In this document: positions 1 to 64,000 of the stretch, piece by piece
Position numbering within the stretch: position 1 is the first letter of the stretch
Layout of the letters: each line of letters begins with the position of its first letter
Assembly: GCA_964057225.1 (NCBI GenBank)
Contig: OZ059899.1
Location: 11,160,001 to 11,224,000, forward strand
Length of the DNA: 64,000 nucleotides
Reading direction: 5' to 3'
Source: Auanema rhodensis
Lineage: Eukaryota; Animalia; Nematoda
Position numbers and translations under genes: made by a program
The notes under the pieces: generated by a model
The model's input: only the letters and a program-made list of their open reading frames with translations
The model's database searches: none
What the model was told of the DNA's origin: nothing

Positions 1-3000
1 CAACTTTCTACTAGCGAACGCAATCGGGTGTAATGGAGAATTTTTCTCTGCTGATTGCAATAAAACTGCTCCCACAGCGATCATACTGCCATCACTTTCT
101 ATAACAAAAGGTTGGTCTGCTTTAGGAGGTTTCAGTACAGGGGCAGTACACAGTAATGTTTTTAAAGTTTTAAATGCGTCTGCATGTTCCGATTTCCACT
201 CAAAAGGAGTATCCTTATGTGTTAACTTATACAATGGCTCCGCTATTTCGGCATAATTTTGAATAAACCGTCGAAAATAGTTAGTCATACCTAGAAAGGA
301 TCTAACAGCCGTAACTGTACTTAACTTTGGAAATTCGGAAACAGCCTCTATCTTAGCAGGATCTGGTTTAACACCATTTCTACCTATTACAAAACCCAAA
401 AACTTTACTTCAGTGGCTGCAAAGCAGCATTTAGATAACTTAATTTTTAACCCTAGTTCAGTGACCTTTTTCAGCACTTCTTGTATATCTCTTAAATGTT
501 CTTCAGCTGAGTTCGAAATTATTAGCAAATCATCTAGATATACAAACAGTTTGCATCTAACAAGAGATTGCAAGTATCGTACTGCGGATTGAAAAGTGTG
601 TGGCGCTCCACACAATCCCATAGGCATTCGGCAATACTGATAGGTACCTGATGGAGTGGTAAAAGCAGTTAGGTATCTATCTGAGCGTTTCAACGGTATT
701 TGGAAGAAACCAGAAATGAGATCAAAATTCGAAAAGAACTGAGCTCCAGCCGCTAAGTCGATGATATCAGGAATGTGTGGGATGCTGTATGTTTGTTTCT
801 TAGTAACACTATTCAATGCTCTAAAGTCAGTAACGAACCGGAAAGAATTATCTTTCTTTTTCACAAGAACAACCGGACTAGTGAAAGTAGCCGTCGAATT
901 TTCGATTATACCTTGCGACAACATTTCTTTCACTTGCCGTTCTACTTCTTCTTGCTTACCCAATGGTACTCTGTAAGATCTACTTTTTGGAAAATCCATA
1001 TCAGATCTTATAGGAATGGCATGTTCAACTGGTCCGCAAAAGAGACCAATATTATGATCATGGTTGAAAAATGCCGTTTGGTTTTCCTTAATGATTGTGA
1101 TCAGATTTTTCTTCATTTTATGGGACAGAGTGCAAGAATTGAAGTTCAAATCATCCAAAAGATGCTGAGGAAAAGTTGGTAACTTATCTTCCCAATCAGC
1201 TTCAGGTGGAACATAATCGTACATAATTTCTTTAGATGCTATAAGTCCTGAACCAATGTGGTCATTTTTATTAATTTTAATTGGCTTTGAAGAATTGTTT
1301 GATACTACCATAGTAATAGGAAAAGGTCCTATGGCGGCATCTGGAATTGAGATAGGACCTGTGCTAGATTTTAAAAGAGCATATTGATCAAAATCTAATT
1401 CTGGTCCTGTTTGCAAAGATATATGGGAGGTACTGTGTGGTGGAACTGTTACTGTGGACAAACTTATGATATTTACTGTTTTAGTTGTGGTTTTATATGC
1501 AAAACGACCAGGTTTTACCAAAGGTGTTTCCATATTACCAACAATCAACTTGCCTTTACATAGTTTTAATGTAGTAAATATCTCTCTTTCTTCCAACGTA
1601 CGCATAAAATCAGTACCAAGTAACATTTGTCCTGGACAGTCATTGTCTTCAGATATTAAAAATTCGTGTTCCACTTGGTAACCTGCTATACCCACATCTA
1701 ACTTGCATTTTCCCACAAAGCGAAACTCTGATCCATTTGCAGTGGATGCAGATTTAGAATATTTTGTAAAATATTGTCTTCCAATATATGCCAATGTGGA
1801 GAACGGAATATATGAGACCGTAGCTCCAGAATCCCATAATGCTAACAGTCCTCTACCTTCAATGTCAATATGAACAAACGGTAACATGTGTCCATTTTTC
1901 TTTGTTGTTGTGTGACATACAAAAGGTATGGCTAAAGGAATGTAAGTTATGATGGTGGGAAAATAGCTCCGCATCAATTCATCACTAACTGTTTCATGAA
2001 TCTCATCTCCCTCAAGTGGGGGAGCTGTTGGGCTCAACATGATATGGTTTATTTTTAACATAGAAGTAGGGGAGAGATAACATTTTATAGTGAAATATAA
2101 TGCTATCATTAGACATAATATCAGAGTTATACAACCGATGGTAATGAGTGTTCGTTCAATTGAACCTATACAAAAGTCAATGAACAGATCCCAATTGGAG
2201 AAAACAATTTTCCTGGCATCTCTTATAAGTTTACTTCCTTTGAAGATGAAAGAGGAAATTTGAGGCCAATCACGTGAACGAGAAATTACGCGGAGAAGAT
2301 CATGGTGAGGAGAAGTAGATAAACTATAACCATAAGTTAATCCAATAGATAGGGCTAAGGATTTTTCAGTCGAATTTTCAAACAAATTCCGCCCTGTGAA
2401 TCGAAGTTTACTCAATTCAGCATAATGATCATGTTTTTCTGAATGAATACTATCTACTTTATGTGTGTCACCTTTATAATCTCTCCATGTTCCATTTTCA
2501 TACCAAATCTCTGTCTCTTTGTGTTCACAATTGATCTCATGTCCTTCAGTGCTCAAATCGTAGCTATCGATAGGAGCAAAGAATAATTGTTTATCGTGTG
2601 TTAAAACAGGGGTCTCTGCATAACATTTATCATTGTAAGAATGATTACGATAAATGAAATGTGGTTCTATTTCCTGACAAGTTGTTATTTTTAAAACATT
2701 TCTTCCAACAAATCGGGCAACGATATCATCCCGCTGAAGCATAGCTCTTACTCCTATTGTAGGATGTATACGTAATATAGCTTGCCAGCTTTTTACAGTT
2801 TCCATTTGAGATTTACAGATGGTATGAAACTGTTGATGAAATTCGTCAATTATGGAGAGACGCGCTTTCTCAAACCCATAATTCAACTTATTATCTATTA
2901 TCGTTTTAGTTTTAAGCTCTGATTTGTGGAGAACATTGTCATATACTTCTGCTACATACAACTCTCGACCTCTCTCGTACGCATTAGGGGTAGGAGTTGT

Positions 3001-5964
3001 TAAACTACGAATTGTAGTTTTGGTGGCAGTTATTGGGGTTACAGTAGTATGCTGTACCATATTTTTATCAGTTGTGATTTGAGTTTTAACCCAACTTATA
3101 AATTCTAAAACTTCTGTTTTATTGAATTTAGGATTTTCCTGTGGGTATTCGATGGACTGTGGAGGAAATCCATAATATGCTGTACTATTCTTTGTATAAA
3201 GGTTGTGATAGTCAGGCAGCTTGGATATAATTGCTAAATCTTGCTCTTGGTTATTTCTAACAGTAGCATCAGCTTTTTGTTGTCGACTGACTTGCATGTC
3301 ACGAGATATTTGTTCTTTTCCCGATTGTTGTTGGATCATGAATAACATGCCTTGAGCAGTTGCAATAATTTCAGATTGATTCATATTTCCACTGCGTGGT
3401 AATATAGATGGATATAAGGCTCTTGCCAACTGTTCAATTGATGGAACTGTTTGTGTACCATCAAGAATTGTGGCTTGATATACTACTGCGTGAGCCATTC
3501 CTCGAAAGAAATCTTCTATGGATGTTGTAGATTTCATCAAAGATCTTTTTAACCGAGGAACTTCTATACGACGAGCTACTTGAGTGATAAGATCATCCAA
3601 TTTCATGCTATTAATCATCTGTCTAGTAGCCAGTTTAATTTCCTCTATACCCATACATTGTAAAATCAAAAGATTGGGATCTTTGAAATTATTAGACTTT
3701 GCCCAGTTAGTTATATGATCTTTTGTCAATCCTAAACTAACAATTGTGTCAATGAACAGTGGATTATCTATCGCGAATTGGAGCAAACTCTCATAAGATG
3801 ATGTAGCTGCATATCTCATATATTTTGCGTAAAACTTAGTGATAGATGCAGATCCAAAAATGAAAGTAGGTCTTAGAAATGGAAACGCATATGGTTGGGA
3901 TTTCGCATTAACAAAAAGATAATCATCACTGAAAGAGCGATGTTTTTTTGAGGTAATGCATTACGTTTATTTCTGCGTCTATCAGCATTAAGCAAAGTAT
4001 TGGAAAGATCAAGCAAATTATAAACACGGGGATATGCTGTGAATCGGATAATTGCCTCAGAAGATGATTCAAAAACAGCGAATTCGAAACAAGATTGAAC
4101 GTGAGCGGATGTGGAATGATTTTGGAGAACAAAAGCGCTTTCAATAGAGTGAACTAGAAGAATATGATCACCCAACATGGCGGAGAAGGGGCCAAGTTTT
4201 TGATAGTGACAGACAACTGATAGGATAGGTGGTTGCCAGATAACTGCACCTTCACCAGTTGCACAAAACCCTTCATTTCCTTTACAATTATCAGTATTTA
4301 TAAATAAGTCTGATACAATGTGATCTTCTTTCAATCTAGTTATTATCCCTCGCTTCAATACAAATTGTTCAATTTCTACACATTCTTCAGTGGACCAAGA
4401 GCGAGTTGGATTATGCTCGTTTAATGGTGTTTCAAAAACTGAATGCTGTTGGGCATTCATGATTTTATCATTCCACATACGATTTCTATGTGCTCGAACA
4501 CAATCTTTCTTATCTACTGTTTCAATATGAGAGAATGTGGTGTTACGATCTCTCAAAAACATGAAATCTCTCACACAGCTTTTATACTTTTTCACATAGC
4601 ATTTCCATGCTTCCCATGACTCTATCTCAGCCTTTGGTAGATATATTTCTACCTCAACACTGTGAGCCTTTTCAATTTCTGCCTTATGGCAGCCTGTGAC
4701 CACAGGAGGTGTTACTAATATACCCCCTTTCAAATTGAGCGCAAATCTGATATTTTGCCGACCCAAAGGGAAGGCATGAGAGTGCCAATAAAGTCAGGCA
4801 CAACGTGACCGGTGGCATGAATGGGGTCGCTACGCTGTATACCCTTGAGTTACCATTCCCATTGGCTGATGGTCTTTGTCTTCTTGGGGAACTAGGCCTA
4901 GGGTTCCAAGACGAGCTATTGGCATTTCTGCCATTGGCAAATGGGCGGTTTCCCGGGTTAGGACGCCTATTCATATTCCCGTTCTGCGAGTTATTATTAT
5001 TATAACGTACGGCAGAAGGTCGCTCTCTCTCTCGCTCATAATCATTAGAGCCATTATTGTGCTGAGTCCAGTTATTATTTTTTTTATTATTTTTATTATT
5101 TTTATAATTTTTATTATTATTATTATTCCTACTTCTTTCTCTTTCTTCACTAAAGCTTAATTTATGTTGTAAAGCATTTATGAGCTCCTTCAAGGTGCTG
5201 GTGTCTTCATTTCTTTTCATGAAGCTATTCCGAACGCCTTCTTCAAACCTAGCTAATTTCTTAGCTTGTTCATAAGTGGCGGGGTTTTTAGTTAAAACCG
5301 CAATACCCAGTTCCTCTTTTAAACCATTTAAAAATGCCGTTTTCAACATTGGTTCCCGCTCGGGATCCATTGGTGACATTATGGTGCTTGCCATTCTCTC
5401 TAATTCCATACTAAAATCGAGAACAGATTTATCTCCTTGTTGTATTCGATGAATAAGCGCTATGGTGAAATTTTTATCTGTTTTAGGCGCTAAAAGCTCA
5501 GTGAGCTGATCCATCAAAACAATCCATGGGCCATTAGTTCTTATGCCACTAGGAATACTATTATACAAGGAGAGAGCTGTTTCATTTGATTCCAAAAGAA
5601 GAGGTAAAATTAATAGTCTCTCAGGTAAACTTAGATTCATAACATTAAAAAATCTATTTAAAGATTCAACAAAAGAACGAAAGCTACGAGAGCCGTCATA
5701 CCTGGGACAGAGATGGCAATTCAAAATAGTTGCCATATTTCTAGAGGGTGGTGCAACATTAGAATTAGGAGATGGAGAGGTAGGAGTCATTTTTCTTTCA
5801 AAAGCTTTAGTTATAGCAGCGGCCCACCGACTTGGTGATCTATTTCGTACTGTAGTAGGTGCCCGAGGTGTTTCCTCTGTGATGGCCTTTCTGCTTTTAC
5901 TTCTCGTTCTAATTGTTAGAGAAGAAGAATGAGAAGAAGAAGAGGAATCACCTTCTTCTCTCAA
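1..5964 (-). pseudogene. Element A Gag-Env-Pol polyprotein with two homopolymer frameshifts (Gag, Env, PR, RT and start of RNase H in window)
   Basis: ORFs 4684-5964 and 3873-4766 match B aa 1-~690. There is +1 nt at ~4729 and +2 nt at ~3945 relative to B. The ORF track shows no stop-terminated minus-strand ORF in 1-3870, consistent with a frame open to the edge. Confidence 0.85.
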
Positions 5965-7104
5965 AAATTCAAAAGGAGAGAGGTAGGTGGATGGAGTATT
6001 TAAGTTTTTAGAATTAAATTCAAAAACTTGGCGTACCTCTGGTGATCCTTGTTCCTGATCTTTGTTTTCCTCGCTGATGTCCGAGTCCGACAGGGTGGCT
6101 GGTGAATACAGTTAGATGAATATAAGAGCGCGTACTGGAAGCAACTAGACTCCAGTAAAAACGTTTGTGACAATGGCGTCTGATGAAGGAGGATCGTTGA
6201 AGCTTCAAGCTCCGCCTCCAGCCATGTGTCACGACACCAGATGTTAGCGCTTATGGTAAACAACCATTGACCGTCTGTCGTGATATTTGAATATTATAAT
6301 CACTTATGTCAGCTTAGAGACAAATAAGGAATCACAGATGGTGCCTTAAGCCTGTTTGAAAACTTTTGAATTTTAACAGCTGTTATTGACTACACATATC
6401 GAACAGCTGGTACGCGTGGGCCAACTATTTGAATGTGAGTAAGCTTAAAGTAAACAAAAATGTCTCATCTCGTATATTAAGTTCAATTTTATAAAGTTTA
6501 TTAAGATTTGTAGAAAGAATTTCAAAATAAATCTTAATTAAGATAATTTTTAATTTAATTTCAAAAGATTTAGAAGGTAATTTAAGATTGATATAGGAAT
6601 TTAAATTCAGTAATCTGTCAATAATATAGGAAAACGGAAACGTTGGCAGACGTAGAGTGGACTTGGGTGGGTAGGAATTTAAATATTCTTATTATCTCTG
6701 AACTAATAAGAAAAGAGTTAACAGGAGTAGAACCCTGATGAACCCTTGGATGTGAATCAAAATCAAAAAATCGTAAATAAAATTATCCCAACAGCCTCCA
6801 GCTTCCAAACAACTCAGCTAAAAAGTGAGCTCTGTTGCCACACTGGACATTCACATCATAAAGTAATGAATCAAAATAGCACGCGCGTGCATAACAAAAA
6901 GGTAACGCTCGTCAAAACTATTGTCTGATAGTTTCCCCAAACGTCTCAGACACCTCCCAGTTTTCGTTGAGCGGAGGAGAAGTGGTAGCCAAAATAATTT
7001 TTGGGGAAATCATGGTGCACGGCTCGGTTACTCCTCACTGTTGGGTAATTAAGTCCAAAAGTCTCGTAAACTTGCTGTCAATAAATTAACAGTAGAGTAA
7101 GCAA

Positions 7105-7117
7105 GGTGGAACCTCCA
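7105..7117 (-). promoter_or_regulatory. Primer-binding site of element A (tRNA-Gln 3' end)
   Basis: TGGAGGTTCCACC on the minus strand, directly next to the LTR; complementary to ...GGTGGAACCT-CCA of eukaryotic tRNA-Gln. Confidence 0.85.
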
Positions 7118-7502
7118 CGTTACATATTGTTTCTTCCCGTCTTTTCATGGTCGGAAGATATATGTACTTCTACCTTGTTCCTTAGGTAGGCAGACCCGAA
7201 CGCCCCGATTTCCTTATTAAGACAAATACTTAAAGAGAAAAAGATTCATTATCAGATAACAAGAAAATACAATATAAGAATTACATTAAGAAAGAATATA
7301 AAGAGATCTAATAAAGTATTAAATAGAGTATATATATATATAGATGATATAGAGATGAGACTCACATGGCTATAAGACAACCTATCTGGGTTAGGCCAGA
7401 AGCAAGAGTGCCATGTGTGTCCCATGTTGTGGGCGGGGCTTGTTCAGGCTCCCGCTATTTGAATAGCGCGCACATGTTTACCATGTGCTTGCAGATGTGA
7501 CA
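7118..7502 (-). repeat. 5' LTR of element A (385 bp, TG...CG)
   Basis: Reverse complement of the B LTR with a few substitutions and a (TA)n run 4 nt longer. Confidence 0.95.
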
Positions 7503-7638
7503 GTATCATGTTTGCTTGTTATTCAATTAGAACACTTATTTTTTGATTGTTTTCTTGAAATATTCTTTTTTTTTCTTCAACAAAGTTATGACTGAGATCA
7601 AAATTTGAACTTACTTTTGAACAATTAAACAGAAATTT

Positions 7639-7644
7639 AAAAAA
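7639..7644 (-). terminator. Pol III terminator (T6) after the tRNA; present in every unit
   Basis: Minus strand reads ...GGCGGCA-AATA-TTTTTT. Confidence 0.8.
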
Positions 7645-7648
7645 TATT

Positions 7649-7722
7649 TGCCGCCAGCAGGGGTCGAACCTGCGACCTTGGGCTTATTAGACCCACGCTC
7701 TAACCGACTGAGCTATGGCGGC
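7649..7722 (-). tRNA. tRNA-Ile (AAT)
   Basis: GCCGCCATAGCTCAGTCGGTTAGAGCGTGGGTCT-AAT-AAGCCCAAGGTCGCAGGTTCGACCCCTGCTGGCGGCA; full cloverleaf, A and B boxes, no intron. Confidence 0.97.
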
Positions 7723-7750
7723 TACGAATGTACGAAATAACAAAGCGCTG

Positions 7751-7756
7751 ATTATA
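7751..7756 (-). promoter_or_regulatory. TATA-like element (TATAAT) at -34..-29 of the tRNA; present in each unit
   Basis: Plus ATTATA = minus TATAAT, at the position where TFIIIB/TBP usually binds. Confidence 0.5.
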
Positions 7757-8315
7757 GGAAACGTGAATGAATGCAGATATTCTCAATTCCGATTCATTAA
7801 CTAGATCGTGGTCAGCATTTTACAACATTGATAAAATAGAAACTGAGAAAAAAACATCAACAAATGACACTATTAACTTGGTTTTTTGAACAGCATTTTT
7901 ATATTTCTTTTTTCACTCTGAGAGAACTTATATTCATTGATTTTTCAAAATTTTCCATTTTTAACATTATACATCTTGACTATCACACATTGAGAACAAC
8001 AGTTCGCAATGTTGGTTGTCACGTCATATTTCATGCAGTTAGATTTTCAGACACATTAATACCTTTGACCATTCTTCTTATGAGTTTTGTAACGATAGAT
8101 CGTAATAGGAAATGAATTGGTATAATATGAAAAAATACAAGACATAGTCAACATTGATTTCCCCAAATAGTATCATGTTTGCTTGTTATTCAAATAGAAC
8201 ACTTATTTTTTGATTGTTTTCTTGAAATATTCTTTTTTTTTCTTTAACAAAGTTATGACTGAGATCAAAATTTGAACTTACTTTTGAACAATTAAACAGA
8301 AATTTAAAAAATATT

Positions 8316-8389
8316 TGCCGCCAGCAGGGGTCGAACCTGCGACCTTGGGCTTATTAGACCCACGCTCTGACCGACTGAGCTATGGCGGC
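8316..8389 (-). tRNA. tRNA-Ile (AAT), D-loop variant
   Basis: Consensus except A>G (plus) at 8369. Confidence 0.9.
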
Positions 8390-8983
8390 TACGAAAGTAC
8401 GAAATAACAAAGCGCTGATTATAGGAAACGTGAATGAATGCAGATATTCTCAATTCCGATTCATTAACTAGATCGTGGTCAGCATTTTACAACATTGATA
8501 AAATAGAAACTGAGAAAAAAACATCAACAAATGACACTATTAACTTGGTTTTTTGAACAGCATTTTTATATTTCTTTTTTCACTATGAGAGAACTTATAT
8601 TTATTGCTTTTTCAAAATTTTCCATTTTTAACATTATACATCTTGACTATCACACATTGAGAACAACAGTTGGCAATATTCGTTGTCACGTCATATTTCA
8701 TGCAGTTAGATTTTCAGACACATTAATACCTTTGACCATTCTTCTTATGAGTTTTGTAACGATAGATCGTAATAGGAAATGAATTGCTATAATATGAAAA
8801 AATACAAGACATAGTCAACATTGATTTCCCCCAAATAGTATCATGTTTGCTTGTTATTCAATTAGAACACTTATTTTTTGATTGTTTTCTTGAAATATTC
8901 TTTTTTTTTCTTTAACAAAGTTATGACTGAGATCAAAATTTGAACTTACTTTTGAACAATTAAACAGAAATTTAAAAAATATT

Positions 8984-9057
8984 TGCCGCCAGCAGGGGTC
9001 AAACCTGCGACCTTGGGCTTATTAGACCCACGCTCTAACCGACTGAGCTATGGCGGC
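8984..9057 (-). tRNA. tRNA-Ile (AAT), B-box C56T variant (possibly inactive)
   Basis: GGTTTGA instead of GGTTCGA (position 9001). Confidence 0.75.
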
Positions 9058-9651
9058 TACGAAAGTACGAAATAACAAAGCGCTGATTATAGGAAACGTG
9101 AATGAATGCAGATATTCTCAATTCCGATTCATTAACTAGATCGTGGTCAGCATTTTACAACATTGATAAAATAGAAACTGAGAAAAAAACATCAACAAAT
9201 GACACTATTAACTTGGTTTTTTGAACAGCTTTTTTATATTTCTTTTTTCACTATGAGAGAACTTATATTTATTGCTTTTTCAAAATTTTCCATTTTTAAC
9301 ATTATACATCTTGACTATCACACATTGAGAACAACAGTTGGCAATGTTGGTTGTCACGTCATATTTCATGCAGTTAGATTTTCAGACACATTAATACCTT
9401 TGACCATTCTTCTTATGAGTTTTGTAACGATAGATCGTAATAGGAAATGAATTGGTATAATATGAAAAAATACAAGACATAGTCAACATTGATTTCCCCA
9501 AATAGTATCATGTTTGCTTGTTATTCAATTAGAACACTTATTTTTTGATTGTTTTCTTGAAATATTCTTTTTTTTTTCACTAACAAAGTTATGACTGAGA
9601 TCAAAATTTGAACTTACTTTTGAACAATTAAACAGAAATTTAAAAAATATT

Positions 9652-9725
9652 TGCCGCAAGCAGGGGTCGAAACTGCGACCTTGGGCTTATTAGACCCACG
9701 CTCTAACCGACTGAGCTATGGCGGC
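9652..9725 (-). tRNA. tRNA-Ile (AAT), acceptor-stem plus G53T variant (possibly pseudo)
   Basis: Substitutions at 9658 and 9672. Confidence 0.7.
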
Positions 9726-10317
9726 TACGAAAGTACGAAATAACAAAGCGCTGATTATAGGAAACGTGAATGAATGCAGATAATCTCAATTCCGATTCAT
9801 TAACTAGATCGTGGTCAGCATTTTACGACATTGATAAAATAGAAACTGAGAAAAAAACATCAACAAATGACACTATTAACTTGGTTTTTGAACAGCATTT
9901 TCATATTTCTTTTTTCACTATGAGAGAACTTATATTTATTGCTTTTTCAAATTTTTCCATTTTTAACATTATACATCTTGACTATCACACATTGAGAACA
10001 ACAGTTGGCAATATTGGTTGTCACGTCATATTTCATGCAGTTAGATTTTCAGACACATTAATACCTTTGACCATTCTTCTTATGAGTTTTGTAACGATAG
10101 ATCGTAATAGGAAATGAATTGCTATAATATGAAAAAATACAAGACATAGTCAACATTGATTTCCGAAAATAGTATCATGTTTGCTTGTTATTTAATTAGA
10201 ACACTTATTTTTTGATTGTTTTCTTGAAATATTCTTTTTTTTTCTTTAACAAAGTTATGACTGAGATCAAAATTTGAACTTACTTTTGAACAATTAAACA
10301 GAAATTTAAAAAATATT

Positions 10318-10391
10318 TGCCGCCAGCAGGGGTCGAACCTGCGACCTTGGGCTTATTAGACCCACGCTCTAACCGACTGAGCTATGGCGGC
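10318..10391 (-). tRNA. tRNA-Ile (AAT)
   Basis: Consensus copy. Confidence 0.95.
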
Positions 10392-10984
10392 TACGAAAGT
10401 ACGAAATAACAAAGCGCTGATTATAGGAAACATGAATGAATGCAGATATTCTCAATTCCGATTCATTAACTAGATCGTGGTCAGCATTTTACAACATTGA
10501 TAAAATAGAAACTGAGAAAAAAACATCAACAAATGACACTATTAACTTGGTTTTTTGAACAGCATTTTTATATTTCTTTTTTCACTATGAGAGAACTTAT
10601 ATTTATTGCTTTTTCAAAATTTTCTATTTTTAACATTATACATCTTGACTATCACACATTGAGAACAACAGTTGGCAATATTGGTTGTCACGTCATATTT
10701 CATGCAGTTAGATTTTCAGACACATTAATACCTTTGACTATTCTTCTTATGAGTTTTGTAACGATAGATCGTAATAGGAAATGAATTGGTATAATATGAA
10801 AAAATACAAGACATAGTCAAGATTGATTTCCCCAAATAGTATCATGTTTGCTTGTTATTCAATTAGAACACTTATTTTTTGATTGTTTTCTTGAAATATT
10901 CTTTTTTTTTCTTTAACAAAGTTATGACTGAGATCAAAATTTGAACTTACTTTTGAACAATTAAACAGAAATTTAAAAAATATT

Positions 10985-11058
10985 TGCCGCCAGCAGGGGT
11001 CGAACCTGCGACCTTGGGCTTATTAGACCCACGCTCTAACCGACTGAGCTATGGCGGC
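10985..11058 (-). tRNA. tRNA-Ile (AAT)
   Basis: Consensus copy. Confidence 0.95.
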
Positions 11059-11651
11059 TACGAAAGTACGAAATAACAAAGCGCTGATTATAGGAAACGT
11101 GAATGAATGCAGATATTCTCAATTCCGATTCATTAACTAGATCGTGGTCAGCATTTTACAACATTGATAAAATAGAAACTGAGAAAAAAACATGAACAAA
11201 TGACACTATTAACTTGGTTTTTTGAACAGCTTTTTTATATTTCTTTTTTCACTATGAGAGAACTTATATTTATTGCTTTTTCAAAATTTTCCATTTTCAA
11301 CATTATACATCTTGACTATCACACATTGAGAACAACAGTTGGCAATATTGGTTGTCACGTCATATTTCATGCAGTTAGATTTTCAGACACATTAATACCT
11401 TTGACCATTCTTCTTATGAGTTTTGTAACGATAGATCGTAATAGGAAATGAATTGCTATAATATGAAAAAATACAAGACATAGTCAACATTGATTTCCGA
11501 AAATAGTATCATGTTTGCTTGTTATTTAATTAGAACACTTATTTTTTGATTGTTTTCTTGAAATATTCTTTTTTTTTCTTTAACAAAGTTATGACTGAGA
11601 TCAAAATTTGAACTTACTTTTGAACAATTAAACAGAAATTTAAAAAATATT

Positions 11652-11725
11652 TGCCGCCAGCAGGGGTCGAACCTGCGACCTTGGGCTTATTAGACCCACG
11701 CTCTAACCGACTGAGCTATGGCGGC
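11652..11725 (-). tRNA. tRNA-Ile (AAT)
   Basis: Consensus copy. Confidence 0.95.
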
Positions 11726-12318
11726 TACGAAAGTACGAAATAACAAAGCGCTGATTATAGGAAACATGAATGAATGCAGATATTCTCAATTCCGATTCAT
11801 TAACTAGATCGTGGTCAGCATTTTACAACATTGATAAAATAGAAACTGAGAAAAAAACATCAACAAATGACACTATTAACTTGGTTTTTTGAACAGCATT
11901 TTTATATTTCTTTTTTCACTATGAGAGAACTTATATTTATTGCTTTTTCAAAATTTTCTATTTTTAACATTATACATCTTGACTATCACACATTGAGAAC
12001 AACAGTTGGCAATATTGGTTGTCACGTCATATTTCATGCAGTTAGATTTTCAGACACATTAATACCTTTGACTATTCTTCTTATGAGTTTTGTAACGATA
12101 GATCGTAATAGGAAATGAATTGGTATAATATGAAAAAATACAAGACATAGTCAAGATTGATTTCCCCAAATAGTATCATGTTTGCTTGTTATTCAATTAG
12201 AACACTTATTTTTTGATTGTTTTCTTGAAATATTCTTTTTTTTTCTTTAACAAAGTTATGACTGAGATCAAAATTTGAACTTACTTTTGAACAATTAAAC
12301 AGAAATTTAAAAAATATT

Positions 12319-12392
12319 TGCCGCCAGCAGGGGTCGAACCTGCGACCTTGGGCTTATTAGACCCACGCTCTAACCGACTGAGCTATGGCGGC
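12319..12392 (-). tRNA. tRNA-Ile (AAT)
   Basis: Consensus copy. Confidence 0.95.
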
Positions 12393-12985
12393 TACGAAAG
12401 TACGAAATAACAAAGCGCTGATTATAGGAAACGTGAATGAATGCAGATATTCTCAATTCCGATTCATTAACTAGATCGTGGTCAGCATTTTACAACATTG
12501 ATAAAATAGAAACTGAGAAAAAAACATGAACAAATGACACTATTAACTTGGTTTTTTGAACAGCTTTTTTATATTTCTTTTTTCACTATGAGAGAACTTA
12601 TATTTATTGCTTTTTCAAAATTTTCCATTTTCAACATTATACATCTTGACTATCACACATTGAGAACAACAGTTGGCAATGTTGGTTGTCACGTCATATT
12701 TCATGCAGTTAGATTTTCAGACACATTAATACCTTTGACCGTTCTTCTTATGAGTTTTGTAACGATAATTCGTAATAGGAAATGAATTGGTATAATATGA
12801 AAAAATACAAGACATAGTCAACATTGATTTCCCCAAATAGTATCATGTTTGCTTGTTATTCAATTAGAACACTTATTTTTTGATTGTTTTCTTGAAATAT
12901 TCTTTTTTTTTCTTCAACAAAGTTATGACTGAGATCAAAATTTGAACTTACTTTTGAACAATTAAACAGAAATTTAAAAAATATT

Positions 12986-13059
12986 TGCCGCCAGCAGGGG
13001 TCGAACCTGCGACCTTGGGCTTATTAGACCCACGCTCTAACCGACTGAGCTATGGCGGC
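12986..13059 (-). tRNA. tRNA-Ile (AAT)
   Basis: Consensus copy. Confidence 0.95.
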
Positions 13060-13652
13060 TACGAATGTACGAAATAACAAAGCGCTGATTATAGGAAACG
13101 TGAATGAATGCAGATATTCTCAATTCCGATTCATTAACTAGATCGTGGTCAGCATTTTACAACATTGATAAAATAGAAACTGAGAAAAAAACATCAACAA
13201 ATGACACTATTAACTTGGTTTTTTGAACAGCATTTTTATATTTCTTTTTTCACTCTGAGAGAACTTATATTCATTGATTTTTCAAAATTTTCCATTTTTA
13301 ACATTATACATCTTGACTATCACACATTGAGAACAACAGTTGGCAATATTGGTTGTCACGTCATATTTCATGCAGTTAGATTTTCAGACACATCAATACC
13401 TTTGACCATTCTTCTTATGAGTTTTGTAACGATAGATCGTAATAGGAAATGAATTGCTAACATATGAAAAAATACAAGACATAGTCAACATTGATTTCCG
13501 AAAATAGTATCATGTTTGCTTGTTATTTAATTAGAACACTTATTTTTTCATTGTTTTCTTGAAATATTCTTTTTTTTTCTTTAACAAAGTTATGACTGAG
13601 ATCAAAATTTGAACTTACTTTTGAACAATTAAACAGAAATATAAAAAATATT

Positions 13653-13726
13653 TGCCGCCAGCAGGGGTCGAACCTGCGACCTTGGGCTTATTAGACCCAC
13701 GCTCTAACCGACTGAGCTATGGCGGC
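13653..13726 (-). tRNA. tRNA-Ile (AAT)
   Basis: Consensus copy. Confidence 0.95.
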
Positions 13727-14320
13727 TACGAAAGTACGAAATAACAAAGCGCTGATTATAGGAAACGTGAATGAATGCAGATATTCTCAATTCCGATTCA
13801 TTAACTAGATCGTGGTCAGCATTTTACAACATTGATAAAATAGAAACTGAGAAAAAAACATCAACAAATGACACTATTGACTTGGTTTTTTGAACAGCTT
13901 TTTTATATTTCTTTTTTCACTATGAGAGAACTTATATTTATTGCTTTTTCAAAATTTTTCATTTTTAACATTATACATCTTGACTATCACACATTGAGAA
14001 CAACAGTTCGCAATGTTGGTTGTCACGTCATATTTCATGCAGTTAGATTTTCAGACACATTAATACCTTTGACCATTCTTCTTATGAGTTTTGTAACGAT
14101 AGATCGTAATAGGAAATGAATTGGTATAATATGAAAAAATACAAGACATAGTCAACATTGATTTCCCCAAATAGTATCATGTTTGCTTGTTATTCAATTA
14201 GAACACTTATTTTTTGATTGTTTTCTTGAAATATTCTTTTTTTTTCTTTAACAAAGTTATGACTGAGATCAAAATTTGAACTTACTTTTGAACAATTAAA
14301 ACAGAAATTTAAAAAATATT

Positions 14321-14394
14321 TGCCGCCAGCAGGGGTCGAACCTGCGACCTTGGGCTTATTAGACCCACGCTCTAACCGACTGAGCTATGGCGGC
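14321..14394 (-). tRNA. tRNA-Ile (AAT)
   Basis: Consensus copy. Confidence 0.95.
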
Positions 14395-14987
14395 TACGAA
14401 AGTACGAAATAACAAAGCGCTGATTATAGGAAACGTGAATGAATGCAGATATTCTCAATTCCGATTCATTAACTAGATCGTGGTCAGCATTTTACAACAT
14501 TTATAAAATAGAAACTGAGAAAAAAACATCAACAAATGACACTATTAACTTGGTTTTTTGAACAGCATTTTTATATTTCTTTTTTCACTATGAGAGAACT
14601 TATATTTATTGCTTTTTCAAAATTTTCCATTTTTAACATTATACATCTTGACTATCACACATTGAGAACAACAGTTGGCAATATTCGTTGTCACGTCATA
14701 TTTCATGCAGTTAGATTTTCAGACACATTAATACCTTTGACCATTCTTCTTATGAGTTTTGTAACGATAGATCGTAATAGGAAATGAATTGGTATAATAT
14801 GAAAAAATACAAGAAATAGTCAACATTGATTTCCCCAAATAGTATCATGTTTGCTTGTTATTCAATTAGAACACTTATTTTTTGATTGTTTTCTTGAAAT
14901 ATTCTTTTTTTTTCTTTAACAAAGTTATGACTGAGATCAAAATTTGAACTTACTTTTGAACAATTAAACAGAAATTTAAAAAATATT

Positions 14988-15061
14988 TGCCGCCAGCAGG
15001 GGTCGAACCTGCGACCTTGGGCTTATTAGACCCACGCTCTAACCGACTGAGCTATGGCGGC
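14988..15061 (-). tRNA. tRNA-Ile (AAT)
   Basis: Consensus copy. Confidence 0.95.
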
Positions 15062-15654
15062 TACGAAAGTACGAAATAACAAAGCGCTGATTATAGGAAA
15101 CGTGAATGAATGCAGATATTCTCAATTCCGATTCATTAACTAGATCGTGGTCAGCATTTTACAACATTGATAAAATAGAAACTGAGAAAAAAACATCAAC
15201 AAATGACACTATTAACTTGGTTTTTTGAACAGCTTTTTTATATTTCTTTTTTCACTATGAGAGAACTTATATTTATTGCTTTTTCAAAATTTTCCATTTT
15301 TAACATTATACATCTTGACTATCACACATTGAGAACAACAGTTGGCAATGTTGGTTGTCACGTCATATTTCATGCAGTTAGATTTTCAGACACATTAATA
15401 CCTTTGACCATTCTTCTTATGAGTTTTGTAACGATAATTCGTAATAGGAAATGAATTGGTATAATATGAAAAAATACAAGACATAGTCAACATTGATTTC
15501 CCCAAATAGTATCATGTTTGCTTGTTATTCAATTAGAACACTTATTTTTTGATTGTTTTCTTGAAATATTCTTTTTTTTTCTTCAACAAAGTTATGACTG
15601 AGATCAAAATTTGAACTTACTTTTGAACAATTAAACAGAAATTTAAAAAATATT

Positions 15655-15728
15655 TGCCGCCAGCAGGGGTCGAACCTGCGACCTTGGGCTTATTAGACCC
15701 ACGCTCTAACCGACTGAGCTATGGCGGC
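15655..15728 (-). tRNA. tRNA-Ile (AAT)
   Basis: Consensus copy. Confidence 0.95.
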
Positions 15729-15835
15729 TACGAAAGTACGAAATAACAAAGCGCTGATTATAGGAAACGTGAATGAATGCAGATATTCTCAATTCCGATT
15801 TATTAACTAGATCGTGGTCAGCATTTTACAACATT

Positions 15836-16216
15836 TGTCACATCTGCAAGCACATGGTAAACATGTGCGCGCTATTCAAATAGCGGGAGCCTGAACAAGC
15901 CCCGCCCACAACATGGGACACACATGGCACTCTTGCTTCTGGCCTAACCCAGATAGGTTGTCTTATAGCCATGTGAGTCTCATCTCTATATCATCTATAT
16001 ATATACTCTATTTAATACTTTTTTAGATCTCTTTATAATCTTTCTTAATGTAATTCTTATATTGTATTTTCTTGTTATCTGATAATGAATCCTTTTCTCT
16101 TTAAGTATTTGTCTTAATAAGGAAATCGGGGCGTTCGGGTCTGCCTACCTAAGGAACAAGGTAGAAGTACATATATCTTCCGACCATGAAAAGACGGGAA
16201 GAAACAATATGTAACG
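15836..16216 (+). repeat. 5' LTR of element B (TGTCACAT...ATGTAACG)
   Basis: Direct repeat of 25578-25958. Confidence 0.97.
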
Positions 16217-16229
16217 TGGAGGTTCCACC
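16217..16229 (+). promoter_or_regulatory. PBS of element B (tRNA-Gln)
   Basis: TGGAGGTTCCACC directly after the 5' LTR. Confidence 0.85.
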
Positions 16230-17368
16230 TTGCTTACTTTACTGTTAATTTATTGACATCAAGTTTACGAGACTTTTGGACTTAATTACCCAACAGTGAG
16301 GAGTAACCGAGCCGTGCACCATGATTTCCCCAAAAATTATTTTGGCTACCACTTCTCCTCCGCTCAACGAAAACTGGGAGGTGTCTGAGACGTTTGGGGA
16401 AACTATCAGACAATAGTTTTGACGAGCGTTACCTTTTTGTTATGCACGCGCGTGCTATTTTGATTCATTACTTTATGATGTGAATGTCCAGTGTGGCAAC
16501 AGAGCTCACTTTTTAGCTGAGTTGTTTGGAAGCTGGAGGCTGTTGGGATAATTTTATTTACGATTTTTGATTTTGATTCACATCCAAGGGTTCATCAGGG
16601 TTCTACTCCTGTTAACTCTTTTCTTATTAGTTCAGAGATAATAAGAATATTTAAATTCCTACCCACCCAAGTCCACTCTACGTCTGCCAACGTTTCCTTT
16701 TTCCTATATTATTGACAGATTACTGAATTTAAATTCCTATATCAATCTTAAATTACCTTCTAAATCTTTTGAAATTAAATTAAAAATTATCTTAATTAAG
16801 ATTTATTTTGAAATTCTTTCTACAAATCTTAATAAACTTTATAAAATTGAACTTAATATACGAGATGAGACATTTTTGTTTACTTTAAGCTTACTCACAT
16901 TCAAATAGTTGGCCCACGCGTACCAGCTGTTCGACATGTGTAGTCAATAACAGCTGTTAAAATTCAAAAGTTTTCAAACAGGCTTAAGGCACCATCTGTG
17001 ATTCCTTATTTGTCTCTAAGCTGACATTAGTGATTATAATATTCAAATATCACGACAGACGGTCAATGGTTGTTTACCATAAGCGCTAACATCTGGTGTC
17101 GTGACACATGGCTGGAGGCGGAGCTTGAAGCTTCAACGATCCTCCTTCATCAGACGCCATTGTCACAAACGTTTTTACTGGAGTCTAGTTGCTTCCAGTA
17201 CGCGCTCTTATATTCATCTAACTGTATTCACCAGCCACCCTGTCGGACTCGGACATCAGCGAGGAAAACAAAGATCAGGAACAAGGATCACCAGAGGTAC
17301 GCCAAGTTTTTGAATTTAATTCTAAAAACTTAAATACTCCATCCACCTACCTCTCTCCTTTTGAATTT

Positions 17369-20300
17369 TTGAGAGAAGAAGGTGATTCCTCTTCTTCTTC
17401 TCACTCTTCTTCTCTAACAATTAGAACGAGAAGTAAAAGCAGAAAGGCCATCACTGAGGAAACACCTCGGGCACCTACTACAGTACGAAATAGATCACCA
17501 AGTCGGTGGGCCGCTGCTATAACTAAAGCTTTTGAAAGAAAAATGACTCCTACCTCTCCATCTCCTAATTCTAATGTTGCTCCACCCTCTAGAAATATGG
17601 CAACTATTTTGAATTGTCATCTCTGTCCCAGGTATGACGGCTCTCGTAGCTTTCGTTCTTTTGTTGAATCTTTAAATAGAATTTTTAATGTTATGAATCT
17701 AAGCTTACCTGAGAGACTATTAATTTTGCCTCTTCTTTTGGAATCAAATGAAACAGCTCTCTCCTTGTATAATAGTATTCCTAGTGGCATAAGAACTAAT
17801 GGCCCATGGATTGTTTTGATGGATCAGCTCACTGAGCTTTTAGCGCCTAAAACAGATAAAAATTTCACCATAGCGCTTATTCATCGAATACAACAAGGAG
17901 ATAAATCTGTTCTCGATTTTAGTATGGAATTAGAGAGAATGGCAAGCACCATAATGTCACCAATGGATCCCGAGCGGGAACCAATGTTGAAAACGGCATT
18001 TTTAAATGGTTTAAAAGAGGAACTGGGTATTGCGGTTTTAACTAAAAACCCCGCCACTTATGAACAAGCTAAGAAATTAGCTAGGTTTGAAGAAGGCGTT
18101 CGGAATAGCTTCATGAAAAGAAATGAAGACACCAGCACCTTGAAGGAGCTCATAAATGCTTTACAACATAAATTAAGCTTTAGTGAAGAAAGAGAAAGAA
18201 GTAGGAATAATAATAATAATAAAAATTATAAAAATAATAAAAATAATAAAAAAAATAATAACTGGACTCAGCACAATAATGGCTCTAATGATTATGAGCG
18301 AGAGAGAGAGCGACCTTCTGCCGTACGTTATAATAATAATAACTCGCAGAACGGGAATATGAATAGGCGTCCTAACCCGGGAAACCGCCCATTTGCCAAT
18401 GGCAGAAATGCCAATAGCTCGTCTTGGAACCCTAGGCCTAGTTCCCCAAGAAGACAAAGACCATCAGCCAATGGGAATGGTAACTCAAGGGTATACAGCG
18501 TAGCGACCCCATTCATGCCACCGGTCACGTTGTGCCTGACTTTATTGGCACTCTCATGCCTTCCCTTTGGGTCGGCAAAATATCAGATTTGCGCTCAATC
18601 TGAAGGGGGTATATTAGTAACACCTCCTGTGGTCACAGGCTGCCATAAGGCAGAAATTGAAAAGGCTCACAGTGTTGAGGTAGAAATATATCTACCAAAG
18701 GCTGAGATAGAGTCATGGGAAGCATGGAAATGCTATGTGAAAAAGTATAAAAGCTGTGTGAGAGATTTCATGTTTTTGAGAGATCGTAACACCACATTCT
18801 CTCATATTGAAACAGTAGATAAGAAAGATTGTGTTCGAGCACATAGAAATCGTATGTGGAATGATAAAATCATGAATGCCCAACAGCATTCAGTTTTTGA
18901 AACACCATTAAACGAGCATAATCCAACTCGCTCTTGGTCCACTGAAGAATGTGTAGAAATTGAACAATTTGTATTGAAGCGAGGGATAATAACTAGATTG
19001 AAAGAAGATCACATTGTATCAGACTTATTTATAAATACTGATAATTGTAAAGGAAATGAAGGGTTTTGTGCAACTGGTGAAGGTGCAGTTATCTGGCAAC
19101 CACCTATCCCATCAGTTGTCTGTCACTATCAAAAACTTGGCCCCTTCTCCGCCATGTTGGGTGATCATATTCTTCTAGTTCACTCTATTGAAAGCGCTTT
19201 TGTTCTCCAAAATCATTCCACATCCGCTCACGTTCAATCTTGTTTCGAATTCGCTGTTTTTGAATCATCTTCTGAGGCAATTATCCGATTCACAGCATAT
19301 CCCCGTGTTTATAATTTGCTTGATCTTTCCAATACTTTGCTTAATGCTGATAGACGCAGAAATAAACGTAATGCATTACCTCAAAAACATCGCTCTTTCA
19401 GTGATGATTATCTTTTTGTTAATGCGAAATCCCAACCATATGCGTTTCCATTTCTAAGACCTACTTTCATTTTTGGATCTGCATCTATCACTAAGTTTTA
19501 CGCAAAATATATGAGATATGCAGCTACATCATCTTATGAGAGTTTGCTCCAATTCGCGATAGATAATCCACTGTTCATTGACACAATTGTTAGTTTAGGA
19601 TTGACAAAAGATCACATAACTAACTGGGCGAAGTCTAATAATTTCAAAGATCCCAATCTTTTGATTTTACAATGTATGGGTATAGAGGAAATTAAACTGG
19701 CTACTAGACAGGTGATTAATAGCATGAAATTGGATGATCTTATCACTCAAGTAGCTCGTCGTATAGAAGTTCCTCGGTTAAAAAGATCGTTGATGAAATC
19801 TACAACATCCATAGAAGACTTCTTTCGAGGAATGGCTCACGCAGTAGTATATCAAGCCACAATTCTTGATGGTACACAAACAGTTCCATCAATCGAACAG
19901 TTGGCAAGAGCCTTATATCCATCTATATTACCACGCAGTGGAAATATGAATCAATCTGAAATTATTGCAACTGCTCAAGGCATGTTATTCATGATCCGAC
20001 AACAATCGGGAAAAGAACAAATATCTCGTGACATGCAAGTCAGTCGACAACAAAAAGCTGATGCTACTGTTAGAAACAACCAAGAGCAAGATTTAGCAAT
20101 TATATCCAAGCTGCCTGACTATCACAACCTTTATACAAAGAATAGTACAGCATATTATGGATTTCCTCCACAGTCCATCGAATACCCACAGGAAAATCCT
20201 AAATTCAATAAAACAGAAGTTTTAGAATTTATAAGTTGGGTTAAAACTCAAATCACAACTGATAAAAATATGGTACAGCATACTACTGTAACCCCAATAA

Positions 20301-23300
20301 CTGCCACCAAAACTACAATTCGTAGTTTAACAACTCCTACCCCTAATGCGTACGAGAGAGGTCGAGAGTTGTATGTAGCAGAAGTATATGACAATGTTCT
20401 CCACAAATCAGAGCTTAAAACTAAAACGATAATAGATAATAAGTTGAATTATGGGTTTGAGAAAGCGCGTCTCTCCATAATTGACGAATTTCATCAACAG
20501 TTTCATACCATCTGTAAATCTCAAATGGAAACTGTAAAAAGCTGGCAAGCTATATTACGTATACATCCTACAATAGGAGTAAGAGCTATGCTTCAGCGGG
20601 ATGATATCGTTGCCCGATTTGTTGGAAGAAATGTTTTAAAAATAACAACTTGTCAGGAAATAGAACCACATTTCATTTATCGTAATCATTCTTACAATGA
20701 TAAATGTTATGCAGAGACCCCTGTTTTAACACACGATAAACAATTATTCTTTGCTCCTATCGATAGCTACGATTTGAGCACTGAAGGACATGAGATCAAT
20801 TGTGAACACAAAGAGACAGAAATTTGGTATGAAAATGGAACATGGAGAGATTATAAAGGTGACACACATAAAGTAGATAGTATTCATTCAGAAAAACATG
20901 ATCATTATGCTGAATTGAGTAAACTTCGATTCACAGGGCGGAATTTGTTTGAAAATTCGACTGAAAAATCCTTAGCCCTATCTATTGGATTAACTTATGG
21001 TTATAGTTTATCTACTTCACCTCACCATGATCTTCTCCGCGTAATTTCTCGTTCACGTGATTGGCCTCAAATTTCCTCTTTCATCTTCAAAGGAAGTAAA
21101 CTTATAAGAGATGCCAGGAAAATTGTTTTCTCCAATTGGGATCTGTTCATTGACTTTTGTATAGGTTCAATTGAACGAACACTCATTACCATCGGTTGTA
21201 TAACTCTGATATTATGTCTAATGATAGCATTATATTTCACTATAAAATGTTATCTCTCCCCTACTTCTATGTTAAAAATAAACCATATCATGTTGAGCCC
21301 AACAGCTCCACCACTTGAGGGAGATGAGATTCATGAAACAGTTAGTGATGAATTGATGCGGAGCTATTTTCCCACCATAATAACTTACATTCCTTTAGCC
21401 ATACCTTTTGTATGTCACACAACAACAAAGAAAAATGGACACATGTTACCGTTTGTTCATATTGACATTGAAGGTAGAGGACTGTTAGCATTATGGGATT
21501 CTGGAGCTACGGTCTCATATATTCCGTTCTCCACATTGGCATATATTGGAAGACAATATTTTACAAAATATTCTAAATCTGCATCCACTGCAAATGGATC
21601 AGAGTTTCGCTTTGTGGGAAAATGCAAGTTAGATGTGGGTATAGCAGGTTACCAAGTGGAACACGAATTTTTAATATCTGAAGACAATGACTGTCCAGGA
21701 CAAATGTTACTTGGTACCGATTTTATGCGTACGTTGGAAGAAAGAGAGATATTTACTACATCAAAACTATGTAAAGGAAAGTTGATTGTTGGTAATATGG
21801 AAACACCCTTAGTAAAACCTGGTTGTTTTGCATATAAAACCACAACTAAAACAGTAAATATCATAAGTTTGTCCACAGTAACAGTTCCACCACATAGTAC
21901 CTCCCACATATCTTTGCAAACAGGACCAGAATTAGATTTTGATCAATATGCTCTTTTAAAATCTAGCACAGGTCCTATATCAATTCCAGATGCCGCCATA
22001 GGACCTTTTCCTATTACTATGGTAGTATCAAACAATTCTTCAAAGCCAATTAAAATTAATAAAAATGACCACATTGGTTCAGGACTTATAGCATCTAAAG
22101 AAATTATGAACGATTATGTTCCACCTGAAGCTGATTGGGAAGATAAGTTACCAACTTTTCCTCAGCATCTTTTGGATGATTTGAACTTCAATTCTTGCAC
22201 TCTGTCTCATAAAATGAAGAAAAATCTGATCACAATCATTAAGGAAAACCAAACGGCATTTTTCAACCATGATCATAATATTGGTCTCTTTTGCGGACCA
22301 GTTGAACATGCCATTCCTATAAGATCTGATATGGATTTTCCAAAAAGTAGATCTTACAGAGTACCATTGGGTAAGCAAGAAGAAGTAGAACGGCAAGTGA
22401 AAGAAATGTTGTCGCAAGGTATAATCGAAAATTCGACGGCTACTTTCACTAGTCCAGTTGTTCTTGTGAAAAAGAAAGATAATTCTTTCCGGTTCGTTAC
22501 TGACTTTAGAGCATTGAATAGTGTTACTAAGAAACAAACATATAGCATCCCACACATTCCTGATATCATAGACTTAGCGGCTGGAGCTCAGTTCTTTTCG
22601 AATTTTGATCTCATTTCTGGTTTCTTCCAAATACCGTTGAAACGCTCAGATAGATACCTAACTGCTTTTACCACTCCATCAGGTACCTATCAGTATTGCC
22701 GAATGCCTATGGGATTGTGTGGAGCGCCACACACTTTTCAATCCGCAGTACGATACTTGCAATCTCTTGTTAGATGCAAACTGTTTGTATATCTAGATGA
22801 TTTGCTAATAATTTCGAACTCAGCTGAAGAACATTTAAGAGATATACAAGAAGTGCTGAAAAAGGTCACTGAACTAGGGTTAAAAATTAAGTTATCTAAA
22901 TGTTGCTTTGCAGCCACTGAAGTAAAGTTTTTGGGTTTTATAATAGGTAGAAATGGTGTTAAACCAGATCCTGCTAAAATACAGGCTGTTTCCGAATTTC
23001 CAAATCCAAGCACAGTTACGGCTGTCAGATCCTTTCTAGGTATGACTAACTATTTTCGACGGTTTATTCAAAATTATGCCGGAATAGCTGAGCCATTGTA
23101 TAAGTTAACACATAAGGATACTCCTTTTGAGTGGAAATCGGAACATGCAGACGCATTTAAAACTTTAAAAACATTACTGTGTACTGCCCCTGTACTGAAA
23201 CCTCCTAAAGCAGACCAACCTTTTGTTATAGAAAGTGATGGCAGTATGATCGCTGTGGGAGCAGTTTTATTACAATCAGCAGAGAAAAATTCTCCATTAC

Positions 23301-24976
23301 ACCCGATTGCGTTCGCTAGTAGAAAGTTGACTCCAGCGGAACGGAAATATCCTCCTATTGAAGTTGAAGCACTCGGTTTAGTCTTTGCTCTTCAACAATT
23401 CCGTACCTATGTATTAGGAGTACCTACCACAGTTATCACAGATCACCGACCATTAACCAGTTTAATGTCGCGTAAAGATCTCATAGGTAGATTAGCCAAG
23501 TATCAACTAATGATACAAGATTTCAACATAAAGATTGAATATCGTCCTGGCAAATTAAACAGTGTCTGTGATGCTCTCTCCAGGTATATAGGAAACGAAG
23601 CAAATGACAGTCGTCCTACTAAACCAAAGGACAAAGTAAACCCTGTTGATGCTTTTATTGCTCATATCACAACTATTTCTTCTATTGACCAACTAAATTG
23701 TGAAGAAATACGGAAAGTTCAAGCTGGAGTTCCCTGGATTCGCGAAGCACTTTCTCAAATTAATAATGATAACTGTCCGGCTAATATATCAGACCGGTAT
23801 GAAGAACGAGAAGGCATATTACATGCAAAACAAGCGAAAAATTATTTGAAACCATCTATTATTTTGCCTCGTAACGACAAAATAACTGATGTTGTTATCA
23901 AGTTTTTTCATGAAGATTCCAAAATTGGTGCACACCTAGGTATAAATAAAACTACTGATGCGATTCGACGACGATTCTTTTGGACTAATATGGTTCCACA
24001 AATAACTGAATTTATTAATCGTTGTACAAAATGTGCAAGTAGGAAATCTAACCCACACCAATCGTATATTCAACCTATGGGAAGATTTGTTATACCCGAA
24101 AAGCCATTTGATCGTATTCATGTAGATATACTAGGTCCTTTACCTCGCACTAATGATGGACATCGATACATCTTGAGTATTCAAGACGCTTTTAGTAAAT
24201 GGGGAACAACTTGCCCATTAATAACACAAACGGTTACTGAAATCACAAAAGCGTTTGTAATTAGATTTGTTTTCATATATGGACCACCAATGAGTATGAT
24301 AACCGATAATGGTAGTAGCTTTTTGTCATCTGAATTTCAAGCTATGTGTAAACAATTTGGAATTGAACACACTACTACGCTACCATATCATAAAAATGCT
24401 AATGGACAAGTGGAGAGACTTCATAGAACTTTAGAAGAAGCTCTCTCTTCATTCGTGAATGAACAACAAACTAACTGGGATATACACCTACCTAAAGTTA
24501 TGTTTGCGATCAATACGTTACCATACTCATCAACATCTATTAGTCCATATGTTGTATTATTTGGTCGGGATGCAAGACTTCCTATTGATCATCAATTGCC
24601 TGGAAATAATCTTCAAACTGAAGAACCAGCCAATCCTACAGAAGATTTTGTCAATAGATCGCTAATACAAAATGAAAGCACATCTAATATAGTAAAAGAT
24701 AGAATTGAAACATGCACAAAGAAGAATGAACAACGGTACAATACACGAAATAGAACACAAAATAAAGAAATTCAGGTTAATGACTTAGTTATGATAAAAG
24801 TGAATTCTACTCGAAACAAACTAACACCTTCATTCGAAGGGCCTTATTTAGTTACAGCAGTTCAAAGATCTTTCGTCGTGGTTCAAACAGATAAAGGAAA
24901 AAGCAGAAGAGTACACAAGGACTTCGTCAAACCTTACCAACGGACAACATCTATTCCGGTTATCACAATTTCTTGA
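17369..24976 (+). CDS. Gag-Env-Pol polyprotein (Gag, signal peptide, class III-like glycoprotein, TM, aspartic protease, RT, RNase H, integrase); true start uncertain
   Basis: Gag-like CPRYDG..F core; signal ~18515-18577; furin-type RRRNKR 19352-19369; TM ~21182-21244; LWDSGA (D at 21497); YLDD 22790-22801; IESDGS (RNase H); HHCC plus HVD/TDNG/ERLHR (integrase); GPY motif. Confidence 0.95.
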   Translation: MREEGDSSSSSHSSSLTIRTRSKSRKAITEETPRAPTTVRNRSPSRWAAAITKAFERKMTPTSPSPNSNVAPPSRNMATILNCHLCPRYDGSRSFRSFVESLNRIFNVMNLSLPERLLILPLLLESNETALSLYNSIPSGIRTNGPWIVLMDQLTELLAPKTDKNFTIALIHRIQQGDKSVLDFSMELERMASTIMSPMDPEREPMLKTAFLNGLKEELGIAVLTKNPATYEQAKKLARFEEGVRNSFMKRNEDTSTLKELINALQHKLSFSEERERSRNNNNNKNYKNNKNNKKNNNWTQHNNGSNDYERERERPSAVRYNNNNSQNGNMNRRPNPGNRPFANGRNANSSSWNPRPSSPRRQRPSANGNGNSRVYSVATPFMPPVTLCLTLLALSCLPFGSAKYQICAQSEGGILVTPPVVTGCHKAEIEKAHSVEVEIYLPKAEIESWEAWKCYVKKYKSCVRDFMFLRDRNTTFSHIETVDKKDCVRAHRNRMWNDKIMNAQQHSVFETPLNEHNPTRSWSTEECVEIEQFVLKRGIITRLKEDHIVSDLFINTDNCKGNEGFCATGEGAVIWQPPIPSVVCHYQKLGPFSAMLGDHILLVHSIESAFVLQNHSTSAHVQSCFEFAVFESSSEAIIRFTAYPRVYNLLDLSNTLLNADRRRNKRNALPQKHRSFSDDYLFVNAKSQPYAFPFLRPTFIFGSASITKFYAKYMRYAATSSYESLLQFAIDNPLFIDTIVSLGLTKDHITNWAKSNNFKDPNLLILQCMGIEEIKLATRQVINSMKLDDLITQVARRIEVPRLKRSLMKSTTSIEDFFRGMAHAVVYQATILDGTQTVPSIEQLARALYPSILPRSGNMNQSEIIATAQGMLFMIRQQSGKEQISRDMQVSRQQKADATVRNNQEQDLAIISKLPDYHNLYTKNSTAYYGFPPQSIEYPQENPKFNKTEVLEFISWVKTQITTDKNMVQHTTVTPITATKTTIRSLTTPTPNAYERGRELYVAEVYDNVLHKSELKTKTIIDNKLNYGFEKARLSIIDEFHQQFHTICKSQMETVKSWQAILRIHPTIGVRAMLQRDDIVARFVGRNVLKITTCQEIEPHFIYRNHSYNDKCYAETPVLTHDKQLFFAPIDSYDLSTEGHEINCEHKETEIWYENGTWRDYKGDTHKVDSIHSEKHDHYAELSKLRFTGRNLFENSTEKSLALSIGLTYGYSLSTSPHHDLLRVISRSRDWPQISSFIFKGSKLIRDARKIVFSNWDLFIDFCIGSIERTLITIGCITLILCLMIALYFTIKCYLSPTSMLKINHIMLSPTAPPLEGDEIHETVSDELMRSYFPTIITYIPLAIPFVCHTTTKKNGHMLPFVHIDIEGRGLLALWDSGATVSYIPFSTLAYIGRQYFTKYSKSASTANGSEFRFVGKCKLDVGIAGYQVEHEFLISEDNDCPGQMLLGTDFMRTLEEREIFTTSKLCKGKLIVGNMETPLVKPGCFAYKTTTKTVNIISLSTVTVPPHSTSHISLQTGPELDFDQYALLKSSTGPISIPDAAIGPFPITMVVSNNSSKPIKINKNDHIGSGLIASKEIMNDYVPPEADWEDKLPTFPQHLLDDLNFNSCTLSHKMKKNLITIIKENQTAFFNHDHNIGLFCGPVEHAIPIRSDMDFPKSRSYRVPLGKQEEVERQVKEMLSQGIIENSTATFTSPVVLVKKKDNSFRFVTDFRALNSVTKKQTYSIPHIPDIIDLAAGAQFFSNFDLISGFFQIPLKRSDRYLTAFTTPSGTYQYCRMPMGLCGAPHTFQSAVRYLQSLVRCKLFVYLDDLLIISNSAEEHLRDIQEVLKKVTELGLKIKLSKCCFAATEVKFLGFIIGRNGVKPDPAKIQAVSEFPNPSTVTAVRSFLGMTNYFRRFIQNYAGIAEPLYKLTHKDTPFEWKSEHADAFKTLKTLLCTAPVLKPPKADQPFVIESDGSMIAVGAVLLQSAEKNSPLHPIAFASRKLTPAERKYPPIEVEALGLVFALQQFRTYVLGVPTTVITDHRPLTSLMSRKDLIGRLAKYQLMIQDFNIKIEYRPGKLNSVCDALSRYIGNEANDSRPTKPKDKVNPVDAFIAHITTISSIDQLNCEEIRKVQAGVPWIREALSQINNDNCPANISDRYEEREGILHAKQAKNYLKPSIILPRNDKITDVVIKFFHEDSKIGAHLGINKTTDAIRRRFFWTNMVPQITEFINRCTKCASRKSNPHQSYIQPMGRFVIPEKPFDRIHVDILGPLPRTNDGHRYILSIQDAFSKWGTTCPLITQTVTEITKAFVIRFVFIYGPPMSMITDNGSSFLSSEFQAMCKQFGIEHTTTLPYHKNANGQVERLHRTLEEALSSFVNEQQTNWDIHLPKVMFAINTLPYSSTSISPYVVLFGRDARLPIDHQLPGNNLQTEEPANPTEDFVNRSLIQNESTSNIVKDRIETCTKKNEQRYNTRNRTQNKEIQVNDLVMIKVNSTRNKLTPSFEGPYLVTAVQRSFVVVQTDKGKSRRVHKDFVKPYQRTTSIPVITIS

Positions 24977-25565
24977 AGGTAGTTTTTTTTTAACAAAATC
25001 AAATTGTTGAAATTTTTTTTATTTTATTTTGTGCCATTTCTGATTGTACCACTTCTTTGTTGTTGATTGATTTTCTCTGAGAAGTCTGCTATTGTTTTAC
25101 AAAAGTTTGTTTTATTACTCCAACTCTCATTGAGTAGATTTTTTTTCAACATTCTCTTGTGAATCTTGCTATTTTTTATGCTTAATCATTACTTGTATTC
25201 ACCTTATGGACATTAGTCATACGGGTTAAACGAGTTTTCATTTTTTTGTACAGAACGGGCTCGACCTATTCTCAGGGTAACACCGTACCTGTACAACTCG
25301 AGAAAATGAACAACTATATCACAGTCGAATGGTTTAGAAGCAAAGCTCTCGTTTGCAAGCATTTCACTACTCAAGTGAATGGAATAGAATCTACTCGATA
25401 CTACATTTCGAATTCAACAAACTTGAAGAGACAATAGCTAAACTTTCAAATCGTATTGTATACACTTTTTTTTTATCCACTACACCATGATTTTTTTCCA
25501 ACACCCAACTATCTTAAAAAGTGAATTAATTTATTTTGTTTTTGAACGAGGACGTTCAACTTTTT

Positions 25566-25577
25566 AAGGTGGGGGGA
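25566..25577 (+). promoter_or_regulatory. Polypurine tract of element B
   Basis: AAGGTGGGGGGA directly before the 3' LTR. Confidence 0.85.
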
Positions 25578-25958
25578 TGTCACATCTGCAAGCACATGGT
25601 AAACATGTGCGCGCTATTCAAATAGCGGGAGCCTGAACAAGCCCCGCCCACAACATGGGACACACATGGCACTCTTGCTTCTGGCCTAACCCAGATAGGT
25701 TGTCTTATAGCCATGTGAGTCTCATCTCTATATCATCTATATATATACTCTATTTAATACTTTTTTAGATCTCTTTATAATCTTTCTTAATGTAATTCTT
25801 ATATTGTATTTTCTTGTTATCTGATAATGAATCCTTTTCTCTTTAAGTATTTGTCTTAATAAGGAAATCGGGGCGTTCGGGTCTGCCTACCTAAGGAACA
25901 AGGTAGAAGTACATATATCTTCCGACCATGAAAAGACGGGAAGAAACAATATGTAACG
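25578..25958 (+). repeat. 3' LTR of element B
   Basis: No difference from the 5' LTR seen by eye. Confidence 0.97.
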
Positions 25959-26448
25959 CATTGATAAAATAGAAACTGAGAAAAAAACATCAACAAATGA
26001 CACTATTAACTTGGTTTTTTGAACAGCATTTTTATATTTCTTTTTTCACTATGAGAGAACTTATATTTATTGCTTTTTCAAAATTTTCCATTTTTAACAT
26101 TATACATCTTGACTATCACACATTGAGAACAACAGTTGGCAATATTGGTTGTCACGTCATATTTCATGCAGTTAGATTTTCAGACACATTAATACCTTTG
26201 ACCATTCTTCTTATGAGTTTTGTAACGATAGATCGTAATAGGAAATGAATTGGTATAATATGAAAAAATACAAGACATAGTCAAGATTGATTTCCCCAAA
26301 TAGTATCATGTTTGCTTGTTATTCAATTAGAACACTTATTTTTTGATTGTTTTCTTGAAATATTCTTTTTTTTTCTTTAACAAAGTTATGACTGAGATCA
26401 AAATTTGAACTTACTTTTGAACAATTAAACAGAAATTTAAAAAATATT

Positions 26449-26522
26449 TGCCGCCAGCAGGGGTCGACCCTGCGACCTTGGGCTTATTAGACCCACGCTC
26501 TAACCGACTGAGCTATGGCGGC
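26449..26522 (-). tRNA. tRNA-Ile (AAT), T54G B-box variant
   Basis: A>C (plus) at 26468. Confidence 0.75.
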
Positions 26523-27115
26523 TACGAAAGTACGAAATAACAAAGCGCTGATTATAGGAAACGTGAATGAATGCAGATATTCTCAATTCCGATTCATTAA
26601 CTAGATCGTGGTCAGCATTTTACAACATTGATAAAATAGAAACTGAGAAAAAAACATCAACAAATGACACTATTAACTTGGTTTTTTGAACAGCATTTTT
26701 ATATTTCTTTTTTCACTATGAGAGAACTTATATTTATTGCTTTTTCAAAATTTTCCATTTTTAACATTATACATCTTGACTATCACACATTGAGAACAAC
26801 AGTTGGCAATATTGGTTGTCACGTCATATTTCATGCAGTTAGATTTTCAGACACATTAATACCTTTGACCATTCTTCTTATGAGTTTTGTAACGATAGAT
26901 CGTAATAGGAAATGAATTGGTATAATATGAAAAAATACAAGACATAGTCAAGATTGATTTCCCCAAATAGTATCATGTTTGCTTGTTATTCAATTAGAAC
27001 ACTTATTTTTTGATTGTTTTCTTGAAATATTCTTTTTTTTTCTTTAACAAAGTTATGACTGAGATCAAAATTTGAACTTACTTTTGAACAATTAAACAGA
27101 AATTTAAAAAATATT

Positions 27116-27189
27116 TGCCGCCAGCAGGGGTCGAACCTGCGACCTTGGGCTTATTAGACCCACGCTCTAACCGACTGAGCTATGGCGGC
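27116..27189 (-). tRNA. tRNA-Ile (AAT)
   Basis: Consensus copy. Confidence 0.95.
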
Positions 27190-27782
27190 TACGAAAGTAC
27201 GAAATAACAAAGCGCTGATTATAGGAAACGTAAATGAATGCAGATATTCTCAATTCCGATTCATTAACTACATCGTGGTCAGCATTTTACAACATTGATA
27301 AAATAGAAACTGAGAAAAAAACATCAACAAATGACACTATTAACTTGGTTTTTTGAACAGCTTTTTTATATTTCTTTTTTCACTATGAGAGAACTTATAT
27401 TTATTGCTTTTTCAAAATTTTCCATTTTTAACATAATACATCTTGACTATCACACATTGAGAACAACAGTTGGCAATGTTGGTTGTCACGTCATATTTCA
27501 TGCAGTTAGATTTTCAGACACATTAATACCTTTGACCATTCTTCTTATGAGTTTTGTAACGATAGATCGTAATAGGAAATGAATTGGTATAATATGAAAA
27601 AATACAAGACATAGTCAACATTGATTTCCCCAAATAGTATCATGTTTGCTTGTTATTCAATTAGAACACTTATTTTTTGATTGTTTTCTTAAAATATTCT
27701 ATTTTTTTCTTTAACAAAGTTATGACTGAGATCAAAATTTGAACTTACTTTTGAACAATTAAACAGAAATTTAAAAAATATT

Positions 27783-27856
27783 TGCCGCCAGCAGGGGTCG
27801 AACCTGCGACCTTGGGCTTATTAGACCCACGCTCTAACCGACTGAGCTATGGCGGC
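27783..27856 (-). tRNA. tRNA-Ile (AAT)
   Basis: Consensus copy. Confidence 0.95.
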
Positions 27857-28449
27857 TACGAAAGTACGAAATAACAAAGCGCTGATTATAGGAAACGTGA
27901 ATGAATGCAGATATTCTCAATTCCGATTCATTAACTAGATCGTGGTCAGCATTTTACAACATTGATAAAATAGAAACTGAGAAAAAAACATCAACAAATG
28001 ACACTATTAACTTGGTTTTTTGAACAGCTTTTTTATATTTCTTTTTTCACTATGAAAGAACTTATATTTATTGCTTTTTCAAAATTTTCCATTTTTAACA
28101 TTATACATCTTGACTATCACACATTGAGAACAACAGTTGGCAATGTTGGTTGTCACGTCATATTTCATGCAGTTAGATTTTCAGACACATTAATACCTTT
28201 GACCATTCTTCTTATGAGTTTTGTAACGATAATTCGTAATAGGAAATGAATTGGTATAATATGAAAAAATACAAGACATAGTCAACATTGATTTCCCCAA
28301 ATAGTATCATGTTTGCTTGTTATTCAATTAGAACACTTAGTTTTTGATTGTTTTCTTGAAATATTCTTTTTTTTTCTTTAACAAAGTTATGACTGAGATC
28401 AAAATTTGAACTTACTTTTGAACAATTAAACAGAAATTTAAAAAATATT

Positions 28450-28523
28450 TGCCGCCAGCAGGGGTCGAACCTGCGACCTTGGGCTTATTAGACCCACGCT
28501 CTAACCGACTGAGCTATGGCGGC
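28450..28523 (-). tRNA. tRNA-Ile (AAT)
   Basis: Consensus copy. Confidence 0.95.
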
Positions 28524-29116
28524 TACGAAAGTACGAAATAACAAAGCGCTGATTATAGGAAACGTGAATGAATGCAGATATTCTCAATTCCGATTCATTA
28601 ACTAGATCGTGGTCAGCATTTTACAACATTGATAAAATAGAAACTGAGAAAAAAACATCAACAAATGACACTATTAACTTGGTTTTTTGAACAGCATTTT
28701 TATATTTCTTTTTTCACTCTGAGAGAACTTATATTCATTGATTTTTCAAAATTTTCCATTTTTAACATTATACATCTTGACTATCACACATTGAGAACAA
28801 CAGTTGGCAATATTGGTTGTCACGTCATATTTCATGCACTTAGATTTTCAGACACATTAATACCTTTGACCATTCTTCTTATGAGTTTTGTAACGATAGA
28901 TCGTAATAGGAAATGAATTGCTATCATATGAAAAAATACAAGACATAGTCAACATTGATTTCCGAAAATAGTATCATGTTTGCTTGTTATTTAATTAGAA
29001 CACTTATTTTTTCATTGTTTTCTTGAAATATTCTTTTTTTTTCTTTAACAAAGTTATGACTGAGATCAAAATTTGAACTTACTTTTGAACAATTAAACAG
29101 AAATTTAAAAAATATT

Positions 29117-29190
29117 TGCCGCAAGCAGGGGTCGAACCTGCGACCTTGGGCTTATTAGACCCACGCTCTAACCGACTGAGCTATGGCGGC
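29117..29190 (-). tRNA. tRNA-Ile (AAT), acceptor-stem G67T variant
   Basis: Plus strand TGCCGCAAGC. Confidence 0.88.
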
Positions 29191-29783
29191 TACGAAAGTA
29201 CGAAATAACAAAGCGCTGATTATAGGAAACGTGAATGAATGCAGATATTCTCAATTCCGATTCATTAACTAGATCGTGGTCAGCATTTTACAACATTGAT
29301 AAAATAGAAACTGAGAAAAAAACATCAACAAATGACACTATTAACTTGGTTTTTTGAACAGCATTTTTATATTTCTTTTTTCACTATGAGAGAACTTATA
29401 TTTATTGCTTTTTCAAAATTTTCCATTTTTAACATTATACATCTTGACTATCACACATTGAGAACAACAGTTGGCAATATTGGTTGTCACGTCATATTTC
29501 ATGCAGTTAGATTTTCAGACACATTAATACCTTTGACCATTCTTCTTATGAGTTTTGTAACGATAGATCGTAATAGGAAATGAATTGGTATAATATGAAA
29601 AAATACAAGACATAGTCAACATTGATTTCCCCAAATAGTATCATGTTTGCTTGTTATTCAATTAGAACACTTATTTTTTGATTGTTTTCTTGAAATATTC
29701 TTTTTTTTTCTTTAACAAAGTTATGACTGAGATCAAAATTTGAACTTACTTTTGAACAATTAAAGAGAAATTTAAAAAATATT

Positions 29784-29857
29784 TGCCGCCAGCAGGGGTC
29801 GAACCTGCGACCTTGGGCTTATTAGACCCACGCTCTAACCGACTGAGCTATGGCGGC
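29784..29857 (-). tRNA. tRNA-Ile (AAT)
   Basis: Consensus copy. Confidence 0.95.
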
Positions 29858-30450
29858 TACGAAAGTACGAAATAACAAAGCGCTGATTATAGGAAACGTG
29901 AATGAATGCAGATATTCTCAATTCCGATTCATTAACTAGATCGTGGTCAGCATTTTACAACATTGATAAAATAGAAACTGAGAAAAAAACATCAACAAAT
30001 GACACTATTAACTTGGTTTTTTGAACAGCTTTTTTATATTTCTTTTTTCACTATGAGAGAACTTATATTTATTGCTTTTTCAAAATTTTCCATTTTTAAC
30101 ATTATACATCTTGACTATCACACATTGAGAACAACAGTTGGCAATGTTGGTTGTCACGTCATATTTCATGCAGTTAGATTTTCAGACACATTAATACCTT
30201 TGACCATTCTTCTTATGAGTTTTGTAACGATAATTCGTAATAGGAAATGAATTGGTATAATATGAAAAAATACAAGACATAGTCAACATTGATTTCCCCA
30301 AATAGTATCATGTTTGCTTGTTATTCAATTAGAACACTTATTTTTTGATTGTTTTCTTGAAATATTCTTTTTTTTTCTTTAACAAAGTTATGACTGAGAT
30401 CAAAATTTGAACTTACTTTTGAACAATTAAACAGAAATTTAAAAAATATT

Positions 30451-30524
30451 TGCCGCCAGCAGGGGTCGAACCTGCGACCTTGGGCTTATTAGACCCACGC
30501 TCTAACCGACTGAGCTATGGCGGC
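30451..30524 (-). tRNA. tRNA-Ile (AAT)
   Basis: Consensus copy. Confidence 0.95.
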
Positions 30525-31117
30525 TACCAAAGTACGAAATAACAAAGCGCTGATTATAGGAAACGTGAATGAATGCAGATATTCTCAATTCCGATTCATT
30601 AACTAGATCGTGGTCAGCATTTTACAACATTGATAAAATAGAAACTGAGAAAAAAACATCAACAAATGACACTATTAACTTGGTTTTTTGAACAGCATTT
30701 TTATATTTCTTTTTTCACTCTGAGAGAACTTATATTCATTGATTTTTCAAAATTTTCCATTTTTAACATTATACATCTTGACTATCACACATTGAGAACA
30801 ACAGTTGGCAATATTGGTTGTCACGTCATATTTCATGCAGTTAGATTTTCAGACACATTAATACCTTTGACCATTCTTCTTATGAGTTTTGTAACGATAG
30901 ATCGTAATAGGAAATGAATTGCTATCATATGAAAAAATACAAGACATAGTCAACATTGATTTCCGAAAATAGTATCATGTTTGCTTGTTATTTAATTAGA
31001 ACACTTATTTTTTCATTGTTTTCTTGAAATATTCTTTTTTTTTCTTTAACAAAGTTATGACTGAGATCAAAATTTGAACTTACTTTTGAACAATTAAACA
31101 GAAATTTAAAAAATATT

Positions 31118-31191
31118 TGCCGCAAGCAGGGGTCGAACCTGCGACCTTGGGCTTATTAGACCCACGCTCTAACCGACTGAGCTATGGCGGC
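31118..31191 (-). tRNA. tRNA-Ile (AAT), acceptor-stem G67T variant
   Basis: Plus strand TGCCGCAAGC. Confidence 0.88.
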
Positions 31192-31784
31192 TACGAAAGT
31201 ACGAAATAACAAAGCGCTGATTATAGGAAACGTGAATGAATGCAGATATTCTCAATTCCGATTCATTAACTAGATCGTGGTCAGCATTTTACAACATTGA
31301 TAAAATAGAAACTGAGAAAAAAACATCAACAAATGACACTATTAACTTGGTTTTTTGAACAGCATTTTTATATTTCTTTTTTCACTATGAGAGAACTTAT
31401 ATTTATTGCTTTTTCAAAATTTTCCATTTTTAACATTATACATCTTGACTATCACACATTGAGAACAACAGTTGGCAATATTGGTTGTCACGTCATATTT
31501 CATGCAGTTAGATTTTCAGACACATTAATACCTTTGACCATTCTTCTTATGAGTTTTGTAACGATAGATCGTAATAGGAAATGAATTGGTATAATATGAA
31601 AAAATACAAGACATAGTCAACATTGATTTCCCCAAATAGTATCATGTTTGCTTGTTATTCAATTAGAACACTTATTTTTTGATTGTTTTCTTGAAATATT
31701 CTTTTTTTTTCTTTAACAAAGTTATGACTGAGATCAAAATTTGAACTTACTTTTGAACAATTAAAGAGAAATTTAAAAAATATT

Positions 31785-31858
31785 TGCCGCCAGCAGGGGT
31801 CGAACCTGCGACCTTGGGCTTATTAGACCCACGCTCTAACCGACTGAGCTATGGCGGC
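31785..31858 (-). tRNA. tRNA-Ile (AAT)
   Basis: Consensus copy. Confidence 0.95.
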
Positions 31859-32451
31859 TACGAAAGTACGAAATAACAAAGCGCTGATTATAGGAAACGT
31901 GAATGAATGCAGATATTCTCAATTCCGATTCATTAACTAGATCGTGGTCAGCATTTTACAACATTGATAAAATAGAAACTGAGAAAAAAACATCAACAAA
32001 TGACACTATTAACTTGGTTTTTTGAACAGCTTTTTTATATTTCTTTTTTCACTATGAGAGAACTTATATTTATTGCTTTTTCAAAATTTTCCATTTTTAA
32101 CATTATACATCTTGACTATCACACATTGAGAACAACAGTTGGCAATGTTGGTTGTCACGTCATATTTCATGCAGTTAGATTTTCAGACACATTAATACCT
32201 TTGACCATTCTTCTTATGAGTTTTGTAACGATAATTCGTAATAGGAAATGAATTGGTATAATATGAAAAAATACAAGACATAGTCAACATTGATTTCCCC
32301 AAATAGTATCATGTTTGCTTGTTATTCAATTAGAACACTTATTTTTTGATTGTTTTCTTGAAATATTCTTTTTTTTTCTTTAACAAAGTTATGACTGAGA
32401 TCAAAATTTGAACTTACTTTTGAACAATTAAACAGAAATTTAAAAAATATT

Positions 32452-32525
32452 TGCCGCAAGCAGGGGTCGAACCTGCGACCTTGGGCTTATTAGACCCACG
32501 CTCTAACCGACTGAGCTATGGCGGC
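32452..32525 (-). tRNA. tRNA-Ile (AAT), acceptor-stem G67T variant
   Basis: Plus strand TGCCGCAAGC. Confidence 0.88.
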
Positions 32526-33118
32526 TACGAAAGTACGAAATAACAAAGCGCTGATTATAGGAAACGTGAATGAATGCAGATATTCTCAATTCCGATTCAT
32601 TAACTAGATCGTGGTCAGCATTTTACAACATTGATAAAATAGAAACTGAGAAAAAAACATCAACAAATGACACTATTAACTTGGTTTTTTGAACAGCATT
32701 TTTATATTTCTTTTTTCACTATGAGAGAACTTATATTTATTGCTTTTTCAAAATTTTCCATTTTTAACATTATACATCTTGACTATCACACATTGAGAAC
32801 AACAGTTGGCAATATTGGTTGTCACGTCATATTTCATGCAGTTAGATTTTCAGACACATTAATACCTTTGACCATTCTTCTTATGAGTTTTGTAACGATA
32901 GATCGTAATAGGAAATGAATTGGTATAATATGAAAAAATACAAGACATAGTCAACATTGATTTCCCCAAATAGTATCATGTTTGCTTGTTATTCAATTAG
33001 AACACTTATTTTTTGATTGTTTTCTTGAAATATTCTTTTTTTTTCTTTAACAAAGTTATGACTGAGATCAAAATTTGAACTTACTTTTGAACAATTAAAG
33101 AGAAATTTAAAAAATATT

Positions 33119-33192
33119 TGCCGCCAGCAGGGGTCGAACCTGCGACCTTGGGCTTATTAGACCCACGCTCTAACCGACTGAGCTATGGCGGC
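33119..33192 (-). tRNA. tRNA-Ile (AAT)
   Basis: Consensus copy. Confidence 0.95.
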
Positions 33193-33785
33193 TACGAAAG
33201 TACGAAATAACAAAGCGCTGATTATAGGAAACGTGAATGAATGCAGATATTCTCAATTCCGATTCATTAACTAGATCGTGGTCAGCATTTTACAACATTG
33301 ATAAAATAGAAACTGAGAAAAAAACATCAACAAATGACACTATTAACTTGGTTTTTTGAACAGCTTTTTTATATTTCTTTTTTCACTATGAGAGAACTTA
33401 TATTTATTGCTTTTTCAAAATTTTCCATTTTTAACATTATACATCTTGACTATCACACATTGAGAACAACAGTTGGCAATGTTGGTTGTCACGTCATATT
33501 TCATGCAGTTAGATTTTCAGACACATTAATACCTTTGACCATTCTTCTTATGAGTTTTGTAACGATAATTCGTAATAGGAAATGAATTGGTATAATATGA
33601 AAAAATACAAGACATAGTCAACATTGATTTCCCCAAATAGTATCATGTTTGCTTGTTATTCAATTAGAACACTTATTTTTTGATTGTTTTCTTGAAATAT
33701 TCTTTTTTTTTCTTTAACAAAGTTATGACTGAGATCAAAATTTGAACTTACTTTTGAACAATTAAACAGAAATTTAAAAAATATT

Positions 33786-33859
33786 TGCCGCCAGCAGGGG
33801 TCGAACCTGCGACCTTGGGCTTATTAGACCCACGCTCTAACCGACTGAGCTATGGCGGC
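33786..33859 (-). tRNA. tRNA-Ile (AAT)
   Basis: Consensus copy. Confidence 0.95.
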
Positions 33860-34452
33860 TACCAAAGTACGAAATAACAAAGCGCTGATTATAGGAAACG
33901 TGAATGAATGCAGATATTCTCAATTCCGATTCATTAACTAGATCGTGGTCAGCATTTTACAACATTGATAAAATAGAAACTGAGAAAAAAACATCAACAA
34001 ATGACACTATTAACTTGGTTTTTTGAACAGCATTTTTATATTTCTTTTTTCACTCTGAGAGAACTTATATTCATTGATTTTTCAAAATTTTCCATTTTTA
34101 ACATTATACATCTTGACTATCACACATTGAGAACAACAGTTGGCAATATTGGTTGTCACGTCATATTTCATGCAGTTAGATTTTCAGACACATTAATACC
34201 TTTGACCATTCTTCTTATGAGTTTTGTAACGATAGATCGTAATAGGAAATGAATTGCTATCATATGAAAAAATACAAGACATAGTCAACATTGATTTCCG
34301 AAAATAGTATCATGTTTGCTTGTTATTTAATTAGAACACTTATTTTTTCATTGTTTTCTTGAAATATTCTTTTTTTTTCTTTAACAAAGTTATGACTGAG
34401 ATCAAAATTTGAACTTACTTTTGAACAATTAAACAGAAATTTAAAAAATATT

Positions 34453-34526
34453 TGCCGCAAGCAGGGGTCGAACCTGCGACCTTGGGCTTATTAGACCCAC
34501 GCTCTAACCGACTGAGCTATGGCGGC
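34453..34526 (-). tRNA. tRNA-Ile (AAT), acceptor-stem G67T variant
   Basis: Plus strand TGCCGCAAGC. Confidence 0.88.
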
Positions 34527-35119
34527 TACGAAAGTACGAAATAACAAAGCGCTGATTATAGGAAACGTGAATGAATGCAGATATTCTCAATTCCGATTCA
34601 TTAACTAGATCGTGGTCAGCATTTTACAACATTGATAAAATAGAAACTGAGAAAAAAACATCAACAAATGACACTATTAACTTGGTTTTTTGAACAGCAT
34701 TTTTATATTTCTTTTTTCACTATGAGAGAACTTATATTTATTGCTTTTTCAAAATTTTCCATTTTTAACATTATACATCTTGACTATCACACATTGAGAA
34801 CAACAGTTGGCAATATTGGTTGTCACGTCATATTTCATGCAGTTAGATTTTCAGACACATTAATACCTTTGACCATTCTTCTTATGAGTTTTGTAACGAT
34901 AGATCGTAATAGGAAATGAATTGGTATAATATGAAAAAATACAAGACATAGTCAACATTGATTTCCCCAAATAGTATCATGTTTGCTTGTTATTCAATTA
35001 GAACACTTATTTTTTGATTGTTTTCTTGAAATATTCTTTTTTTTTCTTTAACAAAGTTATGACTGAGATCAAAATTTGAACTTACTTTTGAACAATTAAA
35101 GAGAAATTTAAAAAATATT

Positions 35120-35193
35120 TGCCGCCAGCAGGGGTCGAACCTGCGACCTTGGGCTTATTAGACCCACGCTCTAACCGACTGAGCTATGGCGGC
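35120..35193 (-). tRNA. tRNA-Ile (AAT)
   Basis: Consensus copy. Confidence 0.95.
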
Positions 35194-35786
35194 TACGAAA
35201 GTACGAAATAACAAAGCGCTGATTATAGGAAACGTGAATGAATGCAGATATTCTCAATTCCGATTCATTAACTAGATCGTGGTCAGCATTTTACAACATT
35301 GATAAAATAGAAACTGAGAAAAAAACATCAACAAATGACACTATTAACTTGGTTTTTTGAACAGCTTTTTTATATTTCTTTTTTCACTATGAGAGAACTT
35401 ATATTTATTGCTTTTTCAAAATTTTCCATTTTTAACATTATACATCTTGACTATCACACATTGAGAACAACAGTTGGCAATGTTGGTTGTCACGTCATAT
35501 TTCATGCAGTTAGATTTTCAGACACATTAATACCTTTGACCATTCTTCTTATGAGTTTTGTAACGATAATTCGTAATAGGAAATGAATTGGTATAATATG
35601 AAAAAATACAAGACATAGTCAACATTGATTTCCCCAAATAGTATCATGTTTGCTTGTTATTCAATTAGAACACTTATTTTTTGATTGTTTTCTTGAAATA
35701 TTCTTTTTTTTTCTTTAACAAAGTTATGACTGAGATCAAAATTTGAACTTACTTTTGAACAATTAAACAGAAATTTAAAAAATATT

Positions 35787-35860
35787 TGCCGCCAGCAGGG
35801 GTCGAACCTGCGACCTTGGGCTTATTAGACCCACGCTCTAACCGACTGAGCTATGGCGGC
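35787..35860 (-). tRNA. tRNA-Ile (AAT)
   Basis: Consensus copy. Confidence 0.95.
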
Positions 35861-36255
35861 TACCAAAGTACGAAATAACAAAGCGCTGATTATAGGAAAC
35901 GTGAATGAATGCAGATATTCTCAATTCCGATTCATTAACTAGATCGTGGTCAGCATTTTACAACATTGATAAAATAGAAACTGAGAAAAAAACATCAACA
36001 AATGACACTATTAACTTGGTTTTTTGAACAGCATTTTTATATTTCTTTTTTCACTCTGAGAGAACTTATATTCATTGATTTTTCAAAATTTTCCATTTTT
36101 AACATTATACATCTTGACTATCACACATTGAGAACAACAGTTGGCAATATTGGTTGTCACGTCATATTTCATGCAGTTAGATTTTCAGACACATTAATAC
36201 CTTTGACCATTCTTCTTATGAGTTTTGTAACGATAGATCGTAATAGGAAATGAAT

Positions 36256-36613
36256 CGTTCCATTCGGATGATCAATGCATTACATTCATATGACGAAGCT
36301 GTAGCAGGCGGGTTAGAGTCAGAGAATGCGAGACTGAGAGAAGACGACCCGCCCTTTTCCATATTACAACACTTCAGCTTTGCCTCAGGGACGATCATGG
36401 ATGGTTGGTCGTTCTCTCTCTGTTCTCTATTAGTTTAACCTTTACTTAGTTATATGTATCTTATTGTAATCACGTAGATATAATAAACCAATCTTTCTCG
36501 AGTCTTATGTTTATCCTTATGCTCCATGTTTAACCGCTACATCTGGAATACTACCACGCTCATCTTGTAGACTCCATTGGTCTGTAAGATCGACGCGGGA
36601 GCATAACGGAACG
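36256..36613 (+). repeat. 5' LTR of element C (CGTTCC...GGAACG)
   Basis: Direct repeat of 46535-46892; contains AATAAA. Confidence 0.97.
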
Positions 36614-36626
36614 TGGAGGTTCCACC
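36614..36626 (+). promoter_or_regulatory. PBS of element C (tRNA-Gln)
   Basis: TGGAGGTTCCACC, identical to A and B. Confidence 0.85.
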
Positions 36627-38118
36627 TCGAACTTATCACAATTTTTTTCCTTCTCTTTAATGTTTGTGTTGTTAATTCATTTTCAAATTTCTTTCATCTC
36701 TCTTTTTCTCATACCATCTACTCTATGTCTTAACACAATACGGAGGGGCCAACAACGTTAAATGGGAACAGAGGCAAGGAATCCTTTTTTTTTTAAAGAA
36801 GGATTATACGTTTCGAGATTATTATTTTCCCGTTTGTTCACAAAAATTCTTTCGTCTGAACCTTTAAATTTCGTATCCTTGCTTATAACATCTGAAATGC
36901 TCTGTTACCCAACCTTGAAGCTTGATGAGGGCTTTAGGCTGAATTAGTGAACAAATTCACCTAAAGTAATTGTTATTTCGTATTTCCCACGCTTTCTCCT
37001 TTTTAAGGATTAATTTTGGCTTCAAGGAAAGAATAACTTCGGTTATATCTTTATATTTCGTGGATGAAGTTTGTTTTGCGATCAGGACTATTTTATTTTG
37101 CGTTACGATTTCGTTCAGACAAATTTTGCTTCTAACATCTTAAATTTATAATCAGTACGCATGAAAAAAATTACACGGGAAACCTCACCAAAAAGGGAGG
37201 ATTGTTAATTTATAGATCGCTATAGTCCGAAAAATCCTGTTGAAAAATGTTATCTCGAATTTGAATCATGATTAACACAGGTCGTGTTGGCTAAAGCATA
37301 TCGGTTTGGATTTTCTCCCCTTACTGAATGTCACCTTCCTCATACCGTTATTGTTGTTCAGAAGCATAAGACTCACGCATTGAACCTTATTCCAACTTTA
37401 ATACTAGTTCTTGTAATATTTAGCCATTTAACTCTGCTTTTATTTCAAAATTCGATTTCTGATCACGAAATACCTACATTCATCATTGCGAAACGCTCTT
37501 TTGTAAAACTAATATTACGAATCCCATGACTTTTGTTACAACGAAACATGCGAGCTACACCAAATGTATTTGAAAACCAGATTGTAAAGAAACAAAAATT
37601 ATTTTTGGTGACAAAAGAGAAATTGGTGCACATTTATTGTTAAACTGCTCTTTTATCAAAAGCATGTTACGAATTACACCATAAGTTTTGTTGCAAGATG
37701 ACACACCACATGGCCGAGAAACTAGTGTAACAAAACATAAGTTTAGTCAGCATGAGGAAAATGGTTGCATACAAATCAGTAAAATGTGCTGTAATTGAAC
37801 GAATATTACGAATTACACTAAACGTTTTGTAAAATAACAGCTTGGTCACCCCAGATGTTTTGTGAATCAGATTTTCAACTACAGAGAAAATACGGAGAGC
37901 ACCAGAGTCCCGATATCACACAGTAGAAGGCGGATCCATCGCCATTGGCCAAGGCATCGACCTCATTCTCACAAGTTGTCGATACGACACCGGTCGCTCT
38001 CCAAAGCCTTTCTCATTTTGCCTACATCCTCATCCTTATTCACCGCATTCTTTAACGTCTCAACATCCCACACGTTACCAAGCACTCAAGGTTTTTTCAA
38101 ACCAAGAGTTCTAGCAAG

Positions 38119-41100
38119 GTGGCTAAGAGATTCCATTCAGCCGTACCTATAAGTACGCATTTCGATTCCCAAGACTCAGCTCCCTTTACCAGAAGTCGAG
38201 CTCGAGCTCAAGACGTCGCTATATTAGAAGAGGAGCAGAAAGTCGACAAGAAGCCGGATAATTTCCTTATTCCTACTACCGATTCTGTCTCACCTACTGA
38301 ACAACTAGGCGACCCGGACTACGTACCTACTATAGAAGAAGAACTATCAATCATTGTGGAGGAACAAACACCGATCACTCCTAAAAAGGTACGCTCCTCT
38401 AATTCTAATAAAAATAAGAAAAATCAAAACATCAGCGACGCTTCTCTCTCTCTCTCACTAACTGAACCAACCGATTCCCCTTTACTTTCAAAAACTTCTA
38501 GCGCGGGTGGGCTTAGTTCTCTTAGAAACATTGTTACTGATCTTTTTAACCTTTCGCCTAAAGATAAAACTTTCAACACCAAGCGCAAAAGCAGATATTC
38601 ATCAGTCCCTAACATTAATATCTCACCAATTCAACCACCTGCACCAAATACCAGTATTCATCAAACTTTTACTCCCATCTTAACAACAACAGACTCACTT
38701 CCTAAGGCACCCAATAGACCTATTCCATCCACGCAAACAACCCCTATTTTGGAGACCCCACCAATAACAGGTAGAACGATCAAAATACCATCTACCCGTA
38801 CGAATAACATCATGACGGAAGCTGTTTCCTCACTACCTGGGGCAGGGAAAACAACAATCGCGCAAGCCTTACTTTCGCCTTACTGTCCAACTTACGACGG
38901 CAGTCGTAACTTCCGTGATTTTACGGGTAAATTCAACTTGTTTGCTAATGCCATTGGCCTTGTTATCCCTGAAAGGTTAGCACTTCTTCCTTTGCTTCTC
39001 AAAAATGAAGCAGCAGAAGAAGCTTACAGACAAGTTCCTGAACAACTTAAAACAACTGGTTCGTGGAATGATCTGATTAGAGCACTAACATCGAAGCTCT
39101 GCCCTGAATATAACCAAGACCCTGCACTTATTAACCTTCAAAACACCACGCAAGGGGAATTGACAATTGATGCATACGCCCAAGCATTAAGAACAATGGC
39201 ATTGAGTGCATTTGCATCTGATGACCCACATAAAGATCAAATACTGAGATCAACATTCCTCAGAGGACTTAAAAATTCTCTAAAACCAGCTGTGATCCGA
39301 GCAAAGCCAAAATCCTTCACAGAAGCGATTGAAGCAGCTCGCTGGGAGGAATCGATAGTGAACCAAACAACAGACACGCAATCGATGTTGGTCAACGCTG
39401 TGAACAAAGCACTAGCACCCTTTGCGCGTAATGATGAGAGACGAGATAGCCAAACATTTAATCGCAATTATCAACGCGATAACCAAATGATAAGAAATAA
39501 TCAAAATTATCAAAATAATCAAAATTATCAAAATTATCAAAAAAATAAAAACTTTTCTAATTTCAATAATAATCGAAACCGTTACGGTTCTTTCGCTAAT
39601 AATAATCGCCGTACAAATTATAACGAACAAGATAATAGGCAATCGAGTTCTGATTGGCATCAAAGAAATTATAATTTTCGTCATAACAACCAACGAGGTA
39701 GATTCAATAACAACAACGGACAAAGAAGAGTTCAATTCAAAAATCCAAGAGACAACTCAAGAGGAAGAGATAGAAGCTCAACAAGAATAAACTCTGTCAC
39801 CCTTTCGCCTTTGACGCTCACAGTTATCATGGCAATAACAGCAGCAATATTCTTGCCCTGTGCATCTACATATCAAATCTGTACAAGAGCAACAGGAGGC
39901 GCATTACTTATGCCACCAACAATCAGAAAATGCAGATTAACAGAGAAAAACCATGTGCTACGTACAGAAGTTCATCTGTACACAAGAAATCACACAGCAC
40001 ACGAATGGGATGCGTGGCGTTGTTCAGAGGAAGTACACAAGTTATGCGTACGAGACCTGCTATTCCTCCGCGATACGAACAGAACAATAAATAGAATACA
40101 GCCTATAGGAGAGCGCGAATGCAGACAGGCGATCCGCGATCGCAAGTGGAATAACATAGAACTGCAACGCATTGATAGTATCACCCAAGCAACTCCGGAG
40201 CCCTCCTATGACCCAGCGCGCGCGTTCAACCGCGACGCGTGCGAGGAGCGGTCACGTCTAATATTAGAGCGCGGAGTCATGACCCGTATGCCTGACGATA
40301 CAATATTGTCAAACTTAATATTAAACACGGAAGGATGCAATGCACATCATGGTAATTGTGAATCAAGTACATCAATAATAATATGGGACCCACAAACCAC
40401 TGCTTCACGTTGTAATTACATCGATATGCATACATATGACGCTATCATTAGTCAAGATACTATTTTAATCCCTAGTACACAATCGGCACTTATTCTTTCG
40501 AGCAAACCAACTCCGAAACCTATTTCTTCTTGCTTCAGGCAGCCAGCGTTCCATACGACATCAGGAAATTATATCATTCTTCCTAAATTTCCAAACGACA
40601 ACAATATAACCACCCTTATTGAAAGAGAGTTCAAAAAGCTGCCGTTTAAAAGACCAAAACGTGCAGTCACCGAAGGATATTCTTTCCCACTGGATCAAGA
40701 TCGGATCAACGAAGTTGAAGATTATGAAACAGTATTGCTTCACGTCTGTCCATATACTTTCCTAAGACCATTAATGAGTAATCCCGGTATTACTTCAATT
40801 ATTCCTATAATCAAAGGAAGACGTTTAGTAGATCCAACATACTCTCTAAAGGCATGGATAACATCACATAAAGAAAAATTCGAATTTTTCTTCAGAATTC
40901 AAATAAATGAACATTCTGTTCGACATTTTCTCAAGCAATACGATTTCAGTGATAAAGAAGAAGCTCTGCTATATTATATAGCACAAAGAGAATTAGCCAT
41001 TACTACAAAGGCAGCAATATCATACTTAACATCTGAACAGCTTCTCGAACAAATATCAGATCGTTTGACAGTAATCGAATTCGATGAAATCATAAGGAAG

Positions 41101-42078
41101 AAAGAAGGTTCATATCGCGAACGAATTGAAAGCATAGCTCTCAATTTAACCAATACACCAGTTATAATTGAAGAAGGACTGACAGTTCCATCACGACAAG
41201 AAGTCCTACAAACGTTCATACAAATGCCACCAATAAGGAAACGTATACTAACTGACGAGGAAGAGAAGAAAAGCGAATTCATTAAGGCAACGATCAATTT
41301 ACTAAGAGAACTAAAAACCCTCACAACAGTACGATGGAATAAAACTGCAGCATTTATTGATGACAGAAAATTTATAAAATTGCCAGCATCACGACAATTC
41401 ATGCCAAATACAGATAAACTATTTTATGACAGGAAGAATAATTATGGAATACCGATCGGCCCACACCCTAAGCTGATCAAGCCCAGCAATCTTTCAAAGA
41501 AATTATTATTGGAAATATTTTTACCCCTGCTCAATAATGTAAAAACACCTTATACATCGAGTAGGATAACACAAGAACAACTTCAAATCTTAATGGCAGA
41601 GAAAAATGAAACAAATTTTCGGCAAATCGCAACGCGGACATCCAGCGTCGCGGCAGGCGGCGCGGCTAGCGTCGCTGCAGGCGGCGCGGCTAGCGGCGCG
41701 GTTGTGACACCAGTCCAACCTTTGATCGAACAGAAGGGAACAATCCAATCAGTTACCACAATACAGCCGCATATAACGAACAATCCTCACACAAATGCAA
41801 CAACCACCACAAGAGCACCATCATGGAGGCAACAGCCATCAACAACGGCGCCTCACACGACCGCTGCGACAACAGCACGCACAACAACATCAACCGCTCG
41901 TTCGCCAACAACAACAAGAAGCTATGCCATATACAAAGACGCACAGATTCCAAAAATACAAGAGACAACCGAAGCCTCTCCAACATTGATTCGAAAAAAA
42001 CCGAGCTTCCTCAACACCATCAGTAGAAACCTCAAATTTAGTGGAAGCAAATGCGAGATACATAGCAACGAAAATTGA
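38119..42078 (+). CDS. Element C polyprotein, N-terminal part (Gag plus most of the Env ectodomain), cut by a frameshift in the A7 run at 41994-42000
   Basis: Homologous to B and D: YCPTYDGSRNF, signal peptide then YQIC, furin-type KRPKR, Thr-rich region. Confidence 0.85.
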   Translation: MAKRFHSAVPISTHFDSQDSAPFTRSRARAQDVAILEEEQKVDKKPDNFLIPTTDSVSPTEQLGDPDYVPTIEEELSIIVEEQTPITPKKVRSSNSNKNKKNQNISDASLSLSLTEPTDSPLLSKTSSAGGLSSLRNIVTDLFNLSPKDKTFNTKRKSRYSSVPNINISPIQPPAPNTSIHQTFTPILTTTDSLPKAPNRPIPSTQTTPILETPPITGRTIKIPSTRTNNIMTEAVSSLPGAGKTTIAQALLSPYCPTYDGSRNFRDFTGKFNLFANAIGLVIPERLALLPLLLKNEAAEEAYRQVPEQLKTTGSWNDLIRALTSKLCPEYNQDPALINLQNTTQGELTIDAYAQALRTMALSAFASDDPHKDQILRSTFLRGLKNSLKPAVIRAKPKSFTEAIEAARWEESIVNQTTDTQSMLVNAVNKALAPFARNDERRDSQTFNRNYQRDNQMIRNNQNYQNNQNYQNYQKNKNFSNFNNNRNRYGSFANNNRRTNYNEQDNRQSSSDWHQRNYNFRHNNQRGRFNNNNGQRRVQFKNPRDNSRGRDRSSTRINSVTLSPLTLTVIMAITAAIFLPCASTYQICTRATGGALLMPPTIRKCRLTEKNHVLRTEVHLYTRNHTAHEWDAWRCSEEVHKLCVRDLLFLRDTNRTINRIQPIGERECRQAIRDRKWNNIELQRIDSITQATPEPSYDPARAFNRDACEERSRLILERGVMTRMPDDTILSNLILNTEGCNAHHGNCESSTSIIIWDPQTTASRCNYIDMHTYDAIISQDTILIPSTQSALILSSKPTPKPISSCFRQPAFHTTSGNYIILPKFPNDNNITTLIEREFKKLPFKRPKRAVTEGYSFPLDQDRINEVEDYETVLLHVCPYTFLRPLMSNPGITSIIPIIKGRRLVDPTYSLKAWITSHKEKFEFFFRIQINEHSVRHFLKQYDFSDKEEALLYYIAQRELAITTKAAISYLTSEQLLEQISDRLTVIEFDEIIRKKEGSYRERIESIALNLTNTPVIIEEGLTVPSRQEVLQTFIQMPPIRKRILTDEEEKKSEFIKATINLLRELKTLTTVRWNKTAAFIDDRKFIKLPASRQFMPNTDKLFYDRKNNYGIPIGPHPKLIKPSNLSKKLLLEIFLPLLNNVKTPYTSSRITQEQLQILMAEKNETNFRQIATRTSSVAAGGAASVAAGGAASGAVVTPVQPLIEQKGTIQSVTTIQPHITNNPHTNATTTTRAPSWRQQPSTTAPHTTAATTARTTTSTARSPTTTRSYAIYKDAQIPKIQETTEASPTLIRKKPSFLNTISRNLKFSGSKCEIHSNEN

Positions 42079-45000
42079 CTCGGTACAAGAGTTTCGTCAA
42101 AATATATCGAACAAAATAGCCCAAGATCATTTACAGTATGCTACTACAATGATCCAAGAGGAATTACAGAAACATTTTGAAGAATCATACGAATCGATTT
42201 GCGAGATACAAAATCGGTATCTGGAATTATGGAAATCAATTCTACAAATTGAACCAACAATCGCAATGCGAACAATACTGGGAAGAGAAGATATAGCCGC
42301 ACGGTTTGTAGGCAATGAAATTTTGCATATACATGTATGCCCTACAGTGCTAGAGAAAACCATTTATCACAATCACACCGTAAATGGCACATGCTATCTC
42401 GAAACCCCAGTCTGGACACAAGACGGACAGTTACTGTTTGCAGCACCCGGATCCAAGGATCTTTTACCTCATGGTAAAGAAATAAGCTGTGATCACGTAC
42501 CAACAGATATCTGGTCTAGCGAAGGTGAATGGAAAGGAATTAATGGGACTGCAGACGTCAATCTTGTATCAATGTGGGACGGACTTCATCACGAAAAAAT
42601 AACACCATTAAAATTCACCGGAGCTCACTTATACACTAATTTATCGTCTCGTGTATACTCAATGACCACAGCCATAGCTTACGGTGCGAGTTTAGCATCG
42701 ATTCGTCAGAATCACGTTCTTCACACAATTCACAATGATCCAAAGATATCAGCTACATTCAGTGTACTAAAAAAAAGTAGCGACTACATATCGAAAGCTC
42801 AAGAATTCACCAAGAGCACATGGAAGTCATTCATCGATACAATTGCAGGAACGATTGAGCGAACACTAATAACAATCGGTGCAATTACATTATTTACCAT
42901 CATACTCTTTGTGATAGGTTTCATTGTAAAGATCTATTTCTTCAAACCAGTAGGCATACCAGTTATGCATATTGCACTCAAAGATCACGACAGTGATCTA
43001 CCAACATACGAAGAAACTTTGGAATTAGTTAGTCATCCGGATCAACCGATTCCAAGACACATAATGAAACAATACTATCCATCAATGCTCACATTCATAC
43101 CAATCGCACTACCATTAGTTTGCTCGATTTCCAAAAAGAAAGATCAAGCACTACCACTTCTATGGATGACTGTTAATGATAGACTGATCCTAACTTTATG
43201 GGACTCAGGTTCGTCCGTCAGTTACATAAGAATATCGACACTACACTACTTAGCTTTGAATGACTTTGTTAAGAAGAATACATTAAGAGCAACAACAGCG
43301 AACGGATCAGAATTTGTATTCATTGGTACTATCGACTTAACCGTCGAAATAGCCGGTTACGAAATCGACCATACATTCTTCATATCAGACGACAAAGACT
43401 GTCCATCGCCAGCGTTGATTGGATTAGATTTCATGAAAACACTTGACTGTCAAAACATTGGCATGAAACTAAGACCATACAAAAGAACACTGGAAATTGG
43501 AAATCATGTAGTACCTTTGGCTAGCGGAATTAACGGGGATATTAACAGGATATCAAAAACTGTTAATTTGATAACCTTGGAGCCGCGGAGTCTACTTCCT
43601 CGACAAGTTTTTAATTTCCAAGTCCAATTAGAGAACCCAATCGGAGAAGACTTAATCGCTATGATTAAACCAAACGACAATACTCCTCTCTCACCTCGAT
43701 ACGACACAGCATTTCGCGATGTTAACTCCATCAATATCCAATTCCGGAACAATTCTAAAGAATTCATAGAAATACCGGCCGGCACTGTGATTGCAGAAGC
43801 CGAAATAGGATCTATACCGGACTATGAAATCTTCTCAACAGAACAACAGTACGACTATATTCCACCAGAAGCAGACTGGGAAGGCAAATTACCTCACTTC
43901 CCTGGTGATTTCATGAAAGAACTTGACCTAAAAGAGGCTGATCTTACGCAACGACAAAAAGACGAACTACGAAACATCATTCGTCAACGTAAGAAGGCAT
44001 TCCTCAATGAAGATAAAAAGATAGGATTGTTCAAAGGACCAGTAGAACACAAGATACCACTACGAACGGATATGGATATGCCAAAGCCACGAATTTCACG
44101 TATACCTCTCGGGAAACAAGAAGAGGTAGAAAGACAAGTCCAAGAAATGCTCGAGCAAGGGATAATAGAACGATCGACATCTTTGTTCAACAGCCCTGTC
44201 GTTCTCGTTAAGAAAAAAGACGAAACATTCCGTTTCGTTACGGATTTCCGAGCCTTAAATAACGTTACAAGAAAACAAACATATGTGATTCCTAACATCT
44301 CTGATATCATTGACTTAGCGGCTGGATCACAATACTTTTCTAATTTTGATCTTGTTTCTGGCTTTTTCCAAATACCATTATTGAAGAAGGATAGACCACT
44401 CACATCCTTTACCACCAATAGTGGGACTTATCAATACAGGAGAATGCCTATGGGATTATGTGGTGCGCCACATACCTTTCAAACAGCCGTGAGATATCTC
44501 CAAAGTAAATGTAAATGCCGACTATTTGTCTATTTGGACGATTTACTAGTCATATCAGACAGCGCAGAACAACACCTCGAAGACATCAAAGAAGTATTAC
44601 TCGCTGTAGAAAGACTAGGATTTAAGATTAAACTCAAGAAATGTTCATTTGCAAGACCAGAAGTGAAATTTCTCGGACTCATTGTCGGAAGAGACGGAGT
44701 TAAGCCCGATCAACAGAAAGTTTCCGCCATCCGCGATTACCCTGCTCCTCAAACACCCACAGGAGTAAGAGCATTCTTAGGAATGGTCGGATTCTTTAGA
44801 AAATTTATTAAAGATTTTGCACATATAGCAAGTCCGCTGTATGACCTTACTAAGCTAGACGCAGACTTCAATTGGACTAGCGAATGTCAACGTTCACTAG
44901 ATAAGCTAAAGGAACGACTAATCGAAGCACCGGTACTGAAACCACCACGATCAGACCGAACTTTCATCATTGAAAGTGATGGCAGCAACATCGCCATAGG

Positions 45001-45892
45001 CGCAGTATTACTGCAGCCCGAAGATCCAAACGAACCATTCAAGAACTTACATCCAATTGCTTTCGCAAGTAGGAAATTAGTAAAAGCAGAACGTAACTAT
45101 GCTCCCATAGAGATAGAAGCCTTAGGCTTAGTTTACGCTCTAGCACAGTTTCGAACATACATACTTGGATCACATTCAATTTGCATCACCGATCATCGCC
45201 CATTGACAAGCTTACTAACTAGAAGAGACCTATTTGGAAGACTAGCAAAGTTCCAATTGGTCATACAGGAATACGATATTGAGATCAAATATCGAGAAGG
45301 CAGATTAAACAAAGTCTGTGACGCACTCTCTAGATACATTGGAGATGAAGCTAACGATCCAAAGACGTCGAACAAGAAACAAAAGACGAATTCGAAAGAG
45401 AAAATTGAGACACAACAAGTAAATGTTGTGAAGTTACCAGAATTCAGCTCAATCCAACAAAATACTCCTTGGATCAAGAGAACAATAGCTGAGATTGAAT
45501 ACAGAACGAAGAAAAATATGATTCAAAATGATCGTTATTGTGTTATAAACAACTTACTCTACACAAAACCAAGCGTCAAAAGACCTCATCCAGCGTTAAT
45601 ATTGCCATCGGATAGTGATATAATTAACAAAATCATTGAAGAATTTCATGAAGACCCAACAATCGGGGCGCATCAAGGAATCAACAAAACAAAAGAAGCC
45701 ATATTACGAAGATTTTCCTGGACTAACATGCAGAACGACATAGCAAAATACGTAAAACAGTGCATCAAATGTGCACAACGAAAGAAAGATCCTCATGCTA
45801 TGACCGTACAACCGATGGGTCAATTTAACATACCATCAAAACCATTTGAGAGAATACATATGGATATCATGGGACCATTCCCAACATACTAG
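42041..45892 (+). CDS. Element C polyprotein, C-terminal part (Env C-terminus and TM, PR, RT, RNase H, truncated integrase)
   Basis: LWDSGS, YLDD, IESDGS, HHCC; stops at HMDIMGPFPTY, just after the first catalytic Asp of integrase. Confidence 0.85.
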   Translation: MEANARYIATKIDSVQEFRQNISNKIAQDHLQYATTMIQEELQKHFEESYESICEIQNRYLELWKSILQIEPTIAMRTILGREDIAARFVGNEILHIHVCPTVLEKTIYHNHTVNGTCYLETPVWTQDGQLLFAAPGSKDLLPHGKEISCDHVPTDIWSSEGEWKGINGTADVNLVSMWDGLHHEKITPLKFTGAHLYTNLSSRVYSMTTAIAYGASLASIRQNHVLHTIHNDPKISATFSVLKKSSDYISKAQEFTKSTWKSFIDTIAGTIERTLITIGAITLFTIILFVIGFIVKIYFFKPVGIPVMHIALKDHDSDLPTYEETLELVSHPDQPIPRHIMKQYYPSMLTFIPIALPLVCSISKKKDQALPLLWMTVNDRLILTLWDSGSSVSYIRISTLHYLALNDFVKKNTLRATTANGSEFVFIGTIDLTVEIAGYEIDHTFFISDDKDCPSPALIGLDFMKTLDCQNIGMKLRPYKRTLEIGNHVVPLASGINGDINRISKTVNLITLEPRSLLPRQVFNFQVQLENPIGEDLIAMIKPNDNTPLSPRYDTAFRDVNSINIQFRNNSKEFIEIPAGTVIAEAEIGSIPDYEIFSTEQQYDYIPPEADWEGKLPHFPGDFMKELDLKEADLTQRQKDELRNIIRQRKKAFLNEDKKIGLFKGPVEHKIPLRTDMDMPKPRISRIPLGKQEEVERQVQEMLEQGIIERSTSLFNSPVVLVKKKDETFRFVTDFRALNNVTRKQTYVIPNISDIIDLAAGSQYFSNFDLVSGFFQIPLLKKDRPLTSFTTNSGTYQYRRMPMGLCGAPHTFQTAVRYLQSKCKCRLFVYLDDLLVISDSAEQHLEDIKEVLLAVERLGFKIKLKKCSFARPEVKFLGLIVGRDGVKPDQQKVSAIRDYPAPQTPTGVRAFLGMVGFFRKFIKDFAHIASPLYDLTKLDADFNWTSECQRSLDKLKERLIEAPVLKPPRSDRTFIIESDGSNIAIGAVLLQPEDPNEPFKNLHPIAFASRKLVKAERNYAPIEIEALGLVYALAQFRTYILGSHSICITDHRPLTSLLTRRDLFGRLAKFQLVIQEYDIEIKYREGRLNKVCDALSRYIGDEANDPKTSNKKQKTNSKEKIETQQVNVVKLPEFSSIQQNTPWIKRTIAEIEYRTKKNMIQNDRYCVINNLLYTKPSVKRPHPALILPSDSDIINKIIEEFHEDPTIGAHQGINKTKEAILRRFSWTNMQNDIAKYVKQCIKCAQRKKDPHAMTVQPMGQFNIPSKPFERIHMDIMGPFPTY

Positions 45893-46523
45893 AACACAAA
45901 TTTTGTAACGACTCCTCTAAAACAAGTCACTCTTAAGTCAAAAAGTAAACTAGAGCATAATGAACACGGGAAATGTGAGAAGATAATTCTTTTATCATAT
46001 AGTTCGAACCTTCCTAAATTCAACTAACTTCCCCATACTAGATGAGATGAAAAATGAAAGACATAGTTAGCAACAATATCTGAGCAACAGTCTTCACTTG
46101 AGTAATCAATGACTCAATTTGGAAGTTATTTGGTATTACGCAAAACTTTTCTTTTTTTTCTAAACTCACACAAATTGAAACAAACAACCGAGCTCTAGCA
46201 AAAAAATAGTTAACTTTTTATCTACACTTGTTGGAGCGTTATGCTTAAAAACTTTTTTTTTATTATTTTATAAGCACGTTCGCCAATAAAACATAGTCTA
46301 GTATTCGTTAAAGAGGGTTAAAACTTTCATAATTTGGTTAAAAAAAAAAAATTTTTTTTAATTCTTTTCAGATACTGATGTTTTATATTGTATTATGTTC
46401 ATATTATAAGAATTTTACGTAAAATATTGTATTGTAACATGTACTTTAATACACACATTAACCCTTCTGCTACAGTTAATCAAGTCAAAACTTTTGATTG
46501 TCGCGAGGACGCGACATAAACTC

Positions 46524-46534
46524 GAAAAAGGGCA
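46524..46534 (+). promoter_or_regulatory. Polypurine tract of element C
   Basis: GAAAAAGGGCA before the 3' LTR; identical in D. Confidence 0.8.
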
Positions 46535-46892
46535 CGTTCCATTCGGATGATCAATGCATTACATTCATATGACGAAGCTGTAGCAGGCGGGTTAGAGTCA
46601 GAGAATGCGAGACTGAGAGAAGACGACCCGCCCTTTTCCATATTACAACACTTCAGCTTTGCCTCAGGGACGATCATGGATGGTTGGTCGTTCTCTCTCT
46701 GTTCTCTATTAGTTTAACCTTTACTTAGTTATATGTATCTTATTGTAATCACGTAGATATAATAAACCAATCTTTCTCGAGTCTTATGTTTATCCTTATG
46801 CTCCATGTTTAACCGCTACATCTGGAATACTACCACGCTCATCTTGTAGACTCCATTGGTTTGTAAGATCGACGCGGGAGCATAACGGAACG
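46535..46892 (+). repeat. 3' LTR of element C
   Basis: Direct repeat of 36256-36613. Confidence 0.97.
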
Positions 46893-47094
46893 GAATTGCT
46901 ATCATATGAAAAAATAAAAGACATAGTCAACATTGATTTCCGAAAATAGTATCATGTTTGCTTGTTATTTAATTAGAACACTTATTTTTTCATTGTTTTC
47001 TTGAAATATTCTTTTTTTTTCTTTAACAAAGTTATGACTGAGATCAAAATTTGAACTTACTTTTGAACAATTAAACAGAAATATAAAAAATATT

Positions 47095-47168
47095 TGCCGC
47101 CAGCAGGGGTCGAACCTGCGACCTTGGGCTTATTAGACCCACGCTCTAACCGACTGAGCTATGGCGGC
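47095..47168 (-). tRNA. tRNA-Ile (AAT)
   Basis: Consensus copy. Confidence 0.95.
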
Positions 47169-47762
47169 TACGAAAGCACGAAATAACAAAGCGCTGATTA
47201 TAGGAAACGTGAATGAATGCAGATATTCTCAATTCCGATTCATTAACTAGATCGTGGTCAGCATTTTACAACATTGATAAAATAGAAACTGAGAAAAAAA
47301 CATCAACAAATGACACTATTAACTTGGTTTTTTGAACAGCTTTTTTATATTTCTTTTTTCACTATGAGAGAACTTATATTTATTGCTTTTTCAAAATTTT
47401 CCATTTTTAACATTATACATCTTGACTATCACACATTGAGAACAACAGTTCGCAATGTTGGTTGTCACGTCATATTTCATGCAGTTAGATTTTCAGACAC
47501 ATTAATACCTTTGACCATTCTTCTTATGAGTTTTGTAACGATAGATCGTAATAGGAAATGAATTGGTATAATATGAAAAAATACAAGACATAGTCAACAT
47601 TGATTTCCCCAAATAGTATCATGTTTGCTTGTTATTCAATTAGAACACTTATTTTTTTGATTGTTTTCTTGAAATATTCTTTTTTTTTCTTTAACAAAGT
47701 TATGACTGAGATCAAAATTTGAACTTACTTTTGAACAATTAAACAGAAATTTAAAAAATATT

Positions 47763-47836
47763 TGCCGCCAGCAGGGGTCGAACCTGCGACCTTGGGCTTA
47801 TTAGACCCACGCTCTAACCGACTGAGCTATGGCGGC
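47763..47836 (-). tRNA. tRNA-Ile (AAT)
   Basis: Consensus copy. Confidence 0.95.
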
Positions 47837-48429
47837 TACGAAAGTACGAAATAACAAAGCGCTGATTATAGGAAACGTGAATGAATGCAGATATTCTCAA
47901 TTCCGATTCATTAACTAGATCGTGGTCAGCATTTTACAACATTGATAAAATAGAAACTGAGAAAAAAACATCAACAAATGACACTATTAACTTGGTTTTT
48001 TGAACAGCTTTTTTATATTTCTTTTTTCACTATGAGAGAACTTATATTTATTGCTTTTTCAAAATTTTCCATTTTTAACATTATACATCTTGACTATCAC
48101 ACATTGAGAACAACAGTTCGCAATGTTGGTTGTCACGTCATATTTCATGCAGTTAGATTTTCAGACACATTAATACCTTTGACCATTCTTCTTATGAGTT
48201 TTGTAACGATAGATCGTAATAGGAAATGAATTGGTATAATATGAAAAAATACAAGACATAGTCAACATTGATTTCCCCAAATAGTATCATGTTTGCTTGT
48301 TATTCAATTAGAACACTTATTTTTTGATTGTTTTCTTGAAATATTCTTTTTTTTTCTTTAACAAAGTTATGACTGAGATCAAAATTTGAACTTACTTTTG
48401 AACAATTAAACAGAAATTTAAAAAATATT

Positions 48430-48503
48430 TGCCGCCAGCAGGGGTCGAACCTGCGACCTTGGGCTTATTAGACCCACGCTCTAACCGACTGAGCTATGGC
48501 GGC
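48430..48503 (-). tRNA. tRNA-Ile (AAT)
   Basis: Consensus copy. Confidence 0.95.
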
Positions 48504-49097
48504 TACGAAAGTACGAAATAACAAAGCGCTGATTATAGGAAACGTGAATGAATGCAGATATTCTCAATTCCGATTCATTAACTAGATCGTGGTCAGCATT
48601 TTACAACATTGATAAAATAGAAACTGAGAAAAAAACATCAACAAATGACACTATTAACTTGGTTTTTTGAACAGCATTTTTATATTTCTTTTTTCACTCT
48701 GAGAGAACTTATATTCATTGATTTTTCAAAATTTTCCATTTTTAACATTATACATCTTGACTATCACACATTGAGAACAACAGTTGGCAATATTGGTTGT
48801 CACGTCATATTTCATGCAGTTAGATTTTCAGACACATTAATACCTTTGACCATTCTTCTTATGAGTTTTGTAACGATAGATCGTAATAGGAAATGAATTG
48901 CTATAATATGAAAAAATACAAGACATAGTCAACATTGATTTCCCCCAAATAGTATCATGTTTGCTTGTTATTCAATTAGAACACTTATTTTTTGATTGTT
49001 TTCTTCAAATATTCTTTTTTTTTCTTTAACAAAGTTATGACTGAGATCAAAATTTGAACTTACTTTTGAACAATTAAACAGAAATTTAAAAAATATT

Positions 49098-49171
49098 TGC
49101 CGCCAGCAGGGGTCGAACCTGCGACCTTGGGCTTATTAGACCCACGCTCTAACCGACTGAGCTATGGCGGC
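49098..49171 (-). tRNA. tRNA-Ile (AAT)
   Basis: Consensus copy. Confidence 0.95.
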
Positions 49172-49506
49172 TACGAAAGTACGAAATAACAAAGCGCTGA
49201 TTATAGGAAACGTGAATGAATGCAGATATTCTCAATTCCGATTCATTAACTAGATCGTGGTCAGCATTTTACAACATTGATAAAATAGAAACTGAGAAAA
49301 AAACATCAACAAATGACACTATTAACTTGGTTTTTTTAACACCTTTTTTTATTTCTTTTTTCACTATGAGAGAACTTATATTTATTGCTTTTTCAAAATT
49401 TTCCATTTTCAACATTATACATCTTGACTATCACACATTGAGAACAAAGTTGGCAATGTTGGTTGTCACGTCATATTTCATGAAAAACAGAAATTTAAAA
49501 AATATT

Positions 49507-49580
49507 TGCCGCCAGCAGGGGTCGAACCTGCGACCTTGGGCTTATTAGACCCACGCTCTAACCGACTGAGCTATGGCGGC
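49507..49580 (-). tRNA. tRNA-Ile (AAT)
   Basis: Consensus copy, only 409 bp from the previous one. Confidence 0.95.
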
Positions 49581-49650
49581 TACGAAAGTACGAAATAACA
49601 AAGCGCTGATTATAGGAAACGTGAATGAATGCAGATATTCTCAATTCCGA

Positions 49651-49978
49651 TGTGGCGTTATACCGCAAGTGTATAGTATGGTTGGAAGTAAAACACAAAG
49701 CGAATATGTAGAAAAAGGTTTATTGATGAATTAACAAGACAAGCACGGAATAGAATCACTGACTGCGAACGTGGAAAAATGTAAGACTGTCCTCCGTTGT
49801 TGGGCGGTCTTCTGAAATAAACTGTTACTTATGCCACATGTTAACACATATGTTATGCATATGTGTTTTGATCTAGTTACAAAGGAAGGAGATAAAGAGA
49901 GAGAGAGAGAGAGAGAGGTATATATATATAGAGAGAGATAGAGATAACAAAAACAAAACCTACTCGCTTATCGCGACA
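49651..49978 (-). mobile_element. Element E: solo LTR (328 bp) of an unrelated family; 5-bp TSD TCCGA
   Basis: TGTGGCG...CGCGACA termini; TCCGA at 49646-49650 and 49979-49983; (GA)n/(TA)n tract; strand guessed from AATAAACC on minus. Confidence 0.85.
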
Positions 49979-50507
49979 TCCGATTCATTAACTAGATCGT
50001 GGTCAGCATTTTACAACATTGATAAAATAGAAACTGAGAAAAAAACATCAACAAATGACACTATTAACTTGGTTTTTTGAACAGCTTTTTTATATTTCTT
50101 TTTTCACTATGAGAGAACTTATATTAATTGCTTTTTCAAAATTTTCCATTTTTAACATTATACATCTTGACTATCACACATTGAGAACAACAGTTGGCAA
50201 TGTTGGTTGTCACGTCATATTTCATGCAGTTAGATTTTCAGACACATTAATACCTTTGACCATTCTTCTTATGAGTTTTGTAACGATAGATCGTAATAGG
50301 AAATGAATTGCTATAATATGAAAAAATACAAGACATAGTCAACATTGATTTCCCCCAAATAGTATCATGTTTGCTTGTTATTCAATTAGAACACTTATTT
50401 TTTGATTGTTTTCTTCAAATATTCTTTTTTTTTCTTTAACAAAGTTATGACTGAGATCAAAATTTGAACTTACTTTTGAACAATTAAACAGAAATTTAAA
50501 AAATATT

Positions 50508-50581
50508 TGCCGCCAGCAGGGGTCGAACCTGCGACCTTGGGCTTATTAGACCCACGCTCTAACCGACTGAGCTATGGCGGC
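50508..50581 (-). tRNA. tRNA-Ile (AAT)
   Basis: Consensus copy. Confidence 0.95.
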
Positions 50582-51174
50582 TACGAAAGTACGAAATAAC
50601 AAAGCGCTGATTATAGGAAACGTGAATGAATGCAGATATTCTCAATTCCGATTCATTAACTAGATCGTGGTCAGCATTTTACAACATTGATAAAATAGAA
50701 ACTGAGAAAAAAACATCAACAAATGACACTATTAACTTGGTTTTTTGAACAGCATTTTTATATTTCTTTTTTCACTATGAGAGAACTTATATTTATTGCT
50801 TTTTCAAAATTTTCCATTTTTACCATTCTACATCTTGACTATCACACATTGAGAACAACAGTTGGCAATATTGGTTGTCACGTCATATTTCATGCAGTTA
50901 GATTTTCAGACACATTAATACCTTTGACCATTCTTCTTATGAGTTTTGTAACGATAGATCGTAATAGGAAATGAATTGGTATAATATGAAAAAATACAAG
51001 ACATAGTCAACATTGATTTCCCCAAATAGTATCATGTTTGCTTGTTATTCAATTAGAACACTTATTTTTTGATTGTTTTCTTGAAATATTCTTTTTTTTT
51101 CTTTAACAAAGTTATGACTGAGATCAAAATTTGAACTTACTTTTGAACAATTAAACAGAAATTTAAAAAATATT

Positions 51175-51248
51175 TGCCGCCAGGAGGGGTCGAACCTGCG
51201 ACCTTGGGCTTATTAGACCCACGCTCTAACCGACTGAGCTATGGCGGC
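51175..51248 (-). tRNA. tRNA-Ile (AAT), T-stem variant
   Basis: C>G (plus) at 51184. Confidence 0.85.
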
Positions 51249-51841
51249 TACGAAAGTACGAAATAACAAAGCGCTGATTATAGGAAACGTGAATGAATGC
51301 AGATATTCTCAATTCCGATTCATTAACTAGATCGTGGTCAGCATTTTACAACATTGATAAAATAGAAACTGAGAAAAAAACATCAACAAATGACACTATT
51401 AACTTGGTTTTTTGAACAGCATTTTTATATTTCTTTTTTCACTATGAGAGAACTTATATTTATTGCTTTTTCAAAATTTTCCATTTTTAACATTATACAT
51501 CTTGACTATCACACATTGAGAACAACAGTTGGCAATGTTGGTTGTCACGTCATGTTTCATGCAGTTAGATTTTCAGACACATTAATACCTTTGACCATTC
51601 TTCTTATGAGTTTTGTAACGATAGATCGTAATAGGAAATGAATTGCTATAATATGAAAAAATACAAGACATAGTCAACATTGATTTCCCCAAATAGTATC
51701 ATGTTTGCTTGTTATTCAATTAGAACACTTATTTTTTGATTGTTTTCTTCAAATATTCTTTTTTTTTCTTTAACAAAGTTATGACTGAGATCAAAATTTG
51801 AACTTACTTTTGAACAATTAAACAGAAATTTAAAAAATATT

Positions 51842-51915
51842 TGCCGCCAGCAGGGGTCGAACCTGCGACCTTGGGCTTATTAGACCCACGCTCTAACCGA
51901 CTGAGCTATGGCGGC
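51842..51915 (-). tRNA. tRNA-Ile (AAT)
   Basis: Consensus copy. Confidence 0.95.
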
Positions 51916-52507
51916 TACAAAAGTACGAAATAACAAAGCGCTGATTATAGGAAACGTGAATGAATGCAGATATTCTCAATTCCGATTCATTAACTAGATC
52001 GTGGTCAGCATTTTACAACATTGATAAAATAGAAACTGAGAAAAAAACATCAACAAATGACACTATTAACTTGGTTTTTTTAACAGCTTTTTTATATTTC
52101 TTTTTTCACTATGAGAGAACTTATATTTATTGCTTTTTCAAAATTTTCCATTTTTAACATTATACATCTTGACTATCACACATTGAGAACAACAGTTGGC
52201 AATGTTGGTTGTCACGTCATGTTTCATGCAGTTAGATTTTCAGACACATTAATACCTTTGACCATTCTTCTTATGAGTTTTGTAACGATAGATCGTAATA
52301 GGAAATGAATTGCTATAATATGAAAAAATACAAGACATAGTCAACATTGATTTCCCCAAATAGTATCATGTTTGCTTGTTATTCAATTAGAACACTTATT
52401 TTTTGATTGTTTTCTTGAAATATTCTTTTTTTTCTTTAACAAAGTTATGACTGAGATCAAAATTTGAACTTACTTTTGAACAATTAAACAGAAATTTAAA
52501 AAATATT

Positions 52508-52581
52508 TGCCGCCAGCAGGGGTCGAACCTGCGACCTTGGGCTTATTAGACCCACGCTCTAACCGACTGAGCTATGGCGGC
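52508..52581 (-). tRNA. tRNA-Ile (AAT)
   Basis: Consensus copy. Confidence 0.95.
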
Positions 52582-53175
52582 TACGAAAGTACGAAATAAC
52601 AAAGCGCTGATTATAGGAAACGTGAATGAATGCAGATATTCTCAATTCCGATTCATTAACTAGATCGTGGTCAGCATTTTACAACATTGATAAAATAGAA
52701 ACTGAGAAAAAAACATCAACAAATGACACTATTAACTTGGTTTTTTGAACAGCATTTTTATATTTCTTTTTTCACTCTGAGAGAACTTATATTCATTGAT
52801 TTTTCAAAATTTTCCATTTTTAACATTATACATCTTGACTATCACACATTGAGAACAACAGTTGGCAATATTGGTTGTCACGTCATATTTCATGCAGTTA
52901 GATTTTCAGACACATTAATACCTTTGACCATTCTTCTTATGAGTTTTGTAACGATAGATCGTAATAGGAAATGAATTGCTATAATATGAAAAAATACAAG
53001 ACATAGTCAACATTGATTTCCCCCAAATAGTATCATGTTTGCTTGTTATTCAATTAGAACACTTATTTTCTGATTGTTTTCTTCAAATATTCTTTTTTTT
53101 TCTTTAACAAAGTTATGACTGAGATCAAAATTTGAACTTACTTTTGAACAATTAAACAGAAATTTAAAAAATATT

Positions 53176-53249
53176 TGCCGCCAGCAGGGGTCGAACCTGC
53201 GACCTTGGGCTTATTAGACCCACGCTCTAACCGACTGAGCTATGGCGGC
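53176..53249 (-). tRNA. tRNA-Ile (AAT)
   Basis: Consensus copy. Confidence 0.95.
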
Positions 53250-53843
53250 TACGAAAGTACGAAATAACAAAGCGCTGATTATAGGAAACGTGAATGAATG
53301 CAGATATTCTCAATTCCGATTCATTAACTAGATCGTGGTCAGCATTTTACAACATTGATAAAATAGAAACTGAGAAAAAAACATCAACAAATGACACTAT
53401 TAACTTGGTTTTTTTAACAGCTTTTTTATATTTCTTTTTTCACTATGAGAGAACTTATATTTATTGCTTTTTCAAAATTTTCCATTTTTAACATTATACA
53501 TCTTGACTATCACACATTGAGAACAACAGTTGGCAATGTTGGTTGTCACGTCATGTTTCATGCAGTTAGATTTTCAGACACATTAATACCTTTGACCATT
53601 CTTCTTATGAGTTTTGTAACGATAGATCGTAATAGGAAATGAATTGCTATAATATGAAAAAATACAAGACATAGTCAACATTGATTTCCCCCAAATAGTA
53701 TCATGTTTGCTTGTTATTCAATTAGAACACTTATTTTTTGATTGTTTTCTTCAAATATTCTTTTTTTTTCTTTAACAAAGTTATGACTGAGATCAAAATT
53801 TGAACTTACTTTTGAACAATTAAACAGAAATTTAAAAAATATT

Positions 53844-53877
53844 TGCCGCCAGCAGGGGTCGAACCTGCGACCTTGGG
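53844..53877 (-). pseudogene. Truncated tRNA-Ile (3' 34 nt only)
   Basis: CCTTGGG joined to AAGCGCTG; a 60-bp deletion removes the anticodon, D arm, 5' end and 20 nt of leader. Confidence 0.92.
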
Positions 53878-54370
53878 AAGCGCTGATTATAGGAAACGTG
53901 AATGAATGCAGATATTCTCAATTCCGATTCATTAACTAGATCGTGGTCAGCATTTTACAACATTGATAAAATAGAAACTGAGAAAAAAACATCAACAAAT
54001 GACACTATTAACTTGGTTTTTTTAACAGCTTTTTTATATTTCTTTTTTCACTCTGAGAGAACTTATATTCATTGATTTTTCAAAATTTTCCATTTTTAAC
54101 ATGATACATCTTGACTATCACACATTGAGAACAACAGTTGGCAATATTGGTTGTCACGTCATATTTCATGCAGTTAGATTTTCAGACACATTAATACCTT
54201 TGACCATTCTTCTTATGAGTTTTGTAACGATAGATCGTAATAGGAAATGAATTGCTATAATATGAAAAAATACAAGACATAGTCAACATTGATTTCCCCC
54301 AAATAGTATCATGTTTGCTTGTTATTCAATTAGAACACTTATTTTTTGATTGTTTTCTTCAAATATTCTT

Positions 54371-54736
54371 CGTTCCATTATGCTCCTACGTATATTGAAC
54401 AGACCATTGTAGTCTGCTCAACTACGCGTATAGTATTCCATAAGTGTAGCGGTATGGAAACAGAGCATAAGGATTACATAAGATAAGGAAATATATAGGT
54501 TTATTATACACAATACAATATCATTACAATACAATAACACAAGGATAAAGTAAACTACATTTACAAGACAAAGACTAATATATAAGATTAACTAAGTTAG
54601 ATGCAAACCGTCCATGGGCTTGCAAAGGGGCGAACTCCCGAATAGGGGCATGAGGGAAGGCGGTGCCATTCCTCATTCCTCTAGTCGGTCTGGCTCTAAC
54701 CCTGCAGTTACATATATAGAGTCTCCGAATGGAACG
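54371..54736 (-). repeat. 3' LTR of element D (366 bp; CGTTCCATT...AATGGAACG)
   Basis: 9-bp perfect terminal inverted repeat; adjoins the array and the PPT; ends resemble the C LTR. Confidence 0.9.
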
Positions 54737-54747
54737 TGCCCTTTTTC
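54737..54747 (-). promoter_or_regulatory. Polypurine tract of element D
   Basis: GAAAAAGGGCA on the minus strand. Confidence 0.8.
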
Positions 54748-55434
54748 AAAGATTGTCGCGACCTCGCGATATTTTAAACAAAAATTTGGGCTGATATGTA
54801 ACTGAGTTTTAGAGTTCAATTGTTTTAGCTTCACAATAACTATAGTATGATAGAGTTTTAGTTAGTATACAAACAAAATTACAATAATTTATAAGAAGGG
54901 TTCAATATAATATAAAGTAACGATGAATTAGAATATTATTAATTTCATAAATTAATTATCTTAATATTCAAGCATTTCCTAATAGAGATTGTAGAATAAG
55001 GGGCTAGTAATGAATGGGAATATGTTATTATTTTGACTAATGGTCTCAAGAAGTACTCATTTCTAAATTGAACCGAGATTATGATTTAATAATGTGTCTC
55101 CATATGTCTCCCAGAGTGAATCCTTGATTACTAATGGAGATTACCACTTAAGATGAAATTGTGGTTGATACGCCTACCAGTGTTTATCTCATCTTATTTG
55201 GAGAGGCACATGGAGCTCGGATGGTTGTCAAAATGTCCTCTAGTCCGCATAGGATTACGGTAACTTGGAACCATTAGTCATAACATCTCCTCGTTTAGAA
55301 TTTGCCTTATTTTTCCTTTTTCAATCTCTATTAAATGTTATTTTTATTTTGAATGTTATTTAGCATTAATTTTTTTTTTCTAATTCATCGTTATTTTGTT
55401 ACAATAATTTAAATAACGTAGCATTATCTTGTTG

Positions 55435-58400
55435 TTATTCTTCTTCATTCCTCGGAAGCCATATTTCGTCTTCATTTTCATCTTCTGGCTCTGTATCTAT
55501 GCTATCCTTGTTGTTCCTGTTGATCACTTCTATTATTTCGATGTCGCTATCTTCTTCTGCTTGACTTTCTCGAAACCTTGCGCGAGTGTTGTAAGAGATG
55601 TTTTGTGAAGCAGGAGAGAAGATTTTCAAGTTATCTTTGTGGACATCTTGTAGTTTTCCTGATGAATTTCTGATTTGAACTTTTGATCCTTCTACGTTGA
55701 TGACTTCGTATGGTCCATCATAGCTTTTCCGAAGCTTTTGGCCGATTTGGTGTGATTTTATAGTCGTCATCACCATGTCGCCCGGTTGAATGTCTCTATG
55801 GTGTGCTCTTTGCGTTCTATCTTTCTTCTTTTTCGCATTTTCTTGATTTTTAGCTATGCGGTTCTTTATTATTTCGTCTCTCTTGTCCATATCTGGTCTT
55901 CTTTGGAGTAATTCTTCAGAAATTTCTTGAATTTTGGTGATCGTTTCTGGTAATTCAGCGTCCATTGACATTCTGCATTCTTTACCGAATAATGGAATGT
56001 ATGGCGCAATCCCTGTAGTCGCGTGCTGAATATTGTTAATAGCAAAAGTGATTTTTGGTAATACAGTATCCCAGTCACTAAGGTCCTCTTTTAAGTAGTG
56101 GGTTAATCCTTCTTCGAGGGTTCTGTGAAGTCTTTCCACTTGTCCATTTGAGTTCTTTTGGTGTGGTAGTGTTGGTTCATGTTTGATTCCAAGTTTAGTA
56201 CACATTTCTTCGAACTTTTTAGATACAAAGTTCGAACCTCTATCGGTGATCAAGCGATGGGGTGGTCCAAAAATGTAAACGAAATGTCTTAGAAATCGGT
56301 CAATTGTGATTTCCGTTGTTATTTGTGGTACAGCAATTGTTGTTGACCATTTTGTAAATGCGTCTTGCATGGTAATGACGTAGGTACAGTTTCTTTTTGA
56401 AGGGGGAAATGGTCCCATTACGTCCATGTGGACTCGTTCAAATGGCTTGCTTGGTATCTCAAAATGACCTAATGGTTGTACCGTCATGGAATGTGGATCT
56501 TTTTTTCTTTGAGCACATTTAATGCAGTTCTTGATGAATATAGTAATGTCGTTCTGCATATTTGTCCAATAGAATCTTCTTAGAATTGCTTCTTTTGTTT
56601 TAATAATTCCTTGATGTGCTGCAATTGTAGGATCCTCATGAAAAACTTTGATTATTTCCTCAATTATGGGGTGTTCTTGTGGTATTACGATAGCGGGTTG
56701 TGGCTTTTTGTCTGTCGGTTTTGTATATAGCAAGTCGTTTATGACACAATATCTGTCATTAGCTGTCATGTTCTTTTGTGCTCTATATTCAATCTCCGCT
56801 ATCGTCCGTTTAATCCAAGGGGTGTTTAGTTGAATTTCCTTTATTGTTGGTGTATTTATGGCGTTAATGTGAATTTCTTCCATTTTCTTCTTCTTTGTTT
56901 CCGGCTTAGCATCGTTAGCTTCTTCACCTATATATCGAGATAGAGCATCGCATACTTTATTTAATTGGCCTGCGCGATATTTTATTTCAATATCATATTC
57001 TTGGATGACCAGCTGGAACTTCGCAAGACGACCAAATAAGTCTCTGCGTGTCATTAAGCTGGTAAGGGGTCGATGGTCCGTAATACATATAGTATGAGTT
57101 CCAAGAATGTATGTACGGAATTGATTTAATGCATATACAAGGCCTAATGCTTCTATCTCGATTGGTGCGTAGTTACGTTCGGCTTTAACTAGTTTTCTGC
57201 TTGCAAATGCGATAGGGTGTAGATTTTTCAGAGGTTGTTTTGGATCTTCCGGTTGTAATAATACAGCACCTATGGCGATGTTACTACCGTCGCTTTCAAC
57301 TATAAACAAACGGTCCGATTTAGGTGGGCTTAAAACGGGTGCCTGTATTAAACTTCTTTTAAGGAGGTCTAAAGCTTCTTGATGTTTGTTTTCCCATTTG
57401 AATTCAGTATCTGCCTTTGTCAGATCGTATAAAGGGCTTGCGATACGTGCAAAATCTTTCATGAATTTGCGAAAGAATCCAACCATTCCCAAGAATGCTC
57501 GTACACCTGTTGCATTCTTTGGTGCCGGATAATCTTGTATGGCGGCGACTTTTTGAGGGTCAGGTTTTATACCTTGACGTCCTACAATAAGTCCTAGAAA
57601 TTTCACTTCTGGTTGAGCAAAAGCGCATTTCTTAAGCTTTATCTTCATTCCCAATTCTTCTACTGCTTGCAGTAAATCATCGATATCTTTGAGATGTTGT
57701 TCTCTTGTATCAGATATAACTAATAGATCGTCCAAGTAAACAAATAGTTTACAAGAACATTTACTTTGCAAATACCTTACTGCTGTTTGAAAGGTATGAG
57801 GGGCTCCACAAAGGCCCATCGGCATCCGTTTGTACTGGTATGTGCCGGATGTGGTCGTAAATGCTGTTAGTGGTCGATCTGATTTTCTCAAGGATATTTG
57901 AAAAAATCCTGACACTAAATCGAAGTTTGAGAAAAATTGGGCGCCTGCTGCCAAATCAACTATGTCAGAAATGCTTGGAATGACATAAGTTTGCTTGCGT
58001 GTGACATTATTTAAAGCTCGAAAATCTGTCACAAACCTATACGTGTCATCTTTCTTCTTAACTAGTACTACAGGGCTATTAAATAGAGATGTAGAAGGCT
58101 CTATTATGCCTTGCTCAAGCATTTCTTTGACTTGCTTTTCAATTTCTTCCTGTTTTCCTAAGGGAATACGTGTTATTCTCGGCTTTGGCATATCCATATC
58201 TGTTCTCAATGGTATGGTATGCTCTATAGGACCTTTAAATAATCCTATTTTCCTGTCCTCGTTAAGAAATGCCTCACGATGGCTTTCAATTATTTTTGTA
58301 AGCTCATGTTTTTCTTCTTTCGTGAGATCAGCATTCTCTAGATCAAGATCTTTTATGAAGTGTCTTGGAAAATATGGTAGTTTACTCTCCCAATCGGCTT

Positions 58401-61400
58401 CTGGCGGAACATATGGTAGAATTGGCTTATGCTTAAAGGGTTCACAAGCCGGAATTTCTCCAATTATTGCCTGCCCGATGACTGAATTAGCTTCCATAGC
58501 TATTGTTTCATCGGTATCGTTACGGAACATAACATATACTCCACTGGTATCACGAAACGCAGTTGGATATAATGATTTTAATGCGCTTCCACTATCCCCT
58601 AAGACAACCACTTCGTTAGATTCTAGTGGTTTATCTGTCTTTATTGGGATAGGTGCCTCTTCATCAGGCTTTAATGTTTTTGTTCTTAAATTAATGATAT
58701 TCACAGTTATCTCCGTATGCTTAATAGATTCGTTTCCTATTAATGGGATGGCATTGTTTCCAATCTCCAACCTCTTCTTGGATGGTTTAAGGCTGACGTC
58801 GATGTTTTCGCTGTCAAGCGCTTTCATGAAATCTAGTCCAATTAAAGCGGGAGCAGGACAGTCATGATCGTTTGAGACCAAAAATGTGTGTTCGATCTCG
58901 TAGCCGGCAATTTCAATTACAAGATTTATCTTTCCATAAAATGTGAAAGTGGACTTGTTGGCTGCCATCGCTACTAAATGTCTCTTCTTGACATTTTCGG
59001 CCATGTTCAGATATTTGAGGGTGGAGAGCCTAACATATGACACTGATGAGCCTGAATCCCATAAAGCTAAAATCAGTTTATCTTCAACTGATATATATAT
59101 TAATGGTAACTTTGTTTCCGCTGATGCAATAGAAGCAACAAATGGTATTGCGATTGGAATAAATGTTACTAACGCAGGATAGTATTGCTTCATGATGTTA
59201 TCTGGCATCTGTTGGTCTGGGCGGCTTACAAGTTCCAATGTTTCTTCATAGCCTGGGGGCTCATTATCTATTTCATGGACATGCATTACGGTTAGTGGAG
59301 TGGCTCTGAAGAACCAAAATTTAGCAACAACGAAAAGAATTATTAATACTGCGGCAATCGTGACTATTGATCCTATAAAGATGAGTGTTCTCTCAATTGA
59401 ACCTATTAGAAATTGTTTTACGCTAGTCCAGGCGGAAGTTGTGAACTCAGCTGCTTTAGAGATATAGTCACTGCCCTTTTTCAAAAGATTAAAGGCTGAC
59501 GTAATCTTTGGATCGTTGTGAATAGTATGTAAAACATGGTTCTGTTGTATGGATGCTAAACTTGCTCCATATGCAATAGCTGTTGACATTGAGTAAACTC
59601 TCAATGATAAATTGGTGTATAAGTTAGCGCATGTGAACTTTAAAGGTGTTAATTGGTGGTATTGCGCTTTATCAAAGAGTGATATTGGTTTTACTTCAAC
59701 CGATCCATTTATATTTATCCATTCTCCATTTTGATAGTACACATCTGTTGGTACATGTTCGCAATCTATCTCTTTTCCATGTGTTAATAAGTCTCTTGAT
59801 CCTGGAGCAGCAAAATATAATCTCTCATCTTCTGTTATTACTGGTGTTTCCAAATAGCATGTATCATTGATCTTATGATTATGATAAACAGCTTTAGGTT
59901 GAAGAGGTAAGCATATATGAACATGAACTATATCGCTGCCTACGAAACGGGCTGCAATATCCTCTCTTCCTAAAATAGTCCTCATTGCTATTGTGGGTTC
60001 TATGTGTAAAATAGAACGCCATAGCTCGAGGTATCTATTTTGAATCTCACATATGGATTCATAAGATTCCATAAAACGTTTCTGTAGCTCTTCTTGTATG
60101 AGTGTTGTTGTATATTGTAGATGATCTTGAGCTATTCTGCGAGATACGTTGAGGTTGAATTGTATTTCGTTGTTCACTTTTGACGCTGTATACGTTGCCT
60201 GAGCCTGAATTTCTCTGGTTTCTACGGGTGGAGATGATGTTCTTTGTTTCCTTAAGGTTCGTGACGCCGTGTCAGTGACTGTTGCTAATGTTGTTGGCGA
60301 GAGAGTCGTAGTTATCACGGCTGTTGTCGTGTCAACTATGGTTGTCGTCGGAATCCGAGTCGTATAGCTTATAGTTGTCTCCTGAACTAGTGAAGCGGGT
60401 TTGTCCGTTGTTGTCGTTAATGACAGTCTTCTAGTCAGATAAGGCGGTGTTTCAATATCCTCTAACAGTGGTAAAAATGTTTTTATAAGTAGCTGGCGTG
60501 TATCCGCGCTTGGGGTTTGAATGCGAGGGTGGGGGCCCATCGATATACCGTAGTTAGAATCTTTATCTCGATATAGTTTGTTGGTATCTGGCACATTGAT
60601 TGTTAATTGTCGGAACTTTTCATCATCTACGGCTGCTGCTGTTTTATTTGGCCTTATTACTCGCAATGTCATCAAGTTATGGTATAAGTAAAGTGTATTT
60701 CTAAGTACTATACGCTCATCAGCATTGTCAGTTGTTAAAGTTGGTCGGATAGGCGGCATGTTCACAAAGGATTTTAAAACCTCTTGCCTTGATGGTACCG
60801 ACAGATTGTTTTCAAATATTACCGGTGTATAAGCTAGCTCCATCGCTATGCTTTCGGCTCTTTTGCGGTAGGATCCGTCCTTTTCTAGTAGTTTTTCGTC
60901 AAATTCGTGTGCTGTTAATCTGTCACCTATCTGTTCTAATAATTGTTTTGAGGTTAAATACCGTATAGCGCCGCGAGTGGTTGCTGCCAGTTCCTTTTGC
61001 GCAAGAAAATAAGGTATTGCTTCCTCAGGGTCGTGTATTTCGTATGTTTGAAGGAAACGTTGTATGGATTTATCAGATACGGGACTTCTTAAGAAGAAAT
61101 AAAACTTCTCGGGATGTGCTGAAACCCAATCAATAATTGAATATGAAGGGTTGACAGCTCGTCTGGCCTTTATAAGCGGTATTATCTGATAAATACCAGG
61201 ATTACTCATCACCGGTCGTAAGAAAGGATAAGGACAAATATTTAATATTAAAGTTTCAAAATCTTCCTGTTTTTGTATCCACTCCTTGTTTAATTCAACC
61301 GTGCATTCCGCAATTGCTCTTTTATCTCTTTTCGCCGGAAGTTTCTTATATTCTCTCTCTATTAAAACATGGATATTGGTGTCATTTGGGTACTGTGGTA

Positions 61401-63513
61401 AGAGAATGTAATTGCCAGTTGTGGTGTGGAAGATTGGCTGTTTAAAACAAGAAGATATTTGCTTCGGTATCTCTTTTTGATCGATTACAAGGGCTGATTG
61501 AGTGGTTGGTAACAGAATAATGCCGTCTCCAATTATCGCATCATATTCACTCATGTCGATATAGTTGCATCGATATTCATAAGGCTGTTTCTCCCATATG
61601 ATGATTGAGGTATCTGATGCACATTCTCCATGATGCGCTAAGCATCCTTCAGTATTTAGTATTAAATTGGAGATTATAGTTTCATCTGGCATCCGTGTCA
61701 TAACCCCTCTTTCGATAACCAATCTGGCTTTCTCTTCACATAGTTCATTATTAAAAGATCGGCCTGGCGAGAAGGAAGGCTCGTCAGTTGCATATGTTAT
61801 GCTGTCGATCTTCTTTAATTCACTCCAATTCCATCTTCTATCTCTCACTGCCAGTCTGCATTCTGCAGCTGGTATCTTTTCAATTCTCGCTATCGTTGTA
61901 TTGGTATCTCTAAGGAACAAAAGGTCTCTGATACACATTTTATGAATTTCTTTGGAGCATCTCCATGCATCCCATTCATGTGCCGTTTGATTCCTTGTAT
62001 AAAGATGAACTTTTGTTCGTAAGATATGCTTTATTGGTGGTAATAAGCATTTTCGGAGAGATGGGGGACGGAGAAGGGCTCCTCCAGTAGCTTTAGTACA
62101 TAGCTGGTATGCTTCAGCTGTTGTAACCAGTGATAAGATTACTGATAAAGCTACGGCTAAAGTCAAAGGAGATATCAGAGTCAAATTATTGACTCTTGAG
62201 CCTCTACCTCTGCCTCTATTGTTGTTATTTCCCCTAAAGGTACTGTTATTTCTCTGTCTATTATTGCTCATTTCTTGATTTTGTGATGCATTATGGCTTC
62301 TTTGATACCCATTTTGATTTTGATTCTGATAATTTCGACCGCGGTCACCAAAATTGCGGTTCCTAGCAAATGGGTTTTGGAAATTCCAGCCTTTTTGATT
62401 TTTTGAAAATTTATGATAATTTTGATTGTTTTGAAAGTTTGGATGATAATTGTTATAATTATTATAATTTTGATAATTTTTATTATTAAAAGATTGATAA
62501 CCTCTTGCCATACCTCTCCCACCATTGTTTCTGCGCGGGGGGAAAGTTCTTTCAATTGCGTTAACCAATAGCGCCTGAGGGTCTGCTACTTGGTTTGCAA
62601 TTGATTCCTCCCAGCGAGCACTATCAACAGCCTCAGCAAAAGTTTTGGGTTTTGCTCGAATTACCCCTGGGCGTATCGTATTTTTCAAGCCTCTCAAAAA
62701 TGTGGACCTCAGAATGTGATCTTTATGAGTATCACTATTAGAGAAAGCATTTAAGCTGAGGTTTCTTAACGTTTGTGCAAAACCATCAATTGATAAATCG
62801 CCTTGAGTGCTGTTTTGAAGTGTGATAAGGGCAGGGTCTTGATTGTATTCGGGACACAGCTTGGATGTTAACTCTTCTATGAGGGTAACCCAAGGTCCAG
62901 CTGTTCTGACCTTGTCAGGTAGCTCTAAATAAGCTTCCTCTGCTCTATCATTTTTCAATAGTAATGGTAAAATAGTTAGTCTTTCGGGCATCACTAAGCC
63001 TAAGGCGTTAGAAAAGGTATTAAACTTTGCCACGAAATCTCTAAAGTTACGACTTCCGTCGTATATGGGGCAATAAGGTGAGCTTAATGCGTGCGCAATG
63101 GTAGATTTACCAGCTCCCGGAAGACGTGGTGTCTCCGTCATGGTTGGTATATCCTCAGGGTATGTGCGAGATGACGTAATCCCTTTACTGCCTGAGCTTC
63201 TCGCCGTTAAGTTCTTACCTCCCTTTTTCGAGTTACCAGATGTTGGATAACTAATGGTAGGGGCGGCTGAGGAGAACCGCTTCCCTGGGAGTTTGATAAC
63301 TCGACTCGTTGCCTGAGGCGTCGAATGTATTGAAACGCTTGAGCTGGGTATAGCGCTATCTGACTTATTAAGGGTTGGGTTGGAGGATACGTGAAGAGAG
63401 TTATCAACTTGTTCTGTTGTTACCTCCCCTGGAGACAAATTCAAAACTTTTATTAAGCGAGCTGTTAAAGATTTCTTACTTTTGAACTTATCAGTAGTTA
63501 GTGATAAGGGCAA
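55435..63513 (-). CDS. Gag-Env-Pol polyprotein of element D (intact; frame stays open upstream to 63999)
   Basis: Gag YCPIYDGSRNF; signal LTLAVALSVILSLVTTAEA then YQLC; KRDKR; TM ~59320-59388; LWDSGS; YLDD 57727-57738; RNase H; HHCC, DDE and GPY integrase motifs. Confidence 0.95.
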   Translation of the reverse strand: MPLSLTTDKFKSKKSLTARLIKVLNLSPGEVTTEQVDNSLHVSSNPTLNKSDSAIPSSSVSIHSTPQATSRVIKLPGKRFSSAAPTISYPTSGNSKKGGKNLTARSSGSKGITSSRTYPEDIPTMTETPRLPGAGKSTIAHALSSPYCPIYDGSRNFRDFVAKFNTFSNALGLVMPERLTILPLLLKNDRAEEAYLELPDKVRTAGPWVTLIEELTSKLCPEYNQDPALITLQNSTQGDLSIDGFAQTLRNLSLNAFSNSDTHKDHILRSTFLRGLKNTIRPGVIRAKPKTFAEAVDSARWEESIANQVADPQALLVNAIERTFPPRRNNGGRGMARGYQSFNNKNYQNYNNYNNYHPNFQNNQNYHKFSKNQKGWNFQNPFARNRNFGDRGRNYQNQNQNGYQRSHNASQNQEMSNNRQRNNSTFRGNNNNRGRGRGSRVNNLTLISPLTLAVALSVILSLVTTAEAYQLCTKATGGALLRPPSLRKCLLPPIKHILRTKVHLYTRNQTAHEWDAWRCSKEIHKMCIRDLLFLRDTNTTIARIEKIPAAECRLAVRDRRWNWSELKKIDSITYATDEPSFSPGRSFNNELCEEKARLVIERGVMTRMPDETIISNLILNTEGCLAHHGECASDTSIIIWEKQPYEYRCNYIDMSEYDAIIGDGIILLPTTQSALVIDQKEIPKQISSCFKQPIFHTTTGNYILLPQYPNDTNIHVLIEREYKKLPAKRDKRAIAECTVELNKEWIQKQEDFETLILNICPYPFLRPVMSNPGIYQIIPLIKARRAVNPSYSIIDWVSAHPEKFYFFLRSPVSDKSIQRFLQTYEIHDPEEAIPYFLAQKELAATTRGAIRYLTSKQLLEQIGDRLTAHEFDEKLLEKDGSYRKRAESIAMELAYTPVIFENNLSVPSRQEVLKSFVNMPPIRPTLTTDNADERIVLRNTLYLYHNLMTLRVIRPNKTAAAVDDEKFRQLTINVPDTNKLYRDKDSNYGISMGPHPRIQTPSADTRQLLIKTFLPLLEDIETPPYLTRRLSLTTTTDKPASLVQETTISYTTRIPTTTIVDTTTAVITTTLSPTTLATVTDTASRTLRKQRTSSPPVETREIQAQATYTASKVNNEIQFNLNVSRRIAQDHLQYTTTLIQEELQKRFMESYESICEIQNRYLELWRSILHIEPTIAMRTILGREDIAARFVGSDIVHVHICLPLQPKAVYHNHKINDTCYLETPVITEDERLYFAAPGSRDLLTHGKEIDCEHVPTDVYYQNGEWININGSVEVKPISLFDKAQYHQLTPLKFTCANLYTNLSLRVYSMSTAIAYGASLASIQQNHVLHTIHNDPKITSAFNLLKKGSDYISKAAEFTTSAWTSVKQFLIGSIERTLIFIGSIVTIAAVLIILFVVAKFWFFRATPLTVMHVHEIDNEPPGYEETLELVSRPDQQMPDNIMKQYYPALVTFIPIAIPFVASIASAETKLPLIYISVEDKLILALWDSGSSVSYVRLSTLKYLNMAENVKKRHLVAMAANKSTFTFYGKINLVIEIAGYEIEHTFLVSNDHDCPAPALIGLDFMKALDSENIDVSLKPSKKRLEIGNNAIPLIGNESIKHTEITVNIINLRTKTLKPDEEAPIPIKTDKPLESNEVVVLGDSGSALKSLYPTAFRDTSGVYVMFRNDTDETIAMEANSVIGQAIIGEIPACEPFKHKPILPYVPPEADWESKLPYFPRHFIKDLDLENADLTKEEKHELTKIIESHREAFLNEDRKIGLFKGPIEHTIPLRTDMDMPKPRITRIPLGKQEEIEKQVKEMLEQGIIEPSTSLFNSPVVLVKKKDDTYRFVTDFRALNNVTRKQTYVIPSISDIVDLAAGAQFFSNFDLVSGFFQISLRKSDRPLTAFTTTSGTYQYKRMPMGLCGAPHTFQTAVRYLQSKCSCKLFVYLDDLLVISDTREQHLKDIDDLLQAVEELGMKIKLKKCAFAQPEVKFLGLIVGRQGIKPDPQKVAAIQDYPAPKNATGVRAFLGMVGFFRKFMKDFARIASPLYDLTKADTEFKWENKHQEALDLLKRSLIQAPVLSPPKSDRLFIVESDGSNIAIGAVLLQPEDPKQPLKNLHPIAFASRKLVKAERNYAPIEIEALGLVYALNQFRTYILGTHTICITDHRPLTSLMTRRDLFGRLAKFQLVIQEYDIEIKYRAGQLNKVCDALSRYIGEEANDAKPETKKKKMEEIHINAINTPTIKEIQLNTPWIKRTIAEIEYRAQKNMTANDRYCVINDLLYTKPTDKKPQPAIVIPQEHPIIEEIIKVFHEDPTIAAHQGIIKTKEAILRRFYWTNMQNDITIFIKNCIKCAQRKKDPHSMTVQPLGHFEIPSKPFERVHMDVMGPFPPSKRNCTYVITMQDAFTKWSTTIAVPQITTEITIDRFLRHFVYIFGPPHRLITDRGSNFVSKKFEEMCTKLGIKHEPTLPHQKNSNGQVERLHRTLEEGLTHYLKEDLSDWDTVLPKITFAINNIQHATTGIAPYIPLFGKECRMSMDAELPETITKIQEISEELLQRRPDMDKRDEIIKNRIAKNQENAKKKKDRTQRAHHRDIQPGDMVMTTIKSHQIGQKLRKSYDGPYEVINVEGSKVQIRNSSGKLQDVHKDNLKIFSPASQNISYNTRARFRESQAEEDSDIEIIEVINRNNKDSIDTEPEDENEDEIWLPRNEEE

Positions 63514-64000
63514 AACTTCGGTAATTTCCTGATTTGGTTCTATGGGATTATTAGAGGTTGAGCGCCTACGCGGTGTATTAGTTTTTCTTTTATTAATCTT
63601 TTTAGAATCAAGCTTTTTCGAATCAAGCTTATCAGTGATAACTGATAAGGGTGATTTGCGAATAGTGAGAGATGAGGTTTTATTAAGTTGTGAGTTTTCT
63701 ATCGGAGTGGAAAATGCCTGCGGTGTTAGAGTTAGTTCAAAAGAAGATGCAAGATCGTTATCAGTATTAACTGATAAAGTTGATAAGTTTAGGTGGGGGG
63801 TGGCTGGTGAAGTATTAGAGGTTATTTGTTTTGGTTTTTGAATTTTTTTAATCTTTTTATTACTTTTAAAAGAGTGTACCTTTGGAGTTGAAGCTGAAGT
63901 TTGAATATTGTAGTCCTGAATATAGAAATCAGGGTCCTCCTCGGTGTTGTCCGGAGGTGAATACGTGCCTTCTCGAGGAATGAAGGTTTTCTCGACTTTG

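Follow-up and report, generated by a model that had tools for sequence, protein, structure and literature searches.

The window, that is, the whole 64,000-nucleotide stretch of Auanema rhodensis DNA analysed here, contains a host tandem array on the minus strand (7503..54370) that is broken up by LTR elements. The array is built from 667-bp units that all contain a tRNA-Ile(AAT) gene; it has 38 of these genes, and 29 are identical. The 667-bp "satellite" is itself this tRNA-Ile gene array. Inserted in it are four LTR elements of full or nearly full length and one likely solo LTR, all in the unit spacer and at different offsets (about 162-166, 200-203, 488-491, 544, and 608 in the 667-bp unit). 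Because the five insertions occupy five different unit positions, Ty3-like targeting at a fixed distance is ruled out. All five avoid the tRNA gene, which is compatible with chance (the gene takes up 74 of the 667 bases of the unit). A search of titles and the first parts of abstracts in the openly accessible literature returned nothing relevant on integration into tRNA arrays in nematodes.

Element B (15836..25958, plus strand, as are all of its features given below) is a full-length Ty3/gypsy LTR element with a 4-bp target duplication, and its flanks correspond to unit positions 200-203. Element A (1..7502, minus strand) is a sister copy of B that is clipped by the window edge; the two are 99.2% alike, and the frame of A is broken twice (near 4730 and 3949), with a 5-base run at only one of the breaks. 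Element C (36256..46892, plus strand) has 358-bp LTRs with one difference (357/358 identical), and its reading frame is split in two at 41990-42078, within env. No integrase catalytic core was found in any frame upstream of the C 3' LTR (45893-46534 region), which means that a frameshift alone does not separate C from a full copy. Since the core is absent yet the LTRs are nearly identical, C may have moved in trans or been deleted recently. Element D (54371..64000, minus strand) has an open frame of 2854 codons (55435-63999) that runs past the window end; its 3' LTR is the only one inside the window, and its 5' part lies beyond. The remaining insertion is a likely solo LTR of another family (49651..49978, strand unassigned), 328 bp long with TG..CA ends, a 5-bp duplication, and a GA/TA microsatellite. 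The array unit immediately before it is truncated.

Long terminal repeats of Ty3/gypsy elements usually have TG...CA termini, which are not strictly defining. In B, the 5' LTR (15836..16216) starts with TG and ends with CG; it is identical to the 3' LTR (25578..25958) over 381/381 bp. A tRNA-Gln type primer-binding site (16217..16228) follows the 5' LTR, and a polypurine tract (25566..25577) precedes the 3' LTR. With identical LTRs and intact catalytic motifs, B is a clean and very young copy. When LTR ends are set by the target duplications and the primer-binding site, canonical TG...CA ends are absent from the LTRs of A/B, C, and D: A/B have TG...CG, and C and the 3' LTR of D have CG...CG. 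The U5 end is CG in all three families, while U3 of C and D starts with CG; the target duplication is 4 bp. Related contigs in four contig sets (X1-X4, described below) likewise cease matching the C LTR at 36613. Non-canonical LTR termini gave nothing relevant in the search of titles and abstract openings in the openly accessible literature.

Gag, Env, protease, reverse transcriptase (RT), RNase H (RH), and integrase are encoded by B in one stop-free frame of 2584 codons (17222..24976). The sequence-only reading had proposed that B and D each carry one stop-free frame in the order Gag, signal, glycoprotein, transmembrane segment, protease, RT, RNase H, and integrase, and both the open reading frames and the Pfam matches confirm it. 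The start that it used for B (17369) is a TTG codon; the first ATG is at 17543, from which B encodes 2477 aa. The Pfam order in B and D is a weak gag, PF00606/PF24664, aspartyl protease, RVT_1, RNase H, and integrase. At this base composition, the chance of a stop-free run over the approximately 920 env codons is about 1e-28. B and D have slippery heptamers in scattered places, with no common site at the junctions, and B has no extra ORF of at least 200 aa. In each of the three families, a long open stretch lies ahead of the first Met: 107 codons in B (17222-17542), 252 in C (38056-38811), and at least 286 in D (63142-63999), with chance expectations of about 1e-3, 1e-8, and 1e-9, respectively. 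These stretches suggest an unrecognised translation start, which might be a non-AUG codon or lie in an upstream exon.

The Gag region of B has a capsid-like domain (17597..18121), after which comes a basic tract rich in N, R, and Q, with matches to PF03732 (E 1.7e-4) and PF19259 (E 2.8e-3) that are both below cut-off, and no CCHC knuckle was found in it. An internal signal-peptide-like segment, with its cleavage site placed by eye, lies at 18497..18577, and the Env transmembrane segment lies at 21182..21250. Hydrophobic segments occur at aa 426-444 and 1321-1339 in B and at aa 607-625 and about 1530-1569 in D. The Pol region (21446..24391) includes protease (DSGA), RT (YLDD), RNase H, and integrase (HHCC and core). 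Assignment of the elements to Ty3/gypsy (Metaviridae), also made from the letters alone, is borne out by the Pol order of protease, RT, RNase H, and integrase with gypsy-type RT and RNase H, by the RT-RH matches (all of the top ones are gypsy-type), and by the presence of LTRs, a tRNA primer-binding site, a polypurine tract, and a short target duplication.

A/B, C, and D are three diverged families. Identity in RT-RH is 68% between B and D and 84% between C and D, and identity in the N-terminal part of env is 30% and 67%, respectively. As the sequence-only reading had argued, the three share the layout, and the order is kept across diverged families, as expected of a maintained architecture. 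Its further claim that A and C show the same order once homopolymer frameshifts are repaired needs correction for both: a 5-base run is found at just one of the two breaks in A, and C has no integrase core.

The middle region of the frame (18578..21181 in B) is predicted to be the ectodomain of a class III fusion glycoprotein, with two conserved halves and furin-like sites at 19358 and 19775. PF24664 is above cut-off in D and C only; the env of B passes no Pfam cut-off, and PF00606 is below cut-off in all three families. The AlphaFold model of env has a pLDDT of 73.6 and a pTM of 0.52. Foldseek against PDB gave herpesvirus gB as the best match (E 5.6e-11), and against BFVD the best matches were glycoproteins of Beihai rhabdo-like virus 3 and Nyavirus, with low TM-scores (0.16-0.25) among the top matches. 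VIA comparison of the model with prefusion HSV-2 gB gave a Z of 14.2 and an rmsd of 7.1, with 381 residues aligned across the model. In an alignment of 34 rows, 14 of the 15 ectodomain cysteines of B are conserved in most of the 33 other rows. Taken with the PF24664 matches in D and C, these models favour the glycoprotein fold anticipated for the region, and the middle region of B, C, and D is predicted to be a class III fusion protein like gB and the G of nyami- and rhabdo-like viruses. Such an HSV/gB-type env with a signal and a transmembrane segment is also a feature of nematode GAG-ENV-POL elements.

The spacer between the env halves is 373 aa long in B and 416 aa in D, and its length in relatives is 25-503 aa. 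It includes a predicted helical insert of approximately 245 aa (19442..20176 in B) that is common to B, C, D, and some rhabditid relatives. Folded alone, the insert has a pLDDT of 49.5, and a search with its fold gave only generic long-helix matches (Z of 5.4 or less) and no Atlas match.

Homologues of env were sought by HMMER among 1.84 billion representatives, and 254 were found; an earlier word-indexed search with the env region among proteins of 1394-4437 aa had passed 0 of 4596 candidates. In the 150 listed of the 254 homologues, env lies after gag and/or before Pol in 69 and after integrase in five, and 76 have env only. Two of the five with env after integrase were scanned, and both are Pao elements (P0034 and P0077). 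Gag, both env halves, and RT occur in order in 24 chains, B and D among them. Named homologues, among those listed, are nematode proteins of Caenorhabditis, Auanema, Acrobeloides, Aphelenchus, Panagrolaimus, and Halicephalobus. Many of the database homologues are predicted gene models. Some chains leave little space for introns, for example P0033, with 2338 aa on a 7,928-bp contig. The signal-like segment is present in 52 of the 58 proteins with gag before env. In one gag-env-pol relative, P0043 (2797 aa), gag and env are separated by an RRM domain (PF00076). In P0172 (C. brenneri, 1417 aa), near kin of a gag-env-pol chain, gag leads straight to RT with no env match, and this protein is either a gene model or a deletion derivative. 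Within the nematode group, most of the rows labelled as lacking env are gene models or fragments from the pol side, and therefore loss of env is not countable from them.

By RT-RH, the closest relatives belong to Auanema (69% identity), Heterorhabditis (67%), and Caenorhabditis (63%), and the best env identity to any relative is 32%. A FastTree tree was built from 140 of the 156 RT-RH hits (at least 85% cover; 16 were dropped for low cover), and a quick IQ-TREE tree from 49 chosen rows. Both are quick methods without bootstrap, and named Cer1 and Mag references are not among their rows. B, C, and D fall inside a 12-row rhabditid group in both trees (FastTree 100; SH-aLRT 99). In the IQ-TREE tree they belong to a 32-row side (SH-aLRT 99) on which every one of the 23 named rows is a nematode, and rows annotated as 17.6-like are on the opposite side of this 99-supported branch. 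The nematode side includes P0279, a protein from C. brenneri whose contig is 12,007 bp long and whose RT-RH identity to the families described here is 48%; it was matched to Cbre_errantivirus_2, in the part of the published list covered here, by species and contig size alone. Four gag-env-pol chains fall outside the 32-row side, in line with the statement, in the passages compared of the eLife paper, that the GAG-ENV-POL order is not monophyletic (PMC13524379).

Evidence for expression comes from the four contig sets, X1-X4, which are contigs only, from one study, and whose RNA status is guessed, as none of the listed runs is recorded as RNA. B-like sequence in these contigs is mostly 95-100% alike. 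In three of the four runs, among the deepest contigs listed, a GT..AG segment (17297..21398) is skipped, which removes gag and env, and this joint suggests that the B family is transcribed and spliced. The gag-env junction is bridged by none of the contigs listed, and short contigs cover parts of gag and env; these contigs therefore support neither invariable removal of env by splicing nor a 1:1:1 output. In X2 and X4, the contig with the 17297-21398 joint also lacks pol. In X2, 3,291 nt that take in all of pol (21425-24715) are skipped, with an 8-nt microhomology (21425-21432 / 24716-24723) and no GT-AG at the joint, and on our own reading the X4 joint fits the same 3,291-nt skip plus a 40-nt GT..AG intron at 24736-24775. 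For RNA without gag, env, and pol, the best reading is that it came either from an internally deleted copy, which would suggest an expressed non-autonomous derivative, or from a template switch. The four sets give little close cover of C and no informative joint.

We consider it probable that the elements are young Ty3/gypsy LTR elements, kin of the published nematode GAG-ENV-POL group, that encode Gag, a predicted class III Env, and Pol in one frame, likely cut by host signal peptidase and their own protease. This explanation draws on the frame and its order, the anatomy of LTRs, primer-binding site, polypurine tract, and target duplications, the conserved cysteines, and the RT-RH grouping; its gB-like fold is predicted, and its mechanism is one that we infer. 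Gag would be synthesised in the cytosol, and the internal signal would thread Env into the ER. Signal peptidase would free the Env N-terminus and leave Gag on a membrane anchor, while the Env transmembrane segment would halt transfer, so that protease, RT, RNase H, and integrase would face the cytosol as an extended tail of Env. Gag and Pol would in this way stay on the one membrane face where particles bud, and Pol would enter the particle via Env and not by a Gag-Pol fusion. The element protease may cut Gag and Pol free at V/I-N-x-V/I-like sites, and Env may be cleaved by furin. By analogy with Drosophila gypsy, enveloped particles might then carry RNA between cells, for example from soma to germ line.

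Reading the V/I-N-x-V/I-like motif as a protease site rests on gypsy cleavage preferences. The motif was defined on B, C, and D after viewing them; of 52 proteins, 21 have it immediately ahead of the signal, these three included, and it is absent from the other 31. The background is 92 of 751 Gag windows, and shuffles gave a mean of 5.7, with 0/1000 as high. After the transmembrane segment the enrichment is weak, with the motif in 21 of 88 proteins, a shuffle mean of 10.4, and one of 1000 shuffles as high.

In foamy viruses, pol is made from a spliced RNA. A comparable arrangement, in which Pol comes also or mainly from RNA with the leader joined to an acceptor just before the protease, would leave the single frame real and the output other than 1:1:1. 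The GT..AG joint fits such a scheme, as its donor is good and its acceptor is 44 nt ahead of 21443, where the protease N-terminus has an in-frame ATG. Two out-of-frame ATGs are upstream of 21443, however, neither the acceptor nor the Met has a counterpart at the aligned position of C or D, and the spliced RNA of X2 and X4 that lacks pol cannot encode Pol. With its support limited to the contigs of one study, we consider this scheme unlikely. Equal amounts of Gag, Env, and Pol, as the sequence-only reading had proposed, would in any event be expected from unspliced RNA only. It could also be argued that Env is a passenger spacer, in elements that move intracellularly as ordinary retrotransposons and keep the env frame open only to let ribosomes reach pol. 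Selection against stops would follow from read-through by itself, divergence is faster in env than in RT (30-35% versus 68% identity between B and D), and the length of the mid-env spacer varies. Against this, cysteines, signal, and transmembrane segment are conserved across distant hosts and the model of env is coherent and prefusion gB-like, both of which argue for selection on the fold, and the env changes between A and B are eight synonymous versus four non-synonymous (small numbers). We therefore regard a passenger Env as very unlikely, and a glycoprotein expressed from the common frame remains our preferred reading.

The sequence-only reading had also presented the order and the lineage as possibly undescribed, and this claim falls, since the passages compared of Chary and Hayashi (eLife 2026, PMC13524379) describe GAG-ENV-POL, with only gB-type env, in Ty3/gypsy elements of Nematoda, Bryozoa, and Platyhelminthes. 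For the nematode case, with ENV and POL swapped in order, these passages credit Sacco et al. 2022 (PMC13524379). The eLife paper was the sole relevant match for the layout in one ORF in a search of the openly accessible literature. Its table, as covered here, has 36 nematode elements, eight of them with a tRNA-Gln primer-binding site, and its screen has ENV-POL hits in Auanema, Diploscapter pachys, and Heterorhabditis (PMC13524379). A categorically new lineage of enveloped Metaviridae would agree with the lack of any close relative (69% in RT-RH and 32% in env at best) and with the nearest named hosts (Auanema, Heterorhabditis, and Diploscapter) appearing as screen hits only, with no named element in the part of the table covered. 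It is nevertheless extremely improbable, as order, env type, host phylum, and primer-binding site type are already in print in those passages and the RT tree joins B, C, and D to a listed element. A narrower proposal is a rhabditid sub-lineage with its own biology, in which the integrase would accept LTRs that end in CG and favour tRNA gene arrays, Env would have a lineage-specific helical domain that may be receptor-binding or fusogen-shielding, and splicing from the leader would uncouple Pol from Env; we consider this rather unlikely as a whole.

With the layout already in print, the main claim adds little. Threading and cutting of the polyprotein, and packaging of Pol if signal peptidase separates it from Gag, are not addressed in the parts of the literature covered. 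Small leads on the specificity of integration and on how fusogens evolve come from the CG termini, the location in a tRNA array, and the env insert.

The NERV elements of Sacco et al. 2022 reportedly have a continuous gag-env-pro-pol ORF, an env like Nyamiviridae glycoproteins, and accessory ORFs (a helicase and a small protein). An env of that kind agrees with the Nyavirus matches of the B env model, and no counterpart of at least 200 aa to the accessory ORFs is seen in B. Insect errantiviruses (gypsy, ZAM, 17.6) have a separate env downstream of pol, unlike B, C, and D. Nor are the latter members of Belpaoviridae (Atlas, Cer13, Tas), as they are without Peptidase_A17/DUF1759 and their env is ahead of the protease. 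Atlas virus and nematode belpaoviruses likewise encode one stop-free polyprotein, in the order Gag-Pol-Env, according to the passages compared of Merchant et al. 2022 (PMC9094657). Atlas virus, in the same passages, has a BEL/Pao RT (YVDN), env last, and a class II phlebovirus-like fold, in contrast to the YLDD, middle env, and predicted class III fold found here (PMC9094657). The Pao elements P0034 and P0077 have the PF24664 glycoprotein, as here, but belong to another superfamily and have env at the C-terminus. The env reported for Cer1 was considered as a precedent and set aside, as it has been reinterpreted as a CERV export protein in the part of the source covered (PMC10309623). For the elements of Chary and Hayashi, the passages compared do not state a single ORF and do not mention CG termini, an env insert, splicing, or tRNA arrays (PMC13524379). 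B, C, and D are like the nematode elements in those passages in Ty3/gypsy Pol, order, gB-type env, LTRs, tRNA-Gln primer-binding site, and RT-RH grouping, and the primer-binding site of B and C is the reverse complement of the Gln site given for two Caenorhabditis elements in the part of the eLife supplement covered (PMC13524379). B, C, and D are thus new families within the published nematode GAG-ENV-POL kind.

What the first reader, a model, noticed from the sequence alone, without database searches (positions are those of the whole stretch)
18578..21258. The embedded envelope looks like a class III viral fusogen (rhabdovirus G-like fusion domain, herpes gB-like C-terminus)
Seen in all three families: AW[KR]C-x6/7-C[VI]RD(FMF/LLF)LRD...C; C-x5-C...I[IV]W...C.Y; a polybasic site (RRRNKR, KRPKR, KRDKR); then IC..Q.....W..IL.I.PT...R..L.R.DI.ARFVG......C........NH..N..CY.ETPV...EI.C; several N-x-S/T sequons; and one TM. 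From memory, the first block resembles the VSV G fusion-loop region (GWMC...CDFRWYG...C). The last block resembles herpes gB/chuvirus glycoprotein domains III-IV (WC..Q..W...NP...AR..GDV...C...CY.RP). Inference: a furin-cleaved class III fusogen captured by a gypsy element, with DFMFL/DLLFL as a candidate fusion loop.
Basis: partly seen in the sequence, partly recalled or inferred. Interest (0 to 1): 0.8.

Follow-up and report, generated by a model that had tools for sequence, protein, structure and literature searches.

The report
Herpes-like fusion protein in nematode retroelement
A retrovirus-like mobile element, likely from a roundworm, encodes inside its one long capsid-envelope-enzyme protein an envelope predicted to fold like the herpesvirus fusion protein gB; such elements are already published, and the only part I did not find described is an extra helical domain with no clear structural match.

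Summary
The motifs are real in all three element families. The region is the envelope of a Ty3/gypsy element with one Gag-Env-PR-RT-IN frame (17543-24976) and identical LTRs. Its AlphaFold model (pLDDT 77) matches class III fusogens. The best hits are prefusion herpes gB (Z 12-13.6, about 380-400 residues), and the first 12 rows of a 48,161-chain search are all class III. DFMFL lies at a hairpin tip that is hydrophobic in 41 of 41 aligned rows, so it is a good fusion-loop candidate. It is not a rhabdovirus/herpes chimera: both halves match gB best. The kind is published as nematode GAG-ENV-POL 'HSV/gB-type' elements (PMC13524379, citing Sacco 2022). Close homologues come from Auanema and Caenorhabditis, and the primer site matches published elements. 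The scan noted the same layout before on other DNA (e1-8573737). It holds a ~200-aa helical domain (pLDDT 85, best Z 5.0, under purifying selection, related cores in 15 database proteins) and a Thr-rich stalk. Trimer formation, cleavage and fusion are untested.

The parts
15836..16216 (+). 5' LTR of element B (381 bp), after a 4-bp target-site duplication CATT
   Evidence: 100% identical to the 3' LTR; flanks shown
16217..16228 (+). Primer-binding site of tRNA-Gln type
   Evidence: its reverse complement equals the Gln_UUG_CUG entry of Clat_errantivirus_4 and Ctro_errantivirus_1 in supplement file 2 of PMC13524379. Element C has the same site.
17543..24976 (+). Single ORF Gag-Env-PR-RT-RNase H-IN (2477 aa from the first ATG)
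   Evidence: Pfam RVT_1, RT_RNaseH, rve, aspartyl protease; weak Retrotrans_gag
18497..18577 (+). Predicted internal signal sequence between Gag and Env (aa 426-452)
   Evidence: Hydropathy; a signal-like stretch in 35 of 36 relatives with Gag before a complete Env start; the cleavage point is inferred
18578..19351 (+). Env domains I-II (fusion domain and PH-like domain), aa 453-710
   Evidence: Model residues 28-258 align to HSV-1 gB 140-459 and HCMV gB 120-436; block pLDDT 85-98 over residues 1-260
18767..18778 (+). Candidate fusion loop 1 (FMFL, aa 516-519) at a beta-hairpin tip
   Evidence: Strands E46-64 and E67-79 of the model; two or more hydrophobic residues in 41 of 41 rows and an aromatic in 39 of 41
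18929..18943 (+). Candidate fusion loop 2 (around W572, before C577)
   Evidence: An aromatic in 32 of 32 rows, but two or more hydrophobic residues in only 21 of 32; the C512-C577 bond is inferred
19352..19369 (+). Furin-like site RRRNKR (aa 711-716)
   Evidence: lies where HCMV gB has its disordered loop 441-473 with the furin site 456-459 (PMC4617298 passages)
19421..20026 (+). Inserted all-helical domain with no clear structural match (aa 734-935)
   Evidence: pLDDT 84.6, pTM 0.81; best Z 5.0 among 48,161 chains; no BFVD hit at E<=0.001; C-D pN 0.25 against pS 0.85
20027..20347 (+). Low-confidence helical tail and Thr-rich linker of the insert (aa 936-1042)
   Evidence: pLDDT <50 over model residues 490-543 and 561-588; Thr-rich in B, C, D and many relatives
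20348..20956 (+). Domain III central helix, domain IV and domain V (aa 1043-1245)
   Evidence: Sequence profile hit to gB, best E 3e-6; helix H591-662; PRV gB domain IV Z 8.5, rmsd 3.6, 156 of 175 residues
20957..21250 (+). Membrane-proximal stem and the single TM (aa 1321-1343)
   Evidence: a TM between Env and PR in 38 of 39 relatives
21440..24571 (+). Protease, RT, RNase H and integrase, in frame behind the Env tail
25578..25958 (+). 3' LTR of element B, preceded by a polypurine tract
59305..62109 (-). Envelope of family D, uninterrupted, with the same architecture including the insert
39871..42949 (+). Envelope of family C, split by a frameshift near 41990; its integrase also ends early at 45892
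2072..4755 (-). Envelope of copy A (99% identical to B), broken by two frameshifts near 4727 and 3946

Best explanation
This is the envelope gene of a Ty3/gypsy LTR element, likely of a rhabditid nematode, read in one frame with Gag and Pol; its product is predicted to be a herpes gB-like class III fusion protein that would let virus-like particles fuse with new cells. Inferred working: Gag is made in the cytosol and the internal signal sequence (aa 426-452) threads Env into the ER. The TM (aa 1321-1343) stops transfer, so PR-RT-IN returns to the cytosol on the Env tail and would be released by the element's protease. Env would be glycosylated, form trimers, be cut at RNKR716, and fuse membranes through the FMFL hairpin tip and the W572 loop. 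After the cut, the inserted helical domain would sit on a Thr-rich stalk at the start of the membrane-anchored subunit. I think it most likely serves attachment or shields the prefusion spike (about 0.45 for either role). Shown: ORF, LTRs, motifs, conservation, purifying selection and the predicted monomer fold. Inferred: topology, cleavage, trimer, fusion and the role of the insert.
For: Foldseek against the PDB: 106 matches at E<=0.001, and all 38 listed rows are herpes gB. VIA: prefusion gB of EBV Z 13.6 (rmsd 11.7, 397 aligned), HSV-2 Z 12.9 (6.4, 380) and HCMV Z 12.6 (7.3, 402), spanning model residues 1-783. Foldseek-free search of 48,161 chains: rows 1-12 are gB, Chandipura and rabies G, thogotovirus Gp and GP64; the best non-class-III row is Z 4.9. 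BFVD: the top rows are glycoproteins of Beihai rhabdo-like virus 3, Nyavirus midwayense and Keturi virus. By sequence alone, all 41 PDB matches to the profile are herpesvirus gB (40 named so, plus KSHV ORF8; best E 3e-6). Pfam Monjiviricetes_fusion passes its cut-off in C and D. The fusion-loop tip is hydrophobic in 41 of 41 rows, against 0-13 of 44-66 rows at six comparison turns; a seventh comparison window (YAET) scored 59 of 67. pN is far below pS in every Env region between C and D. Of the 150 listed hits, 16 hold Gag<Env<PR<RT in one protein and 59 hold Env fused to Gag or PR. Named close homologues come from Auanema sp. and Caenorhabditis.
Against: Whole-model pTM is only 0.55, rmsd values are 6-12 A and Foldseek TM-scores about 0.17, so the domain arrangement is uncertain. 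B's own ectodomain scores below Pfam's gB cut-off (22 of 43 bits) and did not hit Monjiviricetes_fusion. B alone found nothing useful in the PDB by sequence and nothing in two word-indexed searches. The furin motif is missing from the linker of 54 of 95 two-block proteins. Two of the four envelopes in the window are frameshifted. Herpes gB needs gH/gL to fire (established; also noted in PMC13524379), and no trigger is known here. The Atlas feature hit was 0.90 with low recognition (1201), so it is a lead only.
Confidence: 0.85

Rival explanations
1. The envelope is a recombinant of a rhabdovirus G-like fusion domain and a herpes gB-like C-terminus.
For: The rabies PHD-FD fragment aligns over 141 of 154 residues at rmsd 4.0. 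The N-half is compact (~255 aa against ~320 for HSV-1 gB 140-459). Atlas ranks 2 and 4 carry Rhabdo_glycop families in 15-35% of members.
Against: The same half aligns better to gB domains I-II (Z ~10.8) than to rhabdovirus G (Z 4.7-8.2). No member of A4 matched a rhabdovirus Pfam family at E<=0.01. Compact relatives carry both blocks ~260-290 aa apart as one unit, and BFVD hits of nyamiviruses and chuviruses cover both halves.
Confidence: 0.07
2. The envelope keeps the class III fold but no longer fuses cells; it serves budding, packaging of Pol or receptor interference, and the insert would block fusion.
For: Pol is fused to the Env tail, so Env could be kept for packaging alone. There is no fusion or expression evidence. 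The insert is very large for that loop.
Against: Both fusion loops and 14 Cys are kept across ~40-68 rows. The N block is as conserved as Gag between C and D (68% against 69% identity), which packaging alone would not demand.
Confidence: 0.12
3. The insert is a removable cap or pro-domain, cut out between two protease sites to prime fusion, and not an attachment domain.
For: P0019 and P0022 have R-x-[KR]-R on both sides of their (different) inserts, and D has basic residues (RKQR) just before the domain III helix. Cap removal is known for Ebola GP and RSV F p27 (recalled).
Against: B has no such site behind the insert; its second site, RLKR852-855, lies inside the helical domain and is not kept in C or D.
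Confidence: 0.25

Closest known systems
GAG-ENV-POL 'HSV/gB-type' Ty3/gypsy errantiviruses of Nematoda, group C1 (Chary and Hayashi, PMC13524379); first reported by Sacco et al. 2022 (doi 10.1099/jgv.0.001739, not held; seen only as cited there)
   Same: Gene order, gypsy-type Pol, gB-type five-domain Env with signal and TM, and the tRNA-Gln primer site. P0005 (rank 5, E 4.9e-72; 28% identical to B over 236 aa) is by eye nearly the same in domains I-II as the published Clat_errantivirus_4.
   Different: New families, 28% identical to that relative. [quoted passage not shown] The elements here sit in a tRNA-Ile gene array.
Herpesvirus glycoprotein B (HSV-1/2, HCMV, EBV, KSHV)
   Same: Domain order I-II, loop, III, IV, V, stem, TM; best structural and sequence matches; furin-like site in the same loop.
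   Different: 8-13% identity; shorter domains I-II; a ~330-aa insert in place of a ~33-aa disordered loop; made within a Gag-Pol polyprotein; no gH/gL partner encoded.
Glycoproteins of Nyamiviridae, Chuviridae and related negative-strand viruses (Pfam Monjiviricetes_fusion PF24664)
   Same: Best predicted-structure hits; Pfam match in C, D and 63 of 75 aligned members.
   Different: The insert alone found no BFVD match at E<=0.001; the host is a retroelement.
Rhabdovirus G, thogotovirus Gp and baculovirus GP64
   Same: Class III fusion module with two loops; Z 5.0-8.2.
   Different: Lower scores than gB; no Pfam match in 75 members at E<=0.01.
BEL/Pao elements of nematodes with captured envelopes (Tas, gB-like, recalled; Atlas, phlebovirus-like class II, PMC9094657, search listing only)
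   Same: LTR elements of nematodes with a viral fusogen.
   Different: Another retroelement family, with Env behind Pol; Atlas has a class II fold.

Membership tests
Class III viral fusogen | Five-domain fold with a beta-rich fusion domain, a PH-like domain, a long central helix and a crown domain | tested here: met
   Predicted model: gB Z up to 13.6 over ~380-400 residues; PRV gB domain IV Z 8.5, rmsd 3.6
Class III viral fusogen | Two internal hydrophobic fusion loops at the tip of domain I | tested here: met
   Loop 1 is hydrophobic in 41 of 41 rows; loop 2 has an aromatic in 32 of 32 rows. Closeness of the two loops in space was not measured.
Class III viral fusogen | Signal sequence, glycosylated ectodomain and a single C-terminal TM | tested here: met
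   Hydropathy and sequons; by sequence only
Class III viral fusogen | Homotrimer through the domain III coiled coil | not tested
Class III viral fusogen | Membrane fusion activity | not testable with these tools
   Needs a cell-cell fusion or liposome assay
Herpesvirus gB family (Pfam PF00606) | Score above the curated cut-off of 43 bits | tested here: not met
   B 22.1, C 35.9 and D 35.6 bits: gB-like, but not a herpesvirus gB
Rhabdovirus G family | Match to Rhabdo_glycop_FD/CD, or best structural match to rhabdovirus G | tested here: not met
   0 of 75 members at E<=0.01; rhabdovirus G is listed below gB at Z 4.7-8.2
Nematode GAG-ENV-POL HSV/gB-type Ty3/gypsy elements | Order Gag-Env-Pol between LTRs with a tRNA primer site | tested here: met
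   the primer site equals that of published Caenorhabditis elements
Nematode GAG-ENV-POL HSV/gB-type Ty3/gypsy elements | Ty3/gypsy Pol (PR-RT-RH-IN order) | tested here: met
   Pfam order; no GyDB profile or RT tree was run
Nematode GAG-ENV-POL HSV/gB-type Ty3/gypsy elements | Env homologous to the published Nematoda C1 group | tested here: met
   B against P0005 E 4e-28, with C504, C512, C537, C577, C609, C616, C634 and C674 aligned to Cys; P0005 compared with Clat_errantivirus_4 by eye only
Nematode GAG-ENV-POL HSV/gB-type Ty3/gypsy elements | Nematode host | tested here: inconclusive
   No genome is held; 7 of 10 looked-up homologues are named Auanema or Caenorhabditis and 3 carry no organism
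Any solved fold, for the inserted domain | Structural match standing above background | tested here: inconclusive
   Best Z 5.0 (TetR-like helices, rmsd 5.0) among 48,161 chains; a weak match does not show a new fold

The most novel reading that the evidence does not exclude
A branch of nematode class III envelopes has built its own receptor-binding or cap domain, of a new all-helical fold on a mucin-like stalk, into the furin loop of a gB-like fusogen. This would make a one-protein attach-and-fuse machine out of a fold that in herpesviruses needs gH/gL and gD, and the loop would act as a swappable slot, holding unrelated inserts of up to 527 aa in relatives.
Probability: 0.3. Interest if true: 0.65.

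Novelty: new member of a known kind. Interest (0 to 1): 0.36.

Why it matters
The class III assignment confirms published predictions and adds new families, so by itself it is modest. Two points could interest specialists. First, how gB-type retroelement envelopes enter cells without herpesvirus helper proteins is stated as unknown in PMC13524379, and the conserved inserted domain is a concrete candidate for the missing attachment or regulatory part. Second, the single frame implies equal amounts of Gag, Env and Pol, with Pol tethered to the Env tail, an unusual way to package the enzymes (inference). The identical LTRs and open frame of B point to a recent insertion, so the protein is probably still functional and suited to structural work.

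Tried and rejected
(1) Word-indexed homologue searches with B's Env found nothing; the full HMMER search did. (2) phmmer of B alone against the PDB gave one chance hit. (3) Idea that the insert is a duplicated Gag capsid C-terminal domain, prompted by a Z 3.2 row to PEG10 CA-CTD: rejected. The profile-profile score was 12.9, against 13.1 for the reversed alignment and up to 21 for block shuffles. (4) SAM/PNT-like reading of the insert (ERG hit, E 0.29): no SAM domain among the 50 listed rows; rejected as a lead. (5) Pfam on the insert: no family matched more than 1 of 11 members. (6) A host source for the insert: the search among longer proteins gave 5 hits, all retroelement proteins, but only 7993 candidates were scored, so this is weak. 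(7) A quick tree of the C-terminal Env block (84 rows; the careful search did not finish; 40 of 81 branches open) puts core-bearing rows in four groups and cannot decide between one old gain with losses and several swaps. (9) Sequencing runs: no RNA holder listed, and one run with a share of 0.05 that I did not lay. (10) No whole genome is held, so copy number is unknown. (11) Sacco et al. 2022 is not held, and searches for it or its terms found only the citing eLife paper. (12) An Atlas search for the insert did not complete. (13) No class I or class II fusogen appears among the listed rows.
Full report
Setting. The window holds four LTR elements inside a tandem array of 667-bp units, each with a tRNA gene. 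Element B spans 15836-25958, with 381-bp LTRs that are 100% identical, a 4-bp target-site duplication, a primer site and a polypurine tract. It has one ORF, 17543-24976. Pfam gives Gag (weak), protease, RT, RNase H and integrase in gypsy order, with ~900 aa between Gag and protease: the finding. Copy A is 99% identical to B and frameshifted twice in that region. C is frameshifted near 41990 and its integrase ends early. D is uninterrupted and runs off the window. Residue numbers count from the frame start at 17222.

Observation. A profile of the three envelopes finds 466 proteins at E<=0.001. Among the best 150, 16 hold Gag, both Env blocks, PR and RT in one chain and 59 hold Env fused to Gag or PR. 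A signal-like stretch precedes Env in 35 of 36 and a TM lies between Env and PR in 38 of 39. Fourteen of B's 16 ectodomain Cys are kept in most of the 75-row alignment.

Fold. AlphaFold2 with that alignment gives pLDDT 77.1 and pTM 0.55, with block values of 85-98 over residues 1-260 and mostly above 90 over 631-760. Foldseek lists only herpes gB in its 38 shown PDB rows. VIA ranks prefusion gB first: EBV Z 13.6 (rmsd 11.7, 397 aligned), HSV-2 Z 12.9 (6.4, 380), HCMV Z 12.6 (7.3, 402). In the Foldseek-free search of 48,161 chains the first 12 rows are all class III: gB Z 8.4-10.9, Chandipura G 8.2, Bourbon and Thogoto Gp 6.3 and 6.2, rabies PHD-FD 5.9, a gB domain II fragment 5.7 and GP64 5.0. 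The next row is Z 4.9. Among predicted viral structures the best hits are glycoproteins of Beihai rhabdo-like virus 3, Nyavirus midwayense and Keturi virus, then chuvirus-like proteins and gB. Sequence agrees: all 41 PDB matches to the profile are gB, and 63 of 75 members match Monjiviricetes_fusion, 38 gB, 13 bornavirus G and none rhabdovirus G.

Fusion loops and cleavage. FMFL (516-519) lies at the turn between two long strands. All 41 rows covering it have two or more hydrophobic residues, against 0-13 of 44-66 rows at six other turns; one further comparison window scored 59 of 67. The second loop around W572 has an aromatic in 32 of 32 rows. Model residues 29-258 align to HCMV gB 120-436, and HCMV's disordered loop 441-473 holds its furin site (PMC4617298, passages), so RRRNKR is in the equivalent loop. 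The motif R-x-[KR]-R occurs in that linker in 41 of 95 two-block proteins (93 hits plus B and D): 5 of 31 with linkers under 60 aa and 22 of 32 with linkers of 120 aa or more. It is therefore common but not required.

The insert. Compact relatives have the two Env blocks ~260-290 aa apart; B has 615 and D 657. The extra ~330 aa are a helical domain and a Thr-rich stalk. An iterated profile finds the core in 18 of 100 linker segments (B, C, D and 15 database proteins) and in 0 of 1000 shuffles. Between C and D it is 59% identical with pN 0.25 against a saturated pS of 0.85, near the values of the rest of Env (0.19-0.26); between B and the others it is only 19-20% identical. Folded alone it gives pLDDT 84.6 and pTM 0.81. 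It has no match above Z 5.0 in the PDB representatives, none at E<=0.001 in BFVD and no consistent Pfam family. That is not proof of a new fold. A Gag-duplicate origin was tested and rejected. Its five longer homologues are all retroelement proteins. The tree is too weak to count gains.

Mechanism. I commit to a working class III fusogen (0.85 for the overall reading; the fold is more certain than the activity). The inferred path is: cytosolic Gag, internal signal sequence, lumenal Env, TM, then a ~65-residue tail and cytosolic PR-RT-IN. Pol would be drawn into particles on the Env tail. A cut at RNKR716 would leave the insert at the start of the membrane-anchored subunit, where it could bind a receptor or shield the spike; removal as a cap is the main rival. 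None of these steps was observed.

What is known. Chary and Hayashi (PMC13524379) report that elements of Nematoda, Bryozoa and Platyhelminthes carry HSV/gB-type Env in the order GAG-ENV-POL, with predicted five-domain trimers, fusion loops and a furin site that is not always kept; they cite Sacco et al. 2022 for the nematode case. I read the outline, section 5 part 1, section 6, section 9 part 1, sections 14, 18 and 22, and passages. I searched supplement files 2, 3 and 5 for 'Nematoda' (60 of 72, 30 of 995 and 19 of 19 places). The figures were not visible, and Figure 5-figure supplement 1 may show the insert. Sacco et al. is not held; that it describes one continuous gag-env-pro-pol frame and a likeness to nyamivirus glycoproteins is recalled, not read. 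The primer site of B and C equals that of two published Caenorhabditis elements. P0005, 28% identical to B over domains I-II, is by eye nearly the same as the published Clat_errantivirus_4. Seven of ten looked-up homologues are from Auanema or Caenorhabditis. The statement that the insert is not described rests and on searches only. The scan's own notes hold a flatworm element of the same layout with a sugar-rich insert (e1-8573737; not checked here), and nothing by sequence.

Verdict. This is a new member of a known kind, interest 0.36. The inserted domain is the part worth following.

Noticed in passing
window 7502-15835, 25959-36255, 46887-54370: The four elements sit in a tandem array with a 667-bp unit, each unit carrying one tRNA gene on the minus strand (38 Rfam matches; 13 of 13 typed by ARAGORN as tRNA-Ile AAT). 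Insertion points differ within the unit: B 107 bp and C 395 bp upstream of a tRNA gene, A 146 bp downstream of one. This suggests a preference for the region, not Ty3-like fixed-position targeting. Tandem tRNA arrays are reported in germline-restricted DNA of Auanema rhodense (10.64898/2026.08.27.747507, passages only).
   Followed up: partly
window 15836-25958, 36256-46892, 54371: LTR ends are not the usual TG...CA: B reads TGT...AACG and C reads CGTTCC...GGAACG, and D ends in the same way as C. Target-site duplications are 4 bp (CATT, GAAT). C's LTRs are 99.7% identical although its frame is broken.
   Followed up: partly
window 49651-49978: A 328-bp insert with TG...CA ends and a 5-bp duplication TCCGA, likely a solo LTR of another element family.
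   Followed up: no
window 1-7502 and 15836-23329: Copies A and B are 99.2% identical and point away from each other across 13 tRNA units. A's two frameshifts could be real or long-read errors; no reads were laid.
   Followed up: no
P0013, P0020, P0022, P0024 (linker between the Env blocks): Relatives hold a different, Pro/Tyr-rich insert of 314-527 aa in the same loop, and P0019 and P0022 have furin-like sites on both sides of their inserts.
   Followed up: no
members of alignment A4: Eight members carry DUF5641 and one Peptidase_A17 (BEL/Pao context), and one carries AAA_11/AAA_12 helicase domains, so related envelopes also ride on other elements.
   Followed up: no
window 17222-17542; 38056-38800; 63138-63999: All three families have an open, Ser/Thr/Lys-rich frame of 107-287 codons upstream of the first in-frame Met before the capsid domain; a non-ATG start or a spliced start is possible.
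   Followed up: no

Follow-up and report, generated by a model that had tools for sequence, protein, structure and literature searches.

How a single polyprotein with Env between Gag and Pol could bring its two ends into the cytosol and its middle part into the lumen of the endoplasmic reticulum (ER) is the question raised by LTR elements in a 64,000-nucleotide stretch of the Auanema rhodensis genome (GCA_964057225.1, contig OZ059899.1, positions 11,160,001 to 11,224,000; the window). An earlier note on this DNA had proposed a flavivirus-like topology, in which signal peptidase, furin and the element's own protease (PR) process the chain and Pol reaches the particle attached to the tail of Env. 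The features it had observed are confirmed and its interpretation is supported in part: we hold with moderate confidence that the element designated B has a Ty3/gypsy-type frame with a polyprotein predicted to cross the ER membrane at a signal and a transmembrane segment (TM) and to be cut by these three proteases. What is observed directly is the frame with its domains, the presence of hydrophobic segments, and a motif enriched at particular positions; from these we infer all cleavage and topology steps.

The elements and their common layout

Element B (15836-25958) is flanked on both sides by the 4-bp target duplication CATT and carries one frame of 2477 codons, in which Gag is followed by a signal-like segment, a gB-like Env, a TM, a short tail, PR, a dUTPase-like domain, reverse transcriptase (RT), RNase H (RH) and integrase (IN) (Table 1). 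By its sequence it appears to be a young, retrovirus-like and intact-looking LTR element of the Ty3/gypsy type. The frame of element D is likewise single (2568 codons, ATG at 63141; 40% identity to B); in element C, a frame change that lies between 42078 and 42149 interrupts it, and the integrase is shortened. With Env of B as query, 247 database proteins were found at E ≤ 1e-3, and among the matches listed 15 of the 25 with at least 1800 amino acids have the order TM, PR motif, YxDD. The fused Gag-Env-Pol layout is, as judged from these sequences, a trait of the family.

Table 1. Positions of the features in the window, counted from its first letter (aa, residues of the B polyprotein; a slash marks an exon or cleavage border)
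Feature	Position	Strand	Remarks
Element A	1..7502	-	second B-family copy, 99.2% identity over 7502 nt; frame in three pieces
5' LTR of B	15836..16216	+	381 bp, TGTCAC...GTAACG, 100% identity to 25578-25958
Splice-donor-like site, B leader	17290..17303	+	GAG/GTACGC; putative exon end 17296, 247 nt ahead of gag ATG
Gag of B	17543..18487	+	capsid-like domain, then N/R-rich basic region
LINAL, candidate internal Gag site	18149-18163	+	aa 203-207; in register with LVNAV (C), LVNAI (D)
RVYSV, candidate own-protease site	18488..18502	+	aa 316-320; cytosolic side of signal-like segment
Signal-like hydrophobic segment	18503..18577	+	aa 321-345; ATPFMPPVTLCLTLLALSCLPFGSA/KYQIC; predicted signal-peptidase site after GSA
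Env ectodomain	18578..21181	+	aa 346-1213; herpesvirus-gB-like class III fusion protein
RNKR, furin-type site	19358-19369	+	aa 606-609; opens a low-confidence loop of the model
Env TM helix	21182..21244	+	aa 1214-1234; KD19 2.63; modelled helix aa 1201-1238
Tail and spacer	21245..21421	+	aa 1235-1293; pLDDT below 50, coil in model
KINHI in tail	21275-21289	+	motif 'after the TM'
PTAP in tail	21299-21310	+	single occurrence in entire B polyprotein
Proline-rich hydrophobic stretch	21368-21415	+	aa 1276-1291; third such stretch, between TM and PR
Splice-acceptor-like site of B	21385..21400	+	TTCCTTTAG/CC; putative exon start 21399, codon 1286, five codons before FVC/H
FVCHT	21407-21421	+	motif 'before PR'; FVCH at -30 from catalytic Asp
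Retropepsin (PR)	21443..21730	+	Pfam gag-asp_proteas aa 1306-1396
dUTPase-like beta domain	21830..22102	+	aa about 1430-1520; first strand holds TVNII
TVNII	21851-21865	+	motif 'after PR'; in strand, model residues 231-243, high pLDDT
RT	22466-22945	+	Pfam RVT_1
RNase H	23132-23524	+	Pfam RT_RNaseH_2
RH/IN linker	KVNPV 23633-23647, FIAHI 23654-23668	+	inside RT-to-integrase block 22466..24391
Integrase	23882-24391	+	Pfam Integrase_H2C2, rve
3' LTR of B	25578..25958	+	polypurine tract AAGGTGGGGGGA ahead of it
Element C	36256..46886	+	part order as in B; LTRs 352 bp, 99.7% identical
Element D	54371..64000	-	truncated by window end; order of parts as in B

The Pfam matches of Gag to Retrotrans_gag and Ty3_capsid are weak for B and clearer for C. 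The fold of PR begins near aa 1304, shortly after Met1301 (nt 21443), its catalytic DSG is at aa 1319-1321 (nt 21497-21505), and its model was matched by Foldseek to the Ddi1 RVP domain and the XMRV protease (TM-score on the target up to 0.83). The dUTPase-like domain was matched to plant, yeast and human dUTPases with E values of about 2e-4 to 5e-4.

Predicted membrane topology

A signal-like segment with small residues at its end was said to follow Gag, and this holds for all three elements: the Kyte-Doolittle 19-residue mean (KD19) is 1.81 in B, 2.05 in C and 2.24 in D, and the segments end in GSA/K, CAST/Y and AEA/Y, respectively, with a conserved YQ[IL]C directly after. A hydrophobic 13-mer (mean at least 1.8) is found 16-28 residues ahead of the conserved Env N-terminus in 27 of 28 relatives; the putative internal signal is a family-wide trait.

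For the ectodomain, Pfam returned PF00606 in B and PF24664 over the cut-off in A, C and D. Its AlphaFold model (mean pLDDT 71) retrieved only herpesvirus gB at ranks 1-50 among the Foldseek matches listed (best E 3.7e-11). Of its cysteines 14 of 16 are conserved across B, C and D at 22% sequence identity, compared with 7 of 20 in Pol at 48% identity. RxKR is found at one aligned place (606 in B, 614 in C, 605 in D), and this motif and the residues at -3 and -1 of the signal-like segment fit putative cuts by furin and signal peptidase. It should be noted, however, that the ectodomain is no richer in N-glycosylation sequons than the other parts (0.9 versus 1.1-2.2 per 100 amino acids), which counts against a lumenal Env.

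The TM that had been described ahead of PR is present in B, C and D, where KD19 reaches 2.63, 2.66 and 3.09, respectively, 85-105 residues upstream of the DSG, and in 33 of the 34 relatives that show a PR signature, a segment of KD19 at least 2.0 begins 82-290 residues upstream of the catalytic Asp. Between TM and PR there is a further, proline-rich hydrophobic stretch, which carries the motif 'before PR' and is absent from the earlier note. Were it a second span, PR and Pol would be lumenal, or the stretch would form a hairpin. Its KD19 of 2.07 in D, 1.76 in relative P0006 and 1.52 in C speaks for such a span. However, the stretch contains 2-4 prolines, its insertion energy sums to a positive value (+3.0 to +7.6 on an approximate scale), AlphaFold models it in B as low-confidence coil, and Pol in the lumen would be unable to meet cytosolic Gag and RNA. 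Moreover, besides D and P0006, the region ahead of PR stays under KD19 1.6 in the other 33 of 35 proteins. A second span is therefore regarded as very improbable. Across the family a second stretch of KD19 at least 1.6 occurs in just 3 of 36 members, D included, all three being proline-rich; that of P0008 (KD19 1.65) lies about 200 residues further upstream.

Within the tail, PTAP of B, PPGY of D and LPTY of C are found at one aligned place, each unique within its own polyprotein or ORF piece. Among 33 relatives P[TS]AP occurs four times in tails, which make up 5.6% of the residues, and four times elsewhere (p = 5.6e-4); PPxY was found in none of the 33 tails. The aligned motifs and the P[TS]AP counts are taken as support for a cytosolic tail, the lack of PPxY as a point against it. 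One TM, not two, is predicted to separate the Env ectodomain from PR, and the B polyprotein is predicted to cross the membrane twice, at the internal signal and at the Env TM, as far as can be told by hydropathy and the -3/-1 rule, both of which are crude. The proposed placement of Gag and Pol in the cytosol and of Env in the lumen is thus supported at the level of prediction and comparison, namely by the single TM, the conserved cysteines and the gB-like fold.

Candidate protease sites and proposed processing

Candidate sites for the element's own protease had been seen in a loose motif (hydrophobic-[N/M/Y/C/A]-x-hydrophobic) recurring at the domain junctions. All six triplets are found in the B/C/D alignment, four of them in exact register (LINAL/LVNAV/LVNAI, RVYSV/RINSV/RVNNL, KINHI/PVMHI/TVMHV and TVNII/TVNLI/TVNII) and FVCHT/LVCSI/FVASI to within one gap column; the RH/IN strings lie within about 10 columns of one another, and KVNPV of B (aa 2031-2035), just upstream of the FIAHI originally named, is the better match there. 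The loose motif, however, is not above chance (39-46 per polyprotein versus 41-48 in shuffles), and of the 8 triple matches that it has in register, 4 fall within folded domains (Gag, RT or RH), so that it proves nothing alone. The narrower [VI][NM]x[VIL] has 3 in-register triple matches, every one at junctions named before.

With Asn at the centre the picture is sharper. Over the 46 residues that precede the catalytic Asp (2.8% of all residues), [VI]Nx[VIL] occurs 33 times, in 20 of the 34 relatives, where 3.9 occurrences are expected; since the 34 relatives represent fewer independent lineages (the carriers fall by eye into about 7-8 subgroups), these counts overstate independence. When all 20 residues were compared at the central position, Asn was the most enriched (8.5-fold), followed by Pro, His and Tyr (4.7-4.8-fold) and Ala (3.2-fold), with Ser, Asp, Glu and Gly at about 1-fold. 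Occurrences peak at -60..-51 (10 versus 0.8 expected) and at -30..-21 (14 versus 0.8 expected), the latter being the expected place of the retropepsin N-terminus, where B has FVCH; Asn is missing at this site in B, C and D. Upstream of the signal, 12 of 28 relatives carry the strict motif, where about 3 would be expected; 4 of 16 relatives carry the N-centred core within about 35 residues past the conserved RNase H LSRY, against an expectation of about 1.2, and B, C and D have it there as well. What stands of the proposed own-protease sites is thus the N-centred core, which in independent relatives is strongly enriched before the signal, after the TM and before PR and weakly at RH/IN; the loose form does not stand, and TVNII after PR is doubtful.

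The [VI]-N-x-[VIL] motifs could instead serve docking or sorting within disordered linkers on the cytosolic side, be cut by a host protease, or be structural strands kept for the sake of the fold. Indeed, they are found within folded parts too (INTL at 2323 of B, INLV at 1405 of D), and TVNII belongs to a confidently modelled beta strand, which makes a cleavage site there doubtful. Moreover, sequence does not tell where the scissile bond would lie, and most retropepsins are not known to take Asn at P1, beside the cut. Asn at P2, however, is common among HIV-1 sites, the surrounding linkers are otherwise unconserved and coil in the model, and the peaks coincide with the release zone of the PR N-terminus (-30..-21) and with further domain borders. 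We therefore consider it unlikely that the motifs are something other than protease sites.

In the favoured reading, with PR acting at these sites, Gag (aa 1-320) would be synthesized in the cytosol, after which the hydrophobic segment (aa 321-345) would bring the chain to the ER and begin its translocation. Signal peptidase would cut after GSA345, and the retained signal would anchor Gag to the membrane until PR cuts near RVYSV. In the lumen the Env ectodomain would fold with about seven disulfides and be cut at RNKR609. The TM (aa 1214-1234) would halt transfer, so that the tail, PR and the remaining Pol would stay cytosolic, tethered to Env. Cuts by PR at sites of the [VI]-N-x-[VIL] type, located past the TM, some 27 residues ahead of the catalytic Asp and at RH/IN, would release PR and the adjoining domains; PR would also cleave Gag at LINAL. 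By its frame, Pol would be tethered to the Env tail only if translation covers that frame in its entirety. Against this reading it can be held that an output of Gag, Env and Pol at 1:1:1 is unusual among retroelements.

A possible spliced pol RNA and comparison with known systems

A joint of 17294 to 21397 (cut +2), with GT..AG ends and 4102 nt skipped, occurs in contigs from two public runs; the four runs examined belong to one study and are presumed to be of RNA. The joint hints at a spliced RNA without gag and env, which would be an alternative route for Pol into particles. A similar AG/GTAC[GA]C occurs in the leader of C (38388) and of D (63880), and the joint together with a donor-like site in B, C and D indicates that the full frame is perhaps not the sole message. 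Pol could then be made chiefly from a subgenomic RNA (17296 joined to 21399) with translation from Met1301, the continuous frame being a by-product and Pol not being delivered by the Env tail. The joint-bearing contigs are the deepest among those examined (20.7 and 14.3), the flanks of the joint are good (GAG/GTACGC and TTCCTTTAG/CC), and none of the contigs examined extends from the LTRs into the flanking array. Moreover, the donor-like site is single in each leader and follows similar codons, the acceptor is no more than five codons away from the predicted N-terminus of PR, and Met1301 precedes the modelled PR fold by three residues. However, the joined form may be a deleted DNA copy. Both joint contigs leave pol after 26-43 nt for about 24716 via a 17-nt near-repeat without splice signals, and in none of the contigs examined does the exon continue into pol. 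An out-of-frame ATG (21435) lies upstream of Met1301, the frame of exon 1 is not joined to that of pol, and C and D have neither an AG at the aligned place nor a Met ahead of DSG. The env-pol frame is also open in B, D and 33 of 34 relatives, which would be unexpected were read-through useless. Supply of Pol chiefly from a spliced RNA is therefore judged improbable.

In foamy viruses (Spumaretrovirinae) Pol is made from its own spliced mRNA, and a leader splice to just before PR in B would likewise yield a Gag-independent Pol message. Unlike in foamy viruses, env and pol of B share one continuous frame; C and D do not conserve the start codon, and the joint is known from short contigs only, which do not continue into pol.

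The full-length polyprotein invites comparison with the structural polyproteins of flaviviruses, pestiviruses and rubella virus, in which a cytosolic capsid is followed by an internal signal and a lumenal glycoprotein is freed by signal peptidase, in flaviviruses also by furin. The capsid is left on a signal anchor (the capsid anchor of flaviviruses, the E2 signal retained by rubella capsid), and the replication enzymes are cytosolic and released by a viral protease. The order of capsid, internal signal, lumenal glycoprotein and cytosolic enzymes predicted for B resembles this, and 'flavivirus-like' is fair as an analogy of topology and mechanism, not as a relationship: these are unrelated RNA viruses with many membrane crossings and proteases of the serine or cysteine type, whereas that of B is a retropepsin.

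Closest are the 'non-canonical nematode endogenous retroviruses' reportedly described by Sacco and co-workers in 2022 as Ty3/gypsy Gag-Env-Pol elements with a gB-type Env, the abstract of which is said to mention a continuous gag-env-pro-pol frame. The layout with a gB-type Env is already published and not new: GAG-ENV-POL 'errantiviruses' with an HSV/gB-type Env are known from Nematoda, Bryozoa and Platyhelminthes, their ectodomain lying between a signal peptide and a TM or between two TMs and their furin site not always being conserved, and the available part of that paper contains no processing map and no mention of polyprotein, splicing or spliced (eLife 2026, PMC13524379). B shares with the published nematode elements the Ty3/gypsy-type Pol, the gB-like class III Env, the position of env between gag and pol, the LTRs and the occurrence of several young copies; there is no difference in kind. 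Atlas virus of the nematode belpaoviruses also has, according to the available part of its description, one LTR-flanked frame for a single polyprotein (2828 residues, Gag-Pol-Env) including a viral fusion glycoprotein, so that part of that chain must cross a membrane too; it differs from B in its Bel/Pao-type Pol and phlebovirus-like class II Env, which is C-terminal, past the integrase, whereas Env of B lies between Gag and PR (Merchant et al., 2022, PMC9094657). To the published Gag-Env-Pol layout element B adds a proposed processing map that can be tested.

Elements in the tRNA-Ile array and their domain order

Tandem units of 667 bp, each with a tRNA-Ile(AAT) gene (38 ARAGORN calls in total), make up the window, and four LTR elements (A, B, C and D; see table) break into this array. 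C and D belong to families different from that of B, the main subject here, with protein identities to B of 40% (D) and of 27% and 49% (the two pieces of C). All four env-bearing elements, which represent two or more divergent families, lie inside the array at differing phases of the 667-bp unit, which suggests either tRNA-gene targeting or a tolerated landing zone. Downstream of the 5' LTR of B there is a primer-binding-like site (TGG...); the tRNA-Ile of the array, considered as primer, shows no complementarity to it.

Features of the window (window-based coordinates)
Feature	Position	Strand	Remarks
Element A	1-7502	-	99.2% identical copy of B; frame in three pieces
667-bp tRNA-Ile(AAT) array	7503-15835, 25959-36255, 46887-54370	-	tRNA calls by ARAGORN
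Element B	15836-25958	+	381-bp LTRs, 100% identical; CATT 4-bp target duplication; polypurine tract
B leader	17222-17542		gag frame stop-free for 107 codons; 3' end ATG-free in all frames for 435 nt
B donor-like site	17296		
B reading frame	17543 (ATG) to 24976		single frame, 2477 codons
B helical stretch	19460-20350		ectodomain residues ~290-590, past the furin loop
B PTAP	21299-21310		Env tail spacer
B near-repeat copies	21424-21441, 24716-24733		17 nt, 15/17 alike
B dUTPase-like domain	21830-22102		aa ~1430-1520, between PR and RT
Element C	36256-46886		frame change between 42078 and 42149; integrase short
C leader	38056-38811		gag frame stop-free for 252 codons; 3' end ATG-free in all frames for 957 nt
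C donor-like site	38388		
Element D	54371 to window end	-	one frame, 2568 codons
D leader	63142-63999	-	gag frame stop-free for at least 286 codons; 3' end ATG-free in all frames for at least 859 nt
D donor-like site	63880		

Element B is a Ty3/gypsy (Metaviridae) element by its domain order, its LTRs, its target duplication and its polypurine tract. The Pfam domains follow each other as Retrotrans_gag/Ty3_capsid, Glycoprotein_B (PF00606) with Monjiviricetes_fusion (PF24664), gag-asp_proteas, RVT_1 (E = 4.5e-35), RT_RNaseH_2 (9.1e-32), Integrase_H2C2 (6e-14) and rve (2.7e-13), the last four being RT, RNase H and integrase domains of gypsy type. In all four elements env thus lies between gag and pol: Pfam and the alignment place PF00606/PF24664 after the Gag domain and ahead of the protease (PR), PF24664 exceeding the threshold set for it in A, C and D, and PF00606 staying below threshold in every element. 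An AlphaFold model of the B ectodomain (48-row alignment, mean pLDDT 71.3, pTM 0.51) retrieved only herpesvirus gB among the Foldseek matches listed (ranks 1-50; probability 1.00, best E = 3.7e-11); the TM-scores of these matches are low (0.15-0.25). By these matches Env is a herpesvirus-gB-like class III fusion protein. Roughly 300 residues of the ectodomain past the furin loop are mostly helical in the model, at lower confidence, and lie outside the gB-like high-confidence parts; this stretch may be a lineage-specific insert. A second model (aa 1200-1645, mean pLDDT 77) has a retropepsin fold, matched by the RVP domain of Ddi1 (E = 1.6e-8, TM-score 0.78 on the target), and, in addition, a beta domain for which Foldseek gives dUTPases as matches (E about 2e-4 to 5e-4). 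The latter domain is confidently modelled and has no reported Pfam family.

With the Env of B as query, an exhaustive protein search gave 247 matches at E <= 1e-3 (102 at E <= 1e-10), of which the best 150 were used; a search with aa 300-1320 restricted to proteins of near length gave no match. Among these best 150, a transmembrane segment (TM), then the PR motif, then YxDD are found in 15 of the 25 relatives of at least 1800 aa. In five long relatives (P0032, P0072, P0077, P0080 and P0084) an Env of this type is located far downstream, and therefore both gene orders seem to be present in one Env family. In four of these Env sits after an integrase-like HHCC motif, and in P0072 the patterns used found neither HHCC nor YxDD.

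Predicted membrane topology

The earlier note had proposed, from the sequence only, that Gag and Pol lie in the cytosol and Env in the ER lumen, as in the polyprotein of a flavivirus. Hydropathy (19-residue Kyte-Doolittle mean, KD19) reveals three hydrophobic stretches each in B, C and D: a signal-like stretch after Gag (1.81, 2.05 and 2.24, respectively), a strong TM (2.63, 2.66 and 3.09), which is indeed ahead of PR in all three elements, and a proline-rich stretch about 45 residues past the TM (1.25, 1.52 and 2.07). In the alignment the signal-like segments end, as had been noticed, in small residues (GSA/K, CAST/Y and AEA/Y), followed by a conserved YQ[IL]C, and an RxKR is found at one aligned place in the three elements.

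The same architecture recurs in the family. A hydrophobic 13-mer is located 16-28 residues upstream of the Env N-terminus in 27 of the 28 relatives whose Env N-terminus is preceded by 45 or more residues, and a segment with KD19 of at least 2.0 starts 82-290 residues before the catalytic Asp in 33 of the 34 relatives with a PR signature. A second stretch with KD19 of at least 1.6 between TM and PR is found in only 3 of 36 family members, each time proline-rich, and the B tail (aa 1242-1298), which includes KINHI, PTAP, the third hydrophobic stretch and the predicted PR junction FVC/H, is a coil in the model, its pLDDT staying below 50. There would thus be one span between the Env ectodomain and PR family-wide.

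Of the 16 ectodomain cysteines, 14 are shared by the three elements, although identity there is 22%, versus 7 of 20 in Pol at 48% identity, which fits a disulfide-bonded lumenal domain. Sequon density in the ectodomain (0.9 per 100 aa) gives no support for a lumenal Env, and positive-inside charge counts around the signal-like segment and the TM are uninformative. The proposed topology is a prediction, which the comparison of hydropathy, cysteines and family-wide architecture supports.

Two other ideas were rejected: a start of Env on its own at Met325, within the signal of B, since this Met is not shared by C and D, and a 2A-like skip, since NPGP is absent and NPG tripeptides are found only at unrelated places.

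Candidate protease sites and the Env tail

A loose motif, hydrophobic-[N/M/Y/C/A]-x-hydrophobic, had been put forward as the site at which the element's own protease cuts each cytosolic junction. All six motif triplets named (inside Gag, before the signal, after the TM, before PR, after PR and between RNase H (RH) and integrase (IN)) can be found in each of the three elements, and four of the six are exactly in register. The loose motif as such does not exceed chance, however: there are 39-46 occurrences per polyprotein versus 41-48 in shuffled sequences, and four of the eight in-register triple matches lie within folded Gag, RT or RH domains. The narrower form [VI][NM]x[VIL] gives three in-register triple matches, each at one of the proposed junctions. 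These junctions account for 4 of its 7 occurrences in B and for 5 of its 8 in D; KVNPV at RH/IN of B is a further match that the earlier note did not contain.

In the 34 relatives with a PR signature, which are partly non-independent (the pre-PR motif is spread over some 7-8 subgroups, as judged by eye), [VI]N.[VIL] has an overall rate of 0.0025 per residue. Counted back from the catalytic Asp, it occurs 14 times in 11 proteins at -30 to -21 and 10 times in 10 proteins at -60 to -51, versus 0.8 expected in each case; FVCH of B is at -30. As a control, the second residue was varied across all 20 amino acids in the span -65 to -20. Asn gives 33 occurrences in 20 proteins versus 3.9 expected (8.5-fold), Pro, His and Tyr are 4.7-4.8-fold enriched, Ala is 3.2-fold, and Ser, Asp, Glu and Gly are about 1-fold. 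Upstream of the signal-like segment the strict motif is present in 12 of 28 relatives (about 3 expected), and past the conserved LSRY of RNase H in 4 of 16 (about 1.2 expected).

After PR the signal in the relatives is weak (two bins with 4 occurrences each), and TVNII of B is part of a strand, modelled with confidence (model residues 231-243), with which the dUTPase-like domain begins. TVNII could form the final strand of PR, like TLNF/P in HIV-1, or be no site at all. What stands of the proposed sites is thus a sharpened, Asn-centred candidate supported by the comparison at three junctions and weakly supported at a fourth; the place after PR, judged from the model, is doubtful.

At one aligned place in the Env tail spacer each element has a motif similar to those that serve late budding in the Gag of retroviruses. 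It reads PTAP in B, LPTY in C (piece 2, aa 284) and PPGY in D (aa 1295), each occurring only once within its own polyprotein or ORF piece. In 33 relatives P[TS]AP is found four times in tails and four times elsewhere, tails making up 5.6% of the residues (p = 5.6e-4); PPxY is found in none of these tails.

A leader-to-PR joint, Pol delivery and known systems

Parts of B were found in four sequencing runs of one study, presumed to be RNA; stretches of gag and env were without contig cover, which was not counted as evidence. In contigs from two of the runs (X1, depth 20.7; X2, depth 14.3) position 17294 is linked directly to 21397, and the 4102 nt left out have GT..AG ends; the exact joint is GAG/GTACGC at 17296/17297 and TTCCTTTAG/CC at 21398/21399. 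Gag and env are lost entirely through this joint, whose downstream end is five codons ahead of FVC/H. Pol could possibly be made from a spliced subgenomic RNA of the foamy-virus type, with the leader spliced to the beginning of pol and an AUG of its own for translation. This alternative has in its favour the GT..AG joint 17296/21399, seen in two runs, but the joint contigs fail to continue into pol, and no contig shows an exon running on into it. Both joint contigs make a second jump between the two copies of a 17-nt near-repeat, at which splice signals were not found. This second joint might reflect template switching, or a derivative of the element that has suffered a deletion.

No ATG reading into pol was found in the B leader; the first in-frame ATG after the joint is Met1301 (nt 21443), with an out-of-frame ATG ahead of it at 21435. 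A protein in the frame of exon 1 was rejected, since across the joints it would have only 54-57 codons to the stop and no start codon. The acceptor AG is not conserved at the aligned place in C and D. A donor-like AG/GTAC[GA]C, following (S/T)P(E/K) codons, is found once in each of the three leaders, and only that of B was seen joined in contigs. Ahead of the gag ATG, the three leaders have a gag frame without stops and long stretches free of ATG (in D, 0 versus 10.7 expected). This may point to initiation that depends on scanning or does not use AUG, or else to a Gag with an extension at its N-terminus.

The reading we put forward, tentatively and as rather improbable when taken as a whole, is that Env, not Gag, carries Pol. 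The Env tail would serve as a spacer, short, disordered and bearing late-budding motifs (PTAP, PPxY), lying between two conserved [VI]-N-x-[VIL] candidate retropepsin sites and running straight into PR-RT-IN; the same site grammar would free Gag from a retained signal anchor, and the conserved leader donor would add a subgenomic RNA that tunes the product ratio. Delivery of Pol by the Env tail would be a consequence of the frame. If true, this would be a third route for loading enzymes into retroelement particles, besides the Gag-Pol fusion and a separate Pol. The leader-to-PR splice, if real, would mean that Gag-Env-Pol elements, too, use subgenomic messages.

In these elements the retroviral gene order is inverted. 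The accessible literature covers their occurrence rather than how capsid and enzymes in the cytosol and a fusion protein in the lumen come from a single chain, or by which route Pol enters particles. From three divergent elements in the window and their relatives in the database a concrete, testable processing map is obtained, predicting one signal-peptidase site, one furin site and a short Asn-centred motif that would mark PR's own N-terminus and other cytosolic junctions. Such a map can guide the annotation of Gag-Env-Pol elements, and it reduces the packaging of a Pol fused to Env, not to Gag, to simple cleavage and topology assays.

The Gag-Env-Pol layout of B is already known. According to the accessible text of a recent paper (eLife 2026, PMC13524379), Ty3/gypsy elements of Nematoda, Bryozoa and Platyhelminthes have only gB-type ENV in the order GAG-ENV-POL, the flipped order in nematodes being credited there to Sacco et al. 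2022; its main text, as accessible, contains none of the words "polyprotein", "splicing" and "spliced". No published processing map for such elements was found in a search covering sources other than Sacco et al. 2022 and the eLife supplements. Atlas virus, in the accessible part of its description (PMC9094657), is a single Gag-Pol-Env polyprotein. A, B, C and D, with env between gag and pol and a class III gB-like Env, are like the gB-type Gag-Env-Pol elements. Flaviviruses have an NS3-type serine protease and a class II E protein, whereas element B has a retropepsin and a class III Env, without homology to these; the predicted flavivirus-like topology of its polyprotein is an analogy and not a membership.

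What the first reader, a model, noticed from the sequence alone, without database searches (positions are those of the whole stretch)
21245..21420. Interchangeable ESCRT late-domain motifs in the Env cytoplasmic tail
Seen: about 20 aa after the TM, B and A have PTAP(P) (21299-21310), C has LPTY (42998-43009) and D has PPGY (59248-59259). A shared Y[YF]P-x-[ILM] follows (YFPTII, YYPSML, YYPALV). Established: P(T/S)AP binds Tsg101, PPxY/LPxY bind Nedd4-family WW domains, and YPXnL binds Alix; these are the budding motifs of enveloped viruses and normally sit in Gag or matrix. Inference: different motif classes at the same position suggest selection for budding, so these elements may make extracellular particles.
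Basis: partly seen in the sequence, partly recalled or inferred. Interest (0 to 1): 0.7.

Follow-up and report, generated by a model that had tools for sequence, protein, structure and literature searches.

The report
Budding motifs in nematode retrovirus Env tail
Four copies of a nematode-type endogenous retrovirus, whose single reading frame runs Gag, herpes-gB-like envelope protein, then Pol, carry PTAP, PPGY or LPTY at one spot just inside the membrane, and PTAP/PSAP recurs at that spot in relatives from many nematodes, so it likely recruits the host's ESCRT budding machinery.

Summary
Copies A and B have PTAPP, C has LPTY and D has PPGY, each 20-24 residues after the Env membrane anchor. 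These are the only P[TS]AP or PPxY in the 2477-aa and 2854-aa polyproteins.

The elements are Ty3/gypsy-like, with one ORF reading Gag, gB-like Env, PR-RT-RH-IN. This GAG-ENV-POL arrangement is already published for nematodes (PMC13524379).

Comparative test:
- P[TS]AP occurs in 8 of 42 independent database tails, all under 50% identical. Shuffling predicts 0.18.
- It falls in the same alignment column as B's PTAP and the [PL]PxY of C and D.
- Named hosts include Caenorhabditis, Heterorhabditis, Ancylostoma, Steinernema, Aphelenchoides, Globodera and Meloidogyne.
- The B lineage (PTAP) is sister to the C/D/Auanema lineage (PPxY).
- AlphaFold places the motif in a low-confidence, probably disordered stretch.

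The claimed third motif (Alix YPXnL) fails: 2 of 42 tails against 2.18 expected. It belongs to a hydrophobic box whose [YF][IVM]P core also sits at the PR-RT junction, so it is more likely a protease processing site.

Verdict: a late-domain-like ESCRT motif in the Env tail is well supported by sequence. Binding and budding remain untested. It is a new variant of a known kind.

The parts
15836..25958 (+). Element B, complete: 5' LTR from 15836, 3' LTR from 25578, inserted in a 667-bp satellite
   Evidence: LTR copies are 300 of 300 nt identical. The satellite stops at 15836 and resumes at 25959 with a 5-base phase overlap. An empty-site joint 15831->25959 is seen in run X1.
17543..24976 (+). 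Single 2477-aa ORF reading Gag, Env, PR, RT, RNase H, IN (P0001)
   Evidence: Pfam hits: RVT_1, RT_RNaseH, rve, Integrase_H2C2, gag-asp_proteas; weak Retrotrans_gag and Glycoprotein_B.
18524..18577 (+). First hydrophobic segment (aa 328-345): internal signal or anchor between Gag and the Env ectodomain
   Evidence: Hydropathy scans. The small residues G-S-A before KYQIC fit a signal-peptidase site; that is an inference.
18578..21181 (+). Env ectodomain, herpesvirus-gB-like
   Evidence: A profile of the B and D ectodomains searched against PDB sequences: 40 of 40 hits are herpesvirus gB, best E 2.7e-5. Pfam Glycoprotein_B scores E 3.9e-4, below the curated cut-off.
21182..21238 (+). Env membrane anchor (aa 1214-1232)
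   Evidence: Kyte-Doolittle mean 2.63 over 19 aa. Helical with high pLDDT in the AF2 model.
21239..21385 (+). Cytosolic tail / Env-PR linker of B
   Evidence: Model residues 53-77 and 86-107 (aa 1242-1266 and 1275-1296) have pLDDT below 50.
21299..21313 (+). PTAPP, a P[TS]AP late-domain-like motif (B)
   Evidence: Same alignment column as P[TS]AP in 6 of the 16 aligned relatives.
2020..2031 (-). PTAP of copy A (frameshifted copy, 99.2% identical to B)
42998..43009 (+). LPTY of copy C (defective copy: one frameshift near 42000, ORF ends inside IN)
   Evidence: The first codon is CTA where D has CCC.
59248..59259 (-). PPGY of copy D (ORF open from the window edge to 55435)
21365..21394 (+). Hydrophobic box YFPTIITYIP.
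   Evidence: The [YF][IVM]P core lies 30-38 aa before D[ST]G in 19 of 45 tails, against about 2 expected.
43073..43102 (+). Same box in C (YYPSMLTFIP)
59155..59184 (-). Same box in D (YYPALVTFIP)
21497..21505 (+). Protease active-site D-S-G of B
22115..22123 (+). Second Y-V-P at the PR-RT junction (DYVPPEADWE)
   Evidence: The same motif is in C and D, and 9 of 29 proteins long enough to test (B, C and D among them) have [YF][IVM]P in that window.
17297..21398 (+). GT..AG interval missing from a joined form seen in contigs of three runs
   Evidence: joint 17294->21397, cut +2. Donor and acceptor sequences.

Best explanation
The PTAP(P) of copies A and B and the PPGY/LPTY of copies D and C sit in the cytosolic stretch directly after the membrane anchor of a herpes-gB-like Env, and they are predicted to act as late-domain motifs that recruit the host ESCRT machinery. 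P[TS]AP would bind the UEV domain of the nematode TSG-101. [PL]PxY would bind WW domains of Nedd4-family ligases.

Shown here: the ORF is continuous (Gag, hydrophobic segment 1, about 870-aa gB-like ectodomain, hydrophobic segment 2, tail, PR-RT-RH-IN). The motifs are unique within the polyproteins. P[TS]AP recurs at the same column in distant nematode relatives.

Inferred: the polyprotein is threaded twice through the ER membrane, so that Gag and tail+Pol both face the cytosol. Assembly would therefore be membrane-bound. The membrane-proximal motif would bring in ESCRT-I or Nedd4 to cut the bud neck and release enveloped particles. Protease would later cut at the [YF][IVM]P box, leaving the motif on a roughly 50-aa Env tail.
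For: 1. Anatomy: a single ORF, pol domains, gB likeness (40 of 40 PDB hits are gB), and two hydrophobic segments flanking the ectodomain in B, C and D.
2. Uniqueness: there is one P[TS]AP in B's 2477 aa and one PPxY in D's 2854 aa, both in the tail. The Gag side has none.
3. Enrichment: 8 of 42 non-redundant tails (cluster representatives at 50% identity) carry P[TS]AP, against 0.18 by shuffling and 0.28 by density elsewhere in the same proteins. A further 4 of 23 partial or atypical tails carry it (P0032, P0040, P0088, P0138), and near-misses are PVAP, PMAP, ASAP and SSAP at the same place.
4. Position: the motif lies in the same alignment column in B, P0009, P0029, P0043, P0047, P0072 and P0077, and in the column of [PL]PxY in C, D and P0012. 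It comes after a shared hydrophobic-N-x-hydrophobic box and is followed by acidic residues. Flanks of the motif-bearing tails are only 8.6% identical (these rows were selected on the motif, so this shows only that they are not near-copies).
5. Class switching: B (PTAP) is sister to C+D+P0012 (PPxY), with support 98. P0009 and P0066 (PTAP) are next out. P0046 has PPGY at the same place in another lineage.
6. Alternative location: two members of the tail-motif-free clade carry PSAP (P0027), or PSAP plus PPNY (P0045), on the Gag side just before hydrophobic segment 1.
7. Accessibility: pLDDT is below 50 around the motif.
8. Host range: the named hosts are all nematodes, from Rhabditina and Tylenchina.
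9. Established knowledge: P(T/S)AP binds ESCRT-I, PPxY binds Nedd4-like ligases, and L/PPxY binds WW domains (abstracts of PMC2958808 and PMC6410177, seen in the listing).
Against: - There are no binding, expression or particle data.
- 33 of the 45 tails in the tree lack any of the motifs, including a whole 20-member clade.
- PPxY and LPxY are not enriched family-wide: 1 and 0 of 42 tails, against 0.58 and 0.82 expected.
- C's LPTY sits in a defective copy and differs from a PPxY first codon (D has CCC) by changes in one codon, so it may be decay rather than a working variant.
- The tree does not show whether P[TS]AP was gained several times or inherited and lost (7 parsimony changes, only 3 forced by well-supported branches; the label is not more clustered than shuffles, with 59 of 500 as low).
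- Database proteins are automatic gene models.
- Only the best 150 of 542 hits could be examined.
Confidence: 0.55

Rival explanations
1. The motifs are real ESCRT/Nedd4 ligands, but they serve trafficking or turnover of the membrane-bound Env or polyprotein rather than scission of virus-like particles. Examples are ubiquitin-dependent sorting into multivesicular bodies or exosomes, or removal of a fusogenic gB-like protein from the cell surface.
For: The enrichment and position data are the same as for the main reading. The motif sits in the tail of a membrane protein, which is where cellular cargo and adaptors carry such motifs. One example is the title and abstract start of PMC9511404 on late-domain-dependent sorting of E-cadherin into vesicles (listing). 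ARRDC1 and Commissureless are recalled, not checked.
Against: In two relatives the motif sits on the Gag side instead, which fits particle budding better than Env turnover. Gag, Env and Pol lie in one chain, so sorting the chain and budding the particle may be the same event.
Confidence: 0.2
2. The P[TS]AP-acidic stretch has a function unrelated to ESCRT. It could be part of a protease recognition site, a spacer that times PR activation (like a transframe peptide), or a ligand of another proline-binding domain.
For: It lies between two conserved boxes (hydrophobic-N-x-hydrophobic, and [YF][IVM]P) that could both be processing sites. It is directly upstream of PR.
Against: A PR site would not be expected to be replaced by PPxY in the sister lineage. 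PTAP and PPxY are alike only in that both lead to ESCRT. P[TS]AP keeps its four defining positions while its flanks are 8.6% identical.
Confidence: 0.12
3. The shared Y[YF]P-x-[ILM] is an Alix-binding YPXnL late domain.
For: C (YPSML) and D (YPAL) fit YPx(1-3)L. P0066 has YPPL at the same place.
Against: B's YFPTII does not fit. YPx(1-3)L occurs in 2 of 42 tails against 2.18 expected. Y[YF]P is confined to B, C, D and P0012. The conserved core is [YF][IVM]P eight residues further on (19 of 45 tails), and the same tripeptide, as [YF][IV]PPE[AV], marks the PR-RT junction in B, C, D, P0066, P0049 and P0058. That pattern suggests the two ends of the protease region. In B the box also overlaps a splice-acceptor-like TTCCTTTAG.
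Confidence: 0.07
4. The motifs occur by chance in a proline-containing linker.
For: The motifs are short. Most relatives lack them.
Against: 8 of 42 tails carry P[TS]AP against 0.18 expected, and no shuffle in 2000 exceeded 2. The column is fixed. Each motif occurs once in the whole polyprotein.
Confidence: 0.04

Closest known systems
Retroviral Gag late domains (HIV-1 p6 PTAP, RSV/MLV PPPY, EIAV YPDL; examples recalled, motif classes as in abstracts of PMC2958808 and PMC3874623)
   Same: The same tetrapeptide classes. They lie in a disordered, cytosolic segment of a structural polyprotein, just upstream of PR in gene order. Classes are exchanged between related elements.
   Different: Here the motif lies after the Env membrane anchor, not in Gag. 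Env is inserted between Gag and Pol in one ORF. No function has been tested.
GAG-ENV-POL Ty3/gypsy 'errantiviruses' with gB-type Env in Nematoda, Bryozoa and Platyhelminthes (Chary & Hayashi, eLife 2026, PMC13524379: sections 5 and 14 and term searches read; Sacco et al. 2022, J Gen Virol, not held)
   Same: Same gene order, gB-type Env flanked by a signal peptide or TM and a TM, nematode hosts, and multi-copy elements with near-identical LTRs.
   Different: A term search of that paper found no mention of late domain, PTAP, ESCRT or cytoplasmic tail. The tail motif is the new element here. I could not read Sacco et al., which may bear on this.
Cellular membrane proteins or adaptors that carry PSAP/PPxY to enter ESCRT-dependent vesicles (E-cadherin, PMC9511404, title and abstract start only; ARRDC1, recalled)
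   Same: The late-domain motif lies in a membrane-tethered cytosolic tail and drives outward vesicle formation.
   Different: Those are host proteins. Here the tail belongs to a retroelement fusogen and continues into Pol.
Foamy viruses (PMC3705266, abstract start only; Pol from a spliced mRNA is recalled)
   Same: Budding depends on Env as well as capsid. In element B, a joined form that would encode PR-Pol alone recalls a spliced pol mRNA.
   Different: Foamy late domains are in Gag and the gene order is gag-pol-env. The B joint is not shown to be RNA.
Herpesvirus glycoprotein B
   Same: The ectodomain matches gB profiles.
   Different: The sequence match is weak (E 2.7e-5 to 0.36) and covers about 100 residues. 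The fold was not modelled here. P[TS]AP late domains in gB tails are not known to me (recalled).

Membership tests
Viral late domain, P(T/S)AP class | Tetrapeptide P-[TS]-A-P | tested here: met
   B 21299-21310 and A 2020-2031. Also 8 of 42 full tails and 4 of 23 partial tails of relatives.
Viral late domain, P(T/S)AP class | Cytosolic, exposed or disordered segment of a protein that is in the budding particle | tested here: inconclusive
   The motif lies after the anchor and before PR, and pLDDT is below 50. Topology and presence in particles are inferred.
Viral late domain, P(T/S)AP class | Conserved at a fixed position among relatives beyond what composition predicts | tested here: met
Viral late domain, P(T/S)AP class | Binds the TSG101 UEV domain | not testable with these tools
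   No nematode TSG-101 sequence could be brought into the complex predictor, and no binding data exist.
Viral late domain, P(T/S)AP class | Loss of the motif arrests budding at a late stage | not testable with these tools
   Bench work only.
Viral late domain, PPxY class | P-P-x-Y (or L-P-x-Y) in the same kind of segment, conserved | tested here: inconclusive
   Present in D, C (as LPTY) and the Auanema fragment P0012 as one clade, and in P0046. Family-wide it is 1 of 42 tails against 0.58 expected.
Viral late domain, YPXnL (Alix) class | Y-P-x(1-3)-L, conserved | tested here: not met
   B has YFPTII. Found in 2 of 42 tails against 2.18 expected. The conserved core is [YF][IVM]P instead.
Nematode GAG-ENV-POL gB-type Ty3/gypsy element | Ty3/gypsy-type PR-RT-RH-IN order with LTRs | tested here: met
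   Pfam domains in that order. LTRs of B and C are 300 of 300 nt identical.
Nematode GAG-ENV-POL gB-type Ty3/gypsy element | gB-like Env placed between Gag and Pol, flanked by signal/TM and TM | tested here: met
   Matches the description in PMC13524379.
Nematode GAG-ENV-POL gB-type Ty3/gypsy element | Nematode host | tested here: inconclusive
   All 16 of the 20 looked-up relatives that carry an organism name are nematodes, and the nearest is from Auanema.

The most novel reading that the evidence does not exclude
In nematode Gag-Env-Pol retroviruses the whole virion proteome is one membrane-threaded chain, and the envelope protein's tail, not Gag, carries the element's only late domain. Env would then itself call ESCRT and drive egress. 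The motif has been kept, or swapped between PTAP and PPxY, since the Rhabditina and Tylenchina nematodes diverged. That would mean these elements have long spread as budding, infectious particles rather than as intracellular transposons.
Probability: 0.35. Interest if true: 0.75.

Novelty: new variant of a known kind. Interest (0 to 1): 0.6.

Why it matters
Whether invertebrate env-carrying retroelements leave cells as enveloped particles is an open question. The elements themselves were catalogued only recently.

A conserved, class-switching late-domain motif is sequence-level evidence for selection on ESCRT-dependent release in nematodes. It points to a precise short peptide and to precise host partners (TSG-101, Nedd4/WWP-1) that can be tested in C. 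elegans relatives.

It would also be a natural case of a late domain carried on the glycoprotein tail of a retroelement. That bears on how Gag-Env-Pol polyproteins assemble, and on possible horizontal spread between nematodes, including parasitic ones.

Tried and rejected
- **Whole-genome search of the window's own assembly:** none is held.
- **The search for homologous proteins:** three runs gave nothing useful. B region 1000-1420 at near length gave no hit. The D tail piece at 'longer' gave no hit. Alignment A3 at near length gave only P0040 again.
- **Tandem Repeats Finder:** it found nothing because the satellite period (667 bp) exceeds its limit. The repeat finder and blastn found the array.
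- **Sequencing runs:** no RNA holder is listed. Runs X12-X14 are only guessed to be RNA, so I draw no conclusion on expression.
- **Reads laid on element D:** no joint was seen, and cover over the D tail in X12-X14 was absent. This says nothing either way.
- **Sacco et al. 2022:** not held.
- **Earlier findings of this scan:** none by place, words or sequence.
- **Literature searches** for late domains in nematode, gypsy or errantivirus elements and in glycoprotein tails: none of the papers listed in these searches, judged by title and the start of the abstract, reports such a motif in these elements, and a term search of PMC13524379 found none.
- **Third membrane span:** I considered that the hydrophobic box is a third span (D scores 2.07). 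I rejected this because Pol must stay cytosolic and the box is proline-rich.
- **Complex prediction with TSG-101:** not run, because no nematode TSG-101 sequence was available to the tool.
Full report
**What is in the window**

The window holds a 667-bp satellite array (blocks 7502-15836, 25959-36255, 46887-49651 and 49979-54370). The array is interrupted by four large retroelement copies:
- **B** (15836-25958, + strand) is complete. Its LTRs are 300 of 300 nt identical, and it has one 2477-aa ORF at 17543-24976.
- **A** (1 to about 7501, minus strand) is 99.2% identical to B over 7000 nt, but its frame is broken into three pieces.
- **C** (LTRs from 36256 and 46535, 300 of 300 nt identical) has one frameshift near 42000, and its frame ends inside integrase.
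- **D** (minus strand, ORF down to 55435) is open up to the window edge.

C and D are 64-71% identical in DNA. B is about 38% identical to them in protein over the Env C-terminus to PR. The window therefore holds three lineages, not four.

**Gene order**

Pfam places gag-asp_proteas, RVT_1, RT_RNaseH, Integrase_H2C2 and rve in the C-terminal half of B. There is a weak Retrotrans_gag match at aa 72-159 and a weak herpesvirus Glycoprotein_B match at aa 966-1057 (E 3.9e-4, below the curated cut-off). A profile of the B and D ectodomains searched against all PDB sequences returned 40 hits, and all 40 are herpesvirus gB (best E 2.7e-5).

Hydropathy shows two hydrophobic segments bracketing an ectodomain of about 870-910 aa in B, C and D. 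In B they are aa 328-345 and aa 1214-1232.

The chain therefore reads Gag, segment 1, gB-like ectodomain, anchor, short tail, PR-RT-RH-IN, with no stop or frameshift. This GAG-ENV-POL order with gB-type Env is already described for Nematoda, Bryozoa and Platyhelminthes (PMC13524379, sections 5 and 14 read). That paper credits Sacco et al. 2022 for the nematode elements; I could not read Sacco et al..

**Checking the observation**

- The coordinates are exact: PTAP 21299-21310 in B, followed by a further P; PTAP 2020-2031 (minus) in A; LPTY 42998-43009 in C; PPGY 59248-59259 (minus) in D.
- The motifs begin 20-24 residues after the anchor and 66-68 residues before the protease D-S-G.
- PTAP is the only P[TS]AP in B's polyprotein. 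PPGY is the only PPxY in D's. The Gag side has none.

**Relatives**

A profile of the Env C-terminus through PR of B, C and D was run over 1.84 billion cluster representatives. It found 542 proteins at E up to 0.001, of which the best 150 were returned.

How the set of 42 tails was reached:
- 48 of the 150 cover both the anchor and PR.
- 4 of these (P0017, P0040, P0046, P0092) had no D[ST]G at the expected place and were set aside.
- P0022 was dropped because its anchor is missing.
- P0097 was dropped because its tail is identical to that of P0013.
- That leaves 42 tails.

| Motif | Tails with motif (of 42) | Expected |
|---|---|---|
| P[TS]AP | 8 | 0.18 by shuffling (max 2 in 2000); 0.28 from density elsewhere in the same proteins (4 in 57,795 aa; Poisson p 6.5e-10) |
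| PPxY | 1 | 0.58 by shuffling |
| LPxY | 0 | 0.82 by shuffling |
| YPx(1-3)L | 2 | 2.18 by shuffling |

Among 23 further partial or atypical tails, which include the four set aside, 4 carry P[TS]AP (P0032, P0040, P0088, P0138). P0046 has PPGY at the same place. P0053 has PPMY, but inside the hydrophobic box. PVAP, PMAP, ASAP and SSAP occur at the motif's place in P0017, P0092, P0093 and P0084.

**Position of the motif**

In a MAFFT alignment of 19 tails (B, C, D and 16 relatives), P[TS]AP of B, P0009, P0029, P0043, P0047, P0072 and P0077 and the [PL]PxY of C, D and P0012 share one column. That column lies a few residues after a shared hydrophobic-N-x-hydrophobic box and is followed by acidic residues.

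The ±14-residue flanks of the motif-bearing tails are 8.6% identical pairwise. These rows were chosen for having the motif, so this shows only that they are not near-copies.

**Hosts**

Of 20 proteins looked up, 16 carry an organism name, and all 16 are nematodes. The other four are unnamed JGI or Logan records.

Named hosts with P[TS]AP in the tail:
- Caenorhabditis japonica
- Heterorhabditis bacteriophora
- Ancylostoma duodenale
- Steinernema glaseri
- Aphelenchoides avenae
- Globodera pallida
- Meloidogyne enterolobii/incognita

The PPQY fragment P0012 is from Auanema sp. and is the nearest relative of C and D.

**Tree**

The tree used the Env C-terminus plus PR, with the tail left out (45 rows, quick IQ-TREE).
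- B is sister to C+D+P0012 (SH-aLRT 98). P0009 and P0066 (PTAP) and P0006 and P0013 (no motif) are next out.
- A 20-row clade has no tail motif at all.
- P[TS]AP needs 7 changes by parsimony, of which only 3 are forced by well-supported branches. The label is not more clustered than in shuffles (59 of 500 as low).
- The data therefore do not decide between old inheritance with losses and repeated gain.

Two members of the motif-free clade have PSAP (P0027, C. brenneri), or PSAP plus PPNY (P0045, C. remanei), on the Gag side. These lie 27 and about 100-120 residues before hydrophobic segment 1. None of the five proteins that have both a Gag side and a tail motif has P[TS]AP or PPxY on the Gag side.

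**Structure**

An AlphaFold2 model of B aa 1190-1419 was built with an 18-row alignment (mean pLDDT 78.9).
- The anchor is a long helix.
- PR is a confident beta fold from about aa 1304.
- Aa 1242-1266 (which hold PTAP) and aa 1275-1296 (the hydrophobic box) have pLDDT below 50.

**The third motif**

Y[YF]P is confined to B, C, D and P0012. The part conserved across the family is a box ending in [YF][IVM]P, 30-38 residues before D[ST]G. It is present in 19 of 45 tails, against about 2 expected from its overall density.

The same tripeptide, as [YF][IV]PPE[AV], sits at the PR-RT junction in B, C, D, P0066, P0049 and P0058. Overall, 9 of 29 proteins long enough to test have [YF][IVM]P in that window.

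Two like sites flanking the protease region suggest that they are its processing sites. This is an inference. The Alix reading is not supported.

**Mechanism**

Shown: the anatomy, the uniqueness of the motifs, their enrichment, their fixed column, the sister-lineage class switch, and the low-confidence context.

Established (abstracts in the listing): P(T/S)AP binds ESCRT-I, PPxY binds Nedd4-like ligases, L/PPxY binds WW domains, and late domains are functionally interchangeable.

Recalled, not checked: nematodes have TSG-101, ALX-1 and WWP-1.

Inferred: the polyprotein spans the membrane twice, with Gag and tail+Pol in the cytosol. The tail motif recruits ESCRT to release enveloped particles.

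I put this at 0.55. The same ligands acting in Env trafficking or turnover gets 0.2, a function unrelated to ESCRT 0.12, and chance 0.04.

**Novelty**

The element type is published. Late domains and their interchangeability are textbook knowledge.

Six full-text searches listed no paper that, by its title and the start of its abstract, reports a late-domain motif in the Env tail of these elements, and a term search inside PMC13524379 found no mention either. Sacco et al. 2022 and the supplements were not seen.

I rate it a new variant of a known kind, with interest 0.6.

Noticed in passing
window 17297-21398 (element B): Contigs of three runs (X12 and X13, guessed RNA; X1, guessed DNA) join 17294 to 21397, skipping 4102 nt with GT..AG ends. 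The donor reads CCAGAG|GTACGC and the acceptor TTCCTTTAG|CC, inside the hydrophobic box. The joined form lacks Gag, Env and the PTAP tail. It has no in-frame ATG in the 5' part, and its first Pol-frame ATG lies 24 codons before D-S-G. Because it also stands in the run guessed to be DNA, it exists as DNA. It is either a retrotransposed spliced copy or a deletion derivative. No such joint was seen on D.
   Followed up: partly
window 7502-54370: All insertions lie in one 667-bp satellite array, at different phases of the monomer (about 173, 500, 117, 462 and 238). There is thus no site-specific target, but three element families and a solo LTR have accumulated in the same array.
   Followed up: partly
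window 49652-49978: A 327-bp insertion in the satellite starts with TG, ends with CA, and is flanked by a TCCGA duplication. It looks like a solo LTR of a further family. It has no other copy in the window.
   Followed up: partly
window 36256-46834 (element C): C has a frameshift and a frame that ends inside integrase, yet its LTRs are 300 of 300 nt identical. A defective copy therefore inserted recently, presumably mobilised in trans.
   Followed up: no
window 17543-24976: Gag, Env and Pol form one uninterrupted 2477-aa ORF, with no frameshift or stop between Gag and Pol. Translated as such, the products would be made in a 1:1:1 ratio.
   Followed up: no
P0027 aa 365; P0045 aa 331 and 351: Relatives from C. 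brenneri and C. remanei that lack a tail motif carry PSAP (and PPNY) at the Gag C-terminus instead. This hints that the late domain can move between Gag and the Env tail.
   Followed up: partly
tails of relatives: A conserved hydrophobic-x-hydrophobic-N-x-hydrophobic box (KINHIM in B; INNV or INAV in many relatives) precedes the P[TS]AP column. Its role is unknown; it may be a second processing site.
   Followed up: no
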